A DNA stretch of 64,000 nt from an uncultured Pseudomonadota bacterium (GCA_964606885.1 CAZSHB010000003.1:8539-72538), one strand, 5' to 3'. Counted from the stretch's first letter, positions 1-64,000 are shown. Made by a program: numbers and translations. The notes: generated by a model from the letters alone, not told the origin.

Positions 1-37
1 TAATTGCGCATGGACTAACCAAACAAGGAACCGTTGT

Positions 38-694
38 ATGATGCTTTTTCCCTCGTTAATAAGTCAAAACAGGCACGAACTTACCGAACAAATGAACATA
101 CTTACTCCGTATTGCCATGGATTTCATGTTGACATTATGGATGGCACGTTTGTCAGCAACACGTCTGGTAGTGTTGAACTAACGCACTTCATACGCGCGC
201 ATACACACATGCCATTATGGGTACACTTGATGGTTGAAGATCCTCTTGCGTACATCAACCAACTCAATCTACAACCGGGGGATAGTGTCACCTTTCATAC
301 AGAAGCAGTTAAAGAAAACAGCCCTCTTATAGAAGCACTAGAACACAAACGTTTAGAACCCGGCATCGCTATCAGTCCCAACACTCCTCTGAGCAGCATG
401 ACCAATTTCTGCACGCTTGTTGGACAAATTACCTTAATGACCGTGCAACCAGGCGCATCAGGTCAAGCCTTTATTCCCGAGATGTACAAAAAAATTGAAC
501 TGCTTAATGCACTACGCGCATCACAAGAATGTTCATTCTCGCTTGCTGTTGATGGCGGCATCACGCTTGATATTGCAAAAAAACTTATCTATTACGGCGT
601 TAATAAAATTGCCGTTGGTGCTGCTATTATGCAGGCTTCTAATCCTGTAGAAATGGCAAAGAAATTTCTAGAACTATCCGATTTTGATGAATAA
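38..694 (+). CDS. rpe: ribulose-phosphate 3-epimerase
   Basis: 218-aa ORF of the typical length for this enzyme. 'FHVDIMDGTFVSN' and the C-terminal 'AVDGGI' match the Rpe TIM-barrel signatures. Confidence 0.85.
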   Translation: MMLFPSLISQNRHELTEQMNILTPYCHGFHVDIMDGTFVSNTSGSVELTHFIRAHTHMPLWVHLMVEDPLAYINQLNLQPGDSVTFHTEAVKENSPLIEALEHKRLEPGIAISPNTPLSSMTNFCTLVGQITLMTVQPGASGQAFIPEMYKKIELLNALRASQECSFSLAVDGGITLDIAKKLIYYGVNKIAVGAAIMQASNPVEMAKKFLELSDFDE

Positions 695-899
695 AAAAGG
701 CACACTTTTTTAACACGCTTTTCATACACTTCTGATCTTTTATTACGAACACCCTAAAACCAATAAGCGGCACATCAATACATACTCCCTGTGCTTATTT
801 TATTTATTTTTGAGCTTATAACAAAACAATTATTGCATCCAGAGAGGCATATGCGGTAGCCTATAAGTAGAAAAGGTCTTTAAAAATGGAAGGTAATCT

Positions 900-1031
900 A
901 TGAAGAAAAAAGTAATGTACCGTATCTTAATAGTCATGGTGTTATTAATTGGTACCAAGAAGCTCTTACCGTATGTATGGGGCAACAGCTTGAATACCAT
1001 TTTAACCGTGAAATTTTTTGAAGGCTGGTAA
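900..1031 (+). CDS. candidate small membrane protein (43 aa)
   Basis: My own translation gives MKKKVMYRILIVMVLLIGTKKLLPYVWGNSLNTILTVKFFEGW. A 'ggaagg' sits about 8 nt upstream of the ATG and there is one hydrophobic helix. It lies in the 450-nt rpe/ldh convergent spacer. No homology evidence. Confidence 0.2.
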   Translation: MKKKVMYRILIVMVLLIGTKKLLPYVWGNSLNTILTVKFFEGW

Positions 1032-1151
1032 CGCTCTTCCCGCAGTATCTGCAGCCACTTCACCATTCATTATTTCCAAGCAAAAGACACCGGAACTGAT
1101 CCGCTTACTTTTTGATAATGCTTAGCATGCATCTTAAATCTCTCAATACTA

Positions 1152-2063
1152 TTAAAGAGATAGATACTGTTCATGTAACAGTTGTGCACTTGCAATGAGT
1201 TGTTTTTGTTCTTGTGGCAACAACGGTGTATGCATAATACGCTCTACACCCTGTGCACCTAATAACACAGGCATACTCAAGCAAACGTTCAATTCTTTAA
1301 CAAAACAAGAAACAGGATAAATCCGTTTTGCATCATCAAGAATAGCCTTACAGTACATTGTAACAGCTGTAGCAATACCAAACTCTGTAAACCCTTTAGA
1401 CGCTATAAGATCGTACGCTTTATGCTTTGTATGCGTTGCTATGTCTTGTAACACCGTTTCATTAATTGACGGAAAAGAACTTAACGGCAAACCACCTACA
1501 CGCACGGTAGACCATGCAATAAATTGACTATCCCCATGTTCTGCGAGCACGTATCCTTCTATAGATGCAGGATTAATAGCTAAATATTTTCCTAACAATC
1601 CGCGCATACGAAACGAATCTAATAATGTTCCAGAACCAAATACCTGAGTAACAGGCAACCCCGAAATGCCTTGTACATACCGCGTTAAAATATCTACAGG
1701 GTTGGTCACAACAATGATAATACTATCGCGCTTAATGGGTTGTAATTCTGTAATAATAGAATTCATAACATCGTGATTTGTCTTAAGAAGTTCAAGACGT
1801 GTTTGCCCCGGTTTTTGAGCAACACCTGCCGTGATGATAATAATATCTGCTTGTGCCGCTTGCTTAAAAGTGGCCGCTGTTACTGATGTTGTGCGACTTA
1901 CAGAAAGTGCATCTTCAAGATCTTGCACTTCGCCTTTACACTTGTTCTGATTAGTGTCGACCATAAGAATGTGTGCCGCTATTCCATGCGCTATACAGGC
2001 ATATGCTGTTGTTGATCCGACTCCACCTGTACCTATAATTGCTATTGTTGATTGCTTCATCAA
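1152..2063 (-). CDS. ldh: L-lactate dehydrogenase
   Basis: Rossmann motif 'IAIIGTGGVGST', plus 'ITAGVAQKPGQTRLELL' with Gln at the substrate-discriminating position (LDH type, not MDH type). 'VTNPVDILT' and 'AEHGDSQF' are also present. Confidence 0.85.
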   Translation of the reverse strand: MMKQSTIAIIGTGGVGSTTAYACIAHGIAAHILMVDTNQNKCKGEVQDLEDALSVSRTTSVTAATFKQAAQADIIIITAGVAQKPGQTRLELLKTNHDVMNSIITELQPIKRDSIIIVVTNPVDILTRYVQGISGLPVTQVFGSGTLLDSFRMRGLLGKYLAINPASIEGYVLAEHGDSQFIAWSTVRVGGLPLSSFPSINETVLQDIATHTKHKAYDLIASKGFTEFGIATAVTMYCKAILDDAKRIYPVSCFVKELNVCLSMPVLLGAQGVERIMHTPLLPQEQKQLIASAQLLHEQYLSL

Positions 2064-2110
2064 TCTACCTTTTTTATTTTTTAGAAGTTACTGGTAAAAG
2101 AAATATACCA

Positions 2111-2142
2111 TAAAAAACCCCGGAAGTTTCCGAGGTTTTTTT
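2111..2142 (-). terminator. rho-independent terminator (A/T runs on both sides)
   Basis: Hairpin ccccgga-agtt-tccgagg with one mismatch, flanked by an A-run (2112-2117) and a T-run (2136-2142). It lies directly downstream of the minus-strand ORF 2166..2480. Confidence 0.45.
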
Positions 2143-2165
2143 ATTATAACATGAATATTTAAAAA

Positions 2166-2480
2166 TCATGCACGGTAAACACGTACAGCACAAACCACAG
2201 TACTAATAGCGCTAGCAACAAGTAATCTTTGATATATTTCCTCTTCCGTAGCATCTTGTGTCGCCATGAATGCTTTAAAAGAGGCACAACATACTCCCGC
2301 ACTTACTAATCCTGTCAATCCCCATGCAGCTTTTTCACCCATAGTTGCGTCTACCCAACGCTTAAAGGGAAAATGGCCATACGAAACTTTAACTGCCACC
2401 GTTGGCAATGTTTTTAAAGTATCTGATCCTACAACATCTGGCGCAAAGGCAACCATTCCTAATAGTAGCAACTTCTTCAT
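2166..2480 (-). CDS. hypothetical small secreted/membrane protein
   Basis: 104 aa with N-terminal signal-like 'MKKLLLLGMVAFA' and two further hydrophobic segments. No recognisable family. Confidence 0.5.
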   Translation of the reverse strand: MKKLLLLGMVAFAPDVVGSDTLKTLPTVAVKVSYGHFPFKRWVDATMGEKAAWGLTGLVSAGVCCASFKAFMATQDATEEEIYQRLLVASAISTVVCAVRVYRA

Positions 2481-2516
2481 ATCTTATATTTCGTTTTTAA
2501 CATTCCATCTTAATAG

Positions 2517-2888
2517 CTACTTGCTAGGCGCATCATCAGCTTGAATATTACGTAGTCCCCAACGAGCCGCATGAATAGCGCATATTCCCGTTGCTACAGT
2601 CACCGCACTACCTGCTGCTACTACCCCTAGAGTAAAAAGAGCAGGAGCTCCTCGTAATGAAAAATCCAAAGTACGTACAGCGACACGCAACGAACTGTGA
2701 GCACACCCACTTGCAAGCAATAATTGCAAGGCACCAGCAGCTTGCTGCTGAGTTGGAACAACAAAAGGTACCGTACTCTTAGTTTCTGCAAAGAATTTTT
2801 TTTCTTTATCATGATCACAATCTGCCGCACTATTTTTTGCTACACACGTTGCAAGCAGTAACACCATACTTATTTTTTTAAATTGCAT
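2517..2888 (-). CDS. hypothetical small secreted/membrane protein
   Basis: The ORF is open to 2924. I prefer the internal Met that gives the signal-like N-terminus 'MQFKKISMVLLLATCVA'. The C-terminal half is Gly/Ala-rich and hydrophobic. No family recognised. Confidence 0.45.
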   Translation of the reverse strand: MQFKKISMVLLLATCVAKNSAADCDHDKEKKFFAETKSTVPFVVPTQQQAAGALQLLLASGCAHSSLRVAVRTLDFSLRGAPALFTLGVVAAGSAVTVATGICAIHAARWGLRNIQADDAPSK

Positions 2889-3181
2889 TTTTATATCTTT
2901 TATAAAGCCGTAAAGATCAAACAATAGACGACAGTAAGTATAGGCATACTTCGCACTTTGTTCATAATATTTTTATTACTACCTCAAGAGTTGGTTTACA
3001 CTCGATAAAGCGCAGTTAGCCCAGCCTTCGTTTCAGTCTTCACCAAGGTTTCGACGAGCACGTAAAAACTACAGCGGGCAGACTTCGATGGTTCTACTAA
3101 TATTTATGGTTCCACCTCAAAAACAATTGGCATGCCAGACGTAGCCTCTCGCCTCGGCATAGCCTTTCGGCGGAGCCTGGG

Positions 3182-3200
3182 TGGCGAAGTCTGGTGTACC
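3182..3200. repeat. distal copy of the tRNA-Arg 3'-end/flank repeat (att-like)
   Basis: 'tggcgaagtctggtgtacc' matches 3893..3911 'tggcgaagtatggtgtgcc' at 17 of 19 positions. The proximal copy spans the last 9 nt of tRNA-Arg plus 10 nt of its flank. Confidence 0.5.
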
Positions 3201-3394
3201 ATAGCAGACTATTTTTGTAACTTTCAGGTTGAAAGTAGCACATTATTTAGTTTACCATTCGACAGTTACTTATGGCCACATAACTATAACCACACAAGAT
3301 AGAATATCAATTCCAATCATGATACTATTAAAATCATAAATTTTACGATTTATAAAGAATAAACCTAACAATAACTATTAGAAGAAATGAAATA

Positions 3395-3736
3395 ATGATT
3401 AATTTACCAAAGTGCCCAAAATGTAGTTCAGAGTATACTTATGAAGATAATGGAATTTTGATTTGTCCAGAATGTGCTCATGAGTGGAACAGAGAAATAG
3501 AAAGTGACAATGCTGAAAATAAAAAGATTGTCAAAGATGCGAATGGAAATATCTTGAATAATGGTGACTCTGTAATACTCATAAAAGATCTTAAAATAAA
3601 AGGAAGTTCATCGGTCATAAAAGCTGGTACAAAAGTAAAAAATATACGGTTAGTCGATGAAGATCATAATATTGATTGCAAAATTGATGGATTTGGGAAG
3701 ATGGGTTTGAAATCTGAGTTTGTCAAAAAAATTTAG
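3395..3736 (+). CDS. PhnA/YjdM-family zinc-ribbon protein
   Basis: 113 aa with an N-terminal zinc ribbon '[25 protein letters not shown]'. The C-terminal '[31 protein letters not shown]...[22 protein letters not shown]' is typical of the PhnA C-terminal domain. Confidence 0.8.
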
Positions 3737-3892
3737 CAAAACTACCTTAGAAAACGCTGAGCCCCCAAACACAAACTTTCGCCTTGGCGAAGTATCTAAT
3801 GCAAATATTTTTATCTAGGACTGCCCTACTACGTTAAAACTTCGAAGGGCATACTTCGCTATCAAATCATTATGGTTTACCATACGAAGCCT

Positions 3893-3911
3893 TGGCGAAG
3901 TATGGTGTGCC
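3893..3911. repeat. proximal copy of the tRNA-Arg 3'-end/flank repeat (att-like)
   Basis: See 3182..3200. This copy overlaps the 3' terminus of the tRNA at 3903..3979. Confidence 0.5.
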
Positions 3912-3979
3912 CGGCTGGATTCGAACCAGCGACCTACAGATTAGAAGTCTGTCGCTCTATCCAACTGAGCTACGGGCAC
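3903..3979 (-). tRNA. tRNA-Arg (anticodon UCU), CCA encoded
   Basis: The reverse complement GTGCCCGTAGCTCAGTTGGATAGAGCGACAGACTTCTAATCTGTAGGTCGCTGGTTCGAATCCAGCCGGGCACACCA folds as a cloverleaf. Acceptor is GTGCCCG/CGGGCAC, anticodon stem ACAGA/TCTGT, loop CTTCTAA, and T-arm GCTGG-TTCGAAT-CCAGC. Confidence 0.95.
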
Positions 3980-4023
3980 AGACAAGAACCACTAGTATAG
4001 AAGAACCGTGGCTTATTTTCAAA

Positions 4024-5535
4024 TCAAATACGAGATTCTGGCGCTACAAACAACGCTTTGAACTCTGTTGTAATCGTTTTAAGCTCTTTAAGCGTCTTTT
4101 CTGATATATCTTTAGTTGTAAAAATTTCTTGATACAAGCCTGGATACACCGATTCTACGTAACTAATATACTGCTGAATGAAAACCTGAATGTCAGGCAA
4201 AGCCAAACTATTTAAATAACCTTCTTGCAACACAAACAACATAAGTGCCTGTTGTACAAATGAATAAGTCTTAAACTGGTGTTGCTTTAACACCTCTGTT
4301 GCACGCTGCCCTTGAGCAATACGTCGTTGCGCTTCTTTATCAAGATCAGTACCAAACTGAGAGAAATCGAGCAAATCACGATACTGTGCAAGTTCTAACC
4401 CCAGCGTCTTGGTCATCTTTTTCATAGCTTTTGTTTGAGCGGCACCACCAACACGAGATACCGAAAGACCGATATTAACCGCAGGTCGAATACCATTCTT
4501 AAACAACTGATCATCTAAAAATATCTGACCATCAGTAATAGAAATTAAGTTGGTAGGGATATACGCCGTGATATCATCACCTTGTACCTGAATAATAGGC
4601 AACGCCGTCATAGACCCACCCTTAAGAACCTTACCGGCCCGTTCAAGTAAACGAGAATGGAGATAGAACACATCCCCTGGGTACGCTTCACGTCCTGGTG
4701 GACGGCGTAAAAGTAACGACATTTCACGGTATGCAACAGCGTGGTTACTTAAATTGTCGTACACAATTAACACGTCGCGCTTTTGATCTCTAAAATATTC
4801 GCCAATTGTACAGCCAACATACGGCGCTAAATACTGACACAACACCGCATCACTAGCATCCGCACTGATAACCACAGTGTATTCAAGCGCGCCTTTTTCT
4901 TTAAGCAATCTAATGGTTTCTGCCAAGCTTGCCTGACGTTGACCAATAGACACGTAAATACACAGAACGTTTTTATCTTTTTGATGCAAAATAGTATCAA
5001 GCGCAATAGCCGTTTTACCGGTACTTCTATTACCAATTAACAATTCACGCTGGCCTTTACCAAGCGGTATTAATGCATCAATAGCAAGAATGCCTGTCTC
5101 GAGCGATTCGTTCACCGGAGATCGTTCTATAACACCTGGAGCAGCCGCTTCAATAGGCCGCCATGCAGTAGGTTTAATATCCCCAAGACCATCAATAGGT
5201 TTACCAACAGCATTAATAACACGCCCTAATAACTGCTCGCCTACAGGCGCTTTAAATACTTTTTTAGTACGCGTAACAACTTCTAATTCTTTAATAGCGA
5301 TTGCTGGATACAACACAAAAACGGAAACAAAACTTTCTTGCAGATCCAAAACAATCCCGCGATTTCCATTTTCAAATTCAACGACTTCATTGTAAACAGC
5401 TTTTTCAAGACCATGAACACGGCATATACCGTCTCCTACTTGGACAACAATCCCAATTTCTTGGAGTTGTTCCTGTGGCGCATCCGAAAGCGCTTTTTCA
5501 AATAAAGAAACAAGATCGGTACTTTTAATGTCCAT
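4024..5535 (-). CDS. atpA: F1 ATP synthase subunit alpha
   Basis: 503 aa with 'GDGICRVHGL', 'GRVINAVGKPIDGLG', the P-loop 'GNRSTGKTAIALDTI', 'REAYPGDVFYLHSRLLERA' and 'ITDGQIFL'. Confidence 0.95.
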   Translation of the reverse strand: MDIKSTDLVSLFEKALSDAPQEQLQEIGIVVQVGDGICRVHGLEKAVYNEVVEFENGNRGIVLDLQESFVSVFVLYPAIAIKELEVVTRTKKVFKAPVGEQLLGRVINAVGKPIDGLGDIKPTAWRPIEAAAPGVIERSPVNESLETGILAIDALIPLGKGQRELLIGNRSTGKTAIALDTILHQKDKNVLCIYVSIGQRQASLAETIRLLKEKGALEYTVVISADASDAVLCQYLAPYVGCTIGEYFRDQKRDVLIVYDNLSNHAVAYREMSLLLRRPPGREAYPGDVFYLHSRLLERAGKVLKGGSMTALPIIQVQGDDITAYIPTNLISITDGQIFLDDQLFKNGIRPAVNIGLSVSRVGGAAQTKAMKKMTKTLGLELAQYRDLLDFSQFGTDLDKEAQRRIAQGQRATEVLKQHQFKTYSFVQQALMLFVLQEGYLNSLALPDIQVFIQQYISYVESVYPGLYQEIFTTKDISEKTLKELKTITTEFKALFVAPESRI

Positions 5536-5543
5536 GAAAATCC

Positions 5544-6086
5544 TTAACGCTTTAAAAGCTGTTCTAATCTACGTAATTTTTTATCAACAGAATCTTCCCA
5601 TCGCAACGTACTTGTTTGGCAACAAATTCCCGCTATAAGATTGGGATTTACCCTGTATTCAAAACTGAGCGTAGCTTCTGTCTGTTGCTGTAAACAGCGT
5701 TCTATACTCATTTTTTCTTGATCTGATAATACACTTGAACTAGCAACTTGGCACTCATCAATCTTAGCAAGACGTTTGTACAAATCAGCTATTTGCGTAA
5801 ATACTTCTCCTAAGAGTGAACCTCTTTTGTGTTCAACCACTAAGGCAATAATTTTCCCTGAAGATTCTGGCAAACCACATGCACGCACAATACGATGAAT
5901 TTCTTTAAGTTTTAGTTCTTTGCTCATCACACTCAGATCAAGCAAAAAACCTATGCGCGCGTTTTTAAGAAAAATATCTGCCGCACGCTCAAACGAATGG
6001 TATGACGTTATCGTTAGCGTATCAAAAAAGAGATCGAGGTACGCTCGCGCATAACGGCGAGCTAAGATGATTGCGCCTTTATCCAT
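5544..6086 (-). CDS. atpH: F1 ATP synthase subunit delta (OSCP)
   Basis: It sits between the b subunits and alpha. The N-terminal 'ARRYARAYLDLF' is OSCP-like. The start is set at the internal ATG forming a TAATG junction with the upstream stop; the ORF is open to 6116. Confidence 0.65.
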   Translation of the reverse strand: MDKGAIILARRYARAYLDLFFDTLTITSYHSFERAADIFLKNARIGFLLDLSVMSKELKLKEIHRIVRACGLPESSGKIIALVVEHKRGSLLGEVFTQIADLYKRLAKIDECQVASSSVLSDQEKMSIERCLQQQTEATLSFEYRVNPNLIAGICCQTSTLRWEDSVDKKLRRLEQLLKR

Positions 6087-6580
6087 TACCGTACACCTTG
6101 CGTCATGTGTTGGCATGCTTGAGCAATTGCGTGACGCTGTGCCTCAGGAGACTGATACTGAGCGATGAGATGTTGACGGACCTGCTCTAACACCTCAGGA
6201 AGCAATTCTTTTTGCGTATCGTGCAAGATAACCGCTTGTTCTTGTGCTGCCGTATATAATACTAGTTGTTGCTTAAGAGCGAGGCATTCTTGACGAGTTA
6301 TATGTTTTTTATCTTCTTCTTTTTTGAACCAAATAGCGATAGATGCAACCAGATGATTGCCATATGCTTCCTGATCAAGAATATCTTGATCAAGCTTCTG
6401 CGCTTGCTGTTTTGTAGTAACTACACTGTGCTGCAATGCGTAGAACGCATCTTTTTTATGTTGCATAGCCTGTGCTAATGCTGGTGATCCGTATTTTCTA
6501 TACACATACCGCAGACAAGCACACAGAAAAACAAAGTTAATTAGCTCAAAAAAACGCTCGTATAAAAGACTAATACCCAT
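6086..6580 (-). CDS. atpF: F0 ATP synthase subunit b-type (b or b-prime)
   Basis: One N-terminal TM helix followed by a long charged helical region, positioned upstream of delta. The start is set at the Met preceded by 'aagga'; the ORF is open to 6598. Confidence 0.6.
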   Translation of the reverse strand: MGISLLYERFFELINFVFLCACLRYVYRKYGSPALAQAMQHKKDAFYALQHSVVTTKQQAQKLDQDILDQEAYGNHLVASIAIWFKKEEDKKHITRQECLALKQQLVLYTAAQEQAVILHDTQKELLPEVLEQVRQHLIAQYQSPEAQRHAIAQACQHMTQGVR

Positions 6581-6944
6581 CAGAAATCCTTGTTGCAATA
6601 AGCTGAGCAGTGGCGTGTTGTAGATCTTTTTTTTCTTGTGATGTTAATGCAGAGACGTCTGTCGGTTGGTGCGGTAGATTACACGCGCCAGTTGAACTAC
6701 CAGTCAACGTCGGCGCTCCCCGAACAAACAACAACTGAAAATCAAACCAACGATCTTGTTTATATCGCTTTTTAACTGCCACCTGATGTTCATAATGCTC
6801 TATACTTTTTTGTACGGTCTGCTGAGCAACGTCTTCTTGTAACGCAACGGCAACGATCGGCTTTAGTAAAAACCGATTTAAAAACCACCAAGCCCAAAGA
6901 AACGAAACAATCTGTACAAGCAGCGTACCATTAATAGAGATCAT
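6570..6944 (-). CDS. F0 ATP synthase subunit b-type (b or b-prime)
   Basis: 'INGTLLVQIVSFLWAWWFLNRFLLKPIVAVAL' matches the N-terminal pattern of b subunits. It lies between subunit c and the second b-type gene. Confidence 0.6.
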   Translation of the reverse strand: MISINGTLLVQIVSFLWAWWFLNRFLLKPIVAVALQEDVAQQTVQKSIEHYEHQVAVKKRYKQDRWFDFQLLFVRGAPTLTGSSTGACNLPHQPTDVSALTSQEKKDLQHATAQLIATRISDGY

Positions 6945-6968
6945 GCCAACCTCTTAGACTTTTTGTAA

Positions 6969-7211
6969 TTAGCTATAAAAAACAAGAAGTAAAGCAACAA
7001 TAAACGCATAGATTGCTGATGTTTCTACAAGAATCATCGCTAACACCATGGTACTGCGCACTTGTTGTGAACTTTCAGGATACTTCCCGATACTTTCACA
7101 CGCCTTGGTACCAATTAATCCTTGCCCGATTGCAGGCCCGACTGTACCAACGCCCATCGCAATTGCTGCGCCCAGAAAGGCAGCGGCTTTTGCGTAGAAT
7201 ACTCCTTCCAT
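6969..7211 (-). CDS. atpE: F0 ATP synthase subunit c
   Basis: 80-aa helical hairpin with the glycine-rich helix 1 'GAAIAMGVGTVGPAIGQG' and the carboxylate-bearing helix 2 'MILVETSAIYAFIVALLL'. Confidence 0.9.
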   Translation of the reverse strand: MEGVFYAKAAAFLGAAIAMGVGTVGPAIGQGLIGTKACESIGKYPESSQQVRSTMVLAMILVETSAIYAFIVALLLVFYS

Positions 7212-7246
7212 GAAGACACCCTTCTTGATTTAAGATAAGTATAATT

Positions 7247-7274
7247 TTTATACGTAAAAAGCAGTGTAGCTCAA
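7247..7274 (-). promoter_or_regulatory. candidate sigma70-type promoter for the atp cluster
   Basis: The minus strand reads TTGAGC-16 nt-TATAAA about 35 nt upstream of the atpE ATG. It lies in the 75-nt gap after the upstream kinase gene. Confidence 0.35.
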
Positions 7275-7286
7275 TTTTTCATTTGT

Positions 7287-8021
7287 TTACAAGCAAACTC
7301 GGGAAAAGCCTTTGTTTTCTTGAGTAATTTGATGTTTTTGTATGAATGAAGCTATTGCTTCAAGGTGCTGCGTAAAGTAACGAGTGTCATGTTCAAAGTC
7401 ATCATTACAAGACAAAACAAGCACGGGAACTTCTTTAATATGAGCCGCAACGCCTTCTTTTTTAAGCAACCAGCTTTCATGTTTATCATGCAGCGACTGT
7501 AAATAAGATAATGGCACACTCACTTCTTCTTGGCGCGCTCTCTTTTTTAAACGAGAAAAACAAACTTCAGGATCCGTCTGTAAATAAATAAATCCGGTCG
7601 GTTGAGGGGCATAATTTTCTACTAACCAAGAAAACCAGTCTTGATATAACTGCCATTCAAGATTGCTCATAGCACCCATCTCAAAGCAATTTTTTGCAAA
7701 ACAGTACCGATCAGAGTAAACCGAGCGTTCAATAATTTGAGTAATATCCGGGTATTCAAAAGAGTATTTTTGCTGTTCCATAATACGCGTAATAAACGCA
7801 TATGATTGGAACGTATAGGCCCAACGAGGAATGTCGTTGTAAAAACGCTCTAAAAGGTTCTCGCCCCCACCCACGTCTTGCCACTTAGTATGTGGCTCAT
7901 ACACAACTTGCACAGGCAGTTGTTCGCCCACTAAACGTAAGAAGGTAGACTTACCTGAACCGATGTTTCCTTCAACAATAAAGTTATCCGGACCCTTTTT
8001 TAAACGAATGCTATTCTGCAT
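7287..8021 (-). CDS. deoxynucleoside kinase (dCK/dGK/dNK family)
   Basis: P-loop 'IVEGNIGSGKSTFLRLV', 'ERSVYSDRYCFAKN' and the lid-region 'RLKKRARQEE'. Typical of the dNK family. Confidence 0.85.
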   Translation of the reverse strand: MQNSIRLKKGPDNFIVEGNIGSGKSTFLRLVGEQLPVQVVYEPHTKWQDVGGGENLLERFYNDIPRWAYTFQSYAFITRIMEQQKYSFEYPDITQIIERSVYSDRYCFAKNCFEMGAMSNLEWQLYQDWFSWLVENYAPQPTGFIYLQTDPEVCFSRLKKRARQEEVSVPLSYLQSLHDKHESWLLKKEGVAAHIKEVPVLVLSCNDDFEHDTRYFTQHLEAIASFIQKHQITQENKGFSRVCL

Positions 8022-8184
8022 ATTCTTACGTCTCTTTACGATATAAAAAAGCCCTAAACCCGGCTATTTTGTGTTATTTATCCAAATAGAGTATACTGGC
8101 TTGCCTTGACGGGCAATCTGATGAAACAGCTCTATTTCCTGTCTATAAAAAAGAGTATAAACAAGCAAAAGAAAACTAGAAGAC

Positions 8185-9840
8185 ATGATAAGAAGAAAAT
8201 TATTTTTTATCGTTTGGAGCATGCTTTTATTGGGGCTATGCCAACCGAGCAATGCCATGAGCGATATGGACGAAGATATTTTAAGTGGCCTTTTCTATCA
8301 AGATAATGATATGGAACTGCCAACTGGTCTTGATGCTAACGTTATCACCAGAGCTGGTGGCGGGGCAACTAGCGTTCCTTTTTTAACCAGTCTTGGACTA
8401 CAAGATCTCTTAAAAACACCACTCTATCTACGTACCAACCCGATTATGCGCGTACCGCTGCTCGATTTGCCTATGTTCCAAAAATTTGTGAACTATCATA
8501 AACCGGGCAATCAATTTGAAATTTTCCCTTTCTACACACAAACGTACGAAGAAAACTTTTACAAAAATCATACCCATATCGACTCTTATATAGACTTAAG
8601 AAATCCTAATTTTATGAGCACTCTTGACGCTGCAGTAACTCCTCTTGGTCTTGATATAAACATCCCACAAATCTTACCCCTTTTTTACAACCTCAAACTA
8701 CAAGAACGCCGTACTGGCTTCATGCCTCAATACATTAAGAATTTTGATACCTGGTCATTCTTGGTGCGCGTACCTGTGTATTACCAAGAACACAACTTGT
8801 ACTTAACGCCTGAAGAACAAGAAGCAATTAATAACAACCCACTTTTCCAACAATCTGCAGGCGAAGATTATATGCAATTCGCTCGCCAACATCTTATTTG
8901 CGATGCATTAGGAGTAGGCGATACACGTTTGATGTTTGAATTCTTTGTGTACGACCATCCGACCTACCAGTGGGGTTGTGGTCTTAGGTTAACACTTCCT
9001 ACAGGGTTCACTTTCAAAAAAGGCTTGTACGGTTCTGCATTTCCAAAAGATAAAGCTGCACCAAATCTTGATATCAGTGATATCGTCACTACTGAATTTC
9101 TTGAAACGGGACAACTCACTTCCCAACAAACCCAAGAAGTGGTGAACTTTAGCGAATCTGTTTTGGATAGACTCTCTACCATTTTACTTAATCAACCTAT
9201 GGGTAATGGACATCATCTAGGTATTGGTATTTTCTCTCATGCGCATATGCGTTTCTCTTCTTGGATATCACTTGGCAGTCTTACCCAGATTGAAATTTTA
9301 ATGCCATGCGGCACCAGCAGGTTCTTTTATCTTGGTCCTGATATAGCTGCCTATAACGCATTTGACTGGAGTGAGGCTGGTCAAAACACACAAATTCCTG
9401 AAAAATTAAAATACTTTAATACACAACTTCAAAAGAAATTTTTCCCTCCACTCTATTCATGCATGGTGTTTCCAGGTTTAATTTTACAAAATACCACTGC
9501 CCTTCTTTTTGAAGGTGAATTCTGGAATAAGACTATCGGTTCCGATTTATGGTTCCAAACCCCAGAACATGTATGGGACGTACAAGTACCTGCACAAGCA
9601 GCACCGTTCCTGGATGTTGATAAATCAAAAATGGGTGGCGGATACCAAGCAAAAATATGGGGTTCTCTAGAACGTAACGCCAAAGTTCAATCGTATTGGA
9701 TAAGAAACGAGGACGAAACACGCACACGACTCATGGAACTTTCTCCTTGGACTTTTGGTCTACGGGGCGAAGTTGCTTCCAACAGTTATACCGTAGGTGG
9801 GGATTGGGGCATTTCTGTGTACATAAAAAATGAATTTTAA
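8185..9840 (+). CDS. putative outer-membrane beta-barrel protein
   Basis: Signal peptide 'MIRRKLFFIVWSMLLLGLCQPSNA', aromatic-rich sequence with alternating hydrophobic residues, and the C-terminus 'WGISVYIKNEF' ending in Phe (OMP beta-signal-like). No family recognised. Confidence 0.5.
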   Translation: MIRRKLFFIVWSMLLLGLCQPSNAMSDMDEDILSGLFYQDNDMELPTGLDANVITRAGGGATSVPFLTSLGLQDLLKTPLYLRTNPIMRVPLLDLPMFQKFVNYHKPGNQFEIFPFYTQTYEENFYKNHTHIDSYIDLRNPNFMSTLDAAVTPLGLDINIPQILPLFYNLKLQERRTGFMPQYIKNFDTWSFLVRVPVYYQEHNLYLTPEEQEAINNNPLFQQSAGEDYMQFARQHLICDALGVGDTRLMFEFFVYDHPTYQWGCGLRLTLPTGFTFKKGLYGSAFPKDKAAPNLDISDIVTTEFLETGQLTSQQTQEVVNFSESVLDRLSTILLNQPMGNGHHLGIGIFSHAHMRFSSWISLGSLTQIEILMPCGTSRFFYLGPDIAAYNAFDWSEAGQNTQIPEKLKYFNTQLQKKFFPPLYSCMVFPGLILQNTTALLFEGEFWNKTIGSDLWFQTPEHVWDVQVPAQAAPFLDVDKSKMGGGYQAKIWGSLERNAKVQSYWIRNEDETRTRLMELSPWTFGLRGEVASNSYTVGGDWGISVYIKNEF

Positions 9841-9854
9841 AAAGGACTCTTTTT

Positions 9855-10559
9855 ATGAAAATGATACAACGTTATTTCTCTCTTATTTTGTTAACTCCAT
9901 GTGTAACACAAGCTGCCGCTGCTCAAGCAGTCAAACAAGTTGGCACTCATGCCGCTAAAGCAGCACATCATCGCACCAAAACACTTATTGTAACGCCACT
10001 CTTAAAGCTTATTGACGGCATTCCCGGCATCATGGATGCAAGCACCTTTAAAGACTGCTACAACACCTGGAGCTTTATTAAAACTCTTCAAAGCAAAGCA
10101 CAACATTTTAAATTCCAAGGTGCTTTAGTGTCACTCCAAGACTTAGTAAAGTTTGAAGTTAAGCATAAAAATATTGATAAAGAATCTGCCGAGTGGAAAG
10201 AGTTTTTAGATGTTAAAAAACAGTTTGTTGATCTATTTAAGCAAGAAACTATTGAAAAGAAAAAAAGCGTAGAATCATCATCTGCTAAAGAAGCAACTAA
10301 GAAAATTGTCGATCTATGGCTTACCACACAACCAGATAATCAAAGCACCACCTCTCTCTTAAAAAATTGGGGAACGCCAGAAGAAGAAACTGCGTTGTAC
10401 AACGCTAGTGCTATGGAACTATATAAGTTCATGAATGATCTATGTCACTTTTTAGAAGACTTTATGTACAGCTGCCCAAAAGCGCGCGCCGACTTTGAAT
10501 CCTACTTAAAGGACGAAAAAGAACGAGCAGCTTTTGAGAAGTTCTTTAACCACAATTAA
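9855..10559 (+). CDS. hypothetical secreted protein
   Basis: Signal peptide 'MKMIQRYFSLILLTPCVTQA' and a Lys/Glu-rich helical body. It starts 15 nt after the putative OMP gene. Confidence 0.5.
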   Translation: MKMIQRYFSLILLTPCVTQAAAAQAVKQVGTHAAKAAHHRTKTLIVTPLLKLIDGIPGIMDASTFKDCYNTWSFIKTLQSKAQHFKFQGALVSLQDLVKFEVKHKNIDKESAEWKEFLDVKKQFVDLFKQETIEKKKSVESSSAKEATKKIVDLWLTTQPDNQSTTSLLKNWGTPEEETALYNASAMELYKFMNDLCHFLEDFMYSCPKARADFESYLKDEKERAAFEKFFNHN

Positions 10560-10567
10560 GAAGATAT

Positions 10568-12742
10568 ATGGAAACAGTAGCCGGCGTCGTTGAACGCTTT
10601 TTATTTCAGAATCAAGAAAACGGCTACGCAGTTTTTGTATTAACTATCAAAAAAGACGTAACGGTTGTGGTGTGCGGATCACTCCCCCCACTACGACCAG
10701 GCGAACAAGTTGAACTACAGGGTGCATGGTCTATGCACCCTACGTTTGGCAAACAGTTCCAAGCAGAATCCTGCAAAATCGAATTACCAACCAGTATTGG
10801 CGGTCTACAAAAATATCTCAGCTCCGGCCTAATTAAAGGCATCGGTCCTGCATACGCAAAAAAATTAGTCGACTATTTTGGTACAGCAGTACTCACCGTT
10901 ATTGACGAAGAACCAGAACGCCTTAAAGAAGTTCCTGGTGTGGGCGTCAAACGTATTGCAGAAATCACCAACGCATGGAAGGACCAGCGAGATATCGCTA
11001 AGATCATGGTCTTCTTGCAAGAGAAAGGCGCGTCTACTGCCTACGCAGTTAAAATTTATAAAAAATATGGGCAGAACAGTATTGCGTATATGACAGAAAA
11101 TCCGTACCGCATCGCTCAAGAAATATGGGGCATCGGTTTTAAAATTGCGGATCAAATAGCTCAAAATTTAGGATTTGAACGCACATCTGCCAAACGTATA
11201 AAGGCGGGCATCTTATACGCACTGACCAAACATATTGGCACAGGCAGCATCTATAGCAATGTAGAAGATCTTAAAAAACTAACGCTTGAACTATTAGAAC
11301 TCACTAACGATGACGTACAACAAGTGCTCAAAACTGCACTGCACGATCTGTATAACGAAGAAAAAATTAAGCTAATTACTTACCAAGAACAACATTTTGT
11401 ATGCCTTGCACAGTACTACTTTACAGAAAAAAGTATTGCGCAAAAGTTACTCACACTCCTGCAAACGCCAACAACAAAAACGTTTGACACTCATGCTATC
11501 TATCAAGAGTTACGTGCACCTAGTGCAGGGACACTTGCTCTTAACGAGCTGCAACAGACGGGCATCATGAGCTGTTTAACTAACAAAGTATCTATTATTA
11601 CCGGTGGTCCTGGTACAGGTAAAACAACTCTGATTAAACAACTGTTAAAAATTTTAGACGCTAACAACAGAGTCTATAAGTTAACTGCTCCCACCGGTAG
11701 AGCAGCAAAACGTATTACCGAAAGTACCGGTAAATATGCTGTGACACTCCATAGACTGTTAGAGTTTAACGCGCAAACCATGGGCTTTACCCATAACGAA
11801 CAAAACGCACTCAAGCTCGATTATCTCATTGTGGACGAATCATCCATGATTGATGTTTTTTTAGCACACGCACTACTGAAAGCAGTACCGTTAACAGCGC
11901 ATGTTATTTTTATTGGGGATATTGATCAGCTGCCTTCAGTTGGAGCTGGCAACTTTTTACACGACTGTATTGCAAGCGGCAAAATACCTACTACCAAACT
12001 AAATTTTATTTTTAGACAAGCGCACAACAGTTTGATTGCGTACAACGCACACCAAATTAATACGGGGCAATTTCCTAGCTCAAGCGCGCCAGATACATTT
12101 AAAGATTACTATTTTATTAAAGAAGATAATCCGGAAATGTTGCCGGTACACATTAAAAAAATTATCCATGTCACGCTACCACGCATGAACCTCAAACCTG
12201 AACAGGCCATTATCTTAACACCCATGAACAAAGGTTCTGCAGGCACACAGCATCTTAATAGTGTGCTCCAAGACTTACGTAACCCGGGCACCAATCAGCC
12301 ACAATTAAAACGTATGTTCTCTACGTTCAAGTTAGACGACCCGGTCATGCAATTACGCAACAATTACGATAAACATGTCTTTAACGGCGATATTGGTACC
12401 ATCAGTGCAATTAACCATGAAGACAAAGAACTGACCGTTACGTATGCAGAAAAAGAAGTAACGTACGATTTTGTAGAACTAGACGAACTGGTACTTGCAT
12501 ATGCAGTCTCGATTCATAAAAGCCAAGGTTCAGAATTTGATGCAGTTATTATCCCGCTCTTTATGCAACACTTTACGCTCCTACAAAGAAATTTAGTGTA
12601 TACTGCTTTAACAAGAGCAAAAAAACTCTGTATCCTTATAGGCCAACCACGGGCTATTGCTATGGCAATTAAAAACACCAAGGGTAACGAGAGAACAACA
12701 TTTTTATCCGCATTTTTAACTACTGATCTAATATGCCGCTAA
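10568..12742 (+). CDS. recD2: RecD2/YrrC-type ATP-dependent DNA helicase (SF1B)
   Basis: HhH motifs 'GIGPAYAKKLVDYFG' and 'VPGVGVKRIAEI', Walker A 'GGPGTGKTT', 'LTAPTGRAAKR', 'LIVDESSMIDV', 'GDIDQLPSVGAGN', 'YAVSIHKSQGSEF' and 'VYTALTRAKK'. Confidence 0.9.
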   Translation: METVAGVVERFLFQNQENGYAVFVLTIKKDVTVVVCGSLPPLRPGEQVELQGAWSMHPTFGKQFQAESCKIELPTSIGGLQKYLSSGLIKGIGPAYAKKLVDYFGTAVLTVIDEEPERLKEVPGVGVKRIAEITNAWKDQRDIAKIMVFLQEKGASTAYAVKIYKKYGQNSIAYMTENPYRIAQEIWGIGFKIADQIAQNLGFERTSAKRIKAGILYALTKHIGTGSIYSNVEDLKKLTLELLELTNDDVQQVLKTALHDLYNEEKIKLITYQEQHFVCLAQYYFTEKSIAQKLLTLLQTPTTKTFDTHAIYQELRAPSAGTLALNELQQTGIMSCLTNKVSIITGGPGTGKTTLIKQLLKILDANNRVYKLTAPTGRAAKRITESTGKYAVTLHRLLEFNAQTMGFTHNEQNALKLDYLIVDESSMIDVFLAHALLKAVPLTAHVIFIGDIDQLPSVGAGNFLHDCIASGKIPTTKLNFIFRQAHNSLIAYNAHQINTGQFPSSSAPDTFKDYYFIKEDNPEMLPVHIKKIIHVTLPRMNLKPEQAIILTPMNKGSAGTQHLNSVLQDLRNPGTNQPQLKRMFSTFKLDDPVMQLRNNYDKHVFNGDIGTISAINHEDKELTVTYAEKEVTYDFVELDELVLAYAVSIHKSQGSEFDAVIIPLFMQHFTLLQRNLVYTALTRAKKLCILIGQPRAIAMAIKNTKGNERTTFLSAFLTTDLICR

Positions 12743-13404
12743 TATTTTTATTATTGCTTCTTGTAGTACAAACCTCACTTTCTAGCAACACGTTTAAGCA
12801 ACCCTTTACTATCATGCTTGACGGTGCAGGCGATGCACACCATGCGGGCAGAACGCTTGCTGGTGACTATTTAGAACGAGGACTTACTATGCAGTTAGCA
12901 CAAGGAATAAAACACAAACTAGAACAAACGTATGATGGTCTACGTGTTGTTCTTGCAAGAACTCCTGGAGAATCAGCAACACACATCCAAAGGGCAACCT
13001 TTGCAAACAGAATTGCGGATCTGTATATCAGCATCAGCCTATACCCACAAACAACTAAGCCAACTATCGATTGCTACTATTTTTGCCTTGAGCCTCGTGC
13101 ACTACCTATTGCCCCAACAAACAATTTACAATTAACACCATTAACACAAGTACATCTACCAACAACACCGGCATCTCAAGCGTCTGCTCAAGCTTTTTAT
13201 ACAGAACTTAAAAACATCGTCACCAACACCATGATTGTACACATGCCAACCGGCATTCCCTGTGCACCTCTTAAAGGTATTGCGTGCCCTGCATTTGCAC
13301 TAGAAGCATCAATTAAACATGCGCATGATATCCCCATGTTGGTGAATATACTCAGCTCAGCACTCACAAAAAGTATCGATTATCATATCAGGAACCAATC
13401 ATGA
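12733..13404 (+). CDS. Amidase_3 (AmiC/LytC)-like protein, possibly catalytically degenerate
   Basis: Signal peptide present. 'IMLDGAGDAHHAGR...ERGLTMQLAQ...VVLARTPGE...RATFANRIADLYISIS' aligns by eye to the N-acetylmuramoyl-L-alanine amidase core (xxDPGHGG...E...R...AN..ADxFxSIH). GHGG and SIH are not conserved. Confidence 0.5.
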   Translation: MPLIFLLLLLVVQTSLSSNTFKQPFTIMLDGAGDAHHAGRTLAGDYLERGLTMQLAQGIKHKLEQTYDGLRVVLARTPGESATHIQRATFANRIADLYISISLYPQTTKPTIDCYYFCLEPRALPIAPTNNLQLTPLTQVHLPTTPASQASAQAFYTELKNIVTNTMIVHMPTGIPCAPLKGIACPAFALEASIKHAHDIPMLVNILSSALTKSIDYHIRNQS

Positions 13405-13946
13405 CACTCGCACAACGCTGGTTAACACTTATTGCCGCTTTAGCCATGAGTGCAGGATTTGTGTATTTCTTAGTGCATACCAACATACTCATTATTGCAC
13501 CGTACCACAGCTCATATACGCCAGCGCTTGTAACGGCAGCAACCAAGAAAAACAGCACACTCTTTTTTTATAAACAGGATGCTTGGCACCAAGAAGTAGT
13601 ACCGCTACTGTTGCCCGATCAACAGGCGGACGCGCTCAGCTGTATAGCTAATCGATGGCTTGTGCTTGCAACAGAAGAAGAACTCATGAATAAAAAAGTT
13701 CGCGTAGAGCATGCTTTTATTACCCAAGATGGTAGTGGCTATCTTTCATGCGATCAGTGCCTGTTTGAATCCGCACAATCAACTCGAGAAAAATTCTTTC
13801 TTATTCAAGGGCTGATACGCTCTATCAAAGCTGCTGGAATATCTCTTAAAGGCATTTACTTTTTAGTACAGAACAAACCTATGGCCGATTATCATCTTGA
13901 TTTTTCAGTGCCTTGGTCATGCGAACCGTACAACGTCAACAACTAA
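13401..13946 (+). CDS. hypothetical membrane-anchored protein
   Basis: 181 aa with one N-terminal TM 'LTLIAALAMSAGFVYFLV'. A 4-nt overlap with the amidase-like gene suggests co-translation. No family recognised. Confidence 0.45.
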   Translation: MTLAQRWLTLIAALAMSAGFVYFLVHTNILIIAPYHSSYTPALVTAATKKNSTLFFYKQDAWHQEVVPLLLPDQQADALSCIANRWLVLATEEELMNKKVRVEHAFITQDGSGYLSCDQCLFESAQSTREKFFLIQGLIRSIKAAGISLKGIYFLVQNKPMADYHLDFSVPWSCEPYNVNN

Positions 13947-13947
13947 C

Positions 13948-16900
13948 CTACGACTCATCGCTAAAGCCGCGTGGCGAGCCATCATCATCCTTAGAGAACT
14001 TATCTTGTAAGCGCTGTTGATCATGATTACCATGAGGTGCAGAATAGTAATGGCGTTCTTCTTGAGCCATACGCACCACACGCACGGGAAAGGCAACACT
14101 GATATCGTTAAGCTTTAAGAATTTACTAATTGCGCGGCGCACGTCACTCGCAATATCCCACTGATCAAGCGTCTTTTCTGAACTAATAAAGCCACGTACT
14201 AAAAAGACAAACCCTGAAGGCCCAAACTCTTCTAAACGAACCACAGGCGCAGGCATTTTTAACACGTTAGGCACACTATTGAGCGCTTGCTTTAGAACAT
14301 CAACCGTTTTTTCTGGGTCATCCGCATACCGAATGCCAATCATAATATCAGGGAAGGTAATGTACCCAGCAGTGTAATCCCAGTTTAAAATCGTATCACG
14401 CATAAAACGAGAGTTAGGAATAATCAAGCTGTAACTTCTTTTTCTACGGAGCACCACAGTACGCGGAGTAATTTTACGCACCACACCTTTTACTTCATCA
14501 TCAAGCATAATGTAATCGCCCACTTTTAATGGTCGGTTTACAAGCAAAATAAAGTAACCCACAAAGTCGTTAAAAATATCCCGTAATGCCCACGCAATAC
14601 CCAAAACCAACGGCGTTACGTAATAGGCAATTAAGAATCCAAATCCTTGATGCCACAGACCAAGCGTAATCACCGAGATCACTACCAAGTAATACGAAAT
14701 AGTAGAAACCGCATTGTGCACACCAGGGTCAACCAAGAGCACTGCATAAATTCTAAATAACAGATATTTATCAACCAAATACGCAATAAAGAAACTAAGT
14801 GGTATGACCGCAATAGTTGCTGCAAGATCTACCAAACTCAGCTTTTGATACTGACCATCTTTTAAACCAATAACCAAACGTTTAAGTGTAAGATAATCAT
14901 ACATGGTTGCTATATGAATCGGTCTATTCCAGAACCAGCTTATTAACCCAATTGCTAAAATCACACAGATAAACATCAAGAAGATAACTGATACACCGTA
15001 CCATGTTTTAGCTGAAGAAAAACGGGCTTGTAGTGATTCGCCATCGGAAGAGAAGAAGAACATAGCAACAAGGCGACGTGCAAAACCATAAAACATATAC
15101 AGCAAGCGAGCAACCACAATTGTACCCAGCGTGCCCCAAAGAATATAAGAAACTAAATTGTTATAGCCACCAATGTGCGAATCTGTCAGCGCCATAAGCA
15201 ACACAACAAAACTGAGTAGTGCATAATAATAGTTGTTTACTAAGTGCCATACCCAGTTACCCCATGTTGAGCGCGTAGGAATAATGCTGAGTAAATCTTC
15301 TTTTCTAATAAGTGCTAATAGCAGTACACGAATAATAATTGAGTACACGGCAAGCAAAATATTTGGCAGTTCAGACTTGGTGTATAGTCCAAGCATAAGT
15401 GCTTCGCGCAAAGACAGGAGCACAATGGTTGAGTACAAAAGCCAATTAAAGACGGTAAAAAAGCGATCTTCAAAACTCTCTGTTAACAACAAGAACTGCT
15501 CTTTTTGATTATATGTTTGCAACGCAAAGCTGAGTTTTTTTGCCATATAGAGCAAGTACGGTATGGACGCTATAAAAAAGATAATACTTGGCAAATAAAG
15601 TTCTGCCGCACTGGTTGACCCAAAATGCCAAAAGAGTACCGACCAGATAAACAGACTGAGTAAATGTTCTGATGCAAACGTACAAAGTACATACGCAATT
15701 CTACTGGTGTAAAAAGCACCCTTGTATTCTTGAGCAATACGCAACAGCACGTTAGCAAACGATGGTAAATAAGAACGTATCACAAAGTAAGCAAGAATCA
15801 CGCCTAACAGCTGTGCCAAGAGTAATGCTAATGCAAAAGGACTTGCAAAGAAGTTTGCCAATCGGTACGACAACCAACCAGAAAGGAGCGATTGAATATA
15901 AGCCTGAATGCTTGTTTTTAAATCGAGTACAAAAATCTGGATGTCCGGAATAATATTGCGAATACCTTCAAGCGAAAGCGCTCCGCCTGCACGGTGCCAC
16001 AAACTGACACGGCTCAGTTCACTTGTAATACCTTCTGACTGTTTGAGCGTTGTACTGATGGTTACCACTACCTGTGAGTAACTTTCTATCAGTTTACCTG
16101 TGATATCTGTTTGACGATTAATCATCCCTTGTGCACGTTCTAAAAACGTTATTGTTTGCATATACAACTGATCTTGGCGTGCAAAGAGGTGCGTACGCTT
16201 AGTACGTATCTGCTCAAGGCGTTCTTTAATTTGATTGAACGCTCTATTTTGCACACTGAGCCTACTGGTTGCGGCAGTACGCTTATCTTCAAACAATGTT
16301 TTTTCGCGCATCAACTCAAATGCTTGCTCTTGATATTTCTTGATCTCGCCTTGCAAGCTTTCCGTATTTTTAAACAATTGCTGCTTAAGTTTGTACCATG
16401 TTTGTACTACTGCGTAGGTCAATTCTTTTTCTTTTAATTTAAACTTAGCAACTTCAATTTGGGCTCTATACAGTTCAACTTCTCGTTCTGCTGCCGCAAT
16501 CTGTTCTGTGATAAAACCTACTTGCACAGTCAGCGCATACGCTTCTCCCGTGGTTGGTTCAATCGTCCAATCTCGAACAGCAGAAACTTCTCCCTCTTTA
16601 GTGCCACGGATAGCATCAAGAGACGCAAGTTCTTTTTTAAGATCATCCATATAAGCAGTAACAATGTCGATTTTTTGTACATACCGATCAGTTACGGCAA
16701 TAACGAGCTGCTGCTCTTTTTTAACATCTTCTTGAGCAGCCTGCACATCTTTTTTATCTACTCTAAAAGAAACACGGACAATTAAATCCCGCTCCTGAGT
16801 AAGTAATACACGCTTTTTTTCTTCTACAGAAAGACGCTCTGTCACGAGTACTAAGCGCGCTTCTTGCTCCTGAATACGCACTTGTAACAGTTGGCGTTCA

Positions 16901-17598
16901 TACTCTGCTAAGCGCACTTGGATATCTAAGAGCTCACTTTGCGTATGTACATCACCCTCAGCATGCGCGCTCACTTTACCAAAATCGGTTTGCTCTTTAA
17001 CTTTTTCTTGGTGCACTTTTTCTGCTTGTACCAGCTTTTTTTGTAAACTTGCTAAGTCCGTTTTAACTTCTGCAAGTTCCGATTTAAGTGTACGTACTTT
17101 ATCTTCTTGTATGCCCACTTTATAACTAAGCGATTGCAATTCCTGAAAATCGTACAACGCTTTTTTATCTGGCAATAAGCCTTCAAATTGCGGATCTCTG
17201 ACATATCCTTCAAGCAGAGCAACTGCTTCTTTATAAATACTTATGAGTTCTTTATGAGCTGTTTTAATAGTTGTTAGAATTTGTACTGATGCTTTAGCAA
17301 GTAATAATAATTGCGGCACCAACGAGTTAGCTTCTTGAGGAGGCAACTGCTCATACGTCATCACTTGTTGTTTTGCTTTATCAAAACGCATTTGCATGTC
17401 TTGCATAAACGCGTCTTCATTTTTTTGTAAATCAAGTAATTTTGCTTTAAGACTGGCTAACTCTTCTTCTTTCTTATCGCCTACCCTGATGCGTAGTTCG
17501 CCTTGGTTTTTATTACCTATAAACCCGTCTAAAAAGCTTGATGCGTCAAGCTGCAGTGCGCTACCAGAGAGGAGTAATAACCATACTAAATTTTTCAT
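13948..17598 (-). CDS. MscK/KefA-like mechanosensitive channel with a long N-terminal coiled-coil domain
   Basis: Signal peptide at the internal Met 'MKNLVWLLLLSGSALQ' (ATGA overlap with the upstream gene), then about 500 aa of coiled coil and multiple TMs. The C-terminal MscS core is 'LVNRPLKVGDYIMLDDEVKGVVRKITPRTVVLRRKRSYSLIIPNSRFMRDTILNW'. Confidence 0.85.
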   Translation of the reverse strand: MKNLVWLLLLSGSALQLDASSFLDGFIGNKNQGELRIRVGDKKEEELASLKAKLLDLQKNEDAFMQDMQMRFDKAKQQVMTYEQLPPQEANSLVPQLLLLAKASVQILTTIKTAHKELISIYKEAVALLEGYVRDPQFEGLLPDKKALYDFQELQSLSYKVGIQEDKVRTLKSELAEVKTDLASLQKKLVQAEKVHQEKVKEQTDFGKVSAHAEGDVHTQSELLDIQVRLAEYERQLLQVRIQEQEARLVLVTERLSVEEKKRVLLTQERDLIVRVSFRVDKKDVQAAQEDVKKEQQLVIAVTDRYVQKIDIVTAYMDDLKKELASLDAIRGTKEGEVSAVRDWTIEPTTGEAYALTVQVGFITEQIAAAEREVELYRAQIEVAKFKLKEKELTYAVVQTWYKLKQQLFKNTESLQGEIKKYQEQAFELMREKTLFEDKRTAATSRLSVQNRAFNQIKERLEQIRTKRTHLFARQDQLYMQTITFLERAQGMINRQTDITGKLIESYSQVVVTISTTLKQSEGITSELSRVSLWHRAGGALSLEGIRNIIPDIQIFVLDLKTSIQAYIQSLLSGWLSYRLANFFASPFALALLLAQLLGVILAYFVIRSYLPSFANVLLRIAQEYKGAFYTSRIAYVLCTFASEHLLSLFIWSVLFWHFGSTSAAELYLPSIIFFIASIPYLLYMAKKLSFALQTYNQKEQFLLLTESFEDRFFTVFNWLLYSTIVLLSLREALMLGLYTKSELPNILLAVYSIIIRVLLLALIRKEDLLSIIPTRSTWGNWVWHLVNNYYYALLSFVVLLMALTDSHIGGYNNLVSYILWGTLGTIVVARLLYMFYGFARRLVAMFFFSSDGESLQARFSSAKTWYGVSVIFLMFICVILAIGLISWFWNRPIHIATMYDYLTLKRLVIGLKDGQYQKLSLVDLAATIAVIPLSFFIAYLVDKYLLFRIYAVLLVDPGVHNAVSTISYYLVVISVITLGLWHQGFGFLIAYYVTPLVLGIAWALRDIFNDFVGYFILLVNRPLKVGDYIMLDDEVKGVVRKITPRTVVLRRKRSYSLIIPNSRFMRDTILNWDYTAGYITFPDIMIGIRYADDPEKTVDVLKQALNSVPNVLKMPAPVVRLEEFGPSGFVFLVRGFISSEKTLDQWDIASDVRRAISKFLKLNDISVAFPVRVVRMAQEERHYYSAPHGNHDQQRLQDKFSKDDDGSPRGFSDES

Positions 17599-18203
17599 AG
17601 ATTTGTGCTCTTTACTAACAGTGGCAATGCTTTGCACCATTTACCTTGCGGGTATGCTGTTAAGCACCACACTAACCACTTATGTACTAGTTCTTCGTTG
17701 GGTAACTCTAAGAAAAGGTCCTTTAGTTTGTCAACAGGCGCATACAGAAATGCATGGTGTTCATCATCTAAAAATTCCTTGTCTGGATACAAGCCTAGCA
17801 AGGCAAACAAAAGACACACTATTTTTTTTTGTTCTATACCCGAAGTAAATGCATTGAGATTTGCAAGAATATCAACAACATACCTGCACGCATCGCCCGC
17901 TTGTGTTCCTAGCGGAATGTAATGGTAGCACACTTCAATAAGCGCATGGAGCAGATAAATAGACTGTGCATGATACAAAGAAGGATGCCGTTCTATTTCT
18001 AATCTATCAACACGACTATAATCATACCGCGCTTCATACACATGGTACGATACTATCGATCCAACCAAACCTGTTGCATATCTTTTATGGTCATAAAACA
18101 GCTTTTCAGTTCTTCCATGACCAATACTAAGCACTGATAACAGATTAGATCGTTGGCGCAAAACAATAGCTACATCCCGTACATGATCTTTTTCATCGTG
18201 CAT
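17595..18203 (-). CDS. possible DNA repair protein RecO
   Basis: 202 aa. The N-terminal pattern 'DVAIVLRQRSNLLSVLSIGHGRTEKLF' and the central 'LYHAQSIYLLHALIEVCYHYIP' and 'LLFALLGLYP' resemble the RecO OB-fold plus helical region by eye. Weak call. Confidence 0.35.
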   Translation of the reverse strand: MHDEKDHVRDVAIVLRQRSNLLSVLSIGHGRTEKLFYDHKRYATGLVGSIVSYHVYEARYDYSRVDRLEIERHPSLYHAQSIYLLHALIEVCYHYIPLGTQAGDACRYVVDILANLNAFTSGIEQKKIVCLLFALLGLYPDKEFLDDEHHAFLYAPVDKLKDLFLELPNEELVHKWLVWCLTAYPQGKWCKALPLLVKSTNL

Positions 18204-18212
18204 GTGTCTTGC

Positions 18213-28390: not shown

Positions 28391-29008
28391 ATGCAAACCC
28401 AAAAAACAGTGACCCTTTCTGGTGACAAATACACCGAATCGATCTTAGTTATCCCAACCGCCACCCTATTTCCCAACGGCGCATGGAACGGTCTTAAAAA
28501 AGTTAATTGCGACACGTACCTAGACTTAATAGATAAAAATAAAGAATTTATCGCCCGTGGCGTTGCAGAAAACGACCCATCATATAAACAGATTATCCCT
28601 TACCTGATCTTTGCGTATAACGAAAAATATTTTATTATGCAGCGTAAAAACTCCTCAACCGAACAGCGCCTTGCAAATAAATACACCTTAGGTATTGGCG
28701 GCCATTTACGAGAAGAAGATATGGAAGGTTCAAGTATTATCGATTGGGCGCAGCGAGAATTTCACGAAGAAATCAACTACTCAGGCAACCTGACCATTAC
28801 TCCTCTTGGTGTATTAAATGACGACAGTAATGATGTGGGTAAAGTACATGCTGGATTTGTCTTCCTGCTTGAAGGCGATTCTGATAAGATTACCATTAAA
28901 TCAGAACTCAAAAATGGCCATCTAGCAACGCTACAAGAACTCAAAGACAAATATCCATTGATGGAAAGTTGGTCCCAATACGTTCTTGATTATTTGATAC
29001 AACGCTAA
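28391..29008 (+). CDS. NUDIX-family hydrolase
   Basis: Nudix box 'GIGGHLREEDMEGSSIIDWAQREFHEEINY' matching Gx5Ex7REUxEExGU. 205 aa. Confidence 0.7.
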   Translation: MQTQKTVTLSGDKYTESILVIPTATLFPNGAWNGLKKVNCDTYLDLIDKNKEFIARGVAENDPSYKQIIPYLIFAYNEKYFIMQRKNSSTEQRLANKYTLGIGGHLREEDMEGSSIIDWAQREFHEEINYSGNLTITPLGVLNDDSNDVGKVHAGFVFLLEGDSDKITIKSELKNGHLATLQELKDKYPLMESWSQYVLDYLIQR

Positions 29009-29236
29009 TACCATTTAAACGTGCTTAGGGGCACGCTTACATCAAGGTTACTTATCAGCTGCACAGATACGAGAAATTAGCGCACACCATCATTCCGATA
29101 CACCTTGTTATTATCATAGTTCACCATTGCCAAGAATATTCCATACCATACAATCAACACCCTCTGAGCAGTTGCCTGTATTAAAAATATTACAAGATAT
29201 TAAACACAAACAAAAAACTACCCATTAAGGATTTTT

Positions 29237-29887
29237 ATGAAAAAAATAGTATTACTAAGCGGATTAATTCTTTCTCAATGGTGTTATGCAAATGATAACG
29301 AAACAATATATGCCCATAGCACACCTGTGGCTAACAAAAGTTCTTCCCCTGAAGAGCACATTCTTGAACTTAATAATAAACTTTTAAAGGCAACACGAGA
29401 TTGCGATGTAACAAATATGCTCAAGGCTCTTGCACAAGGAGCAAAAAGTAATAATGGTAAAGGCCTCCTAGAATATCTAACTGTTTTGAGTGCCGCTCAA
29501 TGTTTTGACAACCGCATCTTAGATACATTAATGCAGCACAACTTTAGCCCTTCTGCTCGTGGCATATTACCTTATGAAGAGCCAGTGATTATTACTATGG
29601 CAGATCAGGGAAATATACGGGCAGTAAAAAGATTGCTCAACGCTGGAACTGATATTGATCAAGAAGGTTGGCATGGAGATACAGCTTTACTCAATGCTGT
29701 AAAGGAATGTAACACTCATATGATAAAAGCTTTATTAGTATGGGGAGCAGATCCTTCAAAAGCCAATTTTTTTGGTGAAACACCAGAAACTGTTATCCCA
29801 GATTGTACAGGCGCATCTGCTCAAAAAGATCTGAAACAAATTGAATTCTTACTTACTCGGGCTAAAGCAAGAAAAGAAATAAAATGA
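29237..29887 (+). CDS. secreted ankyrin-repeat protein
   Basis: Signal peptide 'MKKIVLLSGLILSQWCYA'. ANK units include 'GDTALLNAVKECNTHMIKALLVWGADPSKANFFGETP' and 'DQGNIRAVKRLLNAGTDIDQ'. Confidence 0.8.
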   Translation: MKKIVLLSGLILSQWCYANDNETIYAHSTPVANKSSSPEEHILELNNKLLKATRDCDVTNMLKALAQGAKSNNGKGLLEYLTVLSAAQCFDNRILDTLMQHNFSPSARGILPYEEPVIITMADQGNIRAVKRLLNAGTDIDQEGWHGDTALLNAVKECNTHMIKALLVWGADPSKANFFGETPETVIPDCTGASAQKDLKQIEFLLTRAKARKEIK

Positions 29888-30495
29888 AAAAATATATATC
29901 TCTATGGCTAGTACTATTTTCTGGCTTATTACATGCATCTTCAAGGCAAGATGATCCCAATGGACTTCATCCAATTATTACCCCTGCTGATCCTTTAAAC
30001 AGTCAAAAGCCTGACTGGTCTTTGTATAATGCTATTGTAAGTGGCGATACAGAAACAGCCTTACTATTGATTGAAAAATTATTTGATTGTATGCCGTATC
30101 CAATGGCGAATGAAGAAAGTTATCTTCATTATGCAGTACAATATGGACGGGTAGAAATCGTAAAAGCATTGCTTTATACAGACTTATTTGATGTAGATCA
30201 AATTGATAGTGAAGGCCATACACCTTTGTATTATCTTCTCATGATGAGAACCTCCCGAGGAACAAGCCTCCGTGCTTCTTCCCAGGATTATATTGCAATA
30301 GCAGAATTATTAATTGAACATGGCGCAGATATCGAAAAAGAAGATACTGATGGGCTTACTCCTCTGTATTATGCTGGGGTTGCAGGACACGAAGATATAG
30401 CTCGATTACTTATTGATATTTCAAAAAAACGGAAACAGTCATTCGGGAAACACAATGATATTGATGCTATTGTTCTAGATGGGTTATTTAATTAA
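29884..30495 (+). CDS. secreted ankyrin-repeat protein
   Basis: Signal peptide 'MKKYISLWLVLFSGLLHA'. ANK units are 'ESYLHYAVQYGRVEIVKALL', 'EGHTPLYYLL' and 'DGLTPLYYAGVAGHEDIARLLID'. It has a 4-nt overlap with the upstream ANK gene. Confidence 0.8.
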   Translation: MKKYISLWLVLFSGLLHASSRQDDPNGLHPIITPADPLNSQKPDWSLYNAIVSGDTETALLLIEKLFDCMPYPMANEESYLHYAVQYGRVEIVKALLYTDLFDVDQIDSEGHTPLYYLLMMRTSRGTSLRASSQDYIAIAELLIEHGADIEKEDTDGLTPLYYAGVAGHEDIARLLIDISKKRKQSFGKHNDIDAIVLDGLFN

Positions 30496-30507
30496 ATAAA
30501 AACACTT

Positions 30508-30882
30508 ATGAAAACTACTTCTTTACTATGGATGCTAACAACGCTCATCAGCAGTTGTATGTATGCAGCAACTCAAGAACATGATCAAGCTATCAAAATG
30601 CCATCTCTCGATATTTTACAGGAAAGACTTACACATGCTGGCTTTGGTCACTTTGATAAACAGACTAAATTAGCTCAGCAATTAGCCAATCAAGAAAGAT
30701 TACCTTTAGGCGTCTTTTCTACAGTACAACAATGTATCCATAACTATGCTCACAGTAATCCTGAACAAGCACAAGGATATCTTAAGCATTCAGACCAACT
30801 GCTTGAGATTTTATTAAAAGATTACCCGACAATCTTATTAACATTAAAAACAAGTAAGCTTTATACACCATCAGCACAATAA
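30508..30882 (+). CDS. hypothetical small secreted protein
   Basis: Signal peptide 'MKTTSLLWMLTTLISSCMYA'. No family recognised. Confidence 0.45.
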   Translation: MKTTSLLWMLTTLISSCMYAATQEHDQAIKMPSLDILQERLTHAGFGHFDKQTKLAQQLANQERLPLGVFSTVQQCIHNYAHSNPEQAQGYLKHSDQLLEILLKDYPTILLTLKTSKLYTPSAQ

Positions 30883-30963
30883 GATGATTTCTGTATGAAA
30901 ATATTTATGAAAACCCTCTTCTCATCTGATTGTGACATTGTAGTTTAATTCATCACGCAACAA

Positions 30964-32565
30964 TTAAAATTGATATAAATACTGAACTTCAAGCGTCTTT
31001 CCATCTTCGCTTAATTGTCCACCTTTAGGAATAATAAGTTCGTGTGTTTCTGGATCAAGATAACGGTTTTGAACTGTTGCAATAATTGAATCTCCAGTTC
31101 CTCTTTGAACGACTCTAACGTAGCCTGGCAAATAAAGTACACCATATTCTATGGTACCACCTTCAGGAACAATGAATGCATCTGTTTCTGGATCTAGATA
31201 ACCATTTTCTGGGGTAGCAACAAAAGAAACATCTGCCTTTGTATCAATAACTGTTCGCGTAAAATGTGGCACAAAAAGATATCCCGCATCTTCATCAAGA
31301 TAACCACCTTTAGGAATGATCAATTGATTCATGTTAGTAGGATCAACATACCCGTTACACGTTGTAGCCATTACCGAGTCACCCGTCTCTAAACTCATAA
31401 CATAAACTTGCCAAGGGTTAAACATACCCATTCTTGTAGTTAGTCTATATTTCTTTTTAAGTTCCCTAATCTGTGGATCTTTTAAATCAAACGGCAAAAT
31501 AGTACCTACAGCATCAATTTCTTCTAGAGATGGCGTATTAACAAAGCAAGAAAGGCTCAGTGTTTTTAAATTTTGCAAACTACCGTAAGCATACTGTCCA
31601 AACTCAACGTAAGCATTAAGATTAACCTCTTTAAGGGCAGGTAAATTGTTAAAGGCACCTGCTTCTATAGAAGTTATACTATTTTCTGCAAGACTAATAT
31701 TTTTAACTGAAGGTAAGTTAACAAACGTATTTTTAATAATTGTTGCCAGATTGTTTTTATCAATATTTAAAGCAATAGCTGATTTTATATTGGGAACATT
31801 ATTAAGTCCCTTTAACGATGTTAGACCTTGATTAGATAGGTCAAGTTCAAGACGTTGCGTGCCATCATAATATTGCCTCATGGAAACTGCTGGAATTGAT
31901 TGAGTATCTATAAGATCTTGAACTGAAATAGGGAATGGCTTGAGTGTTGGTTTACCCGTTGTATAGTCTGGAACAGGAAATAGATCTTTTCCTTCAGGAT
32001 TCGACGATCCAATAAAAAGTTGAACTCGCTGAGTAAGCTTTGGATAACCCATGGCTACACGCGATTTACCTGCATATTCTTTTATTTTCTTTATAAGGAT
32101 AGCAGCATGTTTGTTAGCCATTTTACTAATTAAGGCATTTGGTTTTTTTAATGGTCGATATTCTGTAAAAAGCAACTCTGCCAATTTTTCTTGCAAAAAA
32201 TGATCTTGATCAAGCATGAAATCTGCAGCCAAAATAGCTCCAAGAAGATCATCTGTTGTACACGGTTTAAAAGTCGGATCAATAATCATGGTCATAACAG
32301 TATCAAAGTCTCTTTTAGTCAAACTAGGCGTACGAGAAAAATCGACAGTATTATCGCTTTCAAGCCCAACTTGATCCGCCGCTTGCACCACAACTAACTG
32401 CTTTGCAAATCCAGCTGGATACATGCCAGTGCGACCGTCTGCAAAAATAATCGTATATTCTGGTTCTTGTGCATCATAAAAAACATCGCCGTCTACATCC
32501 GCTGCCGCCTGAACGCTACCACTTAAACCTACTAGTACGATTAACCAACCTAAAAATCTTTTCAT
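30964..32565 (-). CDS. secreted protein: Skp1/BTB-POZ-like N-terminal module + leucine-rich repeats + C-terminal tandem repeats
   Basis: Signal peptide 'MKRFLGWLIVLVGLSGSVQA'. N-terminal 'YTIIFADGRTGMYPAGFAKQLVVVQ...LLGAILAADFMLDQ'. LRRs include 'LDLSNQGLTSLKGLNNVPNIKSAIALNIDKNNLATIIKNTFVNLPSVKNISLAENSITSIEAGAFNNLPALKEVNL'. C-terminal repeats follow the pattern 'NGYLDPET..(F/L)I(V/I)P(E/K)GG'. Confidence 0.7.
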   Translation of the reverse strand: MKRFLGWLIVLVGLSGSVQAAADVDGDVFYDAQEPEYTIIFADGRTGMYPAGFAKQLVVVQAADQVGLESDNTVDFSRTPSLTKRDFDTVMTMIIDPTFKPCTTDDLLGAILAADFMLDQDHFLQEKLAELLFTEYRPLKKPNALISKMANKHAAILIKKIKEYAGKSRVAMGYPKLTQRVQLFIGSSNPEGKDLFPVPDYTTGKPTLKPFPISVQDLIDTQSIPAVSMRQYYDGTQRLELDLSNQGLTSLKGLNNVPNIKSAIALNIDKNNLATIIKNTFVNLPSVKNISLAENSITSIEAGAFNNLPALKEVNLNAYVEFGQYAYGSLQNLKTLSLSCFVNTPSLEEIDAVGTILPFDLKDPQIRELKKKYRLTTRMGMFNPWQVYVMSLETGDSVMATTCNGYVDPTNMNQLIIPKGGYLDEDAGYLFVPHFTRTVIDTKADVSFVATPENGYLDPETDAFIVPEGGTIEYGVLYLPGYVRVVQRGTGDSIIATVQNRYLDPETHELIIPKGGQLSEDGKTLEVQYLYQF

Positions 32566-32682
32566 CCTAACCCTCTCTATTATATATTCTATTTGAAATA
32601 ATATCAGTAGTTATATAAAGAAATAAAGAGAAAGATAAAAAGACCCTTATATGAGCTTAAAAGCTTGTCTCCAGCAACCCGC

Positions 32683-33573
32683 TTAGTCTTTATGGTTTCT
32701 TCTTGTAATATGCCAAGGTAATGGATTAAAAGGGCTTTTTTCTGGCTTATATAAAAGGCAAAATTCTTGAGGAGTCATGCGTGTATCTTCTTTTGGATTA
32801 TAATTACCAGGCACGCGGGGTAAACGCTCACCTTCCCAAGAATCCAACAAAATACCCGCTACTGTAAGTTTAGGTAGCCTGTCTGCTAAACATCCCAACT
32901 TTATTTTACCAAGAGGGTTATTTCTAAGATCTAATTGCTTCAATTCTGGTAAACCAACCCACTGCCCTTCTTCAAGAACAGTAATGTTATTATCAGATAG
33001 ATCTACCGTTTTAAGAGCTGATAACGAACGGCCAGGTCGTAACCTTTGGTCCCGTTCATAATCGAATTCATACACAGGAAGCTTCACCTCATGGTCTTTG
33101 AAAGTACCTGGCTGTACTGCAAAAATTGCATTATGACTACAATCAAGAAGCCGTAAATATGCTAACGTTGCAAAAAGAGCTGGATATAACTCTTGTTTAA
33201 TTCCACAATTACTCATGTGCAGTTCTTGCAGATTAACCATACTATGCAACGCTTTTTCTGGGATAGCACCAATCTGGCACCCAGACAGATTTAGCACTAA
33301 AAGATTTGTAAACCCTTTTAAAACATTAGGCTGCAATTTAAGTATACGTGGTGCCTGATTATGTTGCTGCAACCGTAATAGCGCAATTTTTTGCCGTTCT
33401 TTTTGTGAAGGTAATTGATCTTCTTTTAATGGATACTCTAAGCACAGCTCTTTACCACCCTCACGATCTTTACTGTGCAAAAAAGCCCCACTAGGCAAAA
33501 ATACACCCTCTGCTGCATCTATAACATGAGGGCTTAAAAGTAGTCCAACCAATAACCCATACCTTAATTTCAT
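32683..33573 (-). CDS. secreted leucine-rich-repeat protein
   Basis: The start is set at the Met preceded by 'aaggagagg', giving the signal peptide 'MKLRYGLLVGLLLSPHVIDA'. LRRs include 'LLVLNLSGCQIGAIPEKALHSMVNLQELHMSNCGI', 'LDCSHNAIFAVQPGTF' and 'VDLSDNNITVLEEGQWVGLPELKQLDLRNNPL'. Confidence 0.8.
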   Translation of the reverse strand: MKLRYGLLVGLLLSPHVIDAAEGVFLPSGAFLHSKDREGGKELCLEYPLKEDQLPSQKERQKIALLRLQQHNQAPRILKLQPNVLKGFTNLLVLNLSGCQIGAIPEKALHSMVNLQELHMSNCGIKQELYPALFATLAYLRLLDCSHNAIFAVQPGTFKDHEVKLPVYEFDYERDQRLRPGRSLSALKTVDLSDNNITVLEEGQWVGLPELKQLDLRNNPLGKIKLGCLADRLPKLTVAGILLDSWEGERLPRVPGNYNPKEDTRMTPQEFCLLYKPEKSPFNPLPWHITRRNHKD

Positions 33574-33581
33574 ACCTCTCC

Positions 33582-35138
33582 TTACAATATCGAACACCAA
33601 GTATTTTTTTTAATTGGCTGACAAACCGCTACAAACTCGCTTTTACGAGCATCTTCACCCGCTTGCAATAAATCTACAATAGCATCATGTTCTTCCATAC
33701 GTGCATGATCAATTGCCTTTCTTTTAAGATTATCTGCAAGATCTTTACGCGCTCCTGCAGCAAGTAACGCTACAACTACTGCAGCATGGCCTTGACTCGA
33801 TGCTGCTATAAGTGGAGTAGACCCATACATATTACAGGAATCTAACTCAGCACCTGCTACAATAAGCGCTTGTACTACGTTTACATACCCAAAATAACTG
33901 GCTCGTGATAATACCGTATCTTGAACACTATTTTTTAAGTTTGGATTTGCTTGAGCAGCAAGAAGTAACTGCACAATTTTTTCACGATTTTCAAGTTTAT
34001 AGTGTGAATCAACTGCCATCATAAGCGGTGTATTATGTGCATTATCTACAAGATTTACCTGTGCTTTTGCTTTCAATAATAGATCTACCATCTCTAGGTC
34101 CCCATTATAGGCAGCAGATAATAACCCTCTAAATCCATAACCACATGCAAGCTGCTGATCTACATCAACCCCTGCTGCAATAAGTACTGCTACAAGCCGG
34201 CTATTGCGACTCTCGACAGCTTGTGCAAAAACATTATCCAGACAGCCTTCTTGTTGTTTAACCATATCAGCACCATACACCGTTGCAATCCAACGCAACA
34301 AAGTAGATATAGTTTTACGGCTAGTAATATACCCACTCAATTCTTTAAAATCTTGAGTTTGATACACAGGCGCACCAGTACGCATTCTTATCTTTGCTGC
34401 CGTTTCATTTGAATGTAAAAACCTTTGTACATACCGAATATAAGGATATATAAATTTTTGCGACAAATCCGGTATAGGCTCTTCTATAACCGTGTTATCT
34501 GTAGTAAGAGCAAATATTTTCTCACTTTTAAAATACCCAACCCCCAAACCGTCTACCCATATTTTATTCATTTCATCAAATTGCTCTCGCGTCATTAATG
34601 CAAACGTCTTTTGCGGGTTTTTTGCAAAAATCTCGCGATACAAATAGCTTCCAATTCTACACGTTATCTCATCAGTCTCACTAAACTCCCCTTTTGCTGG
34701 ATCACTATAAACAGGTTTACTATTTTCAAGAAGTATTCGTGCTGTCTCAAAAAGAGATATAAAGCTAACATCAGAATAGGTATAAAAATCTTTTATTTTT
34801 ATTTGTTCGCTACTAGTATCATGCTGACCATAGAGATCAAAATACTCCCTTAAAAATTTATACCACACTATCTGCTTAAAATGTTCCTGTGTTATAGAGG
34901 TAGCTTCTAACGAAAACGTACTGGGCCCTTTACCTAAATCTTCTGCAAGTTGCTGATACAAAAGCAATTGCTCAATAACAGCTTTTGGATAATAACCTTG
35001 GTCATCTTTAAACATTACTAAAATAGTATCTTTTTTTGGTTCACTGTTTACTGGTGCATGTCCTGATGCACTTTCTGCTGCTTGCACCGTTGTCCCTACT
35101 AAACACAACACCAACAACTTACTCCATACCTGCTTCAT
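33582..35138 (-). CDS. secreted protein: Skp1/BTB-POZ-like N-terminal module + ankyrin repeats
   Basis: Signal peptide 'MKQVWSKLLVLCLVGTTVQA'. N-terminal 'TILVMFKDDQGYYPKAVIEQLLLYQQLAEDLG...LFETARILLEN...ITCRIGSYLYREIFAKNPQKTFALMTREQFDEMNKIW'. C-terminal ANK units include 'HNTPLMMAV', 'YGSTPLIAASSQGHAAVVVALLAAGARKD'. Confidence 0.75.
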   Translation of the reverse strand: MKQVWSKLLVLCLVGTTVQAAESASGHAPVNSEPKKDTILVMFKDDQGYYPKAVIEQLLLYQQLAEDLGKGPSTFSLEATSITQEHFKQIVWYKFLREYFDLYGQHDTSSEQIKIKDFYTYSDVSFISLFETARILLENSKPVYSDPAKGEFSETDEITCRIGSYLYREIFAKNPQKTFALMTREQFDEMNKIWVDGLGVGYFKSEKIFALTTDNTVIEEPIPDLSQKFIYPYIRYVQRFLHSNETAAKIRMRTGAPVYQTQDFKELSGYITSRKTISTLLRWIATVYGADMVKQQEGCLDNVFAQAVESRNSRLVAVLIAAGVDVDQQLACGYGFRGLLSAAYNGDLEMVDLLLKAKAQVNLVDNAHNTPLMMAVDSHYKLENREKIVQLLLAAQANPNLKNSVQDTVLSRASYFGYVNVVQALIVAGAELDSCNMYGSTPLIAASSQGHAAVVVALLAAGARKDLADNLKRKAIDHARMEEHDAIVDLLQAGEDARKSEFVAVCQPIKKNTWCSIL

Positions 35139-35148
35139 CCATTCCCCT

Positions 35149-36726
35149 TTACATCACTGCACATTGCATACATTTTTTATTCTTTTTACCGGCTTCTAAA
35201 AGAGCTAATACCTCTTTATGGTTGTTTTTTCTTGCATGATCAGCTGCCGTCATAAACTGATTGTCATACAAATGCTTATCTGCTCCGGCAGCAAGTAATG
35301 CTGCTACAACAGGAACATGCCCTTCTTCAGCTGCCGCCATAAGAGGAGTACCCCAAGAATCCCACCTATGAAGGCTTTTATAGTGAACATTCAGTTGGGC
35401 ACCGGCATCAATCAGTAATTGTACAATATCTGCATACCCAAAACGACTTGCTTTTACTAAAGCTGTTTCTCCCCATTCAGGTTGTTGCATATTCGGATTA
35501 GCCCCTGAAGCAAGAAGCAACTGTACAATTCGCTTGCGACGATCAATTGTAACGCCATCGTCATCCCCACTCCCTAATGCCTTTATAAGGGCTGAAGTAT
35601 GAGCCTCTGTAAAAATATTAACTTTTGCTTTTGCACGTAAAAGAGTCTCAACCATCTCTTGGTTACAAGTATCAGCGGCATGCATTAATGCTGTAAATCC
35701 ATACCCTACACCCGCTGATAGCTGTCGATCAACATCTACGCCTGCTTTCAGTAGTAACTCCACAAGGCCACTATCGCCTGTTAGTACTACCCTATCAAAC
35801 AAATTATCAAAAACGATTGCCTTTTCTGCCTTTAATTCTTTGCCATACATAGTAATAACCCATTTTAAGCTCGCTACAGACGCATTTTTGTTACATAGCA
35901 AACTGTTATACAAAGTATAATAATAATTAGAATGATAAGGCGGTAAACTGATACGAGATTTAATAGCGTCTAAAGATGCTTGTGAATGTAAAAATCGCTG
36001 TACATACCGAATATAAGGAGCCTGTAAATGTAAGGGCAAAAATGGCAACGATTCTTGCACTAAAGTACGTTTTTTGTTCTGTTTATCTTTAGACACAAGA
36101 GCAAATATGTTTTTTAATCTATGTAAAAAAAAACTTTTATCTTGAAGTCTAATATGACTTATTGCTTGCACCCAAGCCTCGTTCATTTCTTCAAACTGCT
36201 CGTCTGTCATTAATCCAAGAGTTCCATCCGGATTCTCACAAAATCTTTTATATAAGACATATCCAATTGTACATGTTGCTATATCTAAACAAGCAAGTTC
36301 ACCTGTAGCTGCATCGCTATACACAGGTTTTTGATTCTCTAATAGTATCCGTACTGTTTCAAACAGATCTATTACATCTTGTATTGAACCATCTTGACGA
36401 ATAAAAGCATTATAAGCTATACCTGGCACATCAAACTTATCAAGATCATCTTTGAGATATACAACAAATGCAAAATTTTTCTGTGTAATACCAGTAGCTT
36501 CTAACAAAAAAGTTGCAGCCTGGTCCTGACCAAGATCTTCTACAAATTGCTTATACAGTGGCAGTTTATCAATAAGAGCTTTTGGATAATAACCTTGACC
36601 ATCTATAAACGTTACCAAAACAGTCTCTTCTGTTGGCGTAGATACTCTTGACGATGCTCTTGATGCATTTTCTGCTGCTTGCACCGTTGTCCCTACCATG
36701 CATAATATATAGAACAACTTATTCAC
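35149..36726 (-). CDS. secreted protein: Skp1/BTB-POZ-like N-terminal module + ankyrin repeats (paralog of 33582..35138)
   Basis: Signal peptide 'MNKLFYILCMVGTTVQA'. N-terminal 'VLVTFIDGQGYYPKALIDKLPLYKQFVEDLG...LFETVRILLEN...ATCTIGYVLYKRFCENPDGTLGLMTDEQFEEMNEAW'. ANK units include 'GFTALMHAADTCNQEMVETLLRAKAKVN' and 'WGTPLMAAAEEGHVPVVAALLAAGADK'. Confidence 0.75.
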   Translation of the reverse strand: MNKLFYILCMVGTTVQAAENASRASSRVSTPTEETVLVTFIDGQGYYPKALIDKLPLYKQFVEDLGQDQAATFLLEATGITQKNFAFVVYLKDDLDKFDVPGIAYNAFIRQDGSIQDVIDLFETVRILLENQKPVYSDAATGELACLDIATCTIGYVLYKRFCENPDGTLGLMTDEQFEEMNEAWVQAISHIRLQDKSFFLHRLKNIFALVSKDKQNKKRTLVQESLPFLPLHLQAPYIRYVQRFLHSQASLDAIKSRISLPPYHSNYYYTLYNSLLCNKNASVASLKWVITMYGKELKAEKAIVFDNLFDRVVLTGDSGLVELLLKAGVDVDRQLSAGVGYGFTALMHAADTCNQEMVETLLRAKAKVNIFTEAHTSALIKALGSGDDDGVTIDRRKRIVQLLLASGANPNMQQPEWGETALVKASRFGYADIVQLLIDAGAQLNVHYKSLHRWDSWGTPLMAAAEEGHVPVVAALLAAGADKHLYDNQFMTAADHARKNNHKEVLALLEAGKKNKKCMQCAVM

Positions 36727-36774
36727 ACGTAACCCTTTTTCATTGTAAAAACCTCACATAACAAAGGGCATTAT

Positions 36775-37284
36775 ATGCTAAATAACAAAGCGCACTCAAT
36801 CTTTCTTGAACTACAAAAACTCATCTACCAACCCTGTGGTTTACCCGTAACAAACTATAAACAAGAAACAGAAAACAAAGAGTACGGCGCCTGTTCATTT
36901 GATCTTAATCAGCATGCCATACAGTTTCGTGTAGCAAAAATAACCCCTACCAAAAATGGTCAGTTTGTTGCCTTTTATACACGTACTAGGTTGGGCACAA
37001 CAATCCCTTACGATAGTACAGATACGTTTGATTTTATTATTATCGCCTGCCAGCAAGAAGAACATCTGGGGCAATTTATATTTCCCAAAGCAGTTTTAGT
37101 ACAACACGGTTATGTATCTGTTAACGGTATTGGTGGTAAACGGGCCATGCGTATCTACCCGCCATGGGATGTACCAGAAAGCGCTCAAGCAGCAAAAACA
37201 CAGGCTTGGCAGCTACCCTATTTTACTACCATCAAACCACATTGTGATAATACTGCAATTTGTGCCCTTCTTGTTCATCGATAG
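36775..37284 (+). CDS. MepB-family protein
   Basis: 'NKEYGACSF...RVAKITPTKNGQFVAFY...GQFIFPKAVLVQHG...GGKRAMRIYPPWD...AAKTQAWQLPYF' matches my recollection of the MepB (PF08877) pattern. Function unknown. Confidence 0.55.
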   Translation: MLNNKAHSIFLELQKLIYQPCGLPVTNYKQETENKEYGACSFDLNQHAIQFRVAKITPTKNGQFVAFYTRTRLGTTIPYDSTDTFDFIIIACQQEEHLGQFIFPKAVLVQHGYVSVNGIGGKRAMRIYPPWDVPESAQAAKTQAWQLPYFTTIKPHCDNTAICALLVHR

Positions 37285-38353
37285 GGATAGGTTGTGTAGC
37301 GATGTTTTCCCGCAAGGATGGACATACATCTCCTACAATATTCCCTTTTGAGTTAATAGGTAATCGAGAAACTTCAAACGCCGTTTTGCCCTCTTTATTT
37401 TTTAATCTTCTGTTTGCTCCGTAACTTAAAAGCAGAAATATTTTCTGGTATCCCGATGCCGCTTCTTGTGTATCTGCAAGTGCATAGTGTAACAGCGTGT
37501 TACCATCTTCATCTTGTACGTTAGGGTCTAGTATACGGTCTGCAAGCAAAGACTTTATTTCTGCTGGTGCACAAGATTGCAACCATATACTTTGAGGATT
37601 ATCGCGAAGATCTTTTCTTTTTGGCCACTCAAAACACTCACCTGGCAAAGGCTTTTCTGGCTCTTGATACACTACTTTATGGCGCTTTGCCCATACATTA
37701 GAAGACATAACAGGTTTAAGAGTTGGTTTGATAGCACGAGCTTTACTACGGAGACTAAGATTTGCTTCTGTTTTTGCAAGCAATGCAACCATAACACGAT
37801 TATGACATCTAAAAGATTCATACATAGGTTGAACGTTATAATCATCTTCTACAGTTACGCCTTTAGCCACAAACATGTAATATATTTTTTTAATTTTTCG
37901 AACTTTTTCAGCATCTTTTTTATCGCAACACGGAACCCTTGCTAATACACACATTGCACAGTTTGTAGGTTTTACTCCGTTATCAAGCAACCACTTAACA
38001 GACACGTCTTGTAATGTTTCAACTGCCATAAGAATAGGATAAACATAATCGGTGCTACCTGTTTGGCGATAGCAAAAATTATGCTGTATTCCAGGATGTT
38101 GTACTAACATTGCATCAAGCACGGAGGTATTACCATCGCACAATGCTTCCTTAAAGGACTCTGCTGCTCTTTCAGGTATCTGTAATATTGAAGGATAAGA
38201 GCGGGCATTACCAGATTCCTGTTCCCGACTTGCCCGATCGCGCATAAATGCTTCTATGTCACCATGAATCAATGTGTGCAAAAAAGATTCTGATGCCTGC
38301 ACCATACTGCTGCAGCCGGTTATTGCCAGTATCGTACCTAATAGTTTTTTCAT
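37232..38353 (-). CDS. secreted ankyrin-repeat protein
   Basis: Signal peptide 'MKKLLGTILAITGCSSMVQA'. The C-terminal ANK unit is 'DEDGNTLLHYALAD...IFLLLSYGANRRLKNKEGKTAFEV' and a central weaker repeat is 'YPILMAVETLQDVSVKWLLDNGVKP'. Confidence 0.7.
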   Translation of the reverse strand: MKKLLGTILAITGCSSMVQASESFLHTLIHGDIEAFMRDRASREQESGNARSYPSILQIPERAAESFKEALCDGNTSVLDAMLVQHPGIQHNFCYRQTGSTDYVYPILMAVETLQDVSVKWLLDNGVKPTNCAMCVLARVPCCDKKDAEKVRKIKKIYYMFVAKGVTVEDDYNVQPMYESFRCHNRVMVALLAKTEANLSLRSKARAIKPTLKPVMSSNVWAKRHKVVYQEPEKPLPGECFEWPKRKDLRDNPQSIWLQSCAPAEIKSLLADRILDPNVQDEDGNTLLHYALADTQEAASGYQKIFLLLSYGANRRLKNKEGKTAFEVSRLPINSKGNIVGDVCPSLRENIATQPIPIDEQEGHKLQYYHNVV

Positions 38354-38417
38354 AATAAGTCTTTCTGTTTACCGCACAGAATACAGGTATCATGAAATTT
38401 CGGATATAATAAGCAAT

Positions 38418-38441
38418 AAAAAAGGGAGGCATGCGCCTCCC
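38418..38441 (-). terminator. rho-independent terminator
   Basis: Perfect 7-bp GC-rich stem gggaggc-atgc-gcctccc. On the minus strand it is followed by TTTTTT, just downstream of ORF 38479..38838. Confidence 0.55.
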
Positions 38442-38478
38442 TAAAGTTTTGAACTAACTTTTTTAAATTTATCTATAT

Positions 38479-38838
38479 CTACCTTCCTTCTTCTAAGAAA
38501 GCTCTTATATCCACTTTATAGCCATCTATGTAGCAAACATTGAAGCAATCTTCTCTCCGAATAAGAATTTTCATTCCGTTGGGTAAAGTATCTTCCAAAG
38601 ATTCAAAGCCTGTTGATGTAACCAGTGATTCTATTTCTGCAATTCTTTTTTTTGTACGTGATGTAATAAAAACCTCATAAAGCCTTGGGATTATTACACA
38701 AATAACAACATTAACAGCAACCCAACCAGTAATAACAGCGCAAGGCGAATATACTGTAGTTGATGGAGTAGGTTGCACAGCAGAAACATCTGACATACAA
38801 ATCAATAAACTAACTACTAACAATATTGATTTTTTCAT
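38479..38838 (-). CDS. hypothetical small membrane protein
   Basis: The start is set at the internal Met giving 'MKKSILLVVSLLICMSDVSA'. A second TM is 'AVITGWVAVNVVICVIIP'. The ORF is open to 38868. Confidence 0.45.
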   Translation of the reverse strand: MKKSILLVVSLLICMSDVSAVQPTPSTTVYSPCAVITGWVAVNVVICVIIPRLYEVFITSRTKKRIAEIESLVTSTGFESLEDTLPNGMKILIRREDCFNVCYIDGYKVDIRAFLEEGR

Positions 38839-38973
38839 ATAAAGAACCCCTAAAAATAAACCATGCATTATAAACCTATAGTAACATCTAAAAGATTATC
38901 CACAAAAGCCCACCAATACCGTACACTCAAGGGCTAATTACTATCTACTCTCTTTTTTAAAACAGGCTAACTC

Positions 38974-39549
38974 ATGAAAAATAAAATTCTTATATATTGC
39001 TTATTACTCATAAGTGGACGCGTATATACGGCTGAAAATAGATCTGCCGGTATAAATACCATTGGCGCAGTAGTTGGCACAGGCGAACTTTTCCAGGCTA
39101 TTACGGATCATGATCATACAAAAGTGGTTGCAGAATTTACTGCTGGTGCATCTGCAAATGCGGTAGTTGGGATTGGATTTACAAGAACCATGCTGGGCGT
39201 TGCACTAGATGCTTATAAACCCGAAATACCCAGCTCAAAAGAAATTATCAGGACATTATTAGAACATGGAGCTCAGGCCGATGGGCGCACCCCGAGCCAA
39301 GAATTCCCTTTGTATACAGCGGTAAAAAAAGATTTGCATGAAGTTGTCGAGCTGTTGCTACAAGCCGGTGCACGAGAATTCTATATTCCCTCTTTAAAAT
39401 GGGCGCTCTATCCCGAAAATAAAGCGATGCTTACAATTTTGTTAGATAAAACTCATCTAAAAACACGCATAGGTATCTTAAAGGCTTCGTCCCAACAAGA
39501 ACTCTTAAACCAACTAACCAAGCTTAATTATACTATTTCAGTAGACTAA
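38974..39549 (+). CDS. secreted ankyrin-like repeat protein
   Basis: Signal peptide 'MKNKILIYCLLLISGRVYTA'. ANK-like units are 'EIIRTLLEHGAQADGR' and 'FPLYTAVKKDLHEVVELLLQAGA'. Confidence 0.6.
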   Translation: MKNKILIYCLLLISGRVYTAENRSAGINTIGAVVGTGELFQAITDHDHTKVVAEFTAGASANAVVGIGFTRTMLGVALDAYKPEIPSSKEIIRTLLEHGAQADGRTPSQEFPLYTAVKKDLHEVVELLLQAGAREFYIPSLKWALYPENKAMLTILLDKTHLKTRIGILKASSQQELLNQLTKLNYTISVD

Positions 39550-39699
39550 TACTCAAGTCTCTAAGCTCATATAAGCTCAACCCTTAAGATTCAAATACTG
39601 TCTATGTTCTGGGCCAGGACAGGCTGTTGAAAATAGCTCCTAAAGCTGTACTATGGAAGTATATGGGTTTATTATTCTGTTCTCTATGGGGGGGTATCT

Positions 39700-40410
39700 G
39701 TGCCTTTAAAAAAATCTTTCTTTTTAGCTATTTTAGGTCTATATAGCGTGTTTAATACCACTGCTAAAATCTTACCTGGCAGCGACACTCAAATCATGAT
39801 GCGCTTTCTAGATTATATGGTATCAAAAACACCTTCAGAGCTCATTAACAATACGTGTTTAGATAGTATCAAACTATATGCTCATACATTACCAACATCA
39901 GAACTTGATCTTTTAGATACAACAATTGAGCAATTTGTTAACATCCATAGCGCAACCTTTATAGACATAGCTCAAGAAACTCTCAACAAATTCCCTGCCG
40001 ATGAAAAAATAGCCGCTGAAGAATTATTAACACTGTTAAAAAAAGATTTAGAATTTCAAAAAGATAGCGCTGTACGTCAAGTAAGTGCACCATTTAATCA
40101 GGAATTCTTTAATAAAGTGATAACAGCATTTGCTTGTTATCAAAACTGCATACCACTACAAACACCATCTGTTGCGCAAGATTATTTTTTAACAAATATC
40201 AGCAAAAAAATTACTGATATGAGTATTGTGTGTAAAAACAGCAAAGACGCAACTCAGCAAAAAGCACTCTGTTGCATGTATTTGTATATTTTTATTCATA
40301 TGAGCTATTACACAGTACAACGCGCTCTTATCAAAAAAAACAGACTGCATAATCGAGTACTATCAGCATTCATAGGGGGATTGCACACATGCAAAAAATT
40401 ACTTTTTTAA
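39700..40410 (+). CDS. hypothetical secreted protein (GTG start)
   Basis: N-terminal 'PLKKSFFLAILGLYSVFNTTA' is signal-like. No family recognised. It overlaps the next ANK gene by 22 nt. Confidence 0.4.
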   Translation: MPLKKSFFLAILGLYSVFNTTAKILPGSDTQIMMRFLDYMVSKTPSELINNTCLDSIKLYAHTLPTSELDLLDTTIEQFVNIHSATFIDIAQETLNKFPADEKIAAEELLTLLKKDLEFQKDSAVRQVSAPFNQEFFNKVITAFACYQNCIPLQTPSVAQDYFLTNISKKITDMSIVCKNSKDATQQKALCCMYLYIFIHMSYYTVQRALIKKNRLHNRVLSAFIGGLHTCKKLLF

Positions 40411-41540
40411 TAACATCTTTTTTACTTTTCTCTACACAGACAACATTAGGGCAAACAGCTTCATATCTCTATTTTCCACATTATGTTGAAAATTATGCAA
40501 TCAAAAATATCTACGAAGCTCTGCAATGGAGACACCCAAAAGAAGATCTTGCTATCATCAAGCATTTTTTAGACAATGGCACCGATGTTAATCTTGTGGT
40601 GTACAACACTCAATTTGACACTAACCGTGGCCTTTCAATACTACATCATGCTTTTCAAGCTTGTTTACCCGAAGTGATAGAACTTCTTATCCAGTATGGA
40701 GTGGATGTTAATAAACCTCTTGAAAAAACTAAAACTGTAGCATTACATCTAGATCCTTATGGACAACCTGAAAATTATTATCGCTGTGTAGAATTACTCA
40801 TTAATGCAGGAGCTGACGTTAATAAAGCTGATGATTATGGTTTTGTGCCTTTACATAAAATGATGCGCTCTCCACGCCTTGTACAACTACTCATTGCATC
40901 TGGCGCACATGTTAATGCATGCCACCAAAGAGGTCGTTCTCCATTGCATGAATTGCTCTACAATTATTCTAGGTGGGATAAAGAGTCTATCCAACTTCTT
41001 ATTAACGCAGGATCAAAATTAGATACTCTTGATGCCCATGGTTTTGCACCGTTGCATTATGCAGCATTTCATAGTGCAGAAGAGGTTATTCCATTACTCA
41101 TACAAGCAGGAGCGGATGTTAATCAAAAATCAAACGCAAATTATAATTATAGAGAAGCATATTCTTTTTTAAATTATCAAACATCAGAAACAAAAACTCG
41201 TAATAAAAAGTCTTCTTCTGTAGGTCTGACCCCCATAGACTGTGCAGCAATTAATTGGTGGCGCCTGTACTCCTTTATGTTCAAAGCACCTTTTCCTATA
41301 AATTTTATTGACGTGACACGTTTCTTCCCTCCAGAGGGCATGGTTTATGTGACTTTTTTTGGTCCTAGAGACCATAGAAATACCATGGAAATACTTTTGA
41401 ATGCAGGAGCTACTGCTGACAACGTCAATATCCAAGCACTTACAGAAGCTGTAAAACAGGGATCATTAAAACAGGTAATCCATGAACTTCCTGCAACACA
41501 TGCTTTTATCAAAGATGCTACAAAAGATTGTTTACGATAA
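40389..41540 (+). CDS. secreted ankyrin-repeat protein
   Basis: Signal-like 'MQKITFLITSFLLFSTQTTLG'. ANK units are 'GLSILHHAFQACLPEVIELLIQYGVDVNKP', 'YGFVPLHKMMRSPRLVQLLIASGAHVN', 'RGRSPLHELL' and 'HGFAPLHYAAFHSAEEVIPLLIQAGADVNQK'. Confidence 0.8.
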   Translation: MQKITFLITSFLLFSTQTTLGQTASYLYFPHYVENYAIKNIYEALQWRHPKEDLAIIKHFLDNGTDVNLVVYNTQFDTNRGLSILHHAFQACLPEVIELLIQYGVDVNKPLEKTKTVALHLDPYGQPENYYRCVELLINAGADVNKADDYGFVPLHKMMRSPRLVQLLIASGAHVNACHQRGRSPLHELLYNYSRWDKESIQLLINAGSKLDTLDAHGFAPLHYAAFHSAEEVIPLLIQAGADVNQKSNANYNYREAYSFLNYQTSETKTRNKKSSSVGLTPIDCAAINWWRLYSFMFKAPFPINFIDVTRFFPPEGMVYVTFFGPRDHRNTMEILLNAGATADNVNIQALTEAVKQGSLKQVIHELPATHAFIKDATKDCLR

Positions 41541-41696
41541 ATCTTGCACTTTGTTAATTATGTATTCAAGCTCACACAAGCCTATTAGTTATCTTTAAGT
41601 CACGCTTTAATACGCAATACTAGCTCCTAAACTCTTGATATTGCACTCTAGATACCGGTAAGCTGATAGGAGAATAAAGAGAGAAGGAGGTTAAGT

Positions 41697-42578
41697 ATGT
41701 ACTGGTGGTCGATTGATAAATTAGCTCGCAATTTACAGCAGAACAACTACGTACGTTCAGACTCAATCCTCTTCTGGCTGCTTAATATCCTCTTAACTAT
41801 CTGCCAATCAATAATCTATACCGGCATGCTTTTTAGCTTCCTGATTATCGAGTACCACTTTAAAGATTGGCTTGCAAACCAACATGCCAATACCGAATTT
41901 TATAACCATCTTGCCTTCTATCTTTCAAGCTTAAATACCGTTCTTATGGTCCTAGGAATAGCGTGGTGCTACTACCAACACAAAAAAAATAACGGAACCA
42001 ATTTTTGGCAACGATTTGCAGCCTTAAACAGCAGCATCGGTTTCCATGTTCTGCTTTATTCTACAGCCATACTTTTTATAGCAATAAGCGTTCTTTATGT
42101 GATCATACATATTAAAATTGAAACGTTTAAAGGGACTATTGTCCCAACAGAAAGCACCGCTGATTTTCTCAATAGACTTTTTACCAGCCCTTTTGGCGCA
42201 AAATCCGTAACCGCCCCACAGCAATCTAAAGGCATTTTAAACTGTGTATTAGGTTTACCCTGCTCACTTTTAAGCCTGCCCTTTATTCCAGGAAAAATTG
42301 CAGCTTTTTTACAAGAACTCCGCACCTATATTATGCAGTTTTACCCTATTTTGGCTGCCCTACCAACCGTGCTTTTAATTACCCAGTACTACTTGGTGCA
42401 ACGTTGGTTTACATATATCAATAGCCCCTTACTGCCAGCGGTAACTAAAAGTATGCCTCCAGCAAACCTCAATAAGCCTGCACGCAAAAAGACGGCCGTT
42501 AAAAAATCTGTATCTAAAAGAACTGCAGCACCCAAGAAAACCACTGCTCCCAAAAAAGCTCCAACCACCAAAAAATAA
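41697..42578 (+). CDS. polytopic membrane protein with a Lys/Ala/Pro/Thr-rich histone-H1-like C-terminal tail
   Basis: Strong RBS 'gaaggagg', at least 5 hydrophobic helices, and the tail 'KPARKKTAVKKSVSKRTAAPKKTTAPKKAPTTKK'. Confidence 0.55.
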   Translation: MYWWSIDKLARNLQQNNYVRSDSILFWLLNILLTICQSIIYTGMLFSFLIIEYHFKDWLANQHANTEFYNHLAFYLSSLNTVLMVLGIAWCYYQHKKNNGTNFWQRFAALNSSIGFHVLLYSTAILFIAISVLYVIIHIKIETFKGTIVPTESTADFLNRLFTSPFGAKSVTAPQQSKGILNCVLGLPCSLLSLPFIPGKIAAFLQELRTYIMQFYPILAALPTVLLITQYYLVQRWFTYINSPLLPAVTKSMPPANLNKPARKKTAVKKSVSKRTAAPKKTTAPKKAPTTKK

Positions 42579-42654
42579 TATCTCGCCTATACCAGCGATC
42601 TTCTCACAGCCCTAATCAACTCATCAAAACACGCCTCTGCTGCTTTTTTATGGG

Positions 42655-42683
42655 TTGTCAGAATAGACAAAGAGTGGTACTAT
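42655..42683 (+). promoter_or_regulatory. candidate sigma70 promoter with extended -10 for rpsA
   Basis: TTGTCA (42655-42660), a 17-nt spacer ending in TG, then TACTAT (42678-42683). This leaves a leader of about 90 nt before the rpsA ATG. Confidence 0.4.
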
Positions 42684-42777
42684 AAACAGCTCTAAGTTGT
42701 ATTGTTTAACCCTCTTTAACTATCCCTAATCATGCATACCGCATGAATCTTTAGGGGCCAATCGGAAGCACACATCC

Positions 42778-44604
42778 ATGGCAAAAGAAATTATACGTCC
42801 GAATCAGTTTGCTCGCGCAAACATGGATATGGACGTAGACACAGACGTTATTTTAAACGCAGATCAAGAAGCTGAATTGCTTTCGCTCTACGAAGGATTT
42901 TTTGATTCTAACCGTATGGGCAAAGTTGTTGAAGCAAAGATCGTTTCTCTTAACGCTGATGGCGCATTAGTAGATATTGGGTTTAAAGCGGAAAGCCTTA
43001 TCCCAAAATACGAATTCTCACAACATGAACTCAAGAAGTTGCAAGTAGGCGATGTCCTAGAAGTTATTCTTGATGAACTTGAAAGTGCTGAAGGCGAATT
43101 AGTTCTTTCTTATGAAAAAGCTAAAGCGCTTAAAGCATGGGATGCTATTATCAAGTTGTTTGAAGAAGACAAACCTGTTGAAGGTACCGTAACTCACAAA
43201 GTTAAAGGTGGCTTGAACGTTGATATTGGCGTACCAGCATTCTTGCCTGGTTCACAAGTTGACGTACAACGCGTTAATAACTTTGACCAATACGTTGGCC
43301 AAACTATCGTTGCAAACATTATCAAGGTTAACAAAAAGCGCGGTAACGTTATCATTTCTCGTCGTAAATTCATGAACGATCAACGTTCAGAATTCCGCAA
43401 GAAGATTCTTGATACGCTTGACGAAGGTCAAATCATTCAAGGCTTGGTCAAAAACATCACCAACTACGGTGTGTTTATCGACATCGGCGGCGTTGATGGC
43501 TTGTTGCATATCACTGATATGACATGGGGCAGAATTGCTCATCCAAGCGAAGTAGTAAAAATTGGCGACAATTTAACTGTTAAAGTTCTTTCGTTTGATA
43601 AAGATAACGAAAAAATTTCACTTGGCCTTAAGCAACTTTCAGAAAATCCTTGGGAACAAATGGCAGCTTCAGTACAAGCTGGCTCACGCGTTAAAGGTAA
43701 AGTTTCAAGCATCACCGATTACGGCTTGTTTGTAGAAGTACAACGTGGCGTAGAAGGCTTGATCCATATTTCTGAAGTTTCATGGATTGATCGTATTAAC
43801 GATCTTAAGAAACACTTTGCTGTTGGCGATACCGTAGAAGCATTGGTTATTTCTCTTGATAAAGAAAATCGCCGTATGTCTCTAAGTATCAAACAATTAG
43901 AACAAAATCCTTGGCAAACTGTTGCACAAGAATTCCCAGTTGGTTCAAAGATCAAGGGAACAATTAGCAACATTACTGACTTTGGTATTTTCGTTCTTCT
44001 TAAGCCAGGCATTGATGGTTTAGTACACGTTTCAGATCTTTCATGGACTGAACATATTGATCACCCAGCAGACGTGTATACAAAAGGTCAAGAAATTGAA
44101 GCTGTTGTGTTAGCAGTTGATACTGATAGCAAGAAGATTTCTCTTGGTATTAAGCAACTTGCAAACAACCCATGGGATATTATTGATCAAAAGTACAGCA
44201 TCGGCCAAGTCATTACTGGTGAAGTTTCTCGTATTACCAACTTTGGTCTTTTCGTGAAATTAGAAAACGGTATTGAAGGTTTAGTGCATATTTCTGAACT
44301 TAACGATCTTAAAAAAGACGCTAAGATTGAAGATCTTTTCAGAGTTGGCGATAGCCGCGAATTCCGCGTTATCAAAATCAACAAAGAAGAACACAAACTT
44401 GGTTTAAGCACCAGACTTTCTGGTGACATCCATAAAGAAGAACCTAAGCAACAACGCGAACACCGTGAGCCTCGCGAATCTCGCGAATCACGTCATGTAG
44501 CTCCGCAACAACAAGAATCATATGAAGCACCTAAGTCTCAACAAAAGAGCCAGCTTCAAATGGAACTTGAAAAAGCAGCTGCACGTAAAAAGAGCAAAGA
44601 ATAA
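42778..44604 (+). CDS. rpsA: 30S ribosomal protein S1
   Basis: Six S1 (OB-fold) repeats with recurring 'G.V..I..FG.FV.L..G..GL.H.S'. Examples are 'GLVKNITNYGVFIDIGGVDGLLHITDM' and 'GKVSSITDYGLFVEVQRGVEGLIHISEV'. There is a charged C-terminal extension. Confidence 0.95.
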   Translation: MAKEIIRPNQFARANMDMDVDTDVILNADQEAELLSLYEGFFDSNRMGKVVEAKIVSLNADGALVDIGFKAESLIPKYEFSQHELKKLQVGDVLEVILDELESAEGELVLSYEKAKALKAWDAIIKLFEEDKPVEGTVTHKVKGGLNVDIGVPAFLPGSQVDVQRVNNFDQYVGQTIVANIIKVNKKRGNVIISRRKFMNDQRSEFRKKILDTLDEGQIIQGLVKNITNYGVFIDIGGVDGLLHITDMTWGRIAHPSEVVKIGDNLTVKVLSFDKDNEKISLGLKQLSENPWEQMAASVQAGSRVKGKVSSITDYGLFVEVQRGVEGLIHISEVSWIDRINDLKKHFAVGDTVEALVISLDKENRRMSLSIKQLEQNPWQTVAQEFPVGSKIKGTISNITDFGIFVLLKPGIDGLVHVSDLSWTEHIDHPADVYTKGQEIEAVVLAVDTDSKKISLGIKQLANNPWDIIDQKYSIGQVITGEVSRITNFGLFVKLENGIEGLVHISELNDLKKDAKIEDLFRVGDSREFRVIKINKEEHKLGLSTRLSGDIHKEEPKQQREHREPRESRESRHVAPQQQESYEAPKSQQKSQLQMELEKAAARKKSKE

Positions 44605-44612
44605 GGAGCTTT

Positions 44613-45017
44613 ATGGAACGTACATTTGCTATTATTAAACCGGACGCAATGGCAGCAGGTCATGCTGAGGCCATTATTGCCGTTATTGAAGACCATGGCT
44701 TTGAAGTAATCGCTCAAGAAAAACGTCATTTGTCTCGTGCAGAAGTTGAAGAATTTTATGCAGAGCACAAAGAACGTTCATTCTTCCCTGAAGTTGTAGC
44801 ATTTATGACCTCAGGACCGGTTACGCTTATTGCCCTAGAAAAAGAAAACGCTGTTAAAGCATGGCGCGACCTTATGGGAGCAACAGATCCTGCACAAGCC
44901 GAACACGGCACCATTCGTAAACAGTTTGGTACCTCAAAAGGCAACAATGCAACTCACGGATCAGATTCTCATACAAGTGCTGCTCGTGAATTAGCATTTT
45001 TCTTTCCTAGTCTGTAA
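44613..45017 (+). CDS. ndk: nucleoside diphosphate kinase
   Basis: 'ERTFAIIKPDA', 'FMTSGPV' and the active-site 'NATHGSDS'. 134 aa. Confidence 0.95.
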   Translation: MERTFAIIKPDAMAAGHAEAIIAVIEDHGFEVIAQEKRHLSRAEVEEFYAEHKERSFFPEVVAFMTSGPVTLIALEKENAVKAWRDLMGATDPAQAEHGTIRKQFGTSKGNNATHGSDSHTSAARELAFFFPSL

Positions 45018-45045
45018 GTAAGACTTATAAACAAGGGTGCATCGT

Positions 45046-45963
45046 ATGCTTTTAGATAACAAACATATCACTGGCCTACTTTGCTCCCTTGTTTTTTGCA
45101 TGCCTCTTTTCTCTACACAAAAACCACATCTCTATATTCTTATACACGGCACTTGGTCAGCACCGCGCCACTCGTTATTACATGGCAGTAGACCGCAATG
45201 GTACCAAGCTGGCCACACAACTTTTGATACACTCAAAAGAGCAACTAATGCACACATAATTCATCACACATGGTCTGGTAAAAATAACTTGGCCGATAGA
45301 CTAGCCGGTGCCAAAACACTTATCTCTCTGATACAAAAACATGCAACTACTCATACCATGCATATTATTGCACATAGTCACGGTGGCAATGTTGCATTAC
45401 TTGCACTTGATACGCTTATTAAAGACAACCCAACAACAAAGATTGCTACGCTTGTTTTGCTGGGAACGCCCATTTATTTTGAATGGTACCCTGCAAGCGT
45501 TACAGCAGTGGGCACGATCTACAATATTTTTTCTTATGGCGACATTGTACAACCAGTAGCTGGTATGTATGAACGGGAGTTGCCGGAACAGCCGCATATT
45601 TTCAACATACAACTCAAAATCAATAACAACTGCCCTATGCATAACCAGTTGTATAAACCAGAGCTTATAGAACAGATTCCACATTTCTCTAAACTCTTTG
45701 GAAAAAAAGATGTTTATTGTTTACACTGCACAACAGGTAAAAAGCCGGTTATAACACACGATACAAACCGCGCAGAAGATATACGCACCGATAAAAGATT
45801 CACGCAACAACTACAAGCAAGTTGGACAGAGATAAGAGATAAACATGCACAAAAAAACACCGCCAACCACGATCGGCTTACTCGATTCAGGGATAGGTGG
45901 ACTCAGTATTATCAGAGAACTATTGCGCGCCTCTACAACGCCATCAATACCAACCAAGCGTAA
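45046..45963 (+). CDS. secreted alpha/beta-hydrolase (lipase/esterase-like)
   Basis: Signal-like 'ITGLLCSLVFCMPLFS', 'LYILIHGTWS' and the nucleophile elbow 'IIAHSHGGNVAL' (GxSxG-type). The ORF is also open from GTG at 45037. Confidence 0.55.
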   Translation: MLLDNKHITGLLCSLVFCMPLFSTQKPHLYILIHGTWSAPRHSLLHGSRPQWYQAGHTTFDTLKRATNAHIIHHTWSGKNNLADRLAGAKTLISLIQKHATTHTMHIIAHSHGGNVALLALDTLIKDNPTTKIATLVLLGTPIYFEWYPASVTAVGTIYNIFSYGDIVQPVAGMYERELPEQPHIFNIQLKINNNCPMHNQLYKPELIEQIPHFSKLFGKKDVYCLHCTTGKKPVITHDTNRAEDIRTDKRFTQQLQASWTEIRDKHAQKNTANHDRLTRFRDRWTQYYQRTIARLYNAINTNQA

Positions 45964-46633
45964 CTATCTATATGTTGCTGACACAGCACATCTGCCGTAC
46001 GGTAATAAAACACCCGACTATTTAATTGAACGAGGCCGCGTACTCACCCGCTTTTTTATAGCACACAACATCACCACTATTATTATTGCATGCCACACGT
46101 CATCAGCAACATCACTTGCTACCCTCAAACAAGAATTCCCACAGATTACCTATATTGACCTGATCCCGTTTACTATAGACCATGCCATAACGCACACAAA
46201 AACAGGGCGTATTGGTGTGCTTGCTACCCAAGCAACCATCAATAGTGGTATCCATAAAAAACTTCTCTTAGCGCAAAACAAACAACTTGTTGTTGTTGAA
46301 CAAGCATGCCCGCTTCTTGTACCACTTATAGAACGGGATGCATCACCAGCAGAAATTAAAGACGCTATTGATTTGTATATGGAACCATTGTTAGCATGCC
46401 AGGTTGATACGGTTATTTTAGGATGCACACATTACGAATTTATACGCCCGCACTTAGAACAACACATCCCTTCTGTGTGCTTTGTCAGTGCTGCGCAAAC
46501 ACAACTCTTAGAACCTGCTGAACTTAGTAACTTTTCGTTAATTACTACTGGACCCTTTACGCACACACCACAGTTTATACAGACTCTTATTGGGTCTTAT
46601 CAGTATGATCTAGAAACGGACAAAACCCTGTAA
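45845..46633 (+). CDS. murI: glutamate racemase
   Basis: 'IGLLDSGIGGLSI', 'YVADTAHLPYGNK', 'IIIACHTSSA' and 'ILGCTHYEF', which carry the two catalytic Cys motifs. 262 aa. Confidence 0.9.
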   Translation: MHKKTPPTTIGLLDSGIGGLSIIRELLRASTTPSIPTKRNYLYVADTAHLPYGNKTPDYLIERGRVLTRFFIAHNITTIIIACHTSSATSLATLKQEFPQITYIDLIPFTIDHAITHTKTGRIGVLATQATINSGIHKKLLLAQNKQLVVVEQACPLLVPLIERDASPAEIKDAIDLYMEPLLACQVDTVILGCTHYEFIRPHLEQHIPSVCFVSAAQTQLLEPAELSNFSLITTGPFTHTPQFIQTLIGSYQYDLETDKTL

Positions 46634-46718
46634 TAGAGGGCTTTATTAGACAAATGACCTAGTTTAGTTGCATACTGACTGTAAATAAAATTGTAAGTCA
46701 TATTAGAAGGGGTACCAT

Positions 46719-47309
46719 ATGAAAAAACTATTTTTAACACTCGCATTAACCACCACTATCTTTGTCAGAGCAAGCGAAAGAAGTGTCGTTTCAAGCGCAC
46801 CCAGCTGTCTTACTGGCCCGCTAGCAATGCTCTCACGTAACAGCGGATCAAACACGCCCTGCCATTCACCTTCTAATCTATCTTCGCCAAAAAGTAATCG
46901 AAGCACTCCAGGACATAGTCGCCGTCCATCTATGAGTCTGGTACTTCCCACAGAACCTGTAACTGCAGCAAAAACTACAACCGGTTTCCAGGTCACACCA
47001 CCTACTCCACAAAGCAGCACCACAACAAGTCCTCGTACGCCTGCTGCACAAGAAGTTGTACAACCAACAACTCCAACTAAACCATCATGGGAAGGCACGG
47101 TCGCAGCTTATCAGGCAATGCTTACAGCTGCTCAAAACCAAACAACTGCCAGAGACTGGACAGACAAACAAATAGCAAGATTTACTGACGCAATAGCTAG
47201 ATATAACCAAGAACACCCAACTACTATTTGGCCGGCAAAAACTAACCCTACAGATTCTAGATTGCACGAAGCGCCTCGTGCTTTAACCGTTTTTTCAAGC
47301 AAACGATAA
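46719..47309 (+). CDS. secreted Pro/Ser/Thr-rich protein
   Basis: Signal peptide 'MKKLFLTLALTTTIFVRA', RBS 'agaagggg', and a low-complexity P/S/T-rich centre followed by a structured-looking C-terminus. A strong terminator follows. Confidence 0.5.
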   Translation: MKKLFLTLALTTTIFVRASERSVVSSAPSCLTGPLAMLSRNSGSNTPCHSPSNLSSPKSNRSTPGHSRRPSMSLVLPTEPVTAAKTTTGFQVTPPTPQSSTTTSPRTPAAQEVVQPTTPTKPSWEGTVAAYQAMLTAAQNQTTARDWTDKQIARFTDAIARYNQEHPTTIWPAKTNPTDSRLHEAPRALTVFSSKR

Positions 47310-47311
47310 AT

Positions 47312-47345
47312 AAAAAAGCCCACTGAAAAACCGTGGGCTTTTTTA
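47312..47345. terminator. bidirectional rho-independent terminator
   Basis: 7-bp stem agcccac / gtgggct with a 9-nt loop, an A-run upstream and a T-run downstream. It sits between the convergent genes 46719..47309 (+) and nusB (-). Confidence 0.7.
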
Positions 47346-47372
47346 TTTTATAAAGTTCTAAAAACTTAGATA

Positions 47373-47828
47373 TTATTGCACGGGCTCTTTTGCTGGTAGC
47401 TTTTTAACTACCTCATCTAAAATACCGTTTACAAACTTGTAAGCGTCTTTTTCTGAAAAGCATTTAGCGAGTTCAATTGCTTCGTTAATAACAATAGTTG
47501 GTGGAGTATCAGTATACAATAACTCCCACAACGCATACCGCACAACCAAACGAGTACAGCAGCCCACACGTTCTAAACGCCAGTTGGCAAGAAACGGAAG
47601 TACATACTCATCAAGCTCATAACGCTTTTCTGCAATAGCAGTAACAATATCAATAATTTCTCCCTCTAAAGGAATGCTTGCGTCATACTCATTATTAAAA
47701 CCAATTGCCACTGATTGCACGGATGAACCGTAATCAAGCGACTCAAGAGCGTATAACAAATGAAAAATAATGGAGCGTACATCACGACGAGACAGGGTAC
47801 ATGTTGGAGAGGGGGTTAGATCATTCAT
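47373..47828 (-). CDS. nusB: transcription antitermination factor NusB
   Basis: 151 aa with 'IIFHLLYALE', 'RLERVGCCTRLVVRYALWELLY' and 'PPTIVINEAIELAKCFSEKDAYKFVNGILD'. Confidence 0.85.
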   Translation of the reverse strand: MNDLTPSPTCTLSRRDVRSIIFHLLYALESLDYGSSVQSVAIGFNNEYDASIPLEGEIIDIVTAIAEKRYELDEYVLPFLANWRLERVGCCTRLVVRYALWELLYTDTPPTIVINEAIELAKCFSEKDAYKFVNGILDEVVKKLPAKEPVQ

Positions 47829-47833
47829 AAAGG

Positions 47834-48394
47834 TTATGCTCGTTCCAAGTAAATGCCGGTGCGTGTATCAACTTTAATCTTATCGCCTTCGTTAATAAAA
47901 AGCGGAACCTGAAGGGTTAAACCTGTTTCAAGCGTAGCTGGTTTTGTTGAACCACCTTGAGCAGTATCACCACGAACGCCAGGAGGAGTTTCTTTAACTA
48001 CAAAATACATAGTAATAGGAGGAGTAATCCCAATAGGACGTTCCCCAAAATAAAGCATTTGGTATATTTCTTGTTCTTTTAAGAAGCCTAAAACATCTTC
48101 AAGCACATCTTTATTAAGCTCAATTTGCTCAAAAGAATCTTGATCCATAAACGTATAAAGACCTGAATCCTCATACAAATACTGCATAGACTTATGTTCA
48201 AGATTAGGGCTATCGAACTTCTGCTCTGAACGGAAATTTTCTTCAAATGAAGATCCCGAAATCAGGTTTTTAAGCTTAGCACGAATAAGAGCACCACCGC
48301 GGCCCATTTTATTATGCTGAAAATCGAGCACTATATGAGGTTCACCTCGGTGAAGAACCTTAGTTCCTTTACGAAAATCTCCTGCACTGATCAT
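47834..48394 (-). CDS. efp: elongation factor P
   Basis: 'MISAGDFRKGTKVLHRGEPHIVLDFQHNKMGRGGALIRAKLKNLISG' includes the KOW-like domain and the conserved loop Lys region. 186 aa. Confidence 0.95.
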   Translation of the reverse strand: MISAGDFRKGTKVLHRGEPHIVLDFQHNKMGRGGALIRAKLKNLISGSSFEENFRSEQKFDSPNLEHKSMQYLYEDSGLYTFMDQDSFEQIELNKDVLEDVLGFLKEQEIYQMLYFGERPIGITPPITMYFVVKETPPGVRGDTAQGGSTKPATLETGLTLQVPLFINEGDKIKVDTRTGIYLERA

Positions 48395-48515
48395 GGATCT
48401 CCTAATGTTTAAATGAAGCTAAAAGACGTATTTTTAAGTATAAATACCCATAGCAAAAAAGCAACCTAGAGCATTATTGACTCAGATTAAAAAGGCTTTT
48501 ATGGTTATAATGTGG

Positions 48516-48543
48516 TTGACCCTGGCATGCTGAAGGCTATACT
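48516..48543 (+). promoter_or_regulatory. candidate sigma70 promoter
   Basis: TTGACC (48516-48521), a 16-nt spacer, then TATACT (48538-48543), about 40 nt upstream of the ATG at 48584. Confidence 0.45.
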
Positions 48544-48583
48544 CATATCTAATATATTCTTGACCTGAACAAAGAGTAAAAAT

Positions 48584-49015
48584 ATGAAAAAATATATAGC
48601 TCTTGGATTACTTGTAGGTAGTTTTTGCACCCAAATGTACGGTGCTTCTAGAGAAGTTAGAGCAGGTGCTACCCTTGCAGGATTTTTAAAACAACCCCAC
48701 CATGAATCAGTTGAAATTGAAGACAACAATCAAAAGGTAGATTCTACAGCTATATTGATTAATTTTAATTTTCACCTTGGACATTTAAACAGAATATTTT
48801 TTCTTAATCTACATAGAGAAGGAATGTCTCTTGAAGCTGCAAACAGAGCAAAAGAAAAATTTATTCAAACAAAAACTGTTCCTGCACTATTATATGCATG
48901 CATGATGGGCAAACACGCTTTACCATCTGGCACTGTTTTACGTCTAGGTGGTACAAGATGGAAAGTGGAAGACCATGGAACTGATTCAAGAACCCTTACT
49001 TTACAAGAAGAGTAA
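48584..49015 (+). CDS. hypothetical secreted protein
   Basis: Signal peptide 'MKKYIALGLLVGSFCTQMYG'. No family recognised. It lies immediately upstream of glyA. Confidence 0.5.
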   Translation: MKKYIALGLLVGSFCTQMYGASREVRAGATLAGFLKQPHHESVEIEDNNQKVDSTAILINFNFHLGHLNRIFFLNLHREGMSLEAANRAKEKFIQTKTVPALLYACMMGKHALPSGTVLRLGGTRWKVEDHGTDSRTLTLQEE

Positions 49016-49021
49016 TAAACC

Positions 49022-50302
49022 ATGAACAAGTTAGTTAATATAGATCCCGTTATTGCACAAGCACTTGAAGCTGAGCGCATCAGATCAGAAGAACATATTA
49101 ATCTTATTGCTTCAGAAAACTATACCTACCCTGCCGTGCTTGAAACAACCGGTTCAATTCTGACTAACAAATATGCTGAAGGCTACCCTGGTAAACGGTA
49201 CTACGCTGGTTGCGCACAAAGCGACATCGTAGAAGACCTTGCTCGCGAACGTTGCAAAAAACTGTTCAACGCAGAACATGCCAACGTACAACCGCACTCA
49301 GGTTCCCAAGCAAACATGGCTGTCTACTTTGCCCTGCTTAAACCAGGCGATACCATCTTGGGCATGAACCTTGCTGCTGGTGGCCACTTAACCCACGGTT
49401 ACCCGATCAATTTCTCTGGTACGTATTATAACCGTGTGAACTACGGCGTATCCCCAGATACTGAACAGTTCGATTTTGATGAAATTAGAAAATTAGCTTT
49501 AGAGCACAAACCAAAACTTATTGTCTGTGGCGCATCTGCCTATGCTCGCACAATCGACTTTGCAGCGTTTAGCGCAATTGCAAAAGAAGTAGGCGCGTAC
49601 TTAATGGCAGACATTGCTCACATTGCAGGACCTGTTGCTGTTGGACTCCATCCATCACCCTTTCCACATGCTGATGTAGTTACGAGCACCACACATAAAA
49701 CATTACGTGGTCCACGCGGCGGCATCATTTTATGTAAGGCTGAATTTGCTAACGTTATTGATAAAGCGGTTATGCCAGGGATACAAGGCGGCCCCTTGAT
49801 GCATCATATTGCAGCAAAAGCTGTTGCTTTTGGCATCGCGCTCCAACCAGAATTTAAAACGTATCAAGAACAGATTCTTAAAAACGCCAAGCACATGGCC
49901 GACTGTTTTACCAAACGCGGGTACCGTGTGGTAAGCAACACAACCGACAACCACTTACTGGTTATCGATCTGCGCAATAAAAACATTACCGGCAAAGAAG
50001 CTGAACAAGTACTAGAATCGATTGGTATTTATGCTAATCGCAACTGCATCCCGTTCGATCCACAAAGCCCTTTTATTACCAGCGGTATTAGACTTGGCAC
50101 ACCTGCCGTAACTACCCGTGGTTTTAAAGAACCGGAAATAGAACAGATTGTGCACTTTATTGATGCAGCACTGATGCACAAAGACAGTCCTGCTGCTCTT
50201 GCCCAACTGCAAAGTAGCATTACAAACCTATGTAAACTTTTTCCTATTTATCCTGAGTTATTACCAACACATAAAACAGCACAGACTTGCCTAGCACACT
50301 AA
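49022..50302 (+). CDS. glyA: serine hydroxymethyltransferase
   Basis: 'LIASENYT', '[13 protein letters not shown]', '[11 protein letters not shown]' and the PLP-lysine motif '[14 protein letters not shown]'. Confidence 0.95.
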
Positions 50303-50374
50303 ACAGCTTTAATTATTTATTTTACTGCTATACTAACCACTGTTTTTACATTCTGTTTAAAGAGAGAGTATGCT

Positions 50375-51622
50375 ATGAAACAAATCTATGATATCTGTGT
50401 AGTAGGCGGTGGTGGACATATCGGATTGCCTTTATGTCTTGCATTTGCACACGCTGGCAAAAAGGTCATTGCTCTTGATGTACATCAACCAACTATAGAA
50501 AAAATCCAAGCAAAACAAATGCCATTCTTTGAAGAAGGCGCACAAGAAATCTTAAATGCACAATACGGCAAAAACTTCTGGATCACTTCTGATAAAGAAA
50601 GCATGCGCCAAAGTACGTTTATTATTATTGTCATTGGCACTCCGGTTGACGAACATTTAAATCCACAATTTGGGTTATTCAAAAAACTGTTTGATGATTT
50701 AATCCCCTATCTAGAACCACATCATCATATTATTCTGCGTAGCACTGTTTATCCGGGTACTACAGAAAAAATAGATGCATACTTAAAAAGCAAAGGCGTT
50801 GCTGTAAAAATATCCTTCTGTCCTGAACGAATTGCTCAAGGCAAAGCCATGGAAGAGCTCTATAGCCTTCCACAATTAGTAGCCGCATGCGACAAAACAT
50901 ATCAACAAGAAGCAGAAGATCTTTTTAGCGTACTTGCATCAGAAGTTATTCCGCTTGCACCCTTAGAAGCTGAACTTGCAAAGTTATTCACCAATACCTG
51001 GCGCTATATCCAGTTTGCAACGGCTAACCAGTTCTACCAACTAGCAGAACAAAACGGCGCAGACTTTTACACGATCTACAACGCCATTACGCACAACTAC
51101 CCACGCACTAAAGGATTTCCTGGTGCAGGGTTTGCTGCAGGCCCGTGCCTCTTTAAAGACACGATGCAACTTGCCGCCTTTGGAAACAACAACTTCTTTC
51201 TTGGTCATGCAGCCATGTTGATTAACGAAGGTATGCCCAACTTTATTGTGCAAGAACTAAAAAAATCCCACGATTTAACCACGAAAACAGTCGGCATCTT
51301 GGGAATGGCCTTTAAAGCAAATAACGATGATCTACGAGAATCTTTGTCGGTAAAATTAAAAAAAATAGTAGAAGTTGAAAGTTACCGCGTTTTATGTTCA
51401 GATATTCACGCACATAAAGACAGCTTTGTTTCAACACAACAACTGATCAACGAATCTGATATTGTCATCATCGGCACTCCTCATAAAGAGTATGCTGACC
51501 TGACCTTCAGACCGGACCAAGTAGTTGTTGATATATGGAATTTTTATAAAAAATCAGGAGAAGCGGATGAAAAAGGTTTTAGTCACTGGATCGGCGGGGT
51601 TCATAGCCGGGTATCTCGTTGA
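50375..51622 (+). CDS. nucleotide-sugar 6-dehydrogenase (UDP-glucose/GDP-mannose dehydrogenase family)
   Basis: N-terminal Rossmann 'ICVVGGGGHIGLPL', 'FCPERIAQGKA', the catalytic-Cys region 'GFAAGPCLFKDT' and a C-terminal 'GMAFKANNDDLRES'. Confidence 0.8.
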   Translation: MKQIYDICVVGGGGHIGLPLCLAFAHAGKKVIALDVHQPTIEKIQAKQMPFFEEGAQEILNAQYGKNFWITSDKESMRQSTFIIIVIGTPVDEHLNPQFGLFKKLFDDLIPYLEPHHHIILRSTVYPGTTEKIDAYLKSKGVAVKISFCPERIAQGKAMEELYSLPQLVAACDKTYQQEAEDLFSVLASEVIPLAPLEAELAKLFTNTWRYIQFATANQFYQLAEQNGADFYTIYNAITHNYPRTKGFPGAGFAAGPCLFKDTMQLAAFGNNNFFLGHAAMLINEGMPNFIVQELKKSHDLTTKTVGILGMAFKANNDDLRESLSVKLKKIVEVESYRVLCSDIHAHKDSFVSTQQLINESDIVIIGTPHKEYADLTFRPDQVVVDIWNFYKKSGEADEKGFSHWIGGVHSRVSR

Positions 51623-52589
51623 GGAACTGTTACAAAACGGTTACCAAGTAGTTGGCCTTGATAACTACTCAAAATACGGACCTGTTAAAAAAAGCTACGA
51701 CAATCACCCAAATTACCAATTCACCCAAGGCGATGCTAAAGACGTTGATCTACTTAAAAAATTAATCAAAGATTGCGACCATGTCGTTGCCGGTGCAGCC
51801 ATTATTGGTGGCATCAGCCTGTTTCATGAACTTGCGTACGATCTACTTGCAGAAAACGAACGAATCACCGCCTCAACCTTTGACGCTGCAATCTGGGCAT
51901 TTAACAACTCGCGCTTACAAAAAATAACGGTTATTTCATCATCAATGGTGTTTGAAAATACTACCGTCTACCCAACACCAGAAGGCCAAGAACTGTTATC
52001 ATGCCCGCCATCATCAACCTACGGATTCCAAAAACTGGCATGTGAATATTTTGCTAAAGGTGCATGGGAACAGTACCAACTGCCATACACTATTGTCAGA
52101 CCATTCAACTGTGTAGGGATTGGAGAAAAGCGAGCATTGTGTGACAAAGAGATTCAATCAGGCAACGTCAAACTAGCTATGAGTCACGTGGTACCAGATT
52201 TAGTACAAAAAATATTAAAAGGCCAAGATCCACTCCATATTTTAGGAGACGGTCAGCAAGTTCGCCACTACACCTACGGTGGTGATTTAGCACGCGGTAT
52301 CAGACTGTGTATCGAAAATCCACGCGCAATCAACCAAGATTTTAATATATCAACAGGCCAAGCAACCACGGTTCTTGAACTTGCACAAACCATCTGGCAC
52401 AAAATCCATCCTGACAAACCATTCAAGTACGTATCTGATAAACCGTACAAATACGACGTACAAAAACGCACCCCCGACATTACCAAGGCCGCAACAACAC
52501 TTAACTTCCAAGCAGCAACCGACCTTGATACCTGTCTTGATGAAATTATCCCCTGGATCCAAGAACAAATCGTAGTCGGCGGTATTTAA
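51567..52589 (+). CDS. NAD-dependent nucleotide-sugar epimerase/dehydratase (extended SDR)
   Basis: 'MKKVLVTGSAGFIAGYLVEELL' preceded by 'aggag' 7 nt upstream, so I prefer this over the 51525 start. Contains 'SSSMVF' and the catalytic 'YGFQKLACE' (YxxxK). Confidence 0.8.
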   Translation: MKKVLVTGSAGFIAGYLVEELLQNGYQVVGLDNYSKYGPVKKSYDNHPNYQFTQGDAKDVDLLKKLIKDCDHVVAGAAIIGGISLFHELAYDLLAENERITASTFDAAIWAFNNSRLQKITVISSSMVFENTTVYPTPEGQELLSCPPSSTYGFQKLACEYFAKGAWEQYQLPYTIVRPFNCVGIGEKRALCDKEIQSGNVKLAMSHVVPDLVQKILKGQDPLHILGDGQQVRHYTYGGDLARGIRLCIENPRAINQDFNISTGQATTVLELAQTIWHKIHPDKPFKYVSDKPYKYDVQKRTPDITKAATTLNFQAATDLDTCLDEIIPWIQEQIVVGGI

Positions 52590-52623
52590 AAAAACTAGAT
52601 TAAAAAATAAAGAGAGAGCACGC

Positions 52624-53304
52624 ATGAAAGCAGAATTCGATCAATACATAGAAGATAATTATCGCGAGGATGATGCTCTATCGTTAACCGGTTATTCATA
52701 CGATTTTTTTGCCCGTTATAAAGCAGAAAAGCTACATAAGTGGATAAGTAAAGGCGGCTATGCAGCACATAACATCCTAGACTTTGGATGCGGTGACGGC
52801 CTCATGACTAGTTATGTACACAAGCTATTTCCCAAAGCAACAATCACCGGCATTGACCCTTCATCAAAGAGTATTGAAACTGCTCAGGCTAACCACCCCG
52901 GCATAACGTTCAAAACATCAGAACAGTTGGAAAACAGTACACAAAAGTTCGATGTTATCTTTGCAGCGTGCGTGTTCCATCATATTCCAGAATCAGAACA
53001 AGCGTTTTATGTTAAACAACTTAAAGAGCTCCTCAATAAAAATGGCGTTATCGTTATTTTTGAAATGAATCCACTTAATCCCATCACACGCTATATGTTT
53101 AAAAGAATCCCTGTAGATCGTAATGCTATTATGATCTATCCGTGGGAACTTAAGAACCTGTTTGCTACGGTAGGTAAACCGCGCATTAACTACTATGGAT
53201 TTTTCCCAAAACTACTTTCTTTTATGCAGCCCTTAGAAAACTATTTTGAATGGATTTCTATAGGTGCCCACTACGCTCTTGTAGTGCAAAAGAAAGGCTC
53301 TTAA
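52624..53304 (+). CDS. class I SAM-dependent methyltransferase
   Basis: Motif I 'ILDFGCGDGLMT', post-I 'ITGIDPS' and 'FDVIFAACVFHHI'. Confidence 0.75.
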   Translation: MKAEFDQYIEDNYREDDALSLTGYSYDFFARYKAEKLHKWISKGGYAAHNILDFGCGDGLMTSYVHKLFPKATITGIDPSSKSIETAQANHPGITFKTSEQLENSTQKFDVIFAACVFHHIPESEQAFYVKQLKELLNKNGVIVIFEMNPLNPITRYMFKRIPVDRNAIMIYPWELKNLFATVGKPRINYYGFFPKLLSFMQPLENYFEWISIGAHYALVVQKKGS

Positions 53305-54612
53305 AAGCGATATACCATAGATCGTATTCAATAGATAAAATACATATAAATTTGAAGTGTAGCTTGGCATATTTTGAGCCAAACCGCTCATCAATGTTTG
53401 ATACATCAGTGCAGCAAAAACCAAAAGTATAAAAAGTGATTTTCTATACAACGCTACACATACTGTTAATGGCAACAAAAAATACGATGCCAACAGTAGA
53501 ATAATGCTTGCACCATACGAACTAGCCGTTAAAAAGATTCTAAAAACCTCTGCTGAATGCGATAGTATTAAAGATGGATTTTCAATAACATGCGTAACTA
53601 ATTCACGTATACGTGCTTGTTTTAAAAATGGCATTTCTCCATACTCATCTAAAAAAAACTCTCCCGGATAAAAACCTTGAGTAACCACTAAAAAAAGATT
53701 GTAAACGCATTTACGTACATAATCCCACGGATACGCCGTTATATACTCTAGAAAAGTACGCTTTAATACTTGGTCTGCCTCATAATCAAGCGTTGAGTGG
53801 CGCACTGTTTTAAAATGCTCATTAACAACATGGTGCATAACAGGATCTCCATCACTTACCGTAATTCCCCACCTATTCTTACTATCATGACCTAAGCCAA
53901 TAAATGCTACATGCCCACCATTAGTAGAAGTTACAAGATAATGACCACATGCTTTTTTAGTATAGAACGCCCATGGAGCAAGACAGCCATACAACACAAT
54001 AAGCCACACAAGCATCTGTAAAAAAGATTGTTTAGTTCTAAAAAAACCTACAACAATAACAGCAAGCCCAATCGGCATTAAAAAATAATCTGATCTAAAG
54101 TGTAATAATACTCCAAAGCAAAGAGCTGAACCTATAAGATATACCCAGTTTTTTTGCTTACGAATCACTGCTCTGTATAAGAGTGGTAATGCTACTAAAA
54201 ATAAACTTGCTGCAATACCACTTGGCCAACGTAATGCATGAAACGCATACCAGGGAATACTGACCACCATACCAACTTTTAATGCCCTTATAACCGTTGC
54301 TGAAAATATATTTTCCTGCTCTATAATGCGTAGAGCCCAATATAAAGTACATAATGCAAACACCATCTCAATACATAATAACGTTAACTTATCTTGAGTA
54401 ATACTCATCAACCATCCATACCCCCACATAGGAAACGTAGGCAAATGTTCACCTGCAAAACCTGTTCTAATAAGAGAAGCATAATGTTTGTAATAATGTA
54501 ACCCTCCAACATTATGGTCTGCATACCAATTACAATACATCACAAAACTTGCCACAGGTACCATAACGGCGATATACCAACGATCTAAAAAAGATTTACT
54601 ATTTTGTTGCAT
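53233..54612 (-). CDS. polytopic membrane protein, paralog 1 of 5 (unrecognised family; candidate lipid-linked-sugar glycosyltransferase or glycan polymerase/ligase)
   Basis: About 10-11 predicted TMs plus a soluble loop of about 110 aa. Family motifs are 'FPMWGYGW', 'IPWYAFHALRWP', 'HFRSDY', 'YTKKACGHYLVTSTNGGHVAF', 'STLDYEADQ', 'YPWDYVRKC' and 'YPGEFF'. Confidence 0.7.
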   Translation of the reverse strand: MQQNSKSFLDRWYIAVMVPVASFVMYCNWYADHNVGGLHYYKHYASLIRTGFAGEHLPTFPMWGYGWLMSITQDKLTLLCIEMVFALCTLYWALRIIEQENIFSATVIRALKVGMVVSIPWYAFHALRWPSGIAASLFLVALPLLYRAVIRKQKNWVYLIGSALCFGVLLHFRSDYFLMPIGLAVIVVGFFRTKQSFLQMLVWLIVLYGCLAPWAFYTKKACGHYLVTSTNGGHVAFIGLGHDSKNRWGITVSDGDPVMHHVVNEHFKTVRHSTLDYEADQVLKRTFLEYITAYPWDYVRKCVYNLFLVVTQGFYPGEFFLDEYGEMPFLKQARIRELVTHVIENPSLILSHSAEVFRIFLTASSYGASIILLLASYFLLPLTVCVALYRKSLFILLVFAALMYQTLMSGLAQNMPSYTSNLYVFYLLNTIYGISLLRAFLLHYKSVVGTYRNPFKIVF

Positions 54613-54628
54613 AAAACACCAAACTTTC

Positions 54629-55966
54629 TTAGTTAAAACATTTTTTTCTTATATTAATAAGAGATACTGCATACAGCAGATTACAAACATACAATACATT
54701 TACATTCCCCAGGTAAGCAGACATATGAAAGCAACACATATTAAGCAGTGTTTGGTACATAATAGAAGCTAAAACTAGCCCCATAATAAGAGAACGTTTT
54801 TTATAAGCACTATACAGAGTAAAGGGCAATACAAAATAGGATACAAAAAGTACTAACACTCCAAACAACCATGATAATGTCTGTATCAAAACCCTCATGC
54901 TAAAATAAAAATGTTCTATTATAAAAGAAGGATTCTGCGCTATCCATATCACGACATTGCGCATTCTTTGATGCGATAATAAAAATGCATCATATCCTTG
55001 TCCAGCCAGAAATTCTCCGGGGTAAAAACCACTTGTTATGAGTTGCCGAAAAACATAGAAACATTTTTTAGCATAATCCCACGGACGAGCTTGTATGTAA
55101 GAAAAAAAAGTAGTTTTTAAAAATTGATCAGCTTCGTAATCAAGCGTTGAGTGGTTATGTTGATTAAAATGCTTATCAACTAAAGCGTGCATTAATGGAT
55201 CCCCATCATGTCCCGCTATGCCCCACGTATTAGATGGATCATTACCAAGGCCTGCAAATAATACATGTCCACTATTAGTAGAAGTAAAAAGATAATGACC
55301 ACAGGCTTTTTTGGTGTACACAGCCCACGGTATAAGACAACCATACAACACGACAAGCCATACAAACATCTGTAGCAAAGATTTTTGTGTTCTCAAAAAG
55401 AGTACTATCAATACTGCAAAGCCAAGCGGCATAAGAATATAATCTGATCTAAAGTTCAATAATAATCCAAAACATACGGCTGAAAGTAGCAGTTTGACCC
55501 AACTTTTTTGCGTGCGTATTACTGCTTTATACAAAAGCATAAAAGAAATCAAAAAAAGGCTTGTAGCAATGCTATAGGGCCAACGCAGTGCATGAAATGC
55601 ATACCAAGGCAAACTCAGCATCATACATACTTTAAAAATTCTTATGGTTATTACAGAAAATAGCTGTTCTTGTTCTAAAAAACGTATAAACAAATAAAGT
55701 GCTCCAAGCGCTAAACTCATCTGTATACTCAGCAAAACAAACTTACTTTCTGTAAGCAGCATCAACCACCCATATCCCCACATAGGAAACGTAATTAAAG
55801 TATGGTACTCAAACCCTGCTAGAATAATAGCTTTGTAGTGTTGATAGCCAGACAATAAGCCAGCCATATTTTGAGCATGCCAATTGAGATAGATCATCAA
55901 AAAAGCTATAACGATCATGCATCCCAAGTACCAACGATCAATAAAGACTCTCCAATTATTTTTCAT
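54629..55966 (-). CDS. polytopic membrane protein, paralog 2 of 5
   Basis: Same motif set: 'FPMWGYGW', 'LPWYAFHALRWP', 'NFRSDY', 'YTKKACGHYLFTSTNSGHV', 'STLDYEADQ', 'RPWDYAKKC' and 'YPGEFL'. Confidence 0.7.
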   Translation of the reverse strand: MKNNWRVFIDRWYLGCMIVIAFLMIYLNWHAQNMAGLLSGYQHYKAIILAGFEYHTLITFPMWGYGWLMLLTESKFVLLSIQMSLALGALYLFIRFLEQEQLFSVITIRIFKVCMMLSLPWYAFHALRWPYSIATSLFLISFMLLYKAVIRTQKSWVKLLLSAVCFGLLLNFRSDYILMPLGFAVLIVLFLRTQKSLLQMFVWLVVLYGCLIPWAVYTKKACGHYLFTSTNSGHVLFAGLGNDPSNTWGIAGHDGDPLMHALVDKHFNQHNHSTLDYEADQFLKTTFFSYIQARPWDYAKKCFYVFRQLITSGFYPGEFLAGQGYDAFLLSHQRMRNVVIWIAQNPSFIIEHFYFSMRVLIQTLSWLFGVLVLFVSYFVLPFTLYSAYKKRSLIMGLVLASIMYQTLLNMCCFHMSAYLGNVNVLYVCNLLYAVSLINIRKKCFN

Positions 55967-55980
55967 ATTCTATAACACTT

Positions 55981-64000: not shown

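Follow-up and report, generated by a model that had tools for sequence, protein, structure and literature searches.

A candidate POZ/Skp1-like module in two ankyrin-repeat paralogs with predicted Sec signal peptides from a Dependentiae-affiliated bacterium

Here, we describe two tandem paralogs, ANK1 and ANK2, in a 64,000-nucleotide stretch of bacterial DNA (the window), whose products run from a signal peptide through a domain of ~165 aa and a helical linker of ~100 aa into 5-6 ankyrin repeats. Our overall explanation, to which we give even credence, is that these are secreted ANK paralogs with a species-limited, recombining, POZ/Skp1-like module. According to the modelling, the module most likely adopts a POZ fold extended by the additional C-terminal helices that characterise Skp1, a call we hold to be slightly better than even. 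A sequence-only reading of the same DNA had proposed a Skp1/BTB-POZ-like block in three proteins, the third being the LRR protein LRR-A; given the models obtained here, it is plausible that two of these proteins, rather than all three, carry a POZ/Skp1-like effector module.

The best relatives of the LeuRS are almost all Babeliales/Dependentiae/TM6 MAGs (55-75% identity), which on this basis places the source of the window among Candidatus Dependentiae (Babeliales). Known members of this phylum live as obligate intracellular parasites in amoebae and other protists. The genes for ANK2, ANK1, LRR-B and LRR-A lie tightly clustered on the minus strand, within an island of repeat-protein genes, and a heuristic check of the island (29237-41540) found signal-peptide-like N-termini on 12 of 13 ORFs, the sole exception being a MepB-like gene. 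Repeat proteins with Sec-type signal peptides are the phylum's standard putative effector class, and the proteins described here share its attributes, namely a Dependentiae genome, a signal-peptide-like N-terminus and ANK or LRR repeats. For example, 79 of the 126 ANK proteins of Babela carry signal peptides, and a T2SS is the only secretion system found in that organism (PMC4378268), while in Chromulinavorax signal peptides occur on 78% of 98 ANK proteins (PMC6561590). Like ANK1 and ANK2, the ANK proteins of Babela massiliensis and Chromulinavorax destructans combine a Sec signal peptide with ANK repeats and are clustered in genomic islands, within the same phylum; unlike them, ANK1 and ANK2 carry the ~165-aa module and ~100-aa linker, whose relatives are confined to their own species.

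The three ORFs singled out by the sequence-only reading (30964..32565, 33582..35138 and 35149..36726) are real and lie on the minus strand, and every peptide string quoted from them is present. Their repeat scaffolds are also as claimed, with Pfam ANK matches in ANK1 and ANK2 and LRR matches in LRR-A, and by heuristic inspection all three starts resemble signal peptides, with a K/R n-region, a hydrophobic core (max KD10 2.1-2.6) and 'VQA' ahead of A at the predicted cleavage site. ANK2 (35149..36726, 525 aa, GTG start; Pfam Ank_2 E=2.9e-27) comprises a predicted Sec signal peptide at aa 1-17 (MNKLFYILCMVGTTVQA ahead of AE; 36676..36726; hydrophobicity and AXA heuristic) that can be aligned with that of ANK1, the candidate POZ/Skp1-like N-terminal module at aa 32-191 (36154..36633; a paralog of the ANK1 module at 51% identity), a helical linker, and ankyrin repeats at approximately aa 311-505 (35212..35796), where Ank, Ank_2, Ank_3, Ank_4 and Ank_5 models match (Pfam stretches aa 347-498). 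In the NCBI-derived copy of ANK2 (P0001), the start is placed at an internal Met, so that the signal peptide is missing.

ANK1 (33582..35138, 518 aa; Pfam Ank_2 E=2e-22), whose ortholog P0002 is located in the syntenic locus L001, has the same layout: a predicted Sec signal peptide at aa 1-20 (...GTTVQA ahead of AE, by heuristic; 35079..35138), the N-terminal module at aa 35-199 (34542..35036), on the AF2, Foldseek and dS evidence both a candidate POZ/Skp1-like domain and a recombining cassette, a linker at aa 200-300 (34239..34541), and ankyrin repeats at approximately aa 301-490 (33669..34238; Pfam stretches aa 306-466). The linker, a predicted beta-hairpin followed by helices, holds the invariant PYIRYVQRFLHS; it is the best-predicted part of the AF2 model (pLDDT 70-85) and has no match in a Pfam search. 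Between ANK1 and LRR-A sits LRR-B (32683..33600, 305 aa; Pfam LRR_8 E=5.8e-22), a signal peptide plus LRRs from which the N-terminal module is absent; its real start is likely the internal Met of MKLRYG..., and it is 94% identical to its L001 ortholog.

Identity between ANK1 and ANK2 is 46% over the full proteins and 44% over the ~290 aa ahead of the repeats, so their shared region exceeds the ~150-aa block that had been claimed for all three proteins. That block does not detectably extend to LRR-A (30964..32565, 533 aa; Pfam LRR_8 E=3.3e-11), in which a heuristic signal peptide (32506-32565) precedes an orphan N-terminal region (aa 21-235; 31861-32505), LRRs (aa ~236-345; 31531-31860) and C-terminal repeats (30967-31413). 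BLASTP of LRR-A aligned only aa 1-62 to ANK1, signal peptide included (E=2e-4), and nothing significant to ANK2; with signal peptides removed, the best E-values against the ANK proteins were at chance level (1.3-3.9). Comparison of LRR-A with the ANK module by hhalign gave a probability of 0.7%. A shared but extremely diverged POZ-like module in all three proteins, with the LRR-A copy beyond detection, is in our judgement improbable, although several observations point its way. One stretch of ~30 module residues (YP...EDLG) is matched weakly by both LRR-A and its L001 counterpart (hhalign P=0.076 and 0.012), the two rank 5th and 6th of 433 ORFs by module HMM, and BTB-LRR is a known bacterial architecture (Protochlamydia PEX1; PMC4209131). 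LRR-A is moreover only 36% identical to that positional counterpart, with dS>1 between strains, and loss of signal is plausible because it evolves extremely fast. Against this, the module HMM scores are noise in a larger null (1.6-2.3 bits, E about 40-54 among 3461 ORFs), the weak 'YP...(E/D)(D/Q)(L/V)G' motif is not above chance in either protein, and LRR-A has no Pfam BTB or Skp1 match. Furthermore, AF2 failed on the LRR-A N-terminus (pLDDT 34), which leaves a Skp1/POZ fold unsupported there, and Foldseek on the failed model returned random, scattered matches (probability <=0.11). LRR-A is a separate secreted LRR protein, evolving even faster, with an N-terminal region that is not assignable to the ANK module.

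For the ANK modules, the proposed kinship with Skp1 finds no echo in sequence statistics. The Skp1 strings given in the sequence-only reading are correct, being 100% identical to annotated SKP1, but alignment of the modules to Skp1 under BLOSUM62 scores at the level of shuffled sequences (z-scores -1.4 to 2.4). The profile match expected from that reading did not appear in Pfam, hhalign or HMM searches: the modules match neither Skp1_POZ (PF03931), Skp1 (PF01466) nor BTB (PF00651) at E<=10, the full-length proteins have no Skp1-family match at E<=1, and BTB, BTB_2 and other POZ-clan models find nothing in the three proteins or their L001 orthologs. Additionally, hhalign against Skp1 yields probabilities of 0.2-1.6% (0.6% with a 14-sequence Skp1 alignment), a Skp1 HMM run with filters off (--max) leaves the modules' proteins unranked among 433 ORFs, Skp1 is not found when PDB sequences are searched by profile or by single sequence, and similarity to Elongin C is undetected by any sequence method. 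The linker was also considered as an F-box and rejected: an F-box profile (6 sequences) scored an hhalign probability of 0.1% over aa ~200-300, compared with 98.6% for a positive control, and Pfam found no F-box (PF00646/PF12937) in the ANK proteins.

The structural evidence rests on a single usable AF2 model, built for ANK1 aa 23-308 from a 2-sequence alignment (pLDDT 57.9, pTM 0.54). Its elements follow the order b-b-a-a-b-a-loop-a-a-a-a and end at construct residue 177 (aa 199); at this overall pLDDT of 57.9, the order is that of Skp1, predicted as b1-b2-H1-H2-b3-H3-variable loop-H5-H6-H7-H8, and the size is also similar (about 165 aa). The top 10 Foldseek matches in the PDB are all SKP1 (E 0.055-0.38, best probability 0.96, ~160 aligned columns, TMt 0.43 for the best), the second being the Skp1 chain of the Legionella AnkB complex (PDB 5k35); many SKP1 chains in the PDB effectively count as one match, not ten. 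The BTB domains of BCL6, SPOP and KBTBD2 follow (E 0.6-1.6), and a BFVD search gives giant-virus SKP1 and BTB proteins (E 0.07-0.3), so that Skp1, giant-virus homologs included, is the top match in both libraries. Neither search reached E<=0.001, and target-normalised TM-scores stay at or below 0.48. The motifs on which the proposed Skp1 alignment was anchored, which score at chance by sequence, do fall into the equivalent helices of the model, with EDLG, LFE..ILLE, (I/V)TC, KTF and the terminal W in H2, H5, H6, H7 and H8. Since no different fold emerges from the structure search, the fold idea survives for ANK1 and ANK2 with weak but coherent support.

A serious competitor, which we rate somewhat short of even, is that the module is a species-specific orphan whose fold has nothing to do with Skp1 or BTB, the motifs being chance and the model an artefact, and that ANK1 and ANK2 are secreted ANK adaptors without any link to cullin-RING ligases. 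The chance-level sequence statistics fit this account, as do a pLDDT below 50 over most of the putative POZ core (construct residues 35-133), the poorer quality of the other four AF2 models (pLDDT 40-49) and Foldseek E-values of just 0.05-0.4. A random model should nevertheless scatter, as that of LRR-A did, yet SKP1 and then BTB head the lists from two independent libraries, the aligned columns cover the whole of Skp1, and an alignment made beforehand had already put its anchor motifs in the helices that the model builds; AlphaFold and that alignment may, however, both have been cued by the same few short motifs.

The distribution of the module bears on the same choice. Among 1.84 billion representatives, it has two matches, both from this species, and no homologs were found outside it, as expected of an orphan domain; a line of descent connecting it with eukaryotic Skp1 can therefore not be traced. 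The modules of ANK1, ANK2 and P0002 share 44-62% identity. Between two near-identical strains (LeuRS 99.4%), ANK1 aa 1-200 has a dS of 0.6-1.0 and a dN/dS of 0.44 (at a dS of 0.6), compared with a dS of 0.03-0.07 for aa 201-518 and a housekeeping background of 0.008-0.084. From these identities, the dN/dS and the contrast between upstream and downstream parts, we regard the N-terminal domain as a real, selected, independently recombining unit. The break in dS coincides with the point at which the Skp1-like part of the model stops.

Under the preferred reading of a POZ/Skp1-like module, ANK1 and ANK2 would be exported by way of their Sec signal peptides. A Sec signal peptide alone delivers a protein no further than the periplasm, and passage into the host cytosol is an assumed step. 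The ANK repeats would then bind a host protein, and the module would attach the resulting complex to a cullin-RING ligase or an F-box partner of the host, such that host ubiquitination would be redirected or blocked. Engagement of a host cullin or F-box protein, proposed from this mechanism, we consider unlikely. The register proposed for the alignment pairs the 'AANY' of Skp1 with 'ILLE' in the ANK proteins; N108 and Y109 of Skp1 contact Cul1, so that contact would not be conserved. Alternatively, the module may merely self-associate into dimers or oligomers, clustering ANK scaffolds and engaging no cullin or F-box protein, a possibility that we hold to be no likelier than cullin or F-box engagement. 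Of the functions of BTB domains, oligomerisation is the most general, with self-association seen in many BTB and T1 domains, and the Foldseek matches include dimeric BTB domains of the BCL6 type; the unconserved 'AANY' segment would be compatible as well. On the other hand, the best matches are Skp1, including helices H6-H8, over ~160 aligned columns versus 109 for dimeric BTB.

The candidate POZ/Skp1-like module also departs from Skp1 in carrying some ~15 additional residues between H5 and H6, in an H4 that is not modelled, in lacking detectable sequence homology, and in being bacterial, placed behind a signal peptide and joined covalently to ankyrin repeats. Among known effectors, the PEX1 family of Protochlamydia, with 73 members that join an N-terminal BTB domain to C-terminal LRRs and behave as T3SS substrates (Domman et al. 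2014, PMC4209131), is comparable: both groups come from amoeba-associated intracellular bacteria, pair an N-terminal POZ-type domain (a candidate in ANK1 and ANK2) with a C-terminal repeat scaffold, are tandemly duplicated and fast-evolving, and are proposed hijackers of host ubiquitination. Unlike the 73 PEX1 proteins, with their plain, Pfam-recognisable BTB domain, LRR repeats and T3SS-substrate behaviour, ANK1 and ANK2 are two paralogs from a different phylum with Sec signal peptides, ANK repeats and a Skp1-resembling module that Pfam does not recognise. Legionella AnkB and poxvirus ANK/PRANC proteins likewise combine an ANK scaffold with an SCF-interface element within a protein aimed at the host, a combination that is putative in ANK1 and ANK2; in those proteins, an F-box recruits host Skp1, whereas ANK1 and ANK2, without a detectable F-box, would imitate Skp1 itself.

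In its boldest form, the preferred explanation would make ANK1 and ANK2 single-chain Skp1 mimics, in which a full Skp1-type fold (POZ core plus F-box-binding helices) is fused to an ANK scaffold and exported by a bacterium with only Sec/T2SS. Needing no F-box of their own, such proteins would plug directly into the Cul1 of the host or capture its F-box proteins, and strains locked in an arms race with the host would exchange the module as a recombining cassette. We consider this version doubtful. If true, it would be the first case of a Skp1-type adaptor from a bacterium and of a POZ-fold effector from outside the Chlamydiae.

An island adjoining leuS (29.2 to 41.5 kb; 29237-41540) contains at least 12 genes for small ANK, LRR or orphan proteins, nearly all with signal-peptide-like N-termini. 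Within it lies a four-gene cluster comprising ANK2 (35149..36726; 525 aa, GTG start), ANK1 (33582..35138; 518 aa) and LRR-A (30964..32565; 533 aa), three minus-strand ORFs singled out by a sequence-only reading and present as it described, with LRR-B (32683..33600; 305 aa) between ANK1 and LRR-A. Since ANK2 and ANK1 are separated by 10 nt, ANK1 and LRR-B overlap, and LRR-B and LRR-A lie 117 nt apart, the four genes look like one transcription unit. Pfam matches are confined to ankyrin repeats in the two ANK proteins and to LRRs in LRR-A and LRR-B, recovering the repeat scaffolds previously assigned. The proposed Sec signals were likewise borne out in a heuristic check, in which 12 of 13 island ORFs showed a K/R-rich n-region, a hydrophobic core and a small-x-small site, with 'VQA|A' common to ANK1, ANK2 and LRR-A. 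The sole checked ORF without a signal peptide is a MepB-like gene (36775-37284, plus strand; Pfam E=6.9e-47). It lies between ANK2 and the ANK gene that follows, and 53 nt of it overlap the convergent ORF 37232-38353 at that ORF's 3' end. Additionally, an NCBI-derived copy of ANK2 (P0001) is annotated as beginning at an internal Met (MVGTT...) and so lacks the signal peptide; comparison with ANK1 favours the upstream GTG at 36726 as the probable true start.

When LeuRS was compared with 185,579 species representatives, nearly all of its best relatives bore the titles Babeliales, Dependentiae or TM6, at identities of at most 75%, which places the window in a species of Candidatus Dependentiae without a representative in that set. 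Members of this phylum known so far live as obligate intracellular parasites in amoebae and other protists, and signal-peptide ANK proteins are their hallmark putative effectors. For example, signal peptides occur on 79 of the 126 ANK proteins of Babela, in which the T2SS is the sole system detected (PMC4378268), and on 78% of 98 ANK proteins in Chromulinavorax (PMC6561590). Elsewhere in the window, a minus-strand tandem array (53233-61031) encodes five paralogs of ~450 aa, 46-57% identical, with hydrophobic N-termini ('FIDRWY...YLNWHA') and, in the three scanned, no Pfam match at E<=1. The array is broken by a glycosyltransferase-like ORF (57354-58127), is followed by a methyltransferase (62320-63096), and may be a surface-polysaccharide locus. 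In a 1230-aa protein (13948-17640, minus strand), MscS channel domains are restricted to the final ~200 residues, preceded by an unassigned N-terminal part of ~1000 aa.

The sequence-only reading had described a block of ~150 aa common to ANK1, ANK2 and LRR-A. Such a block is present in the two ANK proteins but is larger than described, as they are 44% identical across the ~290 aa preceding the repeats (46% overall), whereas LRR-A resembles them only at chance level. LRR-A was rejected as a third member, its BLAST match (E=2e-4, aa 1-62) being traced to the signal peptide. With signal peptides removed, the best BLAST E values between LRR-A and the ANK proteins were only 1.3-3.9; HMMs of the ANK module, the ~165-aa region behind the signal peptide (aa 35-199 in ANK1), gave LRR-A a score of 1.6-2.3 bits, with E about 40-54 in a set of 3461 ORFs, and hhalign gave this pairing a probability of 0.7%. 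A short 'YP...EDLG'-like motif in LRR-A and in its 559-aa counterpart at L001, a syntenic locus from a second strain, does not rise above chance level. Moreover, the AlphaFold2 model of LRR-A failed, and a fold search on that model returned random matches. The LRR-A C-terminus (aa ~385-533; 30967-31413) contains three ~45-aa repeats of the pattern '..GDS(V/I)(M/I)AT..N(G/R)Y(V/L)DP.T...(I/L)I(I/V)P(K/E)GG..', without a Pfam match and partly conserved in the L001 counterpart.

A word-indexed search of 5.8 billion proteins gave no match for the ANK or LRR-A N-termini, and neither the contigs of genome representatives nor two scans of JGI metagenomes held a relative of these regions. Of 1.84 billion representatives scanned exhaustively with HMMER, only two matched, the window's own ANK2 and P0002, the ANK1 ortholog at L001, whose source is the Logan assembly of run SRR27639470.

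The by-eye alignment of these N-termini with Skp1 carries no statistical weight, as every sequence test stood at chance level. BLASTP of each protein against human SKP1 (the sequence used being 100% identical to annotated SKP1) gave E 0.47-4.4 in a single comparison. Pfam, the check suggested earlier, yielded zero matches to Skp1_POZ, Skp1 or BTB at E<=1 on full proteins and even at E<=10 on isolated modules. Against a 14-sequence Skp1 alignment, hhalign assigned probabilities of 0.6% to the 3-sequence module, 0.6% to LRR-A and 1.6% to the L001 counterpart of LRR-A, and a Skp1 HMM run over 433 ORFs with all filters off ranked none of ANK1, ANK2 and LRR-A. Furthermore, local and semi-global BLOSUM62 scores against human, Dictyostelium and Arabidopsis Skp1 and Elongin C matched those of shuffled sequences (z from -1.4 to 2.4). 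Searches of PDB sequences with a single sequence or a 3-sequence profile found no Skp1; matches to lactate oxidase and glycoprotein N were dismissed as spurious. Because these profile tests recovered no relationship, the three proteins fall outside the Skp1 and BTB families by sequence-based membership criteria.

Although no profile search supported the Skp1/POZ fold proposed earlier, a structure model of ANK1 leans towards it. AlphaFold2, run on aa 23-308 with a 2-sequence alignment as input, produced a weak model (mean pLDDT 57.9, pTM 0.54), in which pLDDT stays under 50 for most of construct residues 35-133 and lies at 63-85 from residue 140 on. Its first elements (E16-20, E25-29, H30-33, H37-45, E52-54 and H62-80, construct numbering) and those after a loop (H104-116, H132-149, H153-157 and H162-177) follow the order of elements in Skp1: b1, b2, H1, H2, b3, H3, variable loop, H5-H8. 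The anchor motifs of the by-eye alignment fall on these elements, with EDLG at the end of H2, LFE..ILLE within H5, ITC within H6, KTF within H7 and the terminal W within H8. In a Foldseek search of the PDB, all top ten matches were SKP1 chains, which count as one observation, followed by the BTB domains of BCL6, SPOP and KBTBD2; the best match, 6wnx_H, had E 0.055, probability 0.96, 162 aligned columns and TMt 0.43. In BFVD, a library independent of the PDB, SKP1 of Solumvirus and Pandoravirus was among the top matches, as were numerous BTB proteins of giant viruses and poxviruses (E 0.07-0.4). Nothing in either library reached E<=0.001. A Skp1/POZ-like fold, the only structural hypothesis to emerge, is partly supported by this one low-confidence model, and because the fold test leans tentatively positive, ANK1 and ANK2 may function in a manner resembling Skp1/BTB proteins.

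The ~100-aa linker between the module and the ankyrin repeats includes the invariant PYIRYVQRFLHS and is the best-predicted part of the ANK1 model. Its interpretation as a degenerate F-box (aa ~200-300) in a Skp1-F-box-ANK fusion was rejected at the sequence level: Pfam gave no match, and hhalign against F-box reached a probability of 0.1%, with 98.6% for the positive control.

The L001 strain is nearly identical to that of the window, with LeuRS 99.4% (dS 0.084, dN/dS 0.03) and the adjacent 205-aa protein 99.5% identical (dS 0.008, dN/dS 0.27). The effector genes have diverged much further. LRR-B is 94% identical (dS 0.095, dN/dS 0.27), and the C-terminal part of ANK2 is 93% identical (dS 0.137, dN/dS 0.28). 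The contrast is sharp in the stretch from LRR-A to ANK1 (window 30964-35138 versus L001 960-5194). ANK1 is 79% identical overall and 44% across aa 93-140. Its first ~200 aa show dS 0.6-1.0 (for the module, aa 23-200: identity 44-73% by segment, dS 0.60, dN/dS 0.44), compared with 0.03-0.07 downstream (aa 201-518; 89% identity, dN/dS 0.8-1.5), which makes ANK1 a mosaic. The signal peptide and module belong to an allele that has diverged deeply and is under purifying selection, and the contrast points to a recombination breakpoint at about aa 200, a domain boundary that coincides with the end of the modelled Skp1-like region (aa 199). This combination shows the module to be a functional, independently exchangeable domain. 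The hypervariable aa 93-140 correspond to the long H3-H5 loop of the model; in Skp1, the loop at the matching place is variable and disordered. For LRR-A, 36% identity to its positional counterpart over the whole gene (dS >1, dN/dS 0.4-0.8) points to allele or paralog replacement. At the position matching the island, the L001 strain has different ANK genes (L001 5334-6391). By leuS, a 242-aa Pfam-less ORF (24585-25313, plus strand; L001 10099-10827) has dN/dS 1.64, a ratio resting on small counts (dN 0.021, dS 0.013).

Intracellular bacteria hijack host SCF and Cul3 ligases via F-box, U-box and BTB effectors, of which BTB effectors are known only from Chlamydiae. In architecture, the nearest precedent is the PEX1 family of Protochlamydia, whose members have an N-terminal BTB domain and C-terminal LRRs, whereas Legionella AnkB-type F-box-ANK effectors recruit host Skp1 without imitating it. 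We found no literature linking Dependentiae to Skp1 or reporting a Skp1 fold within a bacterial effector itself; the papers listed as pairing 'Skp1-like' with 'bacterial effector' largely concern plant-pathogen effectors (Ralstonia GALA F-box proteins) and plant Skp1-like host proteins. ANK1 and ANK2 may represent a new variant, in a new phylum, of bacterial effectors that combine a POZ fold with a repeat scaffold, Skp1-like instead of BTB-like in flavour. If true, a Skp1-type module joined to ankyrin repeats would open a separate route into cullin-RING ligases. Even should the Skp1 resemblance fail, the locus is informative: the genomes differ only at strain level, yet alleles of deep divergence have taken the place of the ANK1 N-terminal cassette and of the whole LRR-A gene, which marks them as rapidly changing, probably host-facing parts. 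At ~165 aa, the ANK1 cassette is a well-delimited object for work on structure and interactions in a little-understood phylum whose secreted ANK proteins number in the hundreds.
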